Shown: positions 1-64,000, counted from the stretch's first letter. The stretch is 64,000 nt of DNA from Squalus acanthias (GCA_030390025.1 CM059445.1:58032001-58096000), one strand, 5' to 3'. Numbers and translations are program-made. Notes: a model not told the origin generated them from the sequence alone.

Positions 1-250
1 TCAGTACACAGCTACACTTTCAATTCGTGTGTTGTAGCTACAAGGAAACCGTGTTGAATTGACGCAGAAGTTTCAGTGTTAGCAGCTCATCTCTTACAAT
101 AGATAGAATCTATATAATTCTGCTGTATCAATCTGTGCTACGGCCCGTCTTTCGGATGAGACATTAAACCGAGACGGGGCCTCAGTTTAAAATCTCATGA
201 AGGCGGCACCTCCGACAGTGCAGCACTCCCTCACTACTGCACTGGAGTGT

Positions 251-549
251 CAATAACCAGGGGGCATAGATTTAAAGTAATTGGTAGAAGGATTAGAGGG
301 GAGTTGAGGAGAACTTTTTTCACCCAGAGGGTGGTGGGGGTCTGGAACTCACTGCCTGAAAGGGTGGTAGAGGCAGAAACCCTCATCACATTTAAAAAGT
401 ACTTGGATATGCACTTGAAGTGCCATAACCTGCAGGGCTACGGACCAAGAGCTGGAAAGTGGGATTAAGCTGGATAGCTCTTTTTTGGCCGGCACAGACA
501 CAATGGGTCAAATGGACTCCTTCTGTGCCATAAATTTCTATGATTCTAT
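251..549 (+). mobile_element. CR1 LINE 3' fragment nested in a DeuSINE
   Basis: TRGHRFK...FFTQRVVGVWNSLP, tail TTCTATGATTCTAT; SINE halves at 143-251 and 1430-1530. Confidence 0.8.
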
Positions 550-1426
550 GGCCGTGATCTTACCTTTCGGTGCGAGTTGGGAACGGGTCAGCTAACTTGC
601 GGGTTCCGATCCCACCCCCAACGACGCCCGACCCACAGACGCTATTTTATGTTGATTGGCCTTGTTAAGCCCGCCCTGTGGGCTTGCCGGCCAATTAAGA
701 GAAAGCTGGTGTCAGGTGACATCAGTTGATGATGTGTCATCTGCCAGTTTTCTTAAAGGGGACACGCTCATTTTTGTTTGACAGATGGTTTTTCAGTGTT
801 TGACAGCATTGAGGTGCTGCAAACACTGCCAATCACTGTACAAAGGTGAGCCCTTGCCCCCAGGCTCTCCAGAGACTCTCTCCTTAGGATAAAACAGATG
901 GCAGCTGCAGGTGAGGCTACAGAAGTGATCTGTCACTGGTGAGAGAGGTTCTCCCAATGAGCTGGGACTACACAAACACTTCAAACCTTATTACCTACAG
1001 AAAAGTCTAAATACATTAAAAATGATTTTCCCAGCATTTCCTTACCTCTGAAACTCACCAGTGCACCATTGGATCCTTCACACCACTTCTGCAGCTGTCA
1101 TCAATAAAGAAACATTACAGTAGACTCACAACACGCCACACTTACCTGGCATGGTATCAGGACGTCGGGAAGCCCACAGTCAACCTGGCAAAATTGGAAA
1201 AAGCCTCTTAACTACCTGTTAACTACCTGTTAACAGGCAGTTAAGTGCCTATAATCCTCTTCCCACCGCTAGGAGTCAGGTCCCTGCGCAAATCGGGGAC
1301 CCGACTCCCGGGAAGATTGATTGGAGGCGGGTTGGAAGCGGGTTCGGGACCCGCTGCCAATCTTTTTGACTTTGCCAGCAGTCCCGCCTCCAAACCCGAC
1401 CCCTGAGTGCCGGCAAAATCGCCCCC
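550..1426. mobile_element. Harbinger-like element related to 39725-40557 (inverted), nested at a CR1 tail
   Basis: Right end GGCAAAATCGCCCC; shares GTTAAGCCCGCCCTG and AACAGGCAGTTAA motifs with the 39.7-kb element. Confidence 0.55.
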
Positions 1427-1613
1427 TTGGTGTCAGCCTGGATTTTGTGCTCAAGTGTCTGGAGTGGGGCTTGAACCCACAACCTTCTGACTCAGAGATG
1501 AAAGAGCTATCACTGAGACAAGGCTGACACCTAATTAGGACTTGAATCTCTCACTGAATACCTTTAAAATCTCAGATATAATACACTCCAGTCTGACTGT
1601 TTAACATAGCAAC

Positions 1614-1905
1614 CTTGATATGAAGATTCTCATCCACGAGTATGTTTGCAGGCTTCAGATCCAGGTGAAGTAGGGGTGGGTTCATACTGTGCAGGAAATT
1701 CATCCCCATTGCCATCTCATGAATAATCCGGAACTTCATTGGCCAAGTTAACGTGTACCTGACGAGCAGTTTATCCAGGGAGCCATTCTCCATGTATTCC
1801 ATTACAATCCCAGCCGGTCTGGTACAAATCCCATATATTGGCAAAATATACTTAAAGTTCATTTTCAACATCTGTGCTGCCTCCTCCACTAGATGTTTCA
1901 TGTTC
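1614..1905 (-). CDS. ANKK1: ANKK1 coding exon 2 (kinase subdomains III-VIb)
   Basis: Acceptor TGACAG|G; [12 protein letters not shown]...[18 protein letters not shown]; phase-0 donor AAG|GTTGCT just before the expected DFG exon. Confidence 0.9.
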
Positions 1906-3613
1906 CTGTCACAAGTTAATGAGAAAAGATTGTTGTAATTATCAATTTCCCGCAGTAATCCTACTGTAACTCACTCGTTCGCAGGACTTGAACTATTAGC
2001 TTCCCCATTTCCCTGACCATCTTCAGGTGTTTAAAACCCAAGTGAGCTTTGACTAAACACAACTTGAGTTACCTATTCCCTCCTGCTCCATTCAGTCTTG
2101 GTCACGTTCTGCCCAGTAAGCCTTGCCTCTGCAACAAGGTTTCTCAATTTTTCTCCAGACCTGTACATTCATATACGAACATACGAAAATGATGGACAGG
2201 CAGAAGACCTACTGGTCCATCCAGCTTTTCCCACAGAGCCATGTAATGCCTTCTGCATCACAATACAGACACTCCCCACCCCACCCCACCCAGAGCCATG
2301 TAATCTCCTGGGAGAGGCAAAAAAAAAAGATTTTAAAAAAACCCAGGCCAATTAGGGAGAAGGAAAAACCTGGAAAATTCCTCTCCAACCGCCTTAGTCG
2401 ATCGAAACTAGCCCAGGAAATCACATTGGCTCTGCTTTACATTACAGGATGCCCACCTCTTGTACAACATGATCTCCGCCCAAGCCAGAAACAGGTCCAG
2501 CTCTCGCTTGATGGAATACAGCGAATCGGCATCCACCCAATAAGCCGACAGCCTGTTCCACGGGTCTGCTATTCTCTGGGTAAAGAAGAACCGTCCAACA
2601 TCTATCCTAGTTCTGCCCTTACGTAACTTGTAAGCATAAGCCCTGGTCCTCACTATGATTCTACGACAGGGATTTACTGAAGATCACCAGGGTCTCACCA
2701 TTCAATGATACAGCACTGATAAAGTGTGCAATTGTGCCATCAATCTCAACTATTATTGAGAAGTCGCACAACACCAGGTTATAGTCCAACAGTTTTATTT
2801 GAAATTACGAGCTTTCGGAGCTCTGCTCCTTCGTCAGGTAAAGTTGAAGGAGCAGCAGCTCTGAAAGCTCATAATTTCAAATAAAACTGTTGGACTATAA
2901 CCTGGTGTTGTGCGACTTCTCATTTTTGTCCACCCCAGTCCAACACCGGCATCTCCGCATCATGTCAACTATTATTAGCCAACAAATTATGTAAACGTTC
3001 AATCTCTACAGGATATAGTAACAGGCAAATTCTTCCCCTTAACCAGATCTATTAACTAAGAACCACTTAATACTTAATGCATAAATAATACCAACCAGGT
3101 TTAGCTGCTGTTTATTGATTGCCAGTATTAATTACCAGTTTATATCTCCCTAAAAAGTATTCGTTTATCATGATTTAACTTTGATCATATTGTCTAGGAT
3201 TGAAAAAAAGACTTGCATTTCTATAGCGCCTTTCACGGCCATCGAACGTCCCAAAGCGCTTTACAACCAATGAGGTACTTTTTGAAGTGTAGTCGCTGTT
3301 GTAATGTAGGAAATGTGACAGCCAACTTGCTTTTGGTTGAATAGTCTATATAACAGAGTGTGCCACGGGGAGCTCGATTCACACCGTTAGCTGCAATCCC
3401 TGGTACCCACCTTTCAAACGAAGACGATTCTTCACACAACAAATGGCAGCACTTCACAGCCAGGTTCACCCTCCACAGTTTGTGTTTTGCTTTGAAGACG
3501 GTTGCGAACCCTCCCGAGGCAATCTTGTGGAAAGACACAAAGTCGTCCTCCGTGAAGCAGTTGACTGCGGCGCACGGTGGCGGGAGGAAAGGGTCCTGCA
3601 GCTCCCCGGCCAT
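1614..3613 (-). CDS. ANKK1: ANKK1 (RIPK-family ankyrin repeat and kinase domain protein), first two coding exons; gene continues off the left edge
   Basis: Exons 3411-3613 and 1614-1905 splice in phase (AG|G = Arg), 495 nt total. Kinase motifs [40 protein letters not shown]1 rather than RIPK4 is inferred from its position downstream of TTC12 on the same strand (conserved NCAM1-TTC12-ANKK1-DRD2 cluster). Confidence 0.85.
2165..2655 (-). mobile_element. CR1 LINE 3' fragment
   Basis: TRAYAYKL...[14 protein letters not shown]. Confidence 0.7.
2758..2964. mobile_element. Hairpin-shaped Penelope-like mini-insertion (inverted pLTR) with hammerhead core, in ANKK1 intron 1
   Basis: Imperfect inverted arms ~2758-2832 and ~2845-2921 plus a ~40-nt tail; 12-bp TSD TCAACTATTATT at 2746-2757 and 2965-2976. 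Confidence 0.75.
2805..2841 (-). ncRNA. Minimal type I hammerhead ribozyme motif
   Basis: Minus strand TTAC-CTGACGA-A-GGAGC-AGA-GCTCC-GAAAGCTC-GTAA; stem I UUAC/GUAA is a compensatory variant of the 14.6-kb copy. Confidence 0.7.
3411..3613 (-). CDS. ANKK1: ANKK1 coding exon 1 (kinase subdomains I-II)
   Basis: ATG at 3613; MAGELQD...[28 protein letters not shown]...SSFE; donor AG|GTGGGT. Confidence 0.85.
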
Positions 3614-3867
3614 TGCAGAGAGGAGAAAGCAGCTTCAAGGACAAGTCACTGCCAGCTCAACTTCCTGCTCAAGAGCGTGGGCGGAGAATCGAGTGCAAAA
3701 CGAAACTATCGCCTTTCACAACAGGAATGTTGTAACTCAAGACAATTACTATGCTGGATGCACTGAACGTTGTAGTATCACTAATGATACAAAGCTGTTG
3801 CCAAAACCATTCCCATTAATAAAAGCACTGATTTGTTTCGTAGACTAACTCAGCAGGACCAATAGAG

Positions 3868-4325
3868 AAAGAAAGGCTTGTATTTCTACAGCGCCTTTCA
3901 CGACCACCGGACATCTCAAAGCGCTTTACAGCCAATGAAGTACTTTTTTGGAGGATAGTCACTGTTGTAATGTGGGAAACGCAGCAGCCAATCTGCACAC
4001 AGCAAGCTCCCACAAACAACAATGTGATAATGACCAGATAATCTGTTTTTGTGATGTTGGTTGAGGGGTAAATATTGGCCGAGGACACCGGAGAGAACTC
4101 CCCTGCTCTTCTTCGAAATAGTGCCGTGGGATCTTTTACGTCCACCTGAGAGAGCAGACGGGGCCTCGGTTTAACGTCTCATCCGAAAGACAGCCCCTCC
4201 GACAGTGCAGCACTCCCTCAGCACTGCACTGGGAGTGTCAGCCTGGATTTTTGTGCTCAAGTCTCTGGAGTGGGACTCAACTTCTGACTCAGAGGCGACA
4301 GTGCTAACCACTGAGTCACAGCTGG
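3868..4325 (-). mobile_element. tRNA-derived DeuSINE (SacSINE1/AmnSINE-like)
   Basis: Deu-domain motif GGTGCCGTCTTTCGGATGAGACGTTAAACCGAGGCCCC (variant, reverse complement) and an L2-like tail; near full length. Confidence 0.75.
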
Positions 4326-4764
4326 CAATGTGGAATTTTCCCTCATCGATTACATATTTCAAATACTTTAATTCTTTTCATTTCACATTTTTTTCTCTTC
4401 CTCTGCCTTTGGACTGGTGGGGGTGGTGGGGGGGTGGGGGGCGGGGGGGAGACCAAAACGAGTGATAACGAATCAGCCGCCCATTTTACCCCCCGCCTGA
4501 TTATCTTTTCCATTGAATTTGGGCGGGGGTGTAAAATGTTTTGCTGATTCGCTATTACCCATTATGTGCTACGAATTTCACCCCCACTGACTCATTCTGG
4601 ACTCCAATTCACTGACTCATGCATGGGGTACATCGGGTTCCATAGAATCTACAGCACAGTAACAGACCATTCGGCCCAACTGGTCTATTTGGGCGTTTAT
4701 GCTCCGCACGAGCCTCCTCCCACCCGTCTAGAGTTTATTGACTCACGTTGTAATGTTGGGTGGG

Positions 4765-5030
4765 AGATAAATAAATATTGGCCAGGTCGCTGGGGAGAAC
4801 TCCCCCGCTCTTCATCAAATAGTGCCGTGGGATCTCTTACGTCTACCTGAGAGGGCAGATGGTTTAACGTCTCATCCGAAAGACGGCACCTCCAACAGTG
4901 CAGCATTCCCTCAGCACTGCACTGGAAGTGTCAGCCTGGATTTGGAGCTCAAGTCTCTGGAGTGGGCCTCGAACCCACAACCTTCTGACTGAGAGGCGAG
5001 AGTACTACCCACTGAGCTAGGGCTGACACC
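4765..5030 (-). mobile_element. DeuSINE, partial
   Basis: Same family motifs. Confidence 0.7.
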
Positions 5031-6126
5031 AAATACAAAGCAAACCTGGAAGTAGCAAAAAAAAATCATATTTGGGACATCTGCTACCTTATAAAATGAT
5101 GCCCTGTGGCAGTGCCTCCTGCTTATAATACAATTGCCTTGTTGTAAGATGAAGTTCTGCAGGTCCAGGGCTTCATCACTTTTACACATGTTATGGGAAA
5201 CTCTAGAATGTAAGTCTCCCAGGCACCGTGTTGTAATCAGACCTTTGCCTGACATCACATGCTGAACATACTGAACAACCTGCTAGACAAGCATCTGAAT
5301 GACACAAACCACAAGCCCGACACTAAGGTTCAGTGATAATCTTATACTTAACTGCCTGGGCACTGAAAGGAGTAGAAATACAAGATTATCTTACATGATA
5401 GGATGTGAGATCTGATTACTCCAAGAACACTGTGAATGCTTAACTGTTCTGAGGGAGTAGCTGAACGCTACAGACTAGGAGTGTTCCTCACTGAATCGTT
5501 GGCCTGTGGCGAGCTAGCTGATCTTCACCAGGGTGATGGTTAGGGGTGTTAGAGGTGGCCCTGAGTCCCCCTTGGCTAGGGAGGGATAGTGAGTTAGAGT
5601 TTCCACTCCTGATCACTACCCTGTGACCCCTGCTGGACGTGTGTGAACATCAGGTGAGGACAAGGACAGGCTCAGCTCCGATGACCCCCTATGACTGAAT
5701 AGCCAATCAGCACTAATTGCCAACGCTCACACCTCAATTATAGCCATTTGGTCAAGATACTACAGGCCAACATTGCCCATGAAACCATCTCCCAACACAA
5801 GTTGGTGCCGTCAGGAGGATCGGGGAAGCTTGAATATTGGAATGAGAAAAAACATTACTTGGAAGCTCCTCACTTACTTTCAGCTCTTCATTTTAGAGTC
5901 CTGTCTTCAAACTTTCCCTATTGAGTCTAGAGGGTCAGGACATGCACCTCAGTTGAGATTTGCCACTACTGCATTCCCTTCAGCCAACATACCTACCTGC
6001 CCTAACAGGGTCACTGAAATGTGGCTGTAATAGTTTAAAAACCTCCAGTCAATTCACTCATAGATGAGATCAGACAGAGCACCTTGTATGAGTCCTGATA
6101 GGATGGTCACTGGATAGGTTCATTAG

Positions 6127-6600
6127 ATTGATTCCTGGGATGAGAGGGTTGTCCTATGAGGAGAGATTGAGTAGCTTGGGCCTATACTCTCTGGAGTTCA
6201 GAAGAATGAGAGGTGATCTTATTCAAACATACAAGATTCTGAGGGGGATTGACAGGGTAGATGCTGAGAGGTTGTTCCCCCTGGCTGGAGAGTCTAGAAC
6301 TAGGGGTCATAGTCTCAGGATAAGGGGTCGGCCATTTAAGACTGAGATGAGGAGGAATTTCTTCACTCAGAGGGTTGTGAATCTTTGGAATTCTCTGCCC
6401 CAGAGGGCTGTGGATGCTCAGTCGTTGAGTATATTCAAGGCTGAGATCGATACATTTTTGGACTCTAGGGGAATCAAGGGATATGGAGATCGGGCAGGAA
6501 AGTGGAGTTGAGGTTGAAGATCAGCCATGATCTTATTGAATGGCGGAGCAGGCTCGAGGGGCCGTGTGGCCTACTCCAGCTCCTAATTCTTATGTTCTTA
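6127..6600 (+). mobile_element. CR1 LINE 3' fragment
   Basis: GLSYEERL...RRMRGDLI...[14 protein letters not shown]. Confidence 0.85.
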
Positions 6601-7195
6601 TTTGGTGCACTTGCAGTAAATGAAACAAAAAACATTTTATATTTTTTGGCACAGTGACTTCTAATTGAAATTATTTGGTTGAATGTTTTTAAATCTCTAC
6701 TCAGGAGAAGCAAGGCCAGTAGCAGGGGTAGAGTAGGAGTAGAGTTTCTGCTTTGGGCGCAATCGGGAAATTACGCCCAAAGTGCTCTCGAAATGGCGCT
6801 GGTTAGGTTAGCCTAGGCTGCAAGTTTCCACTAAAATTAATTCTTCTATGAACCAGCACAATCGGGCAGCGTAACAGAACGTAATAGGTTCCATTTTTTT
6901 AATTTTTCCATTAAAAAATATTCCTCGATGTACTTAAGAGTGGCAACCTGGTGCAAAAAATATGCATTTTTAATAAGCGTGTCCAGTCCTCCATCTGTGA
7001 TTAACATGATTTAAAATCACTGCAAATGACTAAAAAAAAACTATACTGAACCATTTAATAGTTTCATTGGCGTGCACTAGTTAGTTTCTTAGTAAATTAA
7101 ACATGTTTTGATGTGAAAAAGAACTTTTAGAACGAGCCTACTAGCACCTGTGCGCCTCAGAAATTTGAGCGCAATTTGAGGAGCCTTCCTGAACT

Positions 7196-7390
7196 CCTCA
7201 ATTATAGCCATTTGGTCAAGATACTACAGGGCCAACGTTGCCCATGAAACCATCTCCCAACACAAGTTGGTGCCGGCTCAGGAGGATCGGGGAAGCTTGA
7301 ATATTGGAATGAGAAAAAACATTACTTGGAAGCTCCTCACTTACTTTCAGCTCTTCATTTGAGTCATGTCTTCAAACTTTCCCTATTGAG
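7196..7390 (+). repeat. ~195-bp near-identical direct copy of 5732-5925
   Basis: CCTCAATTATAGCCATTTGG...CAAACTTTCCCTATTGAG occurs twice with a few substitutions and indels. Confidence 0.9.
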
Positions 7391-7919
7391 CGCAATCGAT
7401 GGAATCTCGGAATTTCGACCCGTGGTTGTGGCCAGTGCCTGACCTGGGCGGATTGAATCCCTGAAGCAGTGTCAAAGATCGCGGAAACCACGAACGTAAG
7501 TGGTTTTGGACGTAGCTCACTTACGTTTAAAATTCCCCGATCTTTTGCGCTGGTTCGGCTGATACTACTAGCGGAAACAAGCGGAACCTCGACCCCCCGC
7601 CCCTCCCACCCTTGTCTCTGGTAATGGAGCACTTTTACTTTTATCATAGTATGGCTACATTCAAACATGAATTGTAGACTTTTAACCCAGTACAGCACTC
7701 AGAAGAAAAAAAAACTTACATCTATACAGCACCTTGCTAAGTCTGCTTCCAAAGTTCTTCACGCACAATGAATTATCTTGAAGTGTTTGCCCATAAACTG
7801 TTGTTTTATAGGCAAACACGGCAGCCATCTTTGTGCATAGCAAGGTCCCTCACACGGTAATGGGACAAACGACTGGGTTAATCTCTTTATGGTGATGTTA
7901 CCGGAGGAAAGAATATTGC

Positions 7920-8285
7920 CCAGTACCATCTACAAGATGCACTGCAGCGACTCGCCAAGGCTTCTTCGACAGCACCTCCCAAACCCGCGACCTCCACCAC
8001 CTAGAAGGACGAGGGCAGCAGGCGCACAGGAACACCACCACCTCCAAGTTCCCCTCCAAGTCACACAACATCCCGACTTGGAAATATATTGGCCGTTCCT
8101 TCATCGTCGCTGGGTCAAAATCCTGGAACTCCCTCCCTAACAGCACTGTGGGAGTACCTTCAGCGCACGGACTGCAGCGGTTCAAGGCGGCGGCTCACCA
8201 CCACCTTCTCAAGGGCAATTAGAGATGGGCAATAAATGCCGACCTTGCCAGCGACACCCACATCACGTGAATGAGTAAAAAAAAG
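7920..8285 (+). mobile_element. Non-LTR retrotransposon 3' fragment (clade uncertain)
   Basis: TIYKMHCSDSPRLLRQHLPNP...WNSLP-type end followed by AATAAA and a poly(A) tail. Confidence 0.6.
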
Positions 8286-9139
8286 GAAACACAGAGCTCC
8301 CAGTTCTTCTTCAACCTTTAACCCAGGCCCTTGTGACGATTTCTTTTTTATCTCTCAACCGCGCCAGAACCTTCGGAGTACTGAAGTTAAATAGAGCTTG
8401 TTAGCTGGATTGAAGGGAATGTGAATGGTTGATTAATCCATTCACACTCTGCTCAAGGGGGCTAGGGGCCAGTGTGTGTAACAAAACCCAGGCTGTGAGT
8501 TTGAGCATTTTATTCGGTACAGAGTTAAGTTTCATTATACATTCACCAACTATTTCAAAAGTTAGTTGAAGAAAAATGACGATATATGCTGCAGTGGGCT
8601 TTGCAGTATAAACCCAGTGAGGTCAGTGATATTTCTGGCTCATTGTAATAAGATTGCAAAGCTGCAGCTGACTCTGAGAATATTGTGAATGATGAAACAT
8701 TTTTAGTTCAGCATCTAGTTCTATAATATTCACAATAGGTCATTTACAGAAAATTATATTCGGTATGCATTTGACAATGGTTAATTTGGCAGAATGATTT
8801 GTAGCATAACCTTGTGTACACAAAACGCATTGGGCAGCAAATTTGCTGACAACTAGTCTTTTTTTTAATGTAATTTGCCCCTGGAGGCACCTGTGTTTTT
8901 GTTGCTGGAATATGCTGCAAGCTCTCCCAAGAGCCCATTCTTTGCATACCAGTCTAGGCAGCAACAGCAGACTGGTCAGATATGCGAGGGGGGAGGAAAA
9001 GCATCACGCAACCGAGCCCAACCCCGCGCCCGCCTGGCACCCACCCTTTCCAACAGGGGCCTCCTGGAGTGAGATCAGAATGGGAGCCCTGCTTTATATA
9101 TATTTCAATTCCCCAGCCTGTAGGCACTGAGGCCAACTT

Positions 9140-9625
9140 CAACAACAACAACTTGCATTTACACAGCGCCTTTAACGTAGTAAAACGTCCCAAGGCGCTT
9201 CTCAGGAGCGTTATCAAGGAAAATTTAACACCGAGCCACATAAGGAGAGATTAGGACAGGTGACCAAAAGCTTGGTCAAAGAGGTAGGTTTTAAACAGCG
9301 TCTTAAAGGAGGAAAGAGAGGTAGAGAGGCGGAGAGGTTTAGGCAGGGAATTCCAGAGCTTAGGGCCTAGGCAGCTGAAGGCACGGCCACCAATGGTTGA
9401 GTGATTATAATCAGGGATGCGCAAGAGGTCAGAATTAGAGGAGCGCAGAGATCTCAGGGGTTTGTGGGGCTGGTGGAGATTACAGAGAAAGGGAGGAGCG
9501 AGGCCATGGAGGGATTTGAAAACAAGGATGAGAATTTTAAAATCGAGGCGTTGCTTAACCGGGAGCCAATGTAGGTCAGCGACCACTGAGGTGATGGGTG
9601 AGCAGGACTTGGTGTGAGTTAGGAC
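9140..9625 (-). mobile_element. L2 LINE 3' fragment
   Basis: ITSVVADLHWLPVKQRLDFKILILVFKSLHGLAP...GGRAFSCLGPKLWNSLP, (TTG)n tail. Confidence 0.85.
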
Positions 9626-10454
9626 CAGCGCACCCAAGCTGTGATCAGCTAATTTAGCACAGATTGGAGATTTTAGTTGGGATCCTCTAGTACAGCACTG
9701 GCTCGTGCCTTGATCCACTCGGGCTGGGGGCAGGGGCTGTAGACGTTCGATTCCATAGTTTGCACATGACATGGTGCACAATTACCAACCTCTCAAATGT
9801 TATACTTGAGTTCTACCGTTGACTCTCGTCATTCAGTCACACCTGTGACTTTTGTTTGGGCTCAGCTAGATTTTCAGAAGTTGCCCGCGTTTTGCAGGCT
9901 GTGTTTTGGCCGGGTAGCGGAGCGAGCGACTTGGGTGCGCCGCCTTTACAGTGCAGCCGGGCTCTGGGTAAACATGGCGTCCAACTTGATCCCGGCCTTC
10001 AACGCAGGCTCACTGTGACAGTTTGCCCGACCGCGCGCTGCAGCAAGTACAGCGATATCGTGGCATCAACGCACGATGGCAGGCAGGGCTAAAAGATCCA
10101 CACTTCCACCCAGCCAAGTGCGTCAGAGCGCGCAGACGTCACAACGAGCGACTTGAATCTGCAGCCTTTTACTGGAGTCAAGTAGAGCAGAGATAGGCCC
10201 CAAGATATTTACTGAGGAGATAGGCCCAGCTTGGTTCATCCATGGGGAAAGACCCTAAAACTGCCCCATTGCAGCATCCAAGTAATAAAAGGTTCCAGAA
10301 TTTTCACCTTCACGTATCCATTCCACGTATTGATCTGTCCTTGTGAGAAGAACTAACCAGTGTTATATATTTTTTATCCATATGTTTGTGCCTTTTTTTC
10401 TTCCCTCCCACATGGCAGCTGTCCTTCATTCTGCCAGCGCAATTCACACTTCAT

Positions 10455-10748
10455 CGAGAGCCATATCCTTTGTTCCTTAACCTGTCCCATTACCATCTCC
10501 TCTTGCCTTGAATATCTCTTAATGCCTCTTTACTTCTCCTGCCTTCCATCCTATCACTGACCTTCCTTTTGTTCTTTCATCCCCTCCCCCTTTTCCCAGC
10601 CCCTAAACTTGCTTTAAAATCTGTTCCCTTTCCTGCTTTTTTCTCAGTTCTGACGAAGGGTCATCGACCTGAAACGCTAACTCTGTTTCTCTCTCCACGG
10701 ATGCTGCCTGGCCTGCTGAGTTTTTCCAGCATTTTCTGTTGTTATTTA
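10455..10748 (+). mobile_element. Penelope-like pLTR fragment
   Basis: Shares CTGACGAAGGGTCATCGACCTGAAAC...CTCTCCAC..ATGCTGCC..TGCTGAG with the copies at 34.6, 61.1 and 62.7 kb. Confidence 0.75.
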
Positions 10749-11377
10749 GTTTGCCTTTTGCTAGTTTAAACCAGTGTCGCCTTGTCCTAGTCTTGCACTA
10801 TAATTGGATATCTCTTTCAAAGAGCTGGATTAGACAGGATGGGCTGAATGGCCTCCTTCAGTGCTGTAGGATTCTATGATACTAACTTAAAGTAGTTTTC
10901 CAGATTTACCTTTTCCATATCATTAACTATCTGATATACCTCTGTGAGATCACCTCTCAGACGTTTCCTTTCCAGGTGGAAAGGCCCGAGTTTCTCCAGC
11001 CTTTCCTCTCAGAGTCGGACCTTTGGCACAGGGATCAGCCTTGTGGTTCTTCTATGCATTGCCATCAGTTAAAGAAAAAAGGGCTGCCTTTAGTGACACC
11101 AGCTAGAATGGAGACGACTGGGGAATTGCCCCATCACACCTGGAGACCACACTGCTGCAAATGACTGGCATTGGGTTTTCGCACCATAATTGTATTATGT
11201 AATTTTGCTGGAGAAATAATCCTGCTATACTCGGGAGACAGTTTGCTGTAGTTTCGGTCATGAGTTGGGAGACTCTGTTTGCTGTAGTTTATGAGCAAAT
11301 TAAAACCACAAGGACCTGCCCCGCCTCTAACTCATTGGCTGACACAGAGGTGTCAATATTCACTCCGTAAAAAAAAA

Positions 11378-11829
11378 AGAAAGACTTGCATTTCTATAGC
11401 GCCTTTCCCGACCACCAGACGTCCCAAAGCGCTTTACAGTGACTGAGGTACTTTTGGAGTGTTGTAATGTAGAAAACACGGCAGCCAATTTGCGCACAGC
11501 AAGCTCCCACACACAGCAATGTGATAATGACCAGATAATCTGTTTTTAGTGATGTTGATTGAGGGATAAGTATTGGCCAGGACACCGGGGAGAACTCCCC
11601 TGCTCTTCTTCGAAATAGTGGGATGGGATCTTTTACGTCCACTTGAGAGGGCAGACGGTGCCTCGGTGTAACGTCCGAAAGACGGCACCTCTGACAGTGC
11701 AGCGCTCCCTCAGCACTGCCCTGGAGTGTCAGCCTAGAATTCTGTGCTCAAATCTCTGGAGCGGGACTTGAACTCACAACCTTCTGACTCAGAGGCGATA
11801 GTGCTGCCCACTGAACCATAGCTGACACT
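11378..11829 (-). mobile_element. DeuSINE, near full length
   Basis: Same family motifs. Confidence 0.75.
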
Positions 11830-12681
11830 AATAAATAAAGGGGTCTTCCTAGCCACCGGCATCATAAAACTGGCTCCGCAAAACTCACATGTCAGGAGCC
11901 AGCAGCAGGTCAAAACAAAGCAGCGTTAGCAGTGTCGCTTGTATTGCTGAGGCATGCCCCTGTGTGGTGATCCTGTAATTCAAATTATTACCAGAGAGCA
12001 CAGAACATGCACCTACAATTCAGAAGAGTCAGAACAATTTTTTCCCAGCAGTATTATTTGATTTCAGTGTTCCTTGAATCATTATTTTATTCTGTGAACT
12101 ACAGTTCAGCATTCAGCGGAGTAATCATTTCCAAGAATGCAACGTAGAGATGATAAAAAGGTTATGTGAATTATCGTTAGACTGTTGAGGGAACGGCGAA
12201 TTATTCCACTTTTTTTGTTGAAGATTTGCAGTTTTCTCAGAGGGAATGCACCCTCTTTTCCTCAGATTTTCCTCCATTCATGGATTCCTCCCCCAGACCA
12301 CACACTTCCTGTGCCTGAGAAGGTAGACTGGTTACCTTACTCCCAGGCCACTACTAATCCAGGTCAATGCCGGCCGTCAATGGCAAGCTGGTGGAGATCA
12401 TCAATCTAATTTCTAACCCTCCACTCCATACAGAAGCACTTCTCTTCCACTTACATAGGAACTGGAGGAGGCCATTCAGCCCCTCGAGCCTGTTCCGCCA
12501 TTCAATTAGATCATGGCCGATCTGTACCTAAAGCTCCATTTACCTGCCTTGGTTCCGTAACCCTTAATATCCTTGCCCTACAAAAATCTATCTCAGTTTT
12601 GAAATTTTCGATTGACCCCCCTAGTAGCCTCAACAGCTTTTTGGGGGAGAGAGTTCCAGATTTCCACCACCCTTTGTGTGA

Positions 12682-12976
12682 ATCACAGAATCCCCACAGT
12701 GCAGATAGAGGCCATTTCGGCCCATCGAGCCTGCACCGACACATATCCCACCCTATCCCCGTAACCCCACGTATTTAATCCCCCCCCTAACACTAAGGTT
12801 CAATTTATCATAGCCAAATCAACCTCACCCGCACATCTTTGGACTGTGGGAGGAAACCCACGCAGACACGGGGAGAATGTGCAAACTCCACACAGACAGT
12901 CACCTGTGGCCGGATTCGAACCCGCGTCCCTGGCGCTGTGAGGCAACAGTGCTAACCACTATGCCACCGTGTTGCC
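12682..12976 (-). mobile_element. V-SINE (HE1-like) nested in a CR1 fragment (12452-13340, minus)
   Basis: Minus strand tRNA-like head GGCAACACGGTGGCATAGTGGTTAGCAC...GGTTCGAATCC and V-domain GTGTGGAGTTTGCACATTCTCCCCGTGTCTGCGTGGGTTTCC. Confidence 0.8.
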
Positions 12977-13789
12977 TCCGTGAAATGCTTCCCGACATCA
13001 CCCCTGAACGGCCTGGCTCTAATTTTAAGGAGTCCTCTTGTTCCCACCAGAGGAAATAGTTTCTCTCTATTGACCTTATCAAATCCTTTAATAATCTTAA
13101 ACGCTTCAATTAGATCACCCCCTTAATCTTCTACATTCAAGGGAATACAAGCCTAGTTAATGCAACCTGTCCTCATAATTTAAGCCTTTTCGCCCACGGT
13201 ATAATTCTGGTGAATCTGCGCTGCACCCCCTCCAAGGCCAGTGTATCCTTCCTGAGGTGCAGGGCCCAAGACTGAACCCAGTTACGCCAAATGGGGTCTA
13301 ACCAGAGCTCTGTACAGCTGTAACATAACTTCCCCCCCTTGGTACCTTGCTATAGCAGAGCAACAACAGCTTCCATTTATATTGCACCTTTAACGTAAAA
13401 TAAAACAGTCGAACGCGCTTCACAAATGGAAATATGCTAAGCCACAGAGAGACAAAGCAGGCTGATCAAAAGCCTGGTTGAAAAGATGGGTTATTGAGAA
13501 GGTTATTAAAGGAGCAGAGAGTAGTGGAGATGCAACGGGGTTTGCGGAGGGAGTTCCAACAATGGGGGCCAGGGCAGCTGACAGGGCGTGGAGCACAGCT
13601 GAGATCAGACATTTGAGAGTAATCCGTAATTTTCTGTTGCACGCTCAGTAAGAATAGAAATGGTTGGAAATTCACGCACATTGCATACCTGAATCTCTGA
13701 TTATATGCTCCCAGCAGGCATACTGGCTGTGTGAAGTGAGAAAATTAGCGCTGTAATGTAAACTTTAACTCCTTAATCAGCCATCTGTG

Positions 13790-14081
13790 GGTGATCTCTG
13801 CGCTTCTCCAATTCTGGTCTCTTGTATATCCCCGATTGGAGGCCGTGCCTTCAGCTGCCTCAGCCTAAGCTTCAGAATTCCCTTCCTAAACCTCTCCGCC
13901 TCTCTCTCCTTCTTTAAGACGCTCCTTGAAACCGACCTCTTTGACCAAGCTTTTGGTCACCTGTCCTAATATCTCCTTATGTGGCTCGGTGTCAAATTTT
14001 GTTCGATAATCGCTCCTGTGAAGCGCCTTGGGATATTTTACTGTGTTAAAGGCGCTATATAAATGCAAGTTTTTGTTGTTG
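13790..14081 (+). mobile_element. L2 LINE 3' fragment just downstream of the ZP-gene stop codon
   Basis: GGRAFSCL...[11 protein letters not shown], tail ATAAATGCAAGT..GTTGTTG. Confidence 0.75.
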
Positions 14082-14099
14082 ATTGCTGAAGGGTCGATG

Positions 14100-14227
14100 C
14101 TATGGATCGCAGTGATCCTTTGCTTTGAGTCTGTGGAATACCAAGAGATACAGAACTGCAGACGATATAAGGGCGATGGCAAGCAGTGACCCCATAAACA
14201 TCATGCCAATCTTCAGCGCAGTCAACC
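14100..14227 (-). CDS. ZP-C mucin gene exon 6: transmembrane helix and short cytoplasmic tail
   Basis: Acceptor CTTTCTCTCCTAG|GG (phase 1); LTALKIGMMFMGSLLAIALISSAVLYLLVF then basic HRLKAK, DHCDP, TAG. Confidence 0.8.
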
Positions 14228-17200
14228 CTAGGAGAGAAAGAAAAGGAAAAGTTTGATTTTCATGGTTAATGTGCACATTTATAAGTCGGTGCTCCAAATT
14301 TTCGGGATGAGGTCTTGACAGGTGAAGCTCACCCCTTCCCCCCCTCCAGCCCCGATCACAACCCGGGGTTCTACCCCCTAGAACGCAACATGTGGAATTA
14401 ACTTCTGGGTAGGGTCGTGCGGGCTAAAAGCCCCTGGTACCTACTAAAGTTCCCATATGGCGAGGGTCTTACAGTAACCACATCAAAAATCAGGCCCAGA
14501 CGGAGGATAACCAGCCCCGAACAGGTTGCTCTTTCCTTAAGAAAAGAGGACAAAAGTGAGAAGTCGCACAACACCAGGTTATAGTCCAACAGCTTTATTT
14601 GAAATCACAAGCTTTCGGAGCGCTGCTCCTTCGTCAGGTGAAGGAGCAGCGCTCCGAAAGCTTGTGATTTCAAATAAAGCTGTTGGACTATAACCTGGTG
14701 TTGTGCGACTTCTCACTTTTGTCCACCCCAGTCCAACACCGGCATCTCCGCATCAAGAAAAGAGGAGGCTGAGAGGTGGCCTGATAGAGGTCTTTAAAAT
14801 TATGAATGGGGTTCGATAGGGTAGACGCAAGGAAGATGTTTCCACTTGTCGGAGGAGTCCAAAACTAGGGGACATAAATACAGATAGTCAATAATAAATC
14901 CAATAAGGAATTTAGGAGAAACTTCTTTACCCAGAGAATGGTGAGAATGTGGAACTCGTTACCACAGGGTGTAGTTGAGGCGAATAGCATCGATGCATTT
15001 AAGGGGAAGCTAGATAAGTACATGAGGGAGAAAGGAATAGAAGGTTGTGCTGATAGTGTGAGATGAAGAAGGGTGGGAGGAGGCTCGTGTGGAGCAGAAA
15101 CACCAACATGGACCTGTTGGGCCGTTTGGCCTGTTTCTGTGTTGTAAGTTCCATGAATTTCCACCCATTCTGCACCACGCTGGATGCACCTTCAGCTACG
15201 ACCTAATGGGCTAGGGGGCTGGGCTGCTACATCACTTGCCGACACCTAGAGCTCCCTTTCCCTTCAGTGCTGCCTGCCACTTCTTGCTGAGTTGCCCGTT
15301 CAACCGTGGCAAAGACTTGGCACTCAATGGACTGGATGGCCTTTTTCTCATTCCCAGATTTATGAGGTTGAGATGTCTCTAGAGGCTCTTCAAAGACTTT
15401 CTGAATTTTTGTCCCCCTGTCATGACACTTCCCTTCAATTGTGCGAATCCCCTTAAATTCCAGTGACACACGGATTTTCCTCTCCCACCTCTTGTGTCCT
15501 CCCAAGAACTATCTGAATCTGCGCAGTTGCTATCAAGAATTATGCAAGAGAGCTGAAAGTGGAAAAGTCAGTGTGAGCGATGCTTGACCTTCAGGGTGGG
15601 ATTTCTACCAGTTCTACATCTTCAGGCTAATTTAGATGAAAATCGGCCCCAGGATACTATTCTACCATGAAGTGCATCACAACCAAGCCTGATCCTGTCC
15701 TCATAGGTTAGCAAGGCGATAAAAAAAATGCAAACCAAGCACTAGGGTTTATTTCTAGAGGGATACAATTGAAAAGTACAGAAGTTATGCTAAACCTGTA
15801 TCGAACCTTGGTTAGACCACACGTGGAGTACTGCGTACAATTCTGGTCGCCATATTATAAAAAGCATATAGAGGCGGTGCAAAAAAGATTTACAAGGATG
15901 ATACCAGAAATGCGAAGATATACCCATCAGGAAAGGATGAACAGGCTGGGTCTCTTTTCTCTTGAAAAGAGAAGGCTGAGGGGGGTGACCTAATAGAGGT
16001 CTTTAAAATTATGAAAGGTTTTGATAGAGTGGATACAGAGAGAATGTTTCCACTTGTGGAGAAGAGCAAAACTAGAGGCCATCAATATAAAATAGTCACC
16101 AAGAAATCCAATAGGGGAATTCAGAAGGAACTTCTTTACCCAGAGAGTGGTGAGAATGTGGAACTCGCTACCACAGGGAGTGGTTGAAGCGAATAGTATA
16201 GATGCATTTAAGGGGAGGCTAGACAAACATATGAGGGAGAAGGGAATAGAGGGTTACACTGATAGAGTTAGATGAGGAAAGGACGGGAGGAGGCTCGAGT
16301 GGAGCGTAAACGCCGGCATGGCCTGTTTCTGTGCCGTATATCCTCTGTAATCTGACATCCACCCCTCCCAGCAGCAGTCACTAAGGTTACCAATTCTGGT
16401 TGGACGGATTCCTGGAGGTTTCATCACGTGACCTCCTGCCTCCAACCGCCCCACCCAGTCAAACAGCTGTTCTTCCCATCTCCACTATTTTCATAACTAA
16501 CGAACTAAAAGCGCGCAAAGAAAATGTAGAAAAGCACACAATACTTTTTCATTCCCGCTATGATTTTTCTCCCCGGGTGTTGCTGGCAGCAGTGGCCTGG
16601 AGATTGGTCTTTAATTCCTAGAGACTCCAGGGCAATCCTGGAGGGTTGGCAACCCGAGCAGTCACTGGATAGCAATCAGGAGCAGGAACCTTGGTTGACC
16701 TTTCCCTCTGCTAGATAAACTGTAGCGTCTCAATTCCTGCCCCGAGAACTCATAGAATTATAGAATGAAGCAGCACAGAAGGAGGCCATTCGGCCCATCG
16801 TGCCTGTGCCGGCTCTGTGAAAGAGCTCTCCGATTAGTCAGTGTCAGCTGGGTAGCACACTCGCCTCTGAGTCAGAAGGTTGTGGGTTCAAGTCCCACTC
16901 CAGGGACTTGAGCACAAAAAGCTAGGCTGACACTCCAGCACTGTACTGAGGGAGTGCTGCACTGTCCGAGGTGCTGTCTTTCGGATGAGATGTTAAACCG
17001 AGGCCCCGTCTGCTCTCTCGGGTGGATGTAAAAGATCCCAAGGCACTATTTCGAAGAAGAGCAGGGGCGTTAGTCCCGGTGTCCTGGCCAATATTTATCC
17101 CTCAATCCACATAACAAAAACAGATTTTCTGGTCAATATCACCTTGCTGTTTGTGGGAGCTTGCTGTGCGCAAATTGGCTGCCGCATTTCCCACATTACA

Positions 17201-20200
17201 ACAGTGACTCCACTTCAAAAAGTAGTTAATTGGCTGTAAAGTGCTTTGAAATGTCCAGTGGTTGTGAAAGGCCCTATATAAATGCAAGTCTTTCTTTTAG
17301 TCCCACTCCCCCGCTCTTTCCCCAGAGCCCTGCAATTTTCTCCCCTTCAAGTATTTATCCAATTCCCTTTTGAAAGTTACTATTGAATCTTCTTCCACCG
17401 CCCTTTCAGGCAGTGCATTCCAGATCACAACAACTCGCTGAGTAAAAGAAAAATTCTCCTCCTCTCCCCTCTGGTTCTTTTGTCAATTACCTTAAATCTG
17501 TGTCCTCTGGTTACCGACCCTTCTGCCACTGGAAACAGTTTCTCCTTATTTACTCTATCAAAACCCTTCATGATTTTGAACACCTCTGTCAAATCTCCCC
17601 TTAACCGTCTCTGCTCTAAGGAGAACCGTCTTCTGTTATTAAACACAATCTTCTTAACAAGAAACAGGCCTGACATTATTATTTCTGGAATACTGAAGGA
17701 AGTTGCAGAAAGTGTATGAAAAAGAAACAAAGAAAATTGCTAACAAGGAAATACCAGGTGCGCCATTATCAACTCGATCCTCCATTGCACGGTGCAGCGG
17801 GCCAAAGGACACCACATTGCCAGTGTCTCTGTAACCACCTCTGATGGTCTCTTCCATATGATATGGAGTGGGTTCCGAGCAGCCCTTTAAAGAAAAGAGC
17901 AGAGGATTACACTGAATTTAACGCACAATCGATTGTACCTCCCAACAGAAGCTTCACTGTGACTGTGCAGAAGAACAAACTTGTATTTATACAGAGCCTC
18001 GTCACAGCAAGAGCGTCCCAAGGTGCTTCACAGAGGGGATTATCAGACAACATTTGGGACCAAGCCAAATAAGGAGACATTAGGACAGATGACCAAAAGC
18101 TTGGTCAAAGAGGGAGATCTCGGCGATCTTGGAGAGTTGCATCTCATTATTTTTTAACAACATGACTTGGTCAGAAAATCTTTGAACTGGTGCAGTGGAT
18201 TAGCTTCTGTAGCGACCCATCATTGGCCTCCTCTGCGCCTCCCATTAGCGCCTCCGGGGGGCGATAAAGGGGCGCTAAGGGCTTACTGACCGGGCGCGGC
18301 GAAATTACCGACGCCCGCGAACTTCCACGGCAGGTTAGCGCTGGCGCTAAAACTTACCGCCTCGCTCTCCTGCGCCCCGGAGATCGTGACGTCATCCGGT
18401 GCGCAGCGCCCCGTTATCATCCCGGATGTAAAATCCGCTTCCGCGCCCCTGCAGCATCGCCGGGCGTCAACAACGGCAGCCGCAGGAGGCGTTGTCACCT
18501 CGGCCGGCCGCTTGTGGAGCCCTGATTAAAGGCAGTGGTGGTCAGGTCGGCCAAGATTTAATAATGTCCCCAGCGTGCTGCATTTTGATTTTTTTCTCCA
18601 GCCCGTGATTGATTAGCCCTGCGCTCTCTCAGAGTGCTTGGGGCTGCAATGCGCGTATCGCAGGTGCCGTCGATGACCATTCCCAGCCTTGGCCTTCAAT
18701 GACCGCAGCATTGGCCCTTCCCTTTAAGGGAGGGACGGAGCCTGTAAAACCAGCAGCGCTGCACGGGACATTGCGCAGCGCTCTGCTGCTCCCGCCCCTC
18801 TCGCTCCCTTTAGCGCTTGATTTAGCGCTCCAGTTGCCTCTTGGAGCACGAAACCGGAAGTTCCCGTCGGAATCAATTGTGTAGCGCCCGGCGATGTTTT
18901 TGCGCTCCCAGAAAAAGTCATCGCCCCAAACGGGACGCTACGCAATTTCTGGCCCATGGAGTTCACAAGGGAGAAAAGGTGGTTAGATATCGCCATCTGT
19001 TGGACACGTTTGCACATTTAAAGAACCCAGTTGGTAAATAAACAATCATAGAATCATGGAATGATTCAGCACAGAAGGAGGCCATTCAGCCCATCGTGCC
19101 TGTGCCGGCTCTTTGGTCGAGCTATCCAATTAATCTCACACCCTGCTCTTTCCCCATAGCCTTGCAATTTTCTCCCCTTCAACTGTTTATCCAATTCTCT
19201 TTTGAAAGTTACTATTGAATCTGCTTCCACCACCCTTTCAGGCAGCGCGTTCCAGATCGCAACAACCCGCCGTGTAAAAACATTTTGCTCATGTCGCCTC
19301 TGCTTCTTTTGCCAGTCAACTTAAATCTGTGTCCTCTGGTTACCGACCTTTCTGCCACTGGAAACAGTTTCTCTTTATTTACTCTTATCGAAACCATTCC
19401 TGATTTTGAACACCTCTATCAAAATTCTCCTTATCCTTCTCTGCTCTAAGGAGAACAACTCCAGCTTCTCCATCCTCTCCACATAACTGAAGTCCCTCAT
19501 CCCTGGGACCATTCCAGTAAATCTCCTCTGCAGCCTCTCCAGGGCCTTGACATCCTCCCTAAAGTGTGGTGGCCAGAATGCCTGATCAAATCCTCACTCC
19601 CACTAATCTGGAAGCAAAAACGGATTTTTCTTCAGAAATTATGTCCCAACAAGATACACAAATAATTCTTGGCCACACCCCAATGATATCAGAAATATCT
19701 TTCTGAAGACAGACACTTAATGCGATGAAATGCAACTCACCTTAATACAGTCAGAATAGTTTCTCAGGCAGATGGAAACTTTACAGTGTAGATAGACTGA
19801 CGAGTAATTTGCCATCTCAAAAATCTGAATGGTGAACTTTGCAGCTTGGGAATGTCCGTTTTGGAACAGGTGGACATGTCGACATATCAAAGACCTGAAA
19901 AAGCAATAAAATATTTTAGTGGAACAAATCCAGTTTGTCAGCCGCGTTAGTCGGCCATATTAGTCTTGGGTTTGCTTGGCAGTGGAGGCCTCCCCCCGCA
20001 TATTTTTATCTAAAGGGTCATAAAGTGGCCCAATTCAGGTCACTTTGGCTCCCTGTACCTCCTTGGTCTGCTAATCTGGTCTCCTTGTAGTGCGATCTGA
20101 GAAACATCTCAGAATGAGTCATAAAATGGACCTAATCATAACAGTTTAAGAGAATTACATAGAATTTACAGCACAGAAACAGGCCATTCGGCCCAACAGG

Positions 20201-23200
20201 TCTATGCCATTGTCCAGGCTCCACACGCGCCTCCTCGCACCCCTCTTCATTTGACCCTATCAGCATTGTAGTTTGCCTCTGCTATTTTTCGTGCTCACCA
20301 TATTAAGAGATGTCATTACTGGGAAATGAACACAGTTCCCTTTATTCCCAAGCTCATGTAGGGGAGGTATAACATAGGTTGGGTGGAAGGTAAATCTTAA
20401 CCAGTAGAGAAATAATCCCTTCACTGTACCAGTGTGAATTTCCATTTCCCAAATCAACTATTAATTTAGCCTCGCTGAGTGACACCTTCAAATAGTTCCA
20501 AAAAATGGTCAGTTTTGTGCTATTGAGTCACATCCACAAGAAACTAGTTGAATTGCTCAACACAAGCACGGTGGACCGAAAGGCTGCCTTCTACATCAAA
20601 ATTTCTGAACGTGGAACTCGCTACCACATGGAGTAGTTGAGGCGAATAGTATAGATGCATTTAAGGGGAAGTTGGATAAACACGAGGGAGAAAGGAAGGG
20701 TATGCTGATAGGTTGAGATGAAGGAGGGTGGGAGGAGGCTCATGTGGAGCAGAAACACCAGCACAGACCAGTTGGGCCGAATGGCCTGTTTCTGTGCTGT
20801 AAATACTGTGCAATTCTATGGGGGGAAAATTCGGTTGTTTTGCGCCTCCCGTTAGCGCCCCAAGAGATCACTAACGGGGCGCAAAGCAGCTAGCACCCGG
20901 GCGCGGCGATGTTAGCGCCGCTCGCAAAACTGACCAGTCGTTTTGCGGCGGCGCTAAACACTACTGCCACGATCTCCTGCGCCCGCAGATCATGACGTCA
21001 GTCAAGCGTGCAACGCCCCGGTAGCGCCCCAGACCGGATATTGAGTCGCCGCCACTGCCTTAGCGCCTGCCGTTAGGAACGACAGGTAGAGGGGAACGTT
21101 TTCAAGTCGGGAAGGGGCTGAGGGAGCGCTATTTAAAGGCGGGCGCTTCCTGACTTTTCTTGTCGGCAAAATTTTTGGTTTTAACGCTGTCCTAAGGAGT
21201 TTTGGCCCTCAGCACCACTTTTGAGGTTCCTACGTGCCGAGCTCTTTCCGTGGGCCTATCCATTAGTGCTTCCAACACAATTGCTTTCAAGGTCTCTCCA
21301 GGCCGAGATTCAAGGCTGCAATGAGCAGGGTGTGGCTGGCCAGCAAGTTGGCCCCTCCCCTTTAAGAACTGGACGGCGCCAGTCTGTCTGGCTTCCATGG
21401 TAACGGACATCGCCTGAGCTTCGGTAGCATCCTGAGGTAGCGCCTCGCTCCCTGACGTTTGCGCCTTAAGAGAGGTGTGTAGCGCCTGATTTAGTGCTCA
21501 AATCACCTCCAGGGGCAATAAAGGCCAATTTTGCAGTCGGAGGCGATAATTAGCGCCAGGCGCTAAACTTTGCGCCCGGCCGATATTAGCGCCCCGAAAT
21601 GGGCGATACTGAATTTTCCCCTATGATTTTATATTGCCGTCATTGTCATATCTGACAAGATAATGCCCAATACCAGCACTGACTACAGAGCAGAGTTAAT
21701 GTTAAATATCTAACCATTATCATCCACTGAATAAATGGATACCTAACCCATCAAATAACATAAAATGATTGAGCAACATGTTACCCTATTTCCCTTAGCA
21801 GAGAGGTCAATAACCAGGAGCCATAGATTTAAAGTAATTGGTAGTAGGATTAGAGGGGAGTTGAGGAGAAATTCTTTCACCCAGAGGGTGGTGGGGGTCT
21901 GGAACTCACTGCCTGAAAGGGTGGTAGAGGCAGAAACCCTCATCGCATTTAAAAAGTACTTGGATATGAACTTGAAGTGCCGTAACCCACAGGGCTACGG
22001 ACCAAGAGCTGGAAAGTGGGATTAGGCTGGATAGCTCTTTTACGACCGGCACAGACACGATGGGCCGAATGGCCTCCTTCTGGGCCGTTATTTTCTAAGA
22101 TTCTTTGTGTTATATTTCTGGATTATGCAAAGCCACTTGTGAACTGGGTACCAAAGGGGCAAGAGTAACAAAAGTGCACATTAATTATTCAATGGTAGAA
22201 GCTAACTGATTAATACACTGCCAGGTGTGGAACTGAGACGCACAGACCAGGACGGTCCCAGTTTCTATCGCCAAGGCTAATCTCAGCTAGGGTGGCAGGA
22301 CAGGCACTACAATCGGTCTCAGTGCCCCTGGGTTAGGAAGGGCAATATTCAGCCAAGCCTCCCACTCCTGATCACGATCCAGTGATGCCTGCTGGAAAGC
22401 GTTTATGAAGAAAAAAAGAAAGGACAGACAGACAGACAGACAGAAAGAAAGAAAGACTTGCATTTCTATAGCGCCTTTCACGACCTCAGGATGTCCCAAA
22501 GCACTTTACAGCCAATCAAGTACTTTTTGAAGTGTAGTCACTGTTGTAATGTAGGAAACGCAGCAGCCAATTTGCGCACAGCAAGCTCCCACAAACAGCA
22601 ATGTGATAATGATCAGATCATCTGTTTTAGTGATGTTGTGGGTTCAAATCCCACTCCAGAGACTTGAACACAAAATCCAGGCGGGCACTCCCAGCGCAGT
22701 ACCGAGGGAGTGCTGCACTGTCGGAGGTGCCGTCTTTCGGATGAGACGTTAAACCGAGGCCCCGCCTGCCCTCTCAGGTGGACGTAAAAGATCCCATGGC
22801 ACTAAAACAGAACTGGACTTGGTAATGAGGGCCCCCTCCCTCCACACACTGTCAAATAGCTTCCTGATCCTTGTGGTCTACGCTCACACATGAAGAATAG
22901 CCTTGTGGAATTGTATCGCTGTATGAGTTAGTGCCATGGCAAGGAGGGGGGAGAAATTATTTTCTGATAACCCAGTGACATCTTTTATAAACAGACTCGT
23001 CCGATTACCTTACCTGGTAAAAATGCAGCAGATAGTATTGGATTCTTCTGGTCTGGATGTTGGTGACAGACAGCAGGATGGCAGGGCCAATATAACACGG
23101 CTGCTGTTGGTTTCGAGAGCTACAGTAACATAAAGGTCTTCCTGTGCATTAAGAAGATCGCCAGGCCTTAGCGGCCTTTGTAAGCCAAGATTCATACGAA

Positions 23201-26200
23201 CCACATAATTCCCACTCCCACAGTTATCATCAGACACATGCCCGGTGCTGCAAAGAGTAGGAAAACACGGGAGATTACTTAAGTATCTTTTCACCCCCTT
23301 CCCCTAAGAACGTTATTTTGTTTTGCTAATCAATGTAATTACCCATTAAGAGTAGCACTAGAAGTTAAAATGAATTCCTTGTTCTAGCTCCAGTCTTTTG
23401 GACCTATTGGAACCAGACTTTGGAGAAACCATTGCCATGAATTCATACTCTGGTTGGCTCCAAGATGTCTCTTTCTCCAACCGAATGGTTAATGGTGTTG
23501 CAGGGGTCCAAGACCTTGGGCCTCCAGAAGATCTTAAAGTCACTGCAGTTGTTAATAAAGTGAGAGGGCTCCCATGTAAGGTTGGTGATGAGGAGGCGCT
23601 GCGTAAATCTGTACGATTCATTAGTCCTGGAGTGTCAAGCACGGTTGGAGTATTGACACCACCTTTGTCATTTCTTCTCAGATTAGAACGTGTGGCTCTT
23701 TGAACTGAGGTGGCCCCATTCGGTTCCACTGGAGATCTGCTTGGCTCTGGAGAAGATTGGCTACTGTGTGTTGGAAAGTGTAAAAGATTTGTAGGTTTAT
23801 TTGTCTGCTCCAAGTTGGAGTGTTCTTCTATCTGAGCTGGCTCTGCATTTAATAGAGCGATTGCAGTGTTCTGCTTTGGGGCTGAATAGGCCAGGGTTTC
23901 AGAATACTTGAAAAGTGTTGAATCAGTTTGTGAAGCTCCATCATTTCTAGTCCCACGTGGAGAATGGACACCCGCTTTTCTCTGAATTTTATGAAGAGTT
24001 ATTGTGCGCTCAGGTGACCAAGAGATTGATTGCTTTATATCATAGTCATGTTTTGTGCCCTTATCTTCGTTCTCTTTTGGTGTAGCCCTGTTATTTACTC
24101 TTGACTTCCCTTGAAAAGCAGTTGCTTGCTGGTCACTCTGATTGCTTCTATATTCCTCACTTTTGTAAGTTCTTGATAAAACACTATCAGAACTCCCTTC
24201 GCTTGTAAGCGTTACCTCTTCAGTCTCATCTGCCTTAAATGGCTTTGGACGTGTGATTGTTTCTGGGCTCTGTTTAGCTCTGGATGCATTAAGGAGCTGA
24301 TTTAGTGACAAATAAGAAGCTTCAGAAGGTTGGGACACATCACCTTGTGCCAAAGAGGGCAGCGGTGATGGGTTAAGTGCAGAAAGTTTCACAAATTGCG
24401 GCGTTTTTACAGGCATCCATCTAGCTGCTGGGGACAATGTGGGTGCTGAAAGTGGTTCTTGTACTGCACTAGAAATTGGCGCTGATCGATAGAGAAGAGA
24501 AGCAAACGAACGCACCAGAGCGCCAAGACCTTTGTCTGATGAGGTTGTCAAAGGCAGCGCCGTTACAGGAGGGAGAGCTAAATGGCTGTGAAAAATGGAA
24601 GCTAATTTTGTTGAAAAATATTTCCTTCCAGATTCTAAATGACCTGTTAATGCTATGCTGCGTGCTGAAGGTGATTCGGGGATGGTTTGTTGCGCCTGGG
24701 TAGTTCCCGGAGATCCATCCCGAGTTGTTCCATCATTGCTAAAATAATTTATAGGAGCAACTGTTGTGAAAGTAAGTGGCCTATTATTCTCCAATTCAGA
24801 AATAATGGGATTGTGCACTGTGGCAGCTGAGGGGATGGAATTGTTGGATGCAGACAATTTTGTATCTGGAATTATATTTTGTAGTGTTGCTGGTAATAAC
24901 TGTGCTGATGTAACATGTCTCGTGGGCCCAGCTTTAGGAACAGTCTTTGCTTTGTTTTTTAAACTGGCACCATCAAAAGTTGAAGAAGTTTTCAATGAGG
25001 TTGCTGACACATGTTGGGGTGGACCACTCAGTGGACTACTGTGCTGCACTTTAGGGCTCTCCGGGAAAGAAATGGTGTTTTTTGATGAAGTGGAAACCTT
25101 TAACGTTTTTTCCTGGGTTGCTGGAAGAGTGAAAGCGTTGCTTACAGTTGGCCCCATTTCTTTAGACGTTTGGTGCCCATTTTTCCCCTGTGAACTTAAG
25201 AAATGTTCATCCGAAGTCTGAGATAATGGAAGGCTGTCATTATTTTGGGATTGTGTTGACTGACTATTTTCTGTTGCAATATTTGATAAATAAATGGTTT
25301 GGGACTTACTTGCTGGTTGAGGATTAGGTGTGCTTGCAAATATCCTTGGTTTATCCTTGTGGGAGGCATTTTTCACCTTGGAATTGTGTGTATTTCGCAA
25401 AGATGTTTGAAGTATTGAAGGCCCATTTAACAATAATGCTAGCAGGGAAGGCACGACAGTGACATTAATGTTTAAAGATGACGTTGGATCTGAGCTTTCT
25501 GACAAATTGCTATTGGAACCTATAAGTGAGGAGGAAGTTGGAGTTTGCCTGCCTTTCTTCTCCGAGACAGCTGTGACAATAGGACCCACAGACTGATTTA
25601 TGGTCATGCATATAGAGGACGTCAAAAATATTTCTGAAAACAGGGAATGTTGAGCCTTGCCAGAGAGAGTTTTTATCATCATGTTTGACATTTGTTCTGT
25701 GACTGTGTCTCCAGTCTCTTCAAAAGTATCATTAGAAACCATAACAGGTTTTGGCAATGCTACAATTGATCGCTCAGAGACCTCCTGAAATAAAGGGGGC
25801 AGTGAATGAAGGCTCATAGTCATTAAAACTTTGGCAGTATGTTTTGTTGACAGCAGTGGAGTTGGTAAGACTACACTCATTGCAGCTTTGATTGATTTTG
25901 TGGTTTCAGGAGATGTTGCTTTAGGAGTTCGGAATGCCAATGTACTTGGGACAAGAGGAAACTGGTTAGCATCTGTTGTATACTCTTGACCAGGGATAGT
26001 TTTTCCCTTGAAAAGTACACCAATCATCATTGAAACAGCACTGTCTCCAATAAATGGAAACAGACCAGGACTAATGTCCTTGTTATTTGATGGTCTGAAA
26101 GATGCAATTGCTCGCTCTTGTGCTTGGTCCAGTGGTACATTTAAAGCCTGATTAATGGAAGTTGATAGAATTGGAGAGAGATGTAAGTTTTTGTAAGTTT

Positions 26201-29200
26201 TCAATGGAGCTGCTGAGGCATTTCTTCGTGAATTACCTAGTGGCGTTACAAGTATCTCAGCCACGGGTGTTGCATCAGGCAAGGAGTGTGTCATGGTTGT
26301 ATGGTCAGGTACATGTGTCAATGCGCTGAAAAAATCAGCACTGGATCTAGATGTTGTTGTCAGTGGAAATATCATCTGGTCTTTTCTGCTAGAGCTACTT
26401 GAGGTTGTGAACATGTGCAATGGTATCAAACATGTGACATTTACCCTATGGGCAATAGCCATGGTCACACGTGGTGTGGGATTATTGGCTCGTGTGGAAT
26501 GAATGTGCACACTGCTGTCTAATGTTTTTCTCATTTCTACATTGTCCTCTTCTCGATGTGAAACTTTTATCCTTCAGTGTTGTGTCCATTCCATTCTGAA
26601 ATAGGACTGAGATGGAGACAGGTGAGGCAGGAACTATCAGCTCTTCAATGCTTTCCATTTTAGATCTAGTTTGAGAGAGAGTCCGATGCACAAATGGAGC
26701 TGATTTCTCTGTCAGTGTTAATGAAGTTAGCCTCTGTACATTGGCAGATGCAACCTGTGCTTTCTCTTGTGGAGAAATAGTCACCTGCTGGTGTCCCTCA
26801 ATGTCTATCCTGCCAAGAGTGGAAAGAAATGCAGAGGGGACTGTGGCAGATGTTTCTGTGGTAATTGTAGGCTCTGTTGCCAGGTCTTTATTTGTGCTAC
26901 TAGTGATACCTGGGGATTGATCAGACGTAGTCTTTGAATAAAGATGTGAAGTGAAAATCGGGGGCTGGCTAATATTAACTCGAGCAGGAAACACATTTGC
27001 TTTCTCCAAACTAGCAGCTGCGCTGGAGGGTAGACCGGGATCTATGGATTGCCCCAGCTGCATGTTTGTCAATGGCTGTCGACTTTGTTCATTTGGAGCT
27101 GCGGGTGTGAAAGAGATCGCGACCCTTGGCGATTTAGTGGTCGTAAGGCGGTCACGAAAGCCTCCTCCCAATACAGTAAGTACATTCCCCGAGCCAGAAA
27201 TTGATAGGGGTGAACTGGTAATCTCCACAACAGGGTTGGTTGTCTCCCCAAGTCCTTCAACATTTGAGGCTTGTGCCCAGCCCGAAGCAGCAGCAGGGGG
27301 CAGTAATGAAGACAAGTTATGAATTGTAGGCGATGATACAATGTCCCCTTTTGCAGTAGAATCAATTGGTTTAGTTATCTCTGTGGTGCTCACCATGAAC
27401 ATGACAGACAATGGCTTTTGTGTCGGAACCATGGTGCTGTCACTGAAGTTTAGCTGCTGCAGTATCTTTGTAAAATGATTTTTAGGAGGCTATCAAAGGA
27501 GTTAGGGCTTTTACTGATTCTAATGAGGAGGAAGACAACGGTGGACTTACTGAACTCCTTTCATTTATGTTTAACATGTTAGTGATTTGGTTTGTCAATG
27601 GTGTTGCCCTGGAACTAAATTCTTCATCTATTATGTCTGCCGTGTGCACTGTAGTTCCTCCTGACTGGTTTGGAGAGATCCCACTTGCAGATGTTGGAAA
27701 AGTCCCCGCTGCCATTTTAACCAAATGCTCATCTTCCGCCTTAACTGACGGAGGCGTTACAGAATGTGCTCGGTGCCCTGTGGTAATTCTGAAAAGAGAC
27801 TGGTTCCTGTCATTGCTGAAGTGAGTAATGTTTTCAGAAACTGCAGGCTTTGAACAATGGGGCAGCAGCTATATGTGACGGCGATTTGGGGGTAGGTCCT
27901 AATTCTTGGGAACTGGTCGATGTTATAGTGAAGATTGGAAACTCAGGCGGCAAATGTGCTGCCTGGCCAGAGATTACCGGCGTGTCTGCGCAGCGTTTTG
28001 ACACATCTTGTATTTTTAGAACCGTTGATGATTCTGTAAAACGTCTTGGCCTCCATGTAGCGGACAGGAATTGAGTTCTCGCTGTAGGCGAGCCATGAGT
28101 GCTTTTGTGTGCGCCTGATTCAGAGTGACTGTTAGCAAGACTGCAAGAAGTCTGTGTTACAGGTAAACTAACCGGACTGTTGAGGAGGGCTCCATTGACC
28201 AGGAGGGGAACTGCAGTTCTTCCTGCCCCATTTGACAGTCTAGAGTTTTCAATGTTACTGATTCCCACATCCGATTGTACTGTGTCCATTTTAGTGCTTG
28301 GCTGCAGAGTATCTGAAGTCCTTTCTGTTGTTGGGGGACTCCTAATAATTATTTTAGGAGTTTGATTGCGTCCTACAGGTCGAGCTTCCACATCTGGAAG
28401 ACCACGAGAGAAAGTGGCCATTGATTTATTTAAATCGTCAATATCCAACTCCTGATGACTTGCAATTGCCGGGATCAACAGAGAAGGCGGGACAGAATTA
28501 ATCTTGTTTTCTTTAGTTGTGTTTGGAATTTGTTGAGTGACTAGAACTTCATCTGATGTCACAGGGCCCTTGGGTATATCTAATAATGTAACACCTGTGA
28601 TAAATCTAGAGGAAGCTGATTTAACCATTAAACTCTGTGCAGTTCTTCTTTTCATCACTGGCTGTGATGTGAGACTTAAGTTCCTTGCTCTTGTTGGACT
28701 TAAACTTTTGAAATCAGAGGAAAGAAAGTTGTCTCTTGCTGGGCTCAAACTTTTTGTTTCAGGGAAAAGAAAAGCTGCTGATAGTTTTGACGTGAAACTC
28801 AAGCCTCTTGTCTGAGCTGCAGTCGATTCCTCATTTGGGAAAGAGAGAGTCATTTCTTCCAAATGGCTGGCTGGCCTTACATGCGCGGCTTCACCCGTCA
28901 GTTCATTTTCACTCTCAAGAAGTCTAACCTCATTCTTATTTGTGGTCACAACATTTGCAGGTTTCGGTGCCAACGTTGAATATCTAGGCATGAACAAGGG
29001 TGTTGCACGCACTGATTCTAGAGGCACCGTAGCTGCTGTTGTCAAAGGCAGCAAAATATTTTGGGAAGAATTAGCTGAGATTAATGCACGTTTCTGTAAT
29101 GTTACTGGTTGAATTGTCTTTGTAATTTCAATACCATTAGGTGTCAAATTCACATTTTCTTTTCCTGTTGGCCCTGAAAATATTGATGCCAATTTTGTGT

Positions 29201-31093
29201 TTCCAGACACTGTGGTCCCTATTGGCATTGACTGCTTAATTTCTTCTCTTCTGCTAGAAGTGACGACAAGTGATATTGGAGGAGTAACTGTTAGCGCTAA
29301 TAAAGGACTCTTTTCACTCAGCTCGAAGGAAGCTCCGATTGCTTTTGGTGTGCGTTTCTCACGTGATGCCACTGATTTGCTGCTTTTGAACAACAGCACT
29401 GACGCCCCCTGATTCACTGCCTGGCTCTTCAGCTGCCCACTGGCATCTCTACCCACTGCCTGCGATGGTGATGAAGTCTGCGTTGGCTGTGGATCTTCAG
29501 ACATTGGTTGCGTGGATGTTACAACAGATCTGTCTTTACTGAGCATCTTTGCTGAGATGCCCAAGCCTTCATCTGCAGGAGTTTCTTTGGCCAGTCCAGG
29601 CATTCCATTTGGGGAAGTGCTGAGGCCTTGATCAACTGTTGGCGTCATTACGAAGGATCTAGCCCCTAAAGGGGAATTGGATAAGCTTTTGAAGTCCTTT
29701 TGCACCTTTCTGACCGAATACTTTGATATCTCCTTTGTGGAAAACATGCTATCTGAAGCTGGTCGGTTGGTTTTCATGTTAAAACTCATCAGATGCTTTG
29801 GTATTTCTTGTCCAAAAGATGCTTTAAGGTTTTCATTTCCTCGGACAGTTAATTCAGGAGTTATTGAAGGAACATTTTCATCAACTAAATATTTTGCAGA
29901 TGTAAAGGGATGCTTTTCCGTAGTCATTTGATCAATTCCAGTTTGGGGTTCGCTTTGTTTACCATCAAAATAACTGGAGGCAGACTTTTGAAAAGTAGTT
30001 GCATGAGATTTTGCAGGTAAAGGGAGTGCCAGATGCAGTGACAGTGTTGCTGCTGTGTCTGAAAGGTCCTTTGGCTCATCTGAAAGGTCTGTTGCTTCAT
30101 CTGACAGCCGCAGAGTTTCACTAATGGGGACTGCAGTGGGCAGCAATGATGAAGAGCTAATGTATCGCAGAATAGACATGTGTTTTTGAGACCAATAAGG
30201 CACATTAAGTCCTTCTGTCAATGTACTGTTGTGTTTGGAGCCCCAGAACGCTGATTGATTTCTTTTAACACCAGAAGTACTTGTCACTGCTGAAGAGAAC
30301 GTTTTATATACGAGGGTATTGTGGTTTTCATTTCCTTCTGCACCTGGTAAGTACAACACAGCAAATGAATTACTTGAAGTTTCATTTTCTCACGGCATAG
30401 TAACCTTTCTAAACAAAATCTGTCTGAGACAGTTTAAGATCAGGAGCAAAGTAGCAGGGGAATAAGCCAGCAGCAGTGATCCCAGCCAACATGCCACTAG
30501 CTAATGTAGTCAGAGCTCTTACGTTCTCCAGCCCAACGGAGCCACAAGGATTCAAGATCAAATTGTCTCAATCTTTCATCTTGGATTTCTCCCAGTGAAT
30601 GGACAGAAAGGCAAAAAAAAAAGAAGTGCTTTGTAGAGCACCTTATCTCACCTCTCAGAAAGATCTGTTACCATTCTTCATGCAAGCCTAAAAAGAAAGA
30701 CTTGCATTTATATAGTGCATTTCACGTCCCAATGTCAGGACGTCCCAAAGCACTTCACAGCCAATGAAGTACTTTTAAAATGTGGTCACTGCTGTAATGT
30801 AGGAAATGCAGCAGCTAATTTCCGCACAGCAAGGTCCCACAAACAGCAATGTGATGATGACCAGATCATCTGTTTTAGGTGTTGGTTGAGGGATAAATAT
30901 TGGCCCCAGGACACTCTAGGTCAAAATAGTGCCGTGGGATCTTTTACATCCATCTGAGGAGGCAGACGGGGCCTCGGTTTAACGTCTCATGTGAAAGACG
31001 GCACCTCCGATCGTGCAGCACTCCATCAGTACTGCACTGGAGTGTCAACCTGGATTTTATGCTCAAGTCTCTGGAGTGCGAGTCGAACCCACA

Positions 31094-31124
<31 letters not shown>

Positions 31125-34100
31125 TCTGAGCCACCGTTAACACACAACTAACACAGCCTACACAGTGAATGTCAGCAGGCTACTTGACCACATCTGGCAA
31201 CAGGACCATGGCATTCTCCATCCAAAGTGTATACAGTCTACTCCTCTTAAGTTGCTTGATACAAATAATATGATAATTTAATTATTTTTATTCCTAAATT
31301 CCAACTTTGCTATGTTATTTTCATTGCTTAATTCAAATCATTGGATAATTTTTTTTTTTTTTAGTGCAAAGATCATTGCAAATTTTCAGGAGTAGTCTGC
31401 AATAGCTTAAAAAATACATATCTGTTTGTAAACACTTAACAACTTAATATATTTTTAAGGTATTTATAAAAATTTGACTGAAAACATGATTGATAAATAT
31501 TTAGTTACAAGTTTTCAGGGTCAGTGACAAATCTGTTTAATTCCCGTCGGAATTCTCTTCACATAATGAACCTGGAAGCTTCCAACAAAATACTTTGAGA
31601 TACTTGGGTTGCCTTTTTGGTTTACTGGAACTGTTATGTTGTGATGGATCTTTCCTGCAGAATAAGTCTCAACAATATTTTTTTCCAATTTGTCTGAAAT
31701 TAAACAAGATAATGGAAGTTTGATTTCAGTGTCTTACTCCAGCAGTGTGGAAACTATTTCAACAACAACTTGCGTTTCTACAGTAGTAAAACCTCCCAAG
31801 GTGCTTCACATGAGCGATTATCAAACACAATTTGACACCGAGCCACATAAGGAAATATTAGGGCAGATGACCAAAAGCTTGGTGAAAGAGGTAGGGTTTA
31901 AGGAGCGTCTTAAAGGAGGAAAGAGAGGTAAGCGAGGCGGAGAGGTTTAGGGAGGGAATTCCAGAGCTTGGGGCCTAGGCAGCTGAAGGCACGGCCGCCA
32001 ATGGTGGAGCGATTAAAATCGGGGATGCTCAGGAGGCCAGAATTAGAGAAGCGCAGATATCGAGGACTGTGGATTACAGAGATAGGGAGGGCTGAGGCCA
32101 TGGAGGGATTTGAAAACAAGGATGAGAATTTTAAATCGAATAGCATACCAGTACTCATTGTCTAGACTGGTACATGAAAAATGCTCACTTGGTTGAGGCA
32201 CTAGGAGGCGTCCAGTGACCTTGGACCCACAATCCAGTACAAATCAGCATCTTCACAGAATGATATACAGAAGGAGGCCATTCGGCCCATCATGCCTGTG
32301 CTAGCTCTTTCAAAAAGCTATCCGATTAACCCCCTTGCTCTTTCCCCATAGCCCTGCAAATGCTTCCCCTTCAAGTATTTATCCGATTCCCTTTTGAAAG
32401 TTATTATTGAATCTACTTCCAGCGCCCTTTCAGGCAGTTCTGGAATTCCCTCCCTAAACCTCTCTGCCTCGCTACCTCTCTTTCCTCCTTTAAGACGCTC
32501 CTAAAAAACCTACCTCTTTGACCAAGCTTCTGCCCTAATATCTCCTTACGTGGCTCAGTGTCAAATTTTGTCTGATAATCGCTCCTGTGAAGCACCTTGG
32601 GATGTTTTACTACGTTAAAGGCGCTATATAAATACAAGTTGTTGTTGTTGTATTCCAGATCGTAAGAACTCGCAGCATAAAAATATTTTTCCTCATATCG
32701 CCTCTGTTTTTTTTGCCAATTACCTTAATGTTAATCAAGAGTGAATGGGACAGGCCGTTCATTACTTAGACTACAGATTTTACCAGCTTTTCGACCTTGG
32801 TGCATGGAGCTTCACCGGTTTTGGTTGTTGTCTGCTTACACTATTCTCTGAACAAGTACTGCTGTTAAATTACTCTCAGAAACAAAAGAAAGCTGGGTCA
32901 GTATCTATTCTCAGGAATTGCTTTGCTATGGCTGGAAGTATTTCATTGTAATGATCATTTATTGTTTCCTACTGCCAGAAATAGCTGCTTAGGAAACAAC
33001 AAATCAGAACTTTACCTAATGGAAAAATAAATCAAGTGTTTATTTCAAAACCTAATATGTGGCAGTGTACAAGCTGAAGGCTTTTTTATCTAACAGAATC
33101 TCACTCTGGGTCCAATGTAAACCCACACTCCCTCTTTTTTGTTATGTACCAAGGGTGACCCATCAAGGCTGTTTATTTCTCCACCCCCAAAGTCCTCCCC
33201 GGCTCTCTTGAAGGCATTGGGGCAGAATTAGGACAGTGCCGAAACTGAGCGCTGTTCCACCAGCTCGTCGGGAAGGAGAGGCCCGAGAAACATCCGAAAG
33301 TCCGGAGGAAGAGGGATGACGATCAGGAGGGGGCAAACGCGAGCCAGCAGCAGCCCACGATTGTTTTGTGCGCTCCTGCTCCTCCCGACTCCTCAAAAAA
33401 CAATATTTCCCTAAGGTTTTGGGGCCTTAGGGATCGGTGGTGAGGTCGCTTAAGACCCGGAAATACTAGTCGGAGCTTCTGGGCCCTGGCCCCCACCAAG
33501 GCCACCTAGACCAATTTAGCAGTGGTCCGGACGCCTGTGCAGATTGGGCGCAAGTCGCTGCCTTGATAAATTGGCTATTATTGTGCCTATTTTATTCTTG
33601 TAAAACAGGCGCAACCATGTTGAATTTCTGCCCCATTGACTCTCTTGGTTACAGTTCCAGAGGCACCAACAGCGAGTCAATACCTTATCAAAGTGGCCAT
33701 GCTTTATGAGTGAGCCCAGATATTGAACAGCAATAGGTTTGCCAGGCAGAGCATTGCATCCAAGCAAAAATTCTCTATGCACCCAATATTGATTTACTAA
33801 CAGGAGTCACCAGATACTGAGCAGGAATGGGTGTCTTGGATGATTCCCCGGCACTCCCATCATCAAAAAATAGAGGCAAAAAGTAGCACCCCAATTGATA
33901 GCCCCAATGACACCTGGTAACTCAGCATAGACCGGCAATCAAAGGTATGACCTTCTGGTTTCCTCGGCTCAGTACCAGACCTTGTGGTGCATTTACTCCC
34001 TAAGACATGAGGATATAGAGTTTAACCACACTTCTGTACACCATAATATTTCAATAGGAGACAAAAAACTGGGGGCAAAACCGAGTACAGCACCTACCTG

Positions 34101-34143
34101 ACTGAAGTAACATCCGGACTGTCAACAACAGAAGGATCAGCAT
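14100..34143 (-). CDS. Uncharacterised mucin-like, ZP-C-only type I transmembrane protein (6 coding exons, ~2,527 aa if three frame breaks are corrected; may be a pseudogene or contain assembly indels)
   Basis: Exons 34098-34143, 23449-30343, 23014-23247, 19741-19894, 17755-17884 and 14100-14227 all have GT/AG boundaries with compatible phases (1,2,2,0,1). Domain order: signal peptide, S/T/P-rich stalk, ZP-C, EHP, TM. Confidence 0.75.
14551..14754. mobile_element. Hairpin-shaped Penelope-like mini-insertion with hammerhead core, inserted in a CR1 fragment
   Basis: Perfect 85-bp inverted repeat 14548-14632 / 14640-14724 with a 7-nt loop and 30-nt tail; 12-bp TSD AAGAAAAGAGGA at 14539-14550 and 14755-14766. 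Confidence 0.8.
14605..14641 (-). ncRNA. Minimal type I hammerhead ribozyme motif
   Basis: Minus strand TCAC-CTGACGA-A-GGAGC-AGC-GCTCC-GAAAGCTT-GTGA: CUGANGA and GAAA cores, stem II GGAGC/GCUCC, stem I UCAC/GUGA, palindromic AGCU stem III. Confidence 0.7.
14767..15160 (+). mobile_element. CR1 LINE 3' fragment
   Basis: CR1 ORF2 C-terminus and 3' UTR. Confidence 0.75.
15703..16350 (+). mobile_element. CR1 LINE 3' fragment
   Basis: [19 protein letters not shown]. Confidence 0.8.
16841..17297 (+). mobile_element. DeuSINE inserted into a minus-strand CR1 (16748-17630)
   Basis: Full SINE flanked by TTAGTC on both sides; the CR1 3' UTR is continuous across it. Confidence 0.75.
17755..17884 (-). 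CDS. ZP-C mucin gene exon 5: last Cys, linker and external hydrophobic patch (EHP)
   Basis: TTTAAAG|GGC...CCTG|GTATTT; GCSEPTPYHMEETIRGGYRDTGNVVSFGPLHRAMEDRVDNGAP; VVSFGPL is a typical ZP EHP. Confidence 0.85.
18225..18956. mobile_element. GC-rich Harbinger-like MITE (left end degraded)
   Basis: GCGCCTCCCATTAGCGCC subterminal motif as in the other MITEs; right end GCAATTTCTGGCCC. Confidence 0.6.
19045..19580 (-). mobile_element. CR1 LINE 3' fragment
   Basis: VTRGHRFKL; CATAGAATCATGGAA tail. Confidence 0.75.
19741..19894 (-). CDS. ZP-C mucin gene exon 4: C-terminal half of the ZP-C domain
   Basis: TTTCAG|G...AAG|GTGAGT; SLICRHVHLFQNGHSQAAKFTIQIFEMANYSSVYLHCKVSICLRNYSDCIK carries the ZP-C signatures NG-x-S..F-x-x-x-x-F and VYLHC-x-V-x-IC. 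Not in the ORF track. Confidence 0.9.
20820..21621. mobile_element. GC-rich non-autonomous DNA transposon (PIF/Harbinger-like MITE)
   Basis: Ends GGGGGGAAAATTCGGT / ACTGAATTTTCCCC, 3-bp TSD TAT; same family as 35177-36066 in the opposite orientation. Confidence 0.75.
21787..22105 (+). mobile_element. CR1 LINE 3' fragment
   Basis: Same subfamily as 251-549. Confidence 0.8.
22422..22456. repeat. (GACA)n(GAAA)n microsatellite at a SINE tail
   Basis: Visible tetranucleotide run. Confidence 0.85.
22445..22805 (-). mobile_element. Rearranged DeuSINE (minus-strand tail joined to plus-strand body)
   Basis: 22445-22635 is the reverse tail; 22636-22805 is the forward head/Deu domain. Confidence 0.6.
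23014..23247 (-). CDS. ZP-C mucin gene exon 3: N-terminal half of the ZP-C domain
   Basis: TTTGCAG|C...ACCAG|GTAAGG; GNYVVRMNL...EDLYVTVALETNSSRVILALPSCCLSPTSRPEESNTICCIFT matches the start of ZP-C (IHP-like strand, LYV, C-x-x-(S/T)P). Confidence 0.85.
23449..30343 (-). CDS. ZP-C mucin gene exon 2: 6.9-kb Ser/Thr/Pro-rich mucin-like exon with three +1 frame breaks
   Basis: Acceptor TTACCAG|GT at 30343. Consecutive S/T/P-rich ORFs 27834-30359, 27482-~27860, 26482-~27490 and 23358-~26570 tile the interval. Phase-2 donor CCAGA|GTATGA at 23449 (alternative AG|GTCCAA at ~23404). No recognisable transposon inside. Confidence 0.7.
30692..31143 (-). mobile_element. DeuSINE
   Basis: Same family motifs. 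Confidence 0.72.
31760..32137 (-). mobile_element. L2 LINE 3' fragment
   Basis: STIGGRAFSCLGPKLWNSLPKPLR. Confidence 0.75.
34098..34143 (-). CDS. ZP-C mucin gene exon 1: signal peptide
   Basis: ATG CTG ATC CTT CTG TTG TTG... = MLILLLLTVRMLLQS, donor CAG|GTAGGT (phase 1). Joins the next exon to give LQSGAEG-NENH, a plausible A-x-G signal peptidase site. Confidence 0.65.
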
Positions 34144-34595
34144 CTTTTTATCCAGGTTCACTTATCTCTCTATTGAGCTAGAGTTTTGTTCAAAATAATA
34201 CATTCAAAAGTTTTACAATAAATGTTTAAAGGTGTTCATTCCGGTGGAAATGTGTTTCTTGGAGTAAATCTGACTGTACGTATATCGTGGGCTGTCTCTT
34301 CAATGACTTCTTGTATTAATGCAAAGTGTGGTATTCAATTACATTTTGCAGTCTTGCACCAATTACAATTGATATCTCTTCTCCACTAAAGCAAAAGCAT
34401 TTAACCCTATCACTCATCATTTTTCATTTTGTCGCCAAGCAGCCTGTTCCCAGAGGTGGGAATCGAACATATTTATCAATTTGTTTCGAGGTTGGGGGTT
34501 TAGGGCGAGAAGTAGGTTTGGCAAGAGGGGACAAAACAAGACTGCAACAGCCTCGCACAAGACAGAACATCAAGGGTGTCGTGTCTGACTAAGCC

Positions 34596-35085
34596 ACAAA
34601 CAACAACAGAAAATGCTGGAAACACTCAGCAGGTCAGGCAGCATCGTGGAGAGAGAAACAGAGTTAACGTTTGAGGTCGATGACCCTTCGTCAGAACTGA
34701 AAAAAGTTGGAGAAGTAACAGATATTTAAGCAAGTGTAGGGGCAGGGAAAGGGGGGAGGGGAGGAAAGAATAAAGGAAAGGTCTGTGATAGGCTGGAAGG
34801 CAGGAGAGATTAAAGGACAAAAGGGATGATGGTGCAAGGCAAAAGGAGATGGTAATGGGACAAGTTAAGAAACAAAAGATGACCCTAGATGAGGTGTAAA
34901 TGGCAATGGCAGAATAATCAGCAGCTGCCCTGTGAGAGAGAAAAGAAAACATGGGGGCAGAGGTTATAGTCTGAAATTATTGAACTCAATGTTGAGTCCA
35001 GAAGGCTGTAAAGTGCCTAATCGAAAGATGAGGTGCTGTTCCTCGAGCTTACGTTGGTTGAGCTTTGTTGGAACAGTGTAAGAGA
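34596..35085 (-). mobile_element. Penelope-like element 3' fragment / pLTR
   Basis: Reverse complement of the same [20 protein letters not shown] coding end and pLTR seen at 60.9-61.2 kb. Confidence 0.8.
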
Positions 35086-35176
35086 CAATATTTACCATCC
35101 TGCTTGAAAGTTTTCAATTGGGAAATTTTCTATTATGTAGGTGTTCCAACCCCTGGCAGAAAAGGTTAAAGACACT

Positions 35177-36066
35177 GGGGGAGAAATTCGGTATCGCCCC
35201 GTTTGGGGTGCAATTATCGGCCGGGCGCAAAGTTTAGCACCTGGCGCTAATTATCGCCTCCGACGGCAAACTTGGCTTCTATCGCCCCTGGAGGTGATTG
35301 GAGCGCTAAATCAGGCGCTACACACCTGTCTTAAGGCGCCAACGCCGAGGAGCGAGGCGCTACCTCAGAGCACTGGCGAAGCTCATGTGATGCCAGTCAG
35401 CAATGAAACACAGACACACTGGCGCCAGTCAGTACTTAAAGGGAAGGGTCGATCTTGCTCTCCATCCACACCCTGCTCATTGCAGCCTTGAATCTCGGCC
35501 TGGAGAGACCTGTAGATCAAATCTGCTGGAAAGAACAATGGAGAGATCCAGGGAAAGAGCTCAGAGTGCAGCCCCCATCATCTCTTCTAAATCGGTGCAA
35601 GGAAGGTCAAATCAAAATAAACCTGCAAAGTGCTGCTCAGTACCCAAAATTCCTTCACACAGCGTTGATCTCTCCAGAAGTCTCTCTCTCTCTCAGAATG
35701 CGTGGTGCAAAAATGTCACCGACAAAAAAAGGCAGGAAGCGGTCGCCTTTAAATAGCGCTCCCCCAGTCCCTTCCCAACTGCAAAACGTTCCCCTCAACC
35801 TGTCGTTACTAGCGGCAGGCGGTAAGGCAGGGGGCGCCACTCAATATCCGGTCCGGGGCGCTACCGGGGCGTTGCGCACTCGACTGACGTCACGATCTGC
35901 CGGCGCAGGAGATCATGGCGGTAGTGTTTAGCGCCACCGCAAAATGTCTGGTCAATTTCGCGAGCGGCGCGAAACATCGCCGCGTCCAGGCGCTGGTTGC
36001 TTTGCGCCTCATTACCGCCATCTTAAGGCGCTAACAGGAGGTGCAAAGCAACCAAATTTTTCCTCC
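35177..36066. mobile_element. GC-rich Harbinger-like MITE
   Basis: Ends GGGGGAGAAATTCGGT / ACCAAATTTTTCCTCC, TSD ACT. Confidence 0.75.
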
Positions 36067-36547
36067 ACTGTATGCTGGGAGTGCAGCCAAGCTGAGCTGG
36101 TTTTATCTAAGGGCGTTAGTCTCAGTCTGGTATTTGTAAAGCGTGATGAACAGCTGGCAGACCTAGGCTATACTGTCGGGTCTGCATCGCACTCTGCTCA
36201 GCGGCAAAGGCCGCCAGTAACCACATGCAGAGCTCCACTCGTGGCCTGTTCCATTTTAATATTAAGGAGACGGCCAGCAGAACTATTACTATGTTACTAA
36301 AATTTCATCGAATTTCAAACGTTTCCAGGCTTCACACTACATTGTGGTGTAACTGCAGTGAATGGGATGCCTGAGTGGTGTGTGGTTACTTCCTAGAGAT
36401 GGTTTAGTGCAATAGGCGCTCAAATCACTTGACTCCTGAGTTGTAGCACTGCTGTCATGTTTACGCACACCACCCAAAACCACTCGGCATTGAATCGCAA
36501 GTGCTGGAATATCTGCACTGTAAAAGGATTGGACATAGAATCACATA

Positions 36548-37204
36548 GGGGGGAAAATTGAGTCGCCCGGGCGCGAATAAAATAGTCTCCCCACGGCCGA
36601 AATTCATCGGTAGCGCCCCAAGAGGGAGGCGGGCACTACTGGAAGCGCCCCGCCTCCCCTTTTGGGGCACTGTGAGGGAATATCGCGGCGCTATGTGCCG
36701 CAGTGTCACGTCGCGCCGCGGTACTGCAGGCCTTCCTCCCTTTCTTAAAGGGGAGGGACCTTGCGCAGCGCGACCCGGGGCCCAGCTGGGCCACCAGGGA
36801 TCGGAGAGCCGGCAAAAGAGCCCGGCACTCAAGAGAAGTGCCGGGCTCACGGAGCGCAGTCGGCATTCCGCGGGGGGGGCTGCACAGAAGGCCGGGGACA
36901 GGTGCTGCCAGGCGGCCAGCAACAAAAATGGCCGCCCAGCACCTCGCCTTTAATTAGCGCTGCCCCGGCCGTAGGTAGGCCCCCCTGACCCCGTCGGACA
37001 TAGCATCCGGTGGTAAGTCAGGGGGCACTACCAAATATCGCAGGCCAGGGCGCTGCGCACTGCGATGACGTCATCGGCGGCGGCGCAGCGGGGCGCTAAC
37101 GGTTACCGCCGCCGCTAACCTCCCGCTGAATTTTGCAGAAGGCGTTGGCGGCGCTGCGCCCCGTTAGCGCCCTAAGAGGCGCAAAGCAACCGAATTTTTC
37201 CCCC
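36548..37204. mobile_element. GC-rich Harbinger-like MITE inserted in a CR1 3' tail
   Basis: Ends GGGGGGAAAATTG / CGAATTTTTCCCCC, TSD ATA; reverse-oriented relative of 52889-53650. Confidence 0.75.
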
Positions 37205-37885
37205 ATAGAATTTACAGCATCGAAACAGGCCCTTTGGCCCAACTGGTCTATGCTGGTGTTTCTGCTCCACACGAGCCTCCTCCCACCCTACTTCATCTCA
37301 CCCTATCAGCATATCCTTCTATTCCTTTCTCCCTCTTGCACTTATCCAGCTTCCCCTTAAATGCATCATTGTAATGTATAGTGATTGCTTGTAGCAAATT
37401 TCATCATCAGGATTTTTTTAAGCAACTTTACAGATTTTTATTTCATTAAAAAAATGTCTTAAAGTATAAAGAGAGATTATTGAGGCAGCTTACCTGCTTG
37501 AAGTTTCAATTCTATGGTGGCGACATCTAGCCACGCTAGGAAGGGATCAGGTCAATGAAACTAATTTATACTTTGTTTCTTCCTCCATGCTTCTTTACTC
37601 TGCCCCAATCCTCTTCACAATTTTCTATCTTCCTTGCCTGTAGATGCTGACTTTTGTTTGATCAGCGCTCCAGAGAGACTGGCAGCTTTCCAATAGCGCA
37701 CCCTAGTGACCATTCTTCATGCGTTAGCCTTAGACCGTGACTGATGGCAGGTTATTTGGCTAGGAGAGGTGTCACAATGGTGCCCGACATCCACACACTT
37801 GGACATTTGAACGGGGCTCAGTGCACAGGATTTCCCAACCCCCCTCCCTCAAACTCTGAGGGCAAGTGTAGCCCCCGTAACCTTT

Positions 37886-38186
37886 CATAAGAAATAGGAG
37901 CAGGAGTAGGCCATTCGGCCCTTCGAGCCTGCTCTGCCATTCAAAAAGATCATGGCTGATCTTCCACCTGAACTCCACCTTCCCGCCCTATCCCCATATC
38001 CCTCGATTCCCTTAATATCCAAAAATCTATCGATCCCAGCCTTGAATATACTCAACGACTGAGCATCCACAGCCCTCTGGGGTGGAGAATTCCAAAGATT
38101 CACAACCCTCTGAGTGAAGAAATTTCTCCTCAGCTCAGTCCTAAATGGCCGACCCCTTATTCTGAGACTGTGACCCTTAGTTCTGG
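37886..38186 (-). mobile_element. CR1 LINE 3' fragment
   Basis: [19 protein letters not shown]. Confidence 0.75.
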
Positions 38187-39724
38187 ATCAGTCCTTAGTC
38201 AAATCCGAGCCCACCCAACCATCAGGTAATGTTTCTTTAAGCACTGGTGTAAGGATGCAAGGAAAATCCATCTATGAATGTGTCCACAGTTCACTGAAGT
38301 TCTGCATTTCTACTTAGAGAACATTTAATCCATTTAAGTCACTGCCATTGCAGGTATAAATCTGCAGTCTAAAGGTGAAAACGTGATTCAAGAGAGGGCA
38401 AACAAAATCAGCAGACGGGCTGTGTCTTCTGAGGGATAAAATATAAGATGTGTTTTGTAACTATTACATCTAAATTAGGTGCAATTAATTCCTCCTCAAC
38501 GTTAGAAGTACACATGTACAGAGAGGCTCATACCGTGGCATTGCGAAAAGTTAAACCAGTTTTGCGCCGTTGACTTAAACCTATTTGGCTGAAACTGTCA
38601 TCTGCTAGAGAGATGACTTTAACCCATCAGTCTGGGACTAAGATCCTACGGGGTAAGAGGTGCAATCTCCAATTCTGATGCAGACACAAACATGTTCCTC
38701 ATTGGCACCGAAATACACAAAACCCTTTTTCTGCATCACGTGCCTCAGTATAAACAGCTCTTGTACAGCTCGGTGAGTTGCTATTACTTCACATTATAAC
38801 CTCAAAGGGCTCTTTGAATTTGCAGATCTGCCAAAGTTTTATATTACCCGGTGAAATCAGTAAAGAACACATAATTCTGTAATTGCATATTCAAAGCCCT
38901 TAGACTTTTGCTGAAAATAAACTGATGCGATGATTGCAGCAATCAGCGTTGGACTCGTGTTCACCAGCAGCAAGGCAGCTTGCAGACAATCGACAAACAG
39001 TTTGATTTAAATTGGCAGATTGCTATTCACTACCAAGGACAGCACGACCTTTAAAGCTGAAACTTCTGATCTTCGCTTCTGTGTCTTCTGATGTGCAGAC
39101 ATTGTCAAAAACATCACCACCCCCACTAGCTCAGTTGGCTAAGTGAACTGCCCAGTGAACCATACAGAGCAGAGATATTCCAGGTCTGTGCCAAGCTAAT
39201 TGATCGGAGCTCGGTGACAACTGACCCAGTGCCCCTGGACTTGGGAAGGAGTAGTACTAAGGGACAATGTTCCCTCTTTTTTTTTTTTACACGCGCGGAC
39301 CCTTTAACTGGCTGCGTGGCCCATTCAAATTTTCTCACATGCGCACTTTCTTCAATATAAAAGCCGGCCAGCGGACTGCGCGGGACCTCCAGACCGCGCC
39401 GCACACTGCGCAGCTTAGAGGGAACGTTGCTGAGGGAGTGTCGATTGTCCGAGGTGCGGCCTTTCATATCCGATGTCAAACCGACACCTTGTCTGCCTGT
39501 TCAGGTGGATGCCAAAGATCCCACGGCACTATTTGAAAAGAGGAGAGGGAGCTCCTGCTGCCCTGACCAACGATGCTCCCTGAGCCAACACCACCAAAAA
39601 ATTAACTAATTGGCCATTCATCTCCTTTTTCGGTTTGTGCGATCTTGCTGTGGGCAAACTGGCCTACATTACAGCGACGACTTTTCAAAAGCAACCATGG
39701 CTGTGAAACACTTTGGGACTTTCT

Positions 39725-40557
39725 GGGCTGGATTTTGCCAGCCCCGAGGGCGGGACTGCCGGTAAAGTTGCAGAAAGTGGGGCGGCTTTATCCCGCCTCC
39801 GTGCCCTTTTGCCAGGAGGCGGGAAGCCGTCCTGACCCAGGGTCCCGTCTCCTCGAGGCGGGAAAGGGATTAAATCCTTTTAACTGCCTGCTAACAGGTA
39901 GTTAACGGGCAGAAAAAAGGATTAGCCCCATTTTACCTTTTCAACTGCAGGCTTCCCGACCTCGGAGAACCCCGCCGGGTTGGAGGAGTCGAGTAGGAAG
40001 CCTGCGGGGGTCAGAGGGGTCTGAAAGTGAGATGTAGAGGTGAGTGATGGGTGCAAGTGTGGAGTGGTAAGTATGTGAGGTGAGTGTAAATTGTTAAAAA
40101 CTGTTCACTTACCTTTGTTTCTGCCTACAGCCTTCATTTGCTCTGGATGGGGAGTCCCAACATCTTCCTTGTAGATTTCACAGACTGGCTGTTGGATCCT
40201 CCAAACCAACAGTCATCTGAAATCTACAAAGTAGAAAGGTTTGATGAGTCCTGAACACAAAGGCTCATCAAACTACACAGAATCTCAGTGTTTGACAGCT
40301 TCACAGAGCTATAAAATGCTGACATTTCTTCTTTCAAGAAATCTTGACAGATGGCACATCAGACGTTGACACGTCAGACGTTGACGTGCTCTGTCAGTGA
40401 CTTCCCCCTAATTGGCCTGCTGAGCCCGCAGGGCGGGCTTAACAAGGTCAATCAGTGGAAAATTCCGCTGGTTGGCCAGAAGATGATGGAGGCGGGACTT
40501 AGACCCGACAAGCAGCAGGCCTGCCTCCAACTCGTCTCCATTCACAAAATCCAGCCC
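39725..40557. mobile_element. Harbinger-like non-autonomous element
   Basis: Perfect 13-bp TIR GGGCTGGATTTTG / CAAAATCCAGCCC, TSD TCT. Confidence 0.8.
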
Positions 40558-41829
40558 TCTTTTTTTTTTTTTACACACTCTATATTTGAACATATACAAT
40601 AGTAGGTTTAGATTCTGCTGTTCAAAATAGAAAATGCCTTGAATAGCTTAAATTTACTTAGTTTTGTAATATTTATTGCGTTAACTAGTTATACACAAAG
40701 GGTCAAAATGTACAAAAAAATTTACTATTGGTTTTAACAGTTACACCAGAAATGGAAGTCTTGCTTTAATATATGGCGATGAGATGAGAATCAGCAGAAA
40801 TTGACATTAACAGTCCACACGAGTCTTCCACTGGTCTCATTTTCCAAGATCTATGGTAAGAGCTAAGCACTGCCAAAACTCAAACGAGTTACAATACTGA
40901 TGAAACCTCACAGCATCTATTATCCAGCATAAATCCCTGAAAGAACAGGATTTAATACCAGCGGGAATTGCCTAGCAGGAGGTCCGTTAGTTTGTACAAA
41001 TCAGGACTGTACAAATCTTGGAAACACCTTAAAAGTATGCTGTGCAAGTCTTAGCATACAAAGTCTTAATGCGCTTGCATGTAATCTTTTTATCCTCTAT
41101 TTTAATGGAGGTGTAAATCTTATTTTAAATGGATTAACTTCTCTGGTAAAATAGCGCTAAGCACTCAGACAGCAACATTTCAGAGCCAAATAGCAATAGA
41201 CTTGTGGAATAAATCATCAAGAAAGGCTACTGACAGGGACATTATAAATGGACTCAATGTACAATTAAATGCTTTTGTGGAGAGAGTAGAGATCGAGGGA
41301 TAGGGCAAGAATAGTGGCAGGTGTGGTGGGAAGATATCAAAAAATGGGACAGGCTTAATGGTCTTTTTTCTGTTGCTAAAATTTGTTATGGTTGATGAAT
41401 TATCTTTAAAATTATAAATGTGACAATCACGAATTACGATTTATTTATTTTTTTAAGTTGGGAAACCTGGTTTAAGGGCCGAGGCCCGTAGTCCAAGGCA
41501 CCAACAAAGGTTGGAAAACCTAGGAGGGAAGACTAGGTAAATCGAGAAGTAATGTTAGCCAAGATTAGAACTTAAAATGTTGTGGATAATTGGGCCGGGG
41601 GGGGGGGGGGCGCCAATAATGAGTGAGGGAAAGCATTCCACATTTTGGCGGTACTGGGAAAAAATGAGCTTGAAAAAGAGCCGTAGTAATAAACCCCGAT
41701 TTCAGCACAGAGTGATGCGGCGAGGAGGAATGTGTAGGATGACGATTTTGCAGCTTAGGAGGAAAAAGTGAGTAAAGCTTGGAAGAGCACTGTCAGAGTC
41801 AAGAGTGTATTAAACGTCAACGAGCCCTA

Positions 41830-42515
41830 TGTAAGCATGCAGGTGCAGCAGGCGGTTAAGAAGGCAAATGGTATGTTGGCCTTCATAGCGAGAGGATTCG
41901 AGTACAGGAGCAAGGATGTCTTGCTGCAGTTGTACAGGGCCTTGGTGAGACCACACCTTGAGTATTATGTGCAGTTCTGGTCGCCTTATCTGAGGAAGGA
42001 TGTTCTTGCCATGGAGGGAGTGCAGCGAAGATTCACCAGACTGATACCTGGGATGGCAGGAATGACGTATGAAGAGAGATTGGGTCGATTAGGCTTATAT
42101 TCGCTAGAGTTTAGAAGAATGAGAGGGGATCTCATTGAAACTTATAAAATTCTAACAGGACTAGACAGACTAGATGCAGGAAGGATGTTCCCGATGGCGG
42201 GGGAGTCCAGAACCAGAGGTCACAGTCTAAGGATAAGGGGTAAGCCATTTCGGACTGAGATGAGGAGGAATTTCTTCACCCAGAGAGTGGTGAACCTGTG
42301 GAATTCTCTACCACAGAAGGCAGTTGAGGCCAATTCATTAAATATATTCAAGAAGGAGATAGATATATTTCTTAAGGCTAAAGGGATATGGGGAGAAAGC
42401 AGGGACAGGGTACTGAATTTGGATGATCAGCCATGATCTCATTAAATGGCAGAGCAAGCTCGAGGGGCCGAATGGCCTACTCCTGCTCCTATCTTCTATG
42501 CTATGCTTCTATGTT
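41830..42515 (+). mobile_element. CR1 LINE 3' fragment, antisense just after the TTC12 stop
   Basis: ORF with KKANGMLAFIARG...[15 protein letters not shown]...[14 protein letters not shown]. Confidence 0.88.
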
Positions 42516-42645
42516 GCATGTCTTCTACCTCCAATTAATCCGAGATGCAAAATGTCTGTAGAGTAACCAGTCTCTTTAGATAATTCCCAAGAGGCATTAT
42601 CATCGTGTACACAATCCCTGAGCCACGGCTGGTAACGTTACATCC

Positions 42646-42715
42646 TCACTTTATGTACTTCATGCAGGAGATCAGAATTTCCAATCCATGTAGCTCTCGG
42701 AGTTCAATCTTATGC
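42646..42715 (-). CDS. TTC12: TTC12 last coding exon
   Basis: CAG|[22 protein letters not shown] then TGA. Confidence 0.9.
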
Positions 42716-45700
42716 CTGAGTACAGCAAGAGAAATATTAGACACTAACCAGCAGGAGGAAAACTCATTCATCATTTTCAATGGCAGCTGTTTTCTGTCAG
42801 AACTTAATATTTAAAAAAAATCAGAGATCTTTGGGGTTTTTCACTCTTTAAGACAGTGGTTATATTGAAAGTACCAGTTTGAGATGGTGCCTGATTCAAG
42901 CAAATGCAGACCCAAGTAACTCTGCTGGCATCAGTGCTCATTGGCCAGGGGAAATGGAGCTATGAACACATGTGGATAGGGTGGAAGGAGACTCGTGTGG
43001 TGCAAAAACACCGGCGCAGCCCAATGGCCTGTTTCTGAGCTGTAAATTCTACGTAATGTATGTAATGATGCTCCACTCACTGGTATCAAAATGCTAGTTA
43101 AACGTTAATGTTAAAGAGCGTTCAGCACAGTCAGATCTCTGCTAATATTAAATGTGAAAATTAAACGATTCCCGGACCTGGCACCTTTTTAACGTTGCAT
43201 CCCATTAGTTTCATTGATACTGCCTTGGTGAGACCACACCTGGAGTACTGTGTGCAGTTTTGGTCTCCTTACCTAAGAAAGGATATACTTGCCACAGAGG
43301 GAGTGCAGCGAAGGTTCACCAGACTGATTCCTGGGATGGTAGGACTGTCGTATGAGGAGAGATTGGGTCGACTAGGCCTGTATTCACTAGAGTTTAGAAG
43401 AATGAGAGGGGATCTTATTGAAATGTATAAAATTCTGACAGGGCTAGACAGACTGGATGCAGGGAGGATGTTTCCCCTGGCTGGTGGGGGGGCGGGTCTA
43501 GAACGAGGGGTCACAGTCTCAGGATACGGGGTAGCACATTTAGGACTGAGATGAGGAGAAATTTCTTCACTCAGTGGGCGGTGAACCTGTGGAATTCTCT
43601 ACCACAGAAGGCTGTGGAGGCCAAGTCACTGAATATATTTAAGAAGGAGATAGAAAGATTTCTAGACACAAAAGGCATCAAGAGGTACGGGGAGAGAGCG
43701 GGAATATGGAATTGAGATAGAGGATCAGCCATGATCATATTGAATGGCGGAGCAGGTTCGAAGGGCCAAATGGCCTACGCCTGCTCCTATTTTTTCTATG
43801 TTTCTACTGCAGGCTGTGTGAAACTGCAGGCATGTGCTAATCCCTTAATGTTGAGAGTTGAAGTTAGACCTTACCTGGGTTCTGCCAAGCAGAGTTTACC
43901 CAGAGCAATCGCTGCATTCTGTTGGAGGCCGTTGTCCTTGGCGTCGCCACCAGCGTGCTTTAACAACGATCTGACGATGTCGGTCTTGAGCAGAGACGCA
44001 GCAGCTCCGGGGATCTCGAAGCAGTGCGAAAGGCAAAGAGCGGTGTTCCCCGCCACCAGCTCATCGTCCGAAGGCAGCAGCATCCTTAGGCCACTGAACT
44101 CTGGGACAACGGAAAGAGAGAGAAGCAGCATTTAGAAAAGGTGGGCGGGGTTTCTAAAAAGTACCAATAAATTGGTAAGGAAAAATAAAAGGAGTTTCCC
44201 CCCATCAGCACCAGTCCTGGGTTCATTTATCTATAATGAGCGCAGCAGGAGAGGAGATGTAAAGTCAGCTATGGGAGACAGGACAGGAGTTGGGAGGGAG
44301 AGCTGCCGTCTAAACATCACAGCTCTGGAGCAGCAGCTTTCAGTAGTGCACTGTTTGAAGTGCAGAACAGAGAGAACATGGAAAACAGTCAGCACGAAGG
44401 TGAGAATTATGGTGTTTACAAGCTTCACAATTGTGTCCTGTGCCTTGTACAAGGGTGGCGGATTGTGTTCAGGATTTTTTTTTTTTAATTGAATTTTGGG
44501 GAGATGTCTTAAGCGTGAGTCACCGTATATGCAAGCACATGCAGTACTAATAAAAACATCAAACGTTTCGAACGAACAGCAGGTCAATTAGCACCGCGAG
44601 AGAGAAAGATGGAGCCACAACCAAAATGTTAACCAATCAGTCGCACATCATTATACCTTGGACATACGTCGCCATTCCTTCATCATTGCTGGCTCAAAAT
44701 CGTGGCAGCACCATCGGCACAAGGACTGCAACCGCTCTGGATCTGGGCGATGCGAGTAAAGCGGCATTTATTACCCATCCCTAGTTCTCAGGGGCAGTAG
44801 GGATTGGTACTAAATGCAGCTTCTGGTGGCATCAGCCATTACCAGACAACAAATACATTTAGGCTGATTATTGAGTTTATCTTCCCATTTCAGGTGTTAA
44901 TTAGTTTGGTCTCCACCTTCACATTGTTTTTACTTCAGATTACCAGGGTTAGTTTTTTTTTTATATATGATTAGACAATGTATTAATAAAGTACACACAC
45001 ACACCATTATAATAATGTTCTGTTTACTGATGATTATAAATAGATTGTGCTGCACAGTGTCAGCTCACTGGGCAGCACCCTCGCCTCCGAGTCAAAAAGC
45101 TGTGGGTTTCAAGTCCCACTCCAGAGACTTGAGCACAAAAATCTAGGCTGACACTCCAGTGTAGTGCTGAGGGAGTGCCGCACTGTAGATTAAACCGAGG
45201 CCCCGTCTGCCCTCTCTGGTGGACGTAAACGATCCCATGGCACTATTTCGAAGAAGAGCTGGGAAGCTGTCCCGGTGTCCTGGCCAAAATTTGTTCCTCA
45301 ATCAACATCACCAAAACAGATTATCACATTGCTGTTTGTGGGAGCTTGCTGTGCGCAAATTGGCTGTAGTGTTTCCTACATTACGACAGTGACTACACTT
45401 CAAAAAGTACTTCATCGGCTGTAAAGCGCTTTGGGACGTCCTGATGTCTTTCTTTCTTTCTACTTCCACCCACTCGGCCCCCAGATGCCCTGTTGAAGCT
45501 CAGTGAGAAAGTCATTTTAAAAGATTGCTCAAACGGGAAGCTAATTATCACATACTTTTATCACATTTGACAATCTCTTCTCGAGCCTGTTCGCTGTTTC
45601 CACTGCAGATTGCCAAGGTCTTCACAGCATATCGTGTAGTTGCCTTCCCACCAGCCTGAAACACAAATAAACCAAACTGTGGATGTGCACACAGTGGGAG

Positions 45701-48700
45701 TCAAGCAAGCAGATGAACAAAAGTTTGAATAATCATCTTTCTTTTTCTTTGCCCCAATTCCCAATTTATCCTCTCCCGCCCAACCCACCCCCCTACCACA
45801 TTAAAGATGTCCGTTCTCGCTGAGGTATGATTCCACAAGCACCAGCAGCTCTTTGGTACCGTGCCCAAGTGTTTATTATTCAAGTGCGAGCCTGGTTAGT
45901 GTCAGCAGGCTATTGAACCGCAGAGGCATCACCGCCTAATATTTCCACTCGGAGTTTGGAGGCTCTTTTCTGGTCTCACCCGATGTCCACACACAATATG
46001 CCCCCAGCTGGGGGTCACTGGACAGCAATGGAGGGGCACTGAGACCACTGAGTTGTCAGAACATAAGAAATAGGAGCAGGAATAGGCCACTTGGCCCCTC
46101 GAGCCTGCTCCGTTCAGAAAGATCGAACCCGACACCTGATTCATTTACTTCTCTTTTAAAGCGTTATTTACTTCTTTTTTCATTTAAACTCGTCTCCCAT
46201 TGCCAGGAAATAAAAACATGCCCAGCTGAAGAAAAATTAAGTCTTTGATACGGACTAGGAGCTAATGGGCCTGAAATTGCAATTGAAGGCTTCCCGAGGG
46301 CGGATGCCTCCGACCTGTAAAAAAAATCTACGAATGTACCTGGTGGCCCGGGAGGCTTGCGATCCTGGGCCTCTCCGGGTCCGCGCGGGCAGAGCCCCAC
46401 CTATCCCGGGGGGCATGCGGTTCGCAAGTGCCCCTGGGATCACATGGGCCAGCCCAACCAATAAAAGGCAGAAATCCCCATTCATACTTATGGGAGTTCT
46501 GTACGTACGGAACTCCCATAAGTATGAATGGGGATCACTTAAAAAATACACGAACACATGAAATAATTTTTTTTTAATTACATATTTAAAATTAATTAAA
46601 ATGCCATTTAATTAAATATTTTAAACGAACATTTTATTTGTTGAAAATTTTTTAAATATGTTTTAACGGGGATAAAAATAAACTTTCCTTATTGGACAGG
46701 GTTTTTAATGTATAATTGAGTGATAACATTTTATTTTTCTATTTTTTAAACTCTTATGCTGGTAAAAGCAGGCCGTACGCCTGCTTTTACCAGGCGTAAG
46801 AATTTCACAGGTATTCAGCGGGTGGAAGTTGTGCAAATAGCGCAACTCTCCACCCGCAGAGGCCCATCTCCTAAACCCGGAACTTGCGCGGCCCCTACGG
46901 GCACGTGCGCACCTCGTACGCACCCGTGGGGGTCGCAAAATACGGCCCAATGTCTTTTATATAGAATCATGGAATGAGACACACAGAAAGAGGCCATTCG
47001 GCCCATCTTGCCAGTGCCTGTTTGGTAGAGCTATCCAATTAATCCCACTTTCCCCATATCCCTGTAAATTTTTTCCCTTCAAATATTTATCCAATTCTCT
47101 TTTGTTAGTTACCATTGAATGTGCTTCCACCGCCCTTTCAGGCAGCGCATTCCAGATCACAACAACTCGCCGCGTAAAAAAATGTTTCCTCATCTCCCCT
47201 CTGGTTCTTTTGCCAATCACCTTAAATCTGTGTCCTCTGGTTACCGACATTTCTGCCACTGGAAACAGTTTCTCCTTATTCACTCTATCAAAACCGTACG
47301 GCATGTATATGTAAAATCCGATTTGTACCATGTACTGAAGTTTCGATGTACATCAGTGTTTCTTACCTTTATAAATTGGAGCATTTTCTTCACCATCCCA
47401 GCTTTCACTACCTTTTCCACTGCTTCATCAGACTGAGGGAGCAAGTGACTCAAAAGCCCTGTTGTTCTCTGAAAAATGACAAAAATGACCAACTCTCAAA
47501 GTAGCAAGTAGTGTGAAGCAGAGGATTCATTCGCAACACGTTAGACCGCTCTCTTAAACCACCCAGATTGACCTCTCATTGTGAATTCCTGTTAGTGCAG
47601 CTGCTTCCAATTACTGAGTGAAACGCTGCAGGAATAGACGGTACTCACTGTGAGAATCCCACCATCTACGCTGCCAAGCAGGGAGATGCACCTTTCTGTA
47701 ATAGCTGGAGCTTTGACCTAAAACACATGGAGAGAAAGTAAGAAAGGAAAAGCTAGAGACCACAGACAGGTGATTTATTTACAACCTTGACCCCATTTCT
47801 AAAAGTTCTTATACAAATCCCTTTACTCTTCCATCCCTTTCAGCACTGCAGTCACATTCCAACGCCACAAATATAAGTGAGTGCTTTATATTTTACATCG
47901 TTTTAAAAATTAAATTGAAGGATGCACTTAAGAGGACTCAATTTAGTCAGTTCTGTCCCTTCACAATTAGTGCCTTAGTCAATGCATGGTAATGTATTAC
48001 AGATTTTTCATTCAGTGCTAATTATGCCAAAAGTAGGGCTTGCTGTCAAAATAATCACTCTGCAATAAGTGGCATATAGCTGGTAGCATTACTGCAGGCA
48101 GAACAGTCTTACCGAATATCTTTAAAAGAAGAATCCATCCCCACTGATTCAAAGAAACCAGGGAGGGTCCAGCATCCAATCCCCACTTTATGCTGAATTA
48201 GCTAGTCTCAGCGGGCCAAAATGTCTCAAGGACAGGAAGGTTCTCATTCCTGATTGCTGTCCAGTGAGTCTTGCGGGGAAAGTGCATGTGAGAATATCTG
48301 CTGCAGACAGGATCAGGATCGATCGTGATGCCCTATATGGGTGAATAGCCTGCCAAGACTAACTACCCAGACCCACACATGAAATCAAGTGGAAAGTCGA
48401 ACACTCGGATTAAAAACGGGCCATAATTCATTTCTTGTAAAAGTACCGGGGGGCGGGGGAAAGATGAGGATTTTTTTTTCTTGCACAGCGAGTTGTTGTG
48501 ATCTGGAACGCGCTGCCTGAAAGGGCGGTGGAAGCAGATTCAATAGTTACTTTCAAAAGGGAATTGGATAAATACTTGAAGGGGAAAAAAATGACAGGGC
48601 TATGGGCAAAGAGCTGGGGGAGTGGGAATAATTCGATAGCCTGTTCAAAGAGCCGGCACAGGCACAATGGGCCACATGGCCTCCTTCTGTGCTGCATCAT

Positions 48701-51700
48701 TCTAGGAATTGCACTCCAGCATGAGGCACTGCCTTCAGAGGAAAAGTGGGAAAATGTTTGAAAAACAGTATCTAAAGATGAGCTCTTGCTGTCCTTGTCC
48801 TTAATTTCGTACCTGGATGGCGCCGCATTGTTCTATGGATAAGTTTACCATCAGGCCTAGGAGAGCGTACAGGCTTTCCCTGTACTCCGCCTCGGTTGAC
48901 ATACCCTCATCCTGTGCAAATGGAGAGACATTGTTATTAAAAGTTGGGTGACCATCGAGTATTTGAGACGCAACAGCCTCAAGTCTACACATAAAACACA
49001 GGCTTAGAAATCAGTGGGATGTAATGTCATTGCCATTTGAAACCTCAGATGATGTCGTGGAAGCAGTTAAATTAAGGAGAAATATTAAGGTAGTTTGGGC
49101 CAAGTATAGACCACTTTGACCACCCAGCCCACTCCTTCCACTATCTCAATCGTGGACTTTCAACCCATCCCCCCAATCCAAGATTTCTTAACTTTCTTCC
49201 AACTCCTATGAGAATCAAACAGATTTTATTAGTATTTCTTTAACCATCAATCCCTTTTCTGTAACCCACCGCTGCCGTGGCACAGTTAAACTTTAACAGT
49301 AGGAGAATGGGACATGGGTTGAAACTGACAAAAATTTAAAACTGATGTCAGGAAATTCTTCTTCATGCTGAGAGTGATCAACACCTGGATTGGATGTCTA
49401 GACAAAGTGATGGAAGCAAGATCCCCTGGAATCATCAATGAGACTTTTGGATGATGTAATTGGAGAGGGGAACATTTCTTCTGGGTGGGTGAGCTAAGAT
49501 GACCCTCTTCATTCATATCGATCTTGTGTGCTTGTGCTCCAATAAGCTGTCCCATCTGAACCCACAACCCGTTTGTATGCTAACAGGATAATTTCACCAA
49601 CGTTAGGTGCATTGTTCAGATTACACATTTACTCTGATTATAGCCCAATTTAGAAAGAACTTGACTTGATATAGCACCTTTCATGTCCTCAGAAACCCCC
49701 AAAATGCTTCACAGCCAAAGAAGTACTTTTTGAAGAGTAGTCACTGTTGTAAATTGGCAAACACAGCAGCCAATTTGCACACAGCAAGGTCCCACAAACA
49801 GAAACGAGATAAATGACCAGATAATCTGTTTTATGGTGGTGTTGGTTGAAGGACAAATGTTGGCCAGGATACCGGGAGAACGCCCCTGTTCTTCTTCGAA
49901 TAGTATCATGGAATCTTTTACATCCACTTGAGAGGGCAGATGGGGCCTTGGTTTAACGGCTCGTCCGAAAGACGGCACCTCCGTTCTAAACTGTGTCAAT
50001 CTCGATTATGGTTTAGAAATTGACGCAACCATTATGTGCCTAATGAGGCTGGCGACAGGACCATGCAAAATTGGTCCGCCGGTCTCATTAGGATAGTCCC
50101 GGCGAGCTGCAAGCGCCAGTAGTGGCTCCAGAGGCAGCTCGACAGTCGGGTGTGGGGGGGGAGGCGCAAACGGGGGGGGGGGGGGGGGGGGGGGAAGCAA
50201 GAACGGGCGGATGGGACGTCTGCTGAGGTCCTCAGATGAGTCCGGGGCAGGAGGCAATCAGGAGGGGGCAAGCAAGTCGCTGGCAGCGCCACATTAAAGG
50301 TAAGTAAAAAAAACTTTAAACTTGTCTTTTGAGCGGCAGCCTCCAGCAGTCCCTTTAAAGACTGCTGGTTTGGCTGCTCCGTGCTTGAGAAAACAGACTG
50401 AAAAATTGTAAAAATTACTTTGCGACAGACTTTGCGTATTAGGCTCATTGGGGGCCTCATGCCAATTTCAGGCGGGCGTGCTGGACAACTACAGGGCACC
50501 CTAACCAACATGGCGTGCGGTGCACATCCGGTGCAGAATGAGCATGCAATATTGGGTCCTGCAACACCCATTGGTCGCCCGAATAAAGTGAGCACTGCGT
50601 AATCAAACCATCTGACTCAGAGGCAAGAGAGCAAGGCTGACACTTGTCATCTAATTCCTATAAACTATGCAGCCACCCGTCACACAATTCCGACTATTCC
50701 AACAAGGTTAATAATGAAAAGCAGTTACAAATAAAGACAGCATGAAATACGTCACATTTCTGACTGCTTTCCAGATGATGAGAATTAAACATGAAACAGA
50801 AAGTTATTATAAATCTTTCACTGTCAATGCCTGATAACAAGAAAAGTTGTTTGTCATAAAAGAGAGGTACTCACTAAATAGGAATCAGCGTCATTAGTTA
50901 ATATCCTAAATGGACACAGGAAATTGCTAACTCAAGATAAAAGTTATGGAAACTCAAGTTTTTCCGCATTCTCAGGAAACTTACGATAGCAATTAGGCAC
51001 GATTCCCAGAATTCTTCTCTTCCTGCTACTTGCCCATAAATTGTCTTGTCAGACGCTAAGCTCCCTATGACTGAAATGCACTGCGGAAAGATCTGCTTAT
51101 TCGTCAACTTCAAGTTTCTCTGCAACAAATATCAAACCAGCAAAAATAAAATGTGTATTAGAAACAGTAAAGTGAATAGCTGGAGCATGTGTACTGAGTA
51201 CTTACTAACAGCACCAGATCCCCTGAGGTATTATAAAGGTAATGTTCAAATAGACACACACACACACACACACACACAAAGTTAAGTGACTGGTGAATAT
51301 GTGGGAAGCCTCAGTACGAATTCCTTACCAAGAGGATTTCAAATGATGGTAACACATGGAACGCAAAAACATTTCGACAATGCTTTTTAAACCTAATGGG
51401 GGGAAAAAGCGAAGGTGTTATTGCCATACAAACCGTTACGCTAAAATCACAAAAATGTTCACCATTTCAGAAAACAAAATGTCATATATATGCCGGCAAC
51501 ACCTTTCAATATGGGATTTTAGGCTCTGCCATAGGCTTTTAATAGTCCCAATTTTATCAGCCAAAGCACAGTGTTGAGGAATCATGACTGACATCACTTC
51601 AGAAGAAGTATCCGATTAATATGACGCTCTTTGGGGGAAAAATTCGGTTGCTTTGGCCTCCCGTTAGCGCCCCCTGGGCGCAAAGCACCTAGCGCCCGGG

Positions 51701-54700
51701 CGCAGCGCCGCTAACGCCTCCCGCGAAATTCAGCGGGAGGTTAGCGGCGGCGGTAGCCGGTAGCACCCCGCGGCGATGACGTCATCGCCGTATGCAGCAC
51801 CCCAGCCGCAAACTTGGCTCGCGCCCCCTGATCTACCACCGGACGCTATGTCCGACAGGGTCAGGGTGGCCTTTCAGCGGCCGGGGCAGCGATAATTAAA
51901 GGGCCAGTGCCGGGTGGCCATTTTTTTTGGGCCGTCTGCCAGCACCTGCCCCCTCTCGCCACCTCCTGCGGGGTGCCAGCTGTGATCCGTCAGTCCGGCA
52001 CTCCTCTTGAGTGCTAGGCTCTTTTACCTGCACCCCGCTCCCCGGTGGTCCAGCAGGGCCCCGGTGCGTGCTGTGCTAGGCCCCTCCCCTTTAATCAGGG
52101 GAGGGAGGCCTGCAGTACCGCAGTGCTACGTGCCGACGCGTGTGGCGCTGCTGCACGTAGCGCCGCGATATTCAATGGCAGCGCCCCAAGAGGGAGGGGG
52201 AGCGCTTTCAGTAGCGCCCCGCCTCCTGCTTGGGGCGCTACCATTCAATTTCAGGCACGGGGGTATTAACTTTTTCGGGGCGCTCCGAAGTTAGCGCCCC
52301 AAAGGGGGCACGAGCCAATTTTTCCCCCCCTTGATATTTTCAATCGAGGGCCTTTTAGCTGTCTACGATTGAGATACTCAGATTAAGCCTGGCCTGGCCA
52401 ATTTGCGTCCCACCTCCCCTTGACTTGTGGACCTAAGTAGAGTTAGGTTTCACGTGTCTCGGTGCCTCCTTTCGCAGCTTGCCTGGCTGTCGGAGGTGGC
52501 GTGAGCTGTGCTTCAGTGCTGTTCCCTTCTTTTCTTGCTCTCCAACAAAATGAGGCAAGGGAATGCTACTGAGAGCTGGGGTTATCCAAGTGTCCATGCA
52601 GCAAGTGAAAGGGCCTTAAAATAATGGCACGATTGGTCTTATAGATTTTTCCCTTCTACCTGTGAGGAAGTGGCTAGCCTGGACTTGATCACTGAGAACA
52701 GTGGCAAGACTGAAATACCGTCCCCATTATTGAACTTTCACAGCTAAAGCCCAAATTTGTGGATGTCAACAACTCAATACTAATTATAATTTGAATCTGC
52801 TTTGGTTTCAACAAACCCTGTAAAAGTGTTGCATTTAAAAAAAAATAAACAAGGCTACCAAATTCAAGAAATGCAAAATAAACTCTATGGGGGAAAAATT
52901 CAGCTGCTTGCGCCTCCCGTTAGCGCCTTAAGAGGGCGCTAATGGAGCGTAAAGCAGCTAACGCCCGGGCGCAGCGCCGCCCACGCCTCCCGAAAAATTC
53001 AGCGGGAGGTTAGCGGCGGCGCCAGCCGGTAGCGCCCTGTGGCGCTGCGCCGCCGGCGATGACGTCATCGCCGTGCGCAGCACCCCGCTCGCGCTCCAGC
53101 CGCGATCTTCAGTCGCGCCCCCTGACTTACCGCCAGACGCTATGTCCGACGGGTTCAGGGAGGCGTACGTGCGGCCGGGGCGGCGATATTTAAAGGGGAG
53201 GTGGCAGGCGGCCATTTTTTGTTGCTGGCCGCCTGCCAGCACCTGCCCCCGTTGCTGTCCCCGGCCCCCGTGAAGCCCCCCCACCGTGAAGTGCCGGCTG
53301 CGCTCCAAGAGCCCGGCACTTCTCTTGAGTGCCGGGCTCTTTTGCCGGCACTCCCGATCCCTGGGGGCCCAGCTGGGCCCCGGTTCGCGCTGCGCAGGGT
53401 CCCTCCCCTTTAAGAAGGGGAGGAAGGCCTGCAATACCGCGGCGCGACGTGCCGCAGCGCCACGTAGCGCCAGGATATTCCCTCGCAGCGCCCCAAGAGG
53501 GATGCGGGGTGCTTCCAGTGGCGCCCCGCTTCCCTCTTGGGGCGCAACCACTGAAGTTCCGGCGCGGGGCCGCTAATTTTTTCGGGGCGCTAAAAGTCGC
53601 GCCCCGGCGAGGTTAGCGCCCCAAATGGGGCGCGACTCAATTGTTACCCCTATGTTTGGCCAAATTAAAAACAAAAGGAAGAGAATGAATGAATACCACA
53701 CTCACAATACTATTTCCCAATTCCTTTGCTACTTATCTCTCTCATGATAGTCACACCTAGATTGGCTAGCCCAATCAAAATCATTCTCTGACATCTACAA
53801 GGTTTCATTCGACTCATACTTGTAAGTTATTCTTGAGGACTTTCTTTGAATCATACTCAACAGGAAAATAAGAATTAACAATTGAGAGATCCTCACTGTA
53901 TACTATGAAGTCCTTCCGTAGCACTGCTCGGTGAGTCTGGGATATAGAATCTTGGTTAGACCACACTTGGGATTACTGTGCGCAGTTCTGGTCTCCATAT
54001 TATAAAATAGGATACAGAGGTACTGGAGAAGGTGCAAAAAAGATTCACAAGGATGATACCAGAACCAAGAGGTTATTGAACAGGCTGGGGCTTGGTTCTC
54101 TAGAAAAGAGAAGACTGAGGGGCGACCTGATAGAGGTCTTTAAGATTATGAAGGGTTTGATAGGGTAGACGTAGAGAAGATGTTTCCACTTCTGACCAAA
54201 ACAAGGGGCATAAATATAAGATAGTCACTAATAAATCCAATAGGGAAATCAGGATAAAATTCTTTACCCAGAGAGTGGTTAGAATGTGGAACTTTCTACC
54301 GTAAGGTGTAGTTGAGGCGAATAGGATAGATACATTTAAGGGGAAGCTAGGTAAGTATATGAAAGAGAAAGGAATAGAAGGATATGTTGATACGGTTAGA
54401 TGAAGTGGGGTGGGAGGAGGCTCATGTGGAGGATACACACCAGCACAGACCTGTTGGGCCGAATGGCCTTTTTCTGTGCTGGAAATACTGTGTAATTCTA
54501 TGTAAATTGTGGACCTTCCATGGCATTTATCATGGCAAGTCTGGGCTATGCTGTTTAAAATGGAGATCAAATTACAAATAAGAAGTCTCAGGGTAGACAC
54601 ACCAGCAGGAATGGACGATCTGCTGGTGGGCACTGCGGAGTGCCAGGGGCTGGTTGAAGGAGCAATGATCTCTGCTTCTGGCTGGGCAAAAGGATTCGAA

Positions 54701-57700
54701 AACACTACATTGTACACGCAAACACAAGGCTTTTAATAAGGTAGATAGAGCAATAATGAGAGAAAGATAGATGTAAATTTTTGAAGCAGAAAAAAAAAAG
54801 TTAAGGTTACTTGTTCTCTGGCACGAGGTTGGTGAGGATTCCCATGGCATCACCAGCGGCTGCATCAGGGCAATTCACAAATCCCATCAGGATCTGCATC
54901 AACCTACACAAAAAGGCAATTAACACCAGCCAAGTCAGTCAGGAAAGAACTCACATTTATACAGTTCCTTCTCATAATCCCAGAACATCCCTAAGCGTTT
55001 TAATACCAATGGATAATTTTTGAAGTGCAGTCACATATCATATATACTACACTGACACCATTATGCTGACTGATATTGTCGCTATATATTATGGCGCAGT
55101 GTTTTTGTTGACTGACTTGCGACAATATTTTTTCCCCCCGCTAACTGAAGCTTTCAAAATAGTCCTGGTAGTGAAAGAAGGAAAATATAAGGAGATTGCT
55201 TTTTATTTGAAGTACTCCTTTTTAATAGAAGCAAATGACAAACCCACTTTTATTATCAAAATATCAATTAAGTTTTCAGCATGGACCCTCTGGAGAAGGA
55301 GCTTCCTTCCCCTACTAGGCCGCCCATGCAAAATTAAGATGGGAATGCCTTGGAGCGACTCCATTGCGAATAAATGGGTCGGAGACCCAGGAAACTATAC
55401 CGCCAGACTGGTTATTCCATTTTTTTCCATCCCATGATGGTATCTTCCTTCAGGTGGTAAATTAATGAGCAATGGGCTCCTGTATAACTGGGCCAGATCC
55501 CCATGCCTAGCACTTAGGTCACCTGTTGCAAGACATGCTAGATTAGGTCAATTTTTCACACCCATTTCAGTGGTAATGGCAATATTTCTACAACTGATTA
55601 AACTCCATCAAAAATCTTTGAATGCTTAAAGAATCAGAATTAAGATGGTAGCTGAACCAACTTTACCCATATAGTAAGACTTTAATTGTCCTGCACTGGG
55701 AAACTGAGGATACCAGGCCAACTGCAAGCATCAATCTGCCTATCTTTAATTTCCCCATACAATACAGGTATGTGTCAATTATCCCTTCACTTATTTATAA
55801 TCTTCGTTGTTGCAATGCCTTCTCATTAAAAAAATAAGAATTAGGAGCAGGAGTAGGTCATACGGCCCCTTGAGCCTGCTCCGCCATTCAATAAGATCAT
55901 GGCTGATCTTCGAGCTCAACTCCACTTTCCCACCCGATCCCCATATCCCTTGATTCCCTTAGAGTCCAAAAATCTATCAATCTCAGGGTTAAATATACTC
56001 AACGACTGAGCATCCACAGCTCTCTGGGGTAGAGAATTCCAAAGATTCACAACCCTCCGAGTGAAGAAATTTCTCCTCTTCTCAATCCTAAATGGCCGAC
56101 CCCTTTTCCTGAAAAGTTGAACTGACCTCACATACAGACAAGTTCACCATCCCTTCCTTCTCCAACCTCATCACAAAAAGGAAAAACTCTATTTGCGCTT
56201 TTACATGGATGATAGAGGGGATTACCTGGTTAAATTCAGATTGCACAGCAGTAAACCTCTGCCATAGTCGGACAACAAGTAAATGGATAGTAGAGCTAGG
56301 CACTCCTTGTAGATTTCACTCTCCTTACATGACAACAGATCCAGTAACGTTTCACTAGTATCAGAAGAAGTGATAAGTAATCGCTGGTTTTCCTCTATAA
56401 ATAAAAGAAAAAGTTACGGATTAAAGATGCAAACAAAGTTTGCCAGACTTTTTAATCAACCCAAATTGAAATCTGTAAAATGAATGCCATTTATTTTGCA
56501 TTACTTCTGAAATCTTTCTGGAAAAGGCTTTGCGTCCTGGTTTCATTCTCACGTCTTGTTAACTGGAAGAACAAATTCATAATCTCACCCTGCCCCCACA
56601 GAGACCGCTATTTCAATTTGCCGTTTATTACATAATACGAGAATGACCAAGGAGATGAAAGGCCATTCAGCCCACTGAAATTCATTCCTTTTGTACCCTA
56701 ACTCTGCCAGTCTGGCATCCAACTGCATGTTGAGTGCCTTTATATCTACGTCCTTATCTGGCAGATTATTCAAAATATCTAACAGCTACTGAGGAAAGGA
56801 ATTCTCAGTTTTAACGTTACTTCTACTGTCCTCTGGCCATAATTTTCTGACTTATTTTCAAGTAATTACATAGGATTACATAGGATATACGGCACAGCAC
56901 CAGTCCATGCCGGCGTTTATGCTCCACAAGAGCCTCCTCCCGTCTTTCCTCATCTAAATCTATCAGCATAACCCTCTATTCCCTTTTCCCTCATATGCTT
57001 GTCTAGCCTCCCCTTAAATGCATCGACGCTATTCGCCTCAACCACTCCCTGTGGTAGCGGGTTCCACATTCTCACCACTCTCTGGGTAAAGAAGTTTCTC
57101 CCGAATTCCCTATTGGATTTCTTGGTGACTATCTTATATTGATGGCCTCTAGTTATGCTCTTCCCCACAAGTGGAAACATTCTCTCTGTATCCACTCTAT
57201 CAAAATGTTTCATAATTTTAAAGACCTCAATTAGGTCACCCCTCAGCCTTCTTTTTTCAAGAGAAAAGAGACCCAGCCTGTTCATCCTTTCCTGATATGT
57301 ATACCCTCGCATTTCTGGTTTCATCCTTGTAAATCTTCTCTGCACCCTCTCCAGTGCCTCTATATCCATTTTATAATATGGTGACCAGAACTGTACGCAG
57401 TACTTTTAAGTGTGGTCTAACCAAGGTTCAATACAGGTTTAGCATAACTTCCTTACTTTTCAATTCTATCCCTCTGGAAATAAATCCTAGTGCTTGGTTT
57501 GCTATTTTTATGGTCTTGCTAACCTGTGTCGCAACTTTTAGTGATTTGTGTATTCTGGGTTTACTTTATCCGCACCAGTTAATATTTTATAAACTGAGGT
57601 CCCCGCCTTAGCCGCCTTCTCTTATAGACTGTGCAGCTTACGGACTTCAAATCTTCAGGACATCATCTCGTTGTTTGTAATTAAAAGCTTTACTTTTTCT

Positions 57701-60700
57701 TCATTCCCTCTCCTCTCCTAGATGCACTAATTTGACAGATTACAGTAAAGCAAGCGCTGGTCTGTTACAAAGATTGACCTATTAACTCTATAAGAATAGG
57801 TGCATCGAATTACCATTTCCACGAGAGACTGCCTGCCACAGCACGAGGACAGAAACACATAGCTCCACCTCACACGGCTCCTTCACTGAGCTGTTAAGAC
57901 TCCTGTTAAAGGCATGAATGATAGATAATATGTACTTTTGGCTCTTGCAAAATTATACAAATAAAAAAAGCTTGGGATTACATAGAATTACAAAGAATAT
58001 ACACGGAAACAGGCCATTCGGCCCAATCAGTCGATGCTGGTGTTTGAGCCTCCTCCCATCCTTCCTTATCTAACGCCATCAGTATAACCCTCTATTCCCT
58101 TCTCCCGCTTAGATGTTCAAAAATTAGTAAAATCAGTGGTTGCCCGAGTCCTTTACAAAAGGACAACATTTATTCAATTTAGTGAAAGAAAATGCAACAC
58201 ACTTTTATACATTATTACAGAAAGAAATGTCTTCAATTTATGTCATTCTTTTCACTAATTATCACGTAGTTTTGCAATTGCTCAAAGGGCATTTACTATG
58301 AGAAATACACATTGGTAAAGAGATAACATTTCATGCATGTGGGGTAGTGCGCGGTTCGTGCACATCTCAGCGATAGCTTTTGAATCTAAACTGTATGTAT
58401 GCTTGCTGCGATAAAGGCGAGTCTATGCTGCTGGAGTCTGATGTACCAGTTCCACTGCGGCTGCTATGAAGCCCAACTGGTGTGTGGGGCCCACCTCCTC
58501 GAGATGGTTTCACAATGCTTGCCAGAACTTGACCTGCTGTCAGATAAGCAGTTCTTCCACTGGTGCAAATCAGAACGCATGTCACCATCACACCACGACT
58601 GGACTGTTATTTATTCACACTCGCACCAAATAGCAGGTTTTCCAGGCACTATGGTACCTGGCCAAGTGCCAGCTATAAAGGTTAATAGATGCAAAATTCA
58701 TTTCAATGCATCTCTATGTTGTTCTTAACTTCCAAGCCTTCGGTTGGTCTCAGCGTCGGTGTTACCTGATACTGGTACGGACAACAGCCACAGTTCCTTA
58801 CCTTCTTATAATCTCATTGTCCTTGATAACACTGAATCCACCGTTTGTTCTGAATAAAGTCTGTTCAGTGCCTGCAACAACAGATAAAAGACATATTCAT
58901 GACAAAGTTTAAAAATAAACTAATGCCCATCGTCCTTTATTGCAGATAATGTGTCACATTCCAAAAACAAGAAATAATGGAAATACAATAGAGAGCCAAC
59001 ACCATTTGAAAATAATGTTTCAAGTTTATCAGGACCAGAAACTAAGAGATAAGCAAGCCCATTTTATAGGACTGAACAAAACAAAGGGATGGGGGAGAAA
59101 ACAGGTGAAAGTCAAGAGTCAGGAAACCAACCTCCTAACACAAAGAAATAATTAAAGACTGTATTAGCCTGTGAGTGAAAAATCTGCAGAGAGGTACAAA
59201 AGTCCCGGATTGTGACTTTTTTTTAAATTCACTTATGGGATTTAGGCGTCGCTGGCAAGGCCAGCATTTATTGCCCATCCCTAATTGTGACTTGAAGGCA
59301 CAACCTTCGGAGGTGAGAGTGTGCCAGTCCAATGAGTCAAGCTCTACTGTGCCTACCAATCCTTTTCTAATAATTCCAGAAAAACCATCCCAATAACCAG
59401 TCTCCATACTTTATGCCCAGCATCCATGAAACCGTACCCCAGCTGGGCTTCCCTCTTTAAGGGAGAGGAGAAAAGGCAGAGCAGGGGGAATGGGTAAGAA
59501 TTGTTTTTAATCTAATTTGTGTACTGAATAGGCTATGGATTTTGATTAGTTAGAAACACATCAAATATTCTTCCTTCCTTCCTTTTATTATATTACTTTT
59601 TCTTCTGTGTTTAATACTTTGCAGCAACTTATTGCCCTGAAACCAAAATGAGGGGATTAGGTAGTAAGGGGCATAAAGTATGGAGACTTGTTATTGGATG
59701 GTCTTTCTGGAGTTATTAGAAAAGGATTGGTAGACACAATTTTCAGAACCATAAGAACATAAGAATTAGGAGCAGGAGTAGGCCATATGGCCCCTCGAGC
59801 CTGCTCCGCTATTCAATAAGATCATGGCTGATCTTCAACCTCAACTCCACTTTCCCGTCCGATCCCCATATCCCTTGATTCCCTTAGAGTCCAAAAATCT
59901 ATCTCAGCCTTGAATATACTCAATGACTCAGCATCCACAGCCCTTTGGGGTAGAGAATTCCAAAGATTCACAACCCTCTGAGTGAAGAAATTTCACTTCA
60001 TCTCAGACCTAAATGGCCGACCCCTTAGCCTGAGACTGTGACCCCTCGTTCTAGACTCTCCAGCCAGGGGAAACATCCTCTCAGCATCTACCCTGTCAAT
60101 CCACCTCGTTGTTCTAAACTCCAGAGAGTTTAGGCCCAATCTACTCAACAACCCTGGCAGATGTGAGTCTGGAGGTAAAATATTCCAGTCTTGGAATTGC
60201 CTTTTACTTGAACCTGTCTGCCCCAAGTCAGAAGAATCTTCTCAGTTGGATTCCCCGATACATGACAGAATCTTGTAGGAGGCCATTCAGCCCATCGTGC
60301 TGTGCCGTCTCTTTGAAAGAGCCGTTCAATTTAGCCCCAGCTTTTCCCCTATAACCCAAACATTAGTCCTCTTCAAAAAGTAGATGTCCAGTTGCCTTTT
60401 GAAAGTTCCTATGGAATCTGCTTCCACCACCCTTTCAGGTAGTGCGTCCCATGATATGGAATTGAACCATACAAACCAGGAGCATGTTGGCTTCAAAAAC
60501 CACAGTTTATGTTGAGTCAGCGAATCTCAGCTGCACCAGTAGTAAGAGCACTATAATTGGCCTCAGCACCCCAGGCCAGTGAAGAAAAAAAAAACAGATC
60601 CTGATCACTATCCAGACATCTGCAGAAAAGTGAACATGCGAGGTAACAAACGGGCTAGGTTGCATGAACTGATGGACAGCGCCAATTATATACTCTATTC

Positions 60701-62947
60701 GCTGCTCATGATGCAGTCTCCTCTTCACTGGGGAGACCAAACGCAGATTGGGCGATCGCTTTGCTGAACATCTCTGTTCGGTACCCATGCATGAGCCTGA
60801 GTTTCCGGTTGCTTGCCATTTTAATTCTCCATCCCACTCCCACTCTGATCTCTCTGTCCTCGGCCTCCTACACTATTCCAATGAAGCTCAACGGAAACTC
60901 GAGGAACAGCACCTCATCTTTAGATTAGGCACTTTACAGCCTTCCGGACTCAACATCGAGTTCAGTAATTTCACATCATAACCACTGCTCCCATTTTTTC
61001 GGGCAGCAGGTGCTGGTAATGATTCTGCTGTTAATCCCTCCTGCCTTCCACCCGATCACAGACCTTAACATCTTCCAGTTCTGACGCAAGGTCACAGGCC
61101 TGAAACGTTAACTCTCGTTTCTCTCTCCACAGATGCTGCCTGACCCGCTGAGTATTTCCAGCATTTTGTGTTTATATAGCACCAATTATACCATTCACTC
61201 AGCCCCGCAGATAGCATTTATCCAATATTAGCACAACCACAGTGGGACACCATCTCGAAAATGAGTGCCTCTGGGTAGCTCTGTGACAGTTCAGGGCATC
61301 AACGTATCTTCGACTTACACTCCTTCATCAGCTCAGTCAGCAACCTCACACCGCCAATGTAGAAGAGAGGGATCTTATTGGGGCTGGATAGTTTCTTCAG
61401 CACTTCATGGGCTGTCGTAGTATTCACATTGCCCCGTTCAAACTCTTCCACAACTTCTTTCTCCTGTTGTTCCTTTTTTTGGGCCAGGTCCAGTAAATTT
61501 ATATATTCTAAATTTAAAAGACAGATTTTCTGTCAGTGGTTAGAAAACACCAACAACTTGTATTTATATAGCGCCTTTAACGTAATAAAACGTCCCAAGG
61601 TGCTTCACAGGAGCGTTATATCAAAAATGTTTTAACACTGAGCCATATAGGATGTTAGGGGCAGATGACCAAAAGCTTGGTCGAAGAGGTAGGTTTTAAG
61701 GAGCGTCATAAAAGGAGGAGGAAAGAGAAGTGGAGAGGCGGCGAGATTTAGGGAGGGAATTCCAGAGTGTAGGACCTTAGAAAAGACAAATATTATAAAC
61801 TACAGTACATAACAAATCAAAGCAGATTCTGAATATAACTATGAAAGTTGTGTATTCGGTTTTCCCAATGGTTCAGTGGATAAATCGTGTGTTGTAATGA
61901 CCCAGAAAGACCAGAAAGGTCCCAGGCTCAATTTCTGTTCTCTTCCAAGTGGCAGTCAACTTGGGCTTAACGCTCGCAGTGCCAGAGAACAGAAACACAG
62001 TCAGTCATGGTTCTTGCTCCCAATTGCTACGCAGTGATCCTTACCGGAAAGGATGCCTGTTTTAGAATTGGGTGAGGCTGAGATTCCACCTGTACTCAAA
62101 ACAGCCCCACTGACACTCCAATGCCTGGGTCCATGAATTAAAAATGAACATAGCAGGAGTCACTGGATAATGATGAGGAGTAGGAGCCCTGCTGATTTTT
62201 CTCAACTCTATTCTCGGGGGCACAAAGCCCAAATGTAGCGTTCCAAGTGCTGTCCTGGCTGAGAACAACAAACTCTGAATGAAGACCAAATTTGGGACCT
62301 TAGTACCCACTACTTAGTTTCCTACATTACAACAGTGACTAAACTTCAAAAGCACTTCATTGGCTGTAAAGCACTTTGTGACATCCTGATGTTGTGAAAG
62401 GCACTATATAAATGCAAGTCTTTCTTTCTAACTTATCAAGGGAGCTCTCGAACCAAAAGTTCTAAAGCAAAAAATAGGTAAACAAGGAGTAATTTACTAC
62501 ACACAAATAAGCACACACATATCCCTCTTCTAGATTCATCTTTTGTTTCTTTACTTGTCCCATTACCATCTCCTTTTGCCTTGCACCATCATCCCTTTAG
62601 TCTTTTAATCTCTCCTGCCTTCCACCCTATCACAGACCTTCTCTTTTGTTCTTTCCTCCCCTCTCCCCTTTCCCTGCCCCCACACTTGTTTAAAACCGGT
62701 TACATCTCCAACTTTTTCCAGTTCTGACGAAACGTCAGCAACCTGAAACGTTAACTCGGTTTCGCTCTCCACAGGTGCGGCCTGGCCTGCTGAGTATTTC
62801 CAGCATTTTCTGTTTTTATTCCTTCTTTATATTTTGGACTATATGACTGCTTAGTGCTTCTTAAAGCCAACAAACATTTCTCATACCATTAACCAGCTTC
62901 TCTCGGTTTGGATCAATTGTCAAAATCTTCTGATAGCACTGTCGAGC
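42646..62947 (-). CDS. TTC12: TTC12 (tetratricopeptide repeat protein 12, TPR + ARM-like), last 14 coding exons; 5' exons lie beyond the right edge
   Basis: 14 exons with GT/AG boundaries and consistent phases totalling 1536 nt (511 codons + TGA). Peptides resemble recalled human TTC12 ([57 protein letters not shown]). Confidence 0.93.
43220..43805 (+). mobile_element. CR1 LINE 3' fragment
   Basis: [21 protein letters not shown]. Confidence 0.85.
43875..44100 (-). CDS. TTC12: TTC12 penultimate exon
   Basis: CAG|[23 protein letters not shown]...[16 protein letters not shown]|GTAAGG. Confidence 0.92.
45056..45460 (+). mobile_element. DeuSINE
   Basis: Same family motifs. Confidence 0.72.
45556..45655 (-). 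CDS. TTC12: TTC12 exon
   Basis: CAG|[33 protein letters not shown]|GTATGT. Confidence 0.9.
46267..46948. mobile_element. Harbinger-like MITE with AT-rich core
   Basis: Ends GGGCCTGAAATTGC / GCAAAATACGGCCC, TSD AAT. Confidence 0.7.
46960..47295 (-). mobile_element. CR1 LINE 3' fragment
   Basis: [35 protein letters not shown]. Confidence 0.8.
47367..47468 (-). CDS. TTC12: TTC12 exon
   Basis: CAG|[34 protein letters not shown]|GTAAGA. Confidence 0.9.
47649..47717 (-). CDS. TTC12: TTC12 exon
   Basis: TAG|[23 protein letters not shown]|GTGAGT. Confidence 0.88.
48460..48705 (+). mobile_element. CR1 LINE 3' fragment
   Basis: [23 protein letters not shown]. Confidence 0.7.
48813..48911 (-). CDS. 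TTC12: TTC12 exon
   Basis: CAG|[33 protein letters not shown]|GTACGA. Confidence 0.88.
49655..49985 (-). mobile_element. DeuSINE, partial
   Basis: Same family motifs. Confidence 0.65.
50008..50605. mobile_element. Degraded GC-rich MITE-like insertion splitting a DeuSINE
   Basis: Left end GGTTTAGAAATTG; the SINE resumes at ~50607 (ACCATCTGACTCAGAGGC). Confidence 0.45.
50985..51119 (-). CDS. TTC12: TTC12 exon
   Basis: CAG|[24 protein letters not shown]...[11 protein letters not shown]|GTAAGT. Confidence 0.88.
51254..51278. repeat. (CA)n microsatellite
   Basis: Visible dinucleotide run. Confidence 0.9.
51329..51392 (-). CDS. TTC12: TTC12 exon
   Basis: TAG|[21 protein letters not shown]|GTAAGG; supplies the required phase 2 to phase 0 link. 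Confidence 0.8.
51633..52330. mobile_element. GC-rich Harbinger-like MITE
   Basis: Ends GGGGGAAAAATTCGG / CCAATTTTTCCCCC; internally similar to 52889-53650. Confidence 0.7.
52889..53650. mobile_element. GC-rich Harbinger-like MITE
   Basis: Ends GGGGGAAAAATT / AATTGTTACCCC, TSD TAT. Confidence 0.75.
53948..54505 (+). mobile_element. CR1 LINE 3' fragment
   Basis: Degenerate LVRPHL..CAQFWSP plus 3' UTR. Confidence 0.75.
54811..54903 (-). CDS. TTC12: TTC12 exon
   Basis: TAG|[30 protein letters not shown]|GTAACC. Confidence 0.85.
55835..56105 (-). mobile_element. CR1 LINE 3' fragment
   Basis: [17 protein letters not shown]. Confidence 0.75.
56226..56394 (-). CDS. TTC12: TTC12 exon
   Basis: TAG|[12 protein letters not shown]...[13 protein letters not shown]|GTAATC. 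Confidence 0.88.
56865..57555 (-). mobile_element. CR1 LINE 3' fragment
   Basis: [15 protein letters not shown]...[14 protein letters not shown]. Confidence 0.85.
57814..57902 (-). CDS. TTC12: TTC12 exon
   Basis: CAG|[29 protein letters not shown]|GTAATT. Confidence 0.88.
58802..58871 (-). CDS. TTC12: TTC12 exon
   Basis: CAG|[23 protein letters not shown]|GTAAGG. Confidence 0.9.
59748..60150 (-). mobile_element. CR1 LINE 3' fragment
   Basis: [20 protein letters not shown]; CATAAGAACATAAGAA tail. Confidence 0.8.
60686..61175 (+). mobile_element. Penelope-like element 3' fragment (GIY-YIG endonuclease and pLTR)
   Basis: [15 protein letters not shown]...[11 protein letters not shown]...[21 protein letters not shown], followed by a degenerate hammerhead/pLTR. 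Confidence 0.85.
61319..61507 (-). CDS. TTC12: TTC12 exon
   Basis: TAG|[18 protein letters not shown]...[21 protein letters not shown]|GTAAGT. Confidence 0.9.
61550..61775 (-). mobile_element. L2 LINE 3' fragment
   Basis: Same L2 tail as at 9.2 kb. Confidence 0.7.
62528..62820 (+). mobile_element. Penelope-like pLTR fragment
   Basis: Same family as the 10.5-kb and 34.6-kb copies. Confidence 0.75.
62887..62947 (-). CDS. TTC12: TTC12 exon (end of TPR region)
   Basis: CAG|[20 protein letters not shown]|GTATGA. Confidence 0.85.
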
Positions 62948-63809
62948 CTGGGGGGGGGGGGGGGAAACATAAACCCATTAGATCACTGCATTTCCCACAG
63001 CAACACTGACCTTCTGAAGACACAGAACAATGGGGACTCAGGATTGATTACACTGCAGTGGATCTAATAAAACACTTCAGCGAAAATCAGCAACTGCGAC
63101 AGTAACACTCATACAGTAAACGGAACCCCCAAAATGAGAATATAGCCCCCGAAACCACCTCGTTTTATGAATATAAATACTAGCCGACCTCGCCTGGCAC
63201 TGCTCACGTCAAACGATATGCTGTTTTATAAGAACAGCAGCATTATATCGTGACTGTGCACAATGTATTATTCTGTTACTAAGGTGAAGCTATGTAGCCT
63301 TTAAGGCCACAGAGTCTAACTGCTGTTAAGCAAACACTGGGTGAGGTCAAGAGTTCAATTCCTTTTCAGCCTGCAGGTCACAACTGGCTTTCTTTCTCTT
63401 TTTTAATTTGTGATTGGTAAGGCCACTTGACGTAAGAAAACTACTAGGCACTTGGTCTAAGCGTTAAACAAAGCTTTAATCAACTGTTTTTCAACATGGA
63501 GATCTAGTTGTGTCCTTCCCTAGTTCCTGTTGAGGAATGTCCTATGCAAGCTGGGCCCATGCCCAAGTATTTATACTCTCCCTGGACAGCGCCACCAGCA
63601 GGCCGCCCAGTATTACTTCATACATGAATGACAAGCTTCATGTCACCACTTATAATATTATCATATAAACATAGATATAGATACATACTATGGCATTAGT
63701 GAAAAGAGTTTTATTCACGTCTGAAGTCATTTTCAGAGGATTTTTTATAAATTGTACTTTTGAACAGTAATTTGTTTGCCCCACAGCCTAGTTACAGGTT
63801 TGATTTCAT

Positions 63810-64000
63810 CTCATTGAAACATGCAAGATTCTGACAAGGTAGATCCTGAGAGGCTGTATACCCTGGTTGGAAAATCTAGAACTGGGGGCATAGTCTCAGG
63901 CTAAGGGGTTGGCCATTTCGGACTGAGATGAGGAGAAATTTCTTCACTCAGAGGGCTGTGAATCTTTGGAATTCTCTACCCCAGAGGGCTGTGGATGCTC
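63810..64000 (+). mobile_element. CR1 LINE fragment, truncated by the window edge
   Basis: GHSLRLRG...[17 protein letters not shown]. Confidence 0.75.

What the first reader, a model, noticed from the sequence alone, without database searches (positions are those of the whole stretch)
17755..23247. ZP-C domain without ZP-N and without a furin site: co-receptor-like rather than filament-forming
Seen: no Cys-patterned ZP-N exon upstream; the stalk exon is Cys-poor and only a 201-bp intron separates it from ZP-C. Between the last Cys and the EHP the sequence is SEPTPYHMEETIRGGYRDTGN, with no R-x-(K/R)-R. There are unusual CC pairs (SCCLSP, TICCIF). Known: polymerising ZP proteins need ZP-N and cleavage that removes the EHP; ZP-C of betaglycan binds TGF-beta/inhibin, and TGFBR3L is a rare ZP-C-only vertebrate protein. 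Inference: a non-polymerising, membrane-retained ZP-C in which a mucin stalk occupies the place of ZP-N, possibly a TGF-beta-family co-receptor or glycocalyx anchor.
Basis: partly seen in the sequence, partly recalled or inferred. Interest (0 to 1): 0.7.

Follow-up and report, generated by a model that had tools for sequence, protein, structure and literature searches.

The report
Half-ZP membrane protein with sheddable stalk
An unnamed gene of a probable shark, shared with bony fishes, reptiles and birds, encodes a predicted cell-surface protein that has only the second half of the zona pellucida (ZP) module under a 2,300-residue stalk that is likely sugar-coated and likely cut off by a furin-type protease, so it probably coats or anchors cell surfaces rather than forming filaments or serving as a hormone co-receptor.

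Summary
The lone ZP-C is real: no ZP-N is found in the locus or in orthologues, and an orthologue's model has the ZP-C fold. Two details are wrong. The stalk/ZP-C intron is 95 bp, not 201 bp (one spliced RNA contig). It maps to where uromodulin's ZP-N ends and its linker begins. The gene is single-copy, lies between TTC12 and ANKK1, and has unnamed orthologues in ray-finned fishes, crocodilians, lizards and birds; no mammal appeared among the hits. Its ZP-C is closest to uromodulin/ZPD/GP2, and it lacks betaglycan's TGF-beta-binding helix residues, so the co-receptor reading is weak. Best reading: a non-polymerising, transmembrane-mucin-like protein whose stalk is likely shed, leaving linker + ZP-C on the membrane. 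Caveat: the assembled copy has four frameshifts that 4 of 4 read sets lack, and one related species has others. The scan's index showed only a first-reader note on this same stretch.

The parts
34098..34143 (-). Exon 1: ATG and predicted signal peptide (phase-1 donor)
   Evidence: Predicted from sequence; spliced straight to the big exon it lines up with the N-termini of bird orthologues. No RNA joint seen.
30523..30588 (-). Possible 66-nt frame-neutral exon 2; probably not needed
   Evidence: AG/GT edges; no RNA cover; the bird N-termini fit better without it.
23343..30343 (-). Giant 7.0-kb exon: about 2,330-aa S/T/P-rich, non-repetitive, Cys-poor stalk, the convertase site and the first part of the ZP linker
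   Evidence: One contig of run X1 spans it; that allele is one open frame of 2,332 aa, against at most 200 aa in 200 shuffles. X6 RNA contigs cover most of 23343-30214.
23379..27846 (.). Four frame-breaking indels in the assembled copy, at 23379, 26564, 27488-27490 and 27846
   Evidence: 4 of 4 runs (X1, X5, X6, X7) read otherwise at each place.
23394..23405 (-). RSKR, strict furin/proprotein-convertase motif, 26 residues before the first ZP-C Cys
   Evidence: kept in the X1 allele; Arg site near the same place in 40 of 58 species.
23248..23342 (-). True stalk/ZP-C intron, 95 bp, phase 2
   Evidence: RNA contig joint 23247-23343, ends CT..AC on the + strand, depth 8, 29 letters on the shorter side.
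23014..23247 (-). ZP-C exon 1: end of linker, extra Cys, first strands, both CC pairs
   Evidence: PF00100 E=0.012; 36 family hits plus one unrelated among 1.84 billion representatives; single copy in the genome.
19741..19894 (-). ZP-C exon 2 (YLHC strand and two further Cys)
   Evidence: PF00100 E=1.2e-6; splice sites predicted and matched by orthologue alignment.
17755..17884 (-). ZP-C exon 3: last Cys, FG loop without furin site (17878-17816), EHP strand (17815-17795)
14100..14227 (-). Last exon: transmembrane helix, about 10-aa tail, stop
   Evidence: Hydropathy peak up to 2.33; frame closes at the stop; splice predicted.
45554..62950 (-). Upstream neighbour TTC12 (six exon matches)
   Evidence: tblastn with the TTC12 part of the emu model P0058.
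1608..3580 (-). Downstream neighbour ANKK1 (first kinase exons; ankyrin exon lies beyond the window)
   Evidence: tblastn with the ANKK1 part of the merganser model P0080.

Best explanation
This is an unnamed jawed-vertebrate gene between TTC12 and ANKK1 that encodes a predicted type I membrane protein of about 2,560-2,590 aa with a lone uromodulin-type ZP-C; its long S/T-rich stalk is likely glycosylated and likely cut off by a furin-type convertase at an Arg site that sits where ZP-N would end, which would leave linker + ZP-C + EHP + TM on the cell surface, where it likely works like a cleaved transmembrane mucin in the glycocalyx or apical matrix and not as a filament subunit. Shown: exon structure around ZP-C, absence of ZP-N, the RSKR motif, family conservation, fold of an orthologue's model. 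Inferred: glycosylation, cleavage, retention of the EHP, cell-surface role. Lacking ZP-N, and keeping the EHP in place, it would be unable to build a uromodulin-type filament.
For: No ZP-N in the locus (control 52) or in 27 family proteins scanned. A full-length owl orthologue matches only uromodulin/ZPD/GP2 ZP-C among solved chains. The model of the Hoplias orthologue (mean pLDDT 69) is ZP-C: the first 16 Foldseek rows are all ZP proteins; Z 13.9 uromodulin, 12.1 ZP2, 10.8 betaglycan, best non-ZP 7.5. Strict furin site between ZP-C and EHP in 0 of 59. RxxR or [KR]R at -32..-14 before the first Cys in 46 of 64 proteins against 7.3% of 1,707 stalk windows (28 of 92 proteins dropped as too short or unanchored), and in 40 of 58 species against 1/56, 2/56, 8/54, 2/53 and 2/52 in shifted windows. 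The first Cys aligns with uromodulin residue 451 and the uromodulin linker starts at D430 (PMC7737619, section 7), so the Arg peak at -21/-20 marks the ZP-N/linker border. Stalks diverge beyond recognition between clades while ZP-C keeps 35-45% identity. One giant exon for the stalk is the usual mucin layout (recalled).
Against: The strict furin consensus is met in only 7 of 58 species; 0 of 3 crocodilians, paddlefish and Dallia lack the looser motif. Species share ancestry, so the counts are not independent. The shark site lies about 6 residues further from ZP-C than the fish/bird peak. The stalk fails a strict PTS test (0 of 223 windows). Uromodulin is cut by hepsin, not furin (PMC7737619, passages), so a missing furin site does not prove the EHP stays; 10 of 59 orthologues have RxxR or a dibasic pair in that loop. 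The shark's own ZP-C was not folded, only an orthologue. The assembled copy is frameshifted and run X7 shows other frameshifts. No tissue or protein data.
Confidence: 0.5

Rival explanations
1. Membrane cap or anchor for ZP filaments. Cleavage frees a complete uromodulin-type linker at the new N-terminus, which is donated to the open EHP groove of another ZP subunit, while the protein's own ZP-C stays shut by its uncleaved EHP. It would end a filament and tie it to the membrane.
For: The cut site maps to the start of the linker (PMC7737619 section 7, where the linker replaces the neighbour's EHP by donor-strand exchange). Linker positions -11 to -2 are conserved (L 54/64, G 53/64, D 60/64), and model residues 18-185 align with the uromodulin precursor. 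The genome holds very many ZP genes.
Against: The position matching uromodulin L435, which inserts into the neighbour's pocket, is mostly Ser (33 of 64). The conserved part could simply pack on its own ZP-C as in the precursor. No partner or co-expression is known.
Confidence: 0.15
2. TGF-beta-family co-receptor. The retained ZP-C binds inhibin or TGF-beta as betaglycan ZP-C and TGFBR3L do; shedding the stalk would unmask a TGFBR3L-sized stub.
For: ZP-C + TM + short tail is the TGFBR3L plan (297 aa; PMC8673766, passages). Betaglycan ZP-C is among the structural matches (E 7.8e-6; Z 10.8).
Against: No betaglycan or endoglin by sequence at E<=1 or E<=10 although they are in the PDB copy. TGFBR3L is about 33% identical to betaglycan ZP-C (PMC8673766) whereas the orthologue's model aligns at 14-17%. 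The FG-helix residues are absent. No TGFBR3 or TGFBR3L among the 28 named of 37 hits.
Confidence: 0.12
3. Uncleaved giant glycocalyx protein. The Arg cluster is a spacer or is cut only rarely; the stalk stays attached as a spacer or lubricant, and ZP-C is just a folded base that supports secretion or dimerisation.
For: Strict furin motif in only 7 of 58 species; none in crocodilians. Most ray-finned fish have an odd number of ZP-C Cys, which could allow disulfide dimers.
Against: The Arg peak is sharp (62% and 70% R/K at -21 and -20, mostly under 15% elsewhere) inside a region that otherwise diverges freely.
Confidence: 0.2
4. In this animal or lineage the gene is a decaying pseudogene: the four indels are real alleles and the gene is being lost repeatedly in sharks, as it seems to have been in mammals.
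For: Four frame breaks in 7 kb against at most about 1.1 expected from protocadherin exons in the same assembly (73 of 106 have ORFs of 770 aa or more; P(>=4)=0.025). RAG1 is intact. 15 of 40 listed substitutions are private to the window. Run X7 (another organism label) has four other indels that give 10 stops when laid on the window's letters (rough, since X7's own substitutions were not applied).
Against: 4 of 4 runs under three organism labels lack the four indels, all of which lie in short base runs typical of consensus errors. The X1 allele is fully open. The gene is spliced in X6. Ten Cys and all splice sites are kept.
Confidence: 0.2

Closest known systems
TGFBR3L (inhibin B co-receptor; PMC8673766, passages read)
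   Same: Signal peptide, single ZP-C-type domain, TM, short tail; no ZP-N.
   Different: TGFBR3L is 297 aa and betaglycan-derived (about 33% identical); this protein has a stalk of about 2,300 aa, an N-terminal convertase site and a uromodulin-type ZP-C without the betaglycan FG helix.
Uromodulin / GP2 / ZPD (polymerising ZP-module proteins; PMC7737619, passages and section 7)
   Same: Closest ZP-C by sequence (E 1.5e-7) and structure (Z 13.9); linker, IHP and EHP are present.
   Different: No ZP-N; no consensus cut before the EHP; Arg site at the other end of the domain; the canonical sixth Cys is replaced and up to five extra Cys are present; TM rather than GPI predicted.
Nematode standalone ZP-C proteins T01D1.8, F46G11.6, CUTL-19 (PMC7456536, passages; PMC7665627, passages)
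   Same: ZP-N lost, signal peptide kept, C-terminal R/K sites mostly absent, disulfide reshuffling.
   Different: Independent origin; those are truncated before the EHP or GPI-anchored, and a giant stalk was not mentioned in the passages read.
Transmembrane mucins with a juxtamembrane cleavage domain (MUC1/MUC16 SEA type; recalled)
   Same: One giant exon for an S/T/P-rich stalk, a folded domain next to the membrane, a processing site, TM and short tail.
   Different: No SEA, VWD or EGF domain; no tandem repeats; S+T only 25%; cleavage would be by a convertase, not autoproteolysis.

Membership tests
ZP-C domain proteins | Match to PF00100 and ZP-C Ig-like fold | tested here: met
   Exon 19894-19741 over the cut-off; orthologue model matches ZP-C structures. 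The shark domain itself was not folded.
ZP-C domain proteins | EHP strand after the last Cys, then a membrane anchor | tested here: met
   Conserved [IV]S[FVL]GP strand in 63 aligned proteins, TM in the last exon.
Polymerising ZP-module proteins (uromodulin, GP2, tectorins, ZP1-4) | ZP-N immediately before the linker and ZP-C | tested here: not met
   the RNA joint ties the stalk directly to ZP-C; control.
Polymerising ZP-module proteins (uromodulin, GP2, tectorins, ZP1-4) | Consensus furin site between ZP-C and EHP | tested here: not met
   0 of 59 strict; a hepsin-type cut is not excluded.
Polymerising ZP-module proteins (uromodulin, GP2, tectorins, ZP1-4) | Filament formation | not testable with these tools
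   Needs expression and microscopy.
TGFBR3 / TGFBR3L co-receptors | ZP-C closest in sequence to betaglycan | tested here: not met
   Uromodulin, ZPD and GP2 found, betaglycan not, at E<=1 and E<=10. TGFBR3L itself was not available for a direct comparison.
TGFBR3 / TGFBR3L co-receptors | Hydrophobic FG-loop helix (A158, I161, W162, M165 in betaglycan) | tested here: not met
   Loop unconserved, Trp in 1 of 63.
TGFBR3 / TGFBR3L co-receptors | Binding of TGF-beta or inhibin | not tested
Transmembrane mucins | PTS domain (S+T>=40%, P>=5%; threshold recalled), usually in tandem repeats | tested here: not met
   0 of 223 windows; no real repeat array.
Transmembrane mucins | Giant single stalk exon + juxtamembrane domain + TM + short tail | tested here: met
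Transmembrane mucins | Heavy O-glycosylation and shedding | not testable with these tools
   Inferred from composition and the Arg site only.
Unnamed TTC12-ANKK1 ZP-C gene of jawed vertebrates | Same architecture, Cys pattern and gene position as fish and sauropsid homologues | tested here: met
   10-Cys pattern in 45 of 63; models fused to TTC12 (emu) and ANKK1 (merganser), and an Arapaima fragment named TTC12-like; tree groups ray-finned fishes (96/91) apart from sauropsids (100/100 branch) with the window between.

The most novel reading that the evidence does not exclude
A 'half ZP module' that is activated from the wrong end: a convertase removes a giant stalk exactly at the former ZP-N border and exposes a free uromodulin-type linker on a membrane-bound, permanently closed ZP-C. 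It would act as a chain terminator and membrane anchor for ZP filaments (tectorin, uromodulin or egg-coat type), a role not found described for any vertebrate ZP protein in the papers searched. It is a fifth gene of the NCAM1-TTC12-ANKK1-DRD2 cluster, kept from sharks to birds and apparently lost in mammals.
Probability: 0.15. Interest if true: 0.8.

Novelty: new variant of a known kind. Interest (0 to 1): 0.55.

Why it matters
Standalone ZP-C domains were long thought not to exist; the described cases are nematode proteins (PMC7456536) and TGFBR3L (PMC8673766). This is a separate vertebrate case, from the uromodulin side of the family, conserved from a probable shark to birds and misnamed in databases as mucin-5AC-like, uromodulin-like 1 or uncharacterised. 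Its processing site lies before ZP-C rather than after it. It gives a natural reagent to test what a ZP linker and ZP-C do without ZP-N, and it adds an overlooked gene to a cluster described in humans as four genes. Zebrafish or chicken orthologues, if present (not checked here), would make it directly testable.

Tried and rejected
Word-based homologue searches with single shark exons found nothing (limited to 2,000 aa); the HMMER search of representatives did. Hit P0037 (subtilase with RTX repeats) is a chance match and was dropped. Laying reads on 22900-42000 was swamped by repeats and gave no splice joint for the 5' exons; exons 1-2 and the three 3' introns have no RNA joint. No listed holder is on record as RNA; X6 is a guess supported by one spliced joint. 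A conserved 110-aa island in sauropsid stalks was tested as a hidden ZP-N: no Pfam ZP-N, no usable atlas hit, no confident fold (pLDDT 40, 8 sequences; inconclusive), and not detected in the shark or teleost stalks. The atlas search of the Hoplias protein gave only generic ZP clusters. The tree's outgroup was too distant to root it. The wide structure search did not run. Complex prediction of ZP-C with inhibin was not available, so there is no result either way. Paper searches that found no description of the gene: TTC12+ANKK1+zona pellucida, 0 papers; TTC12+ANKK1+mucin, 0; ZP domain/gene loss/mucin-5AC-like/uromodulin-like, 0; some searches gave listings with nothing evidently on it (only PMC7177674 was opened). 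The paper on the evolution of the NTAD cluster (PMC3571431) is not held and may mention the gene. No supplements were read.
Full report
Setting. The window comes from a 3.7-Gb vertebrate genome. That it is a shark is my inference from the repeat content and from the tree, where its protein falls outside both ray-finned fishes and sauropsids. The finding is the 3' part of a minus-strand gene between TTC12 (six exon matches at 45554-62950) and ANKK1 (1608-3580, and the ankyrin exon beyond the window at 51% over 397 aa). The first ZP-C exon has one match in the genome, itself.

Gene model. Exons: 34143-34098 (ATG, signal peptide), an optional 30588-30523, 30343-23343, 23247-23014, 19894-19741, 17884-17755, 14227-14100 (TM, stop). 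All introns are GT-AG. As assembled, the 7-kb exon is split over four frames and the first stop falls at residue 874. Contigs of four public runs under three organism labels all differ from the window at 23379, 26564, 27488/27490 and 27846. With those four indels the frame is open for 2,585 aa, or 2,563 without exon 2. One X1 contig spans the whole exon; with all 34 of its substitutions it gives 2,332 aa without a stop, against at most 200 aa in 200 shuffles. Run X6 holds a contig that joins 23343 to 23247, so the intron is 95 bp. Exon 1, exon 2 and the three 3' introns rest on splice signals and orthologues, not on RNA. Exon 1 joined directly to the big exon resembles bird N-termini better than with exon 2.

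Is the assembled copy an error or a dead allele? The indels lie in short base runs, which suggests consensus errors. But protocadherin exons in the same assembly imply at most about 1.1 breaks per 7 kb (73 of 106 with ORFs of 770 aa or more; P of four or more = 0.025), RAG1 is intact, and 15 of 40 listed substitutions are private to the window. Run X7 shows four further indels that would shift the frame over about 230 and 145 bases; on the window's letters they give 10 stops (rough). So the gene is intact in at least one animal of organism A, spliced in organism B, and may be broken in the assembled animal and in organism C. I put a real broken allele at about 0.2.

The observation. ZP-C is confirmed by Pfam. 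ZP-N is not found in 106 Cys-bearing upstream ORFs, in the stalk ORFs, or in 27 family proteins, while the same Pfam family finds 150 ZP-N exons elsewhere in the genome. The RNA joint links the Cys-poor stalk directly to ZP-C, which is where ZP-N has to be. No strict furin site lies between ZP-C and EHP in 59 of 59 proteins; 10 have RxxR or a dibasic pair there.

The 106 bases recovered from the false intron encode RSKR (23405-23394), 26 residues before the first Cys. Among 64 proteins with 150 or more residues upstream (28 of 92 dropped), 46 have RxxR or [KR]R at -32..-14 against 7.3% of 1,707 stalk windows; R/K frequency peaks at -21 (62%) and -20 (70%). One row per species gives 40 of 58: shark 1/1, ray-finned 12/15, crocodilians 0/3, squamates 5/7, birds 22/32; strict R-x-K/R-R 7 of 58; shifted windows 1-8 of 52-56. 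A few misses are gene models that read intron sequence into this place. The owl orthologue aligns to uromodulin 447-583 with the first Cys on residue 451, and the uromodulin linker begins at D430 (PMC7737619, section 7 read). The Arg peak therefore sits at the ZP-N/linker border: what follows it is a linker-length segment plus ZP-C. Cleavage itself is inferred.

The family. HMMER over 1.84 billion representatives gave 37 hits: 36 family members and one chance hit. Of the 37, 31 were looked up and 28 carry names, all ray-finned fishes (paddlefish to perch) or sauropsids, labelled uncharacterised, mucin-5AC-like, uromodulin-like 1, GP2-like and the like. A second search from a tinamou region gave 36 of 36 sauropsids. 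Faulty gene models fuse it to TTC12 (emu), ANKK1 (merganser) or FDXACB1 (stork, godwit), and an Arapaima fragment is named TTC12-like; FDXACB1 lies 5 Mb away on the window's contig. This supports one conserved position. No mammal, amphibian or turtle appeared, but these searches show representatives or need shared words, so loss is only suggested; the human cluster is described as four genes (PMC7177674, passages). ZP-C keeps 35-45% identity across clades while the shark stalk has no significant match to any other stalk.

Cysteines. The CC pairs are family traits, not oddities: the 10-Cys pattern is shared by the shark and sauropsids (45 of 63). Against uromodulin, five canonical positions are kept, the canonical sixth Cys is replaced, and extra Cys lie at the linker end, next to the fifth, as the second CC and eight residues later. 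The last of these never occurs without the second Cys of that CC (46 of 46), and 5 of the 17 proteins lacking it have lost that Cys too, which suggests they pair. The linker-end Cys may take over the orphaned eighth Cys.

Fold and kinship. The shark domain is split over three exons and was not folded. The Hoplias orthologue (mean pLDDT 69) matches ZP-C: uromodulin E 2.5e-7, betaglycan 7.8e-6, ZP2 1.4e-5; Z 13.9, 12.1 (ZP2), 10.8 (betaglycan), 10.1 (endoglin), best non-ZP 7.5. Structure alone does not separate these. Sequence does: only uromodulin, ZPD and GP2 are found. Betaglycan binds TGF-beta through an FG-loop helix with A158, I161, W162 and M165 (PMC11865472, passages); here the loop is polar, variable and has Trp in 1 of 63. 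TGFBR3L may bind inhibin B differently (PMC8673766, passages), so a ligand role is not excluded.

Mechanism. Most likely (0.5) the protein is made as a type I membrane precursor, the S/T-rich stalk is glycosylated, a convertase cuts at the old ZP-N border, and linker + ZP-C + EHP + TM stay on the surface as a closed, non-polymerising unit. It works like a cleaved transmembrane mucin but fails the PTS test, so it is not filed as one. Rivals: uncleaved glycocalyx protein (0.2), cap or anchor for ZP filaments through the freed linker (0.15), TGF-beta-family co-receptor (0.12); separately, a dead allele in this animal (0.2).

Novelty. Standalone ZP-C is known from nematodes (PMC7456536, PMC7665627, passages) and TGFBR3L. 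A 2026 review (PMC13361971, passages) does not contain 'TGFBR3' or 'mucin'. Ten paper searches turned up no description of this gene; the NTAD evolution paper was not held. Verdict: new variant of a known kind, interest 0.55.

Noticed in passing
window 23219-23372: X6 also has an unspliced contig across the 95-bp intron (depth 3 against 8 for the spliced form). Read-through meets a stop at 23341-23339, which would give a secreted stalk without ZP-C; it may be plain pre-mRNA.
   Followed up: partly
window 24954-25433 (run X7, organism C): Four indels (+1, -7, -1, -2) sum to -9 but shift the frame over two stretches; the gene may be broken in that species.
   Followed up: partly
P0027 residues about 655-785 and sauropsid orthologues: A conserved island of about 110 aa with one Cys in the middle of the otherwise unalignable stalk of birds, crocodilians and lizards; not detected in shark or teleost stalks; no confident fold.
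   Followed up: yes
P0058, P0080, P0018, P0073, P0035: Public gene models fuse this gene to TTC12 (emu), ANKK1 (merganser) or FDXACB1 (stork, godwit), or give it a neighbour's name; the FDXACB1 fusions hint at a local rearrangement in some birds.
   Followed up: partly
G000 contigs C1109, C1879, C1945, C2997, C3223, C3278, C9, C3813: Very large tandem arrays of ZP-module genes: most of the 150 scored ZP-C and 150 scored ZP-N matches fall on these contigs.
   Followed up: no
G000 C3:196.65-198.44 Mb: Protocadherin cluster with over 90 variable exons; genome-wide 33 of 106 matches have ORFs under 770 aa, either pseudogenes or assembly errors.
   Followed up: partly
L032 and L033 (G000 C5:90.02-90.04 Mb): Two TGF-beta-family exons with identical C-terminal 135 aa in inverted orientation about 13 kb apart: recent duplication or assembly artefact.
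   Followed up: no
ray-finned fish orthologues: Most have nine ZP-C Cys, leaving one unpaired (11 of 63 rows), and Cys-rich cytoplasmic tails that could be palmitoylated (inference).
   Followed up: partly
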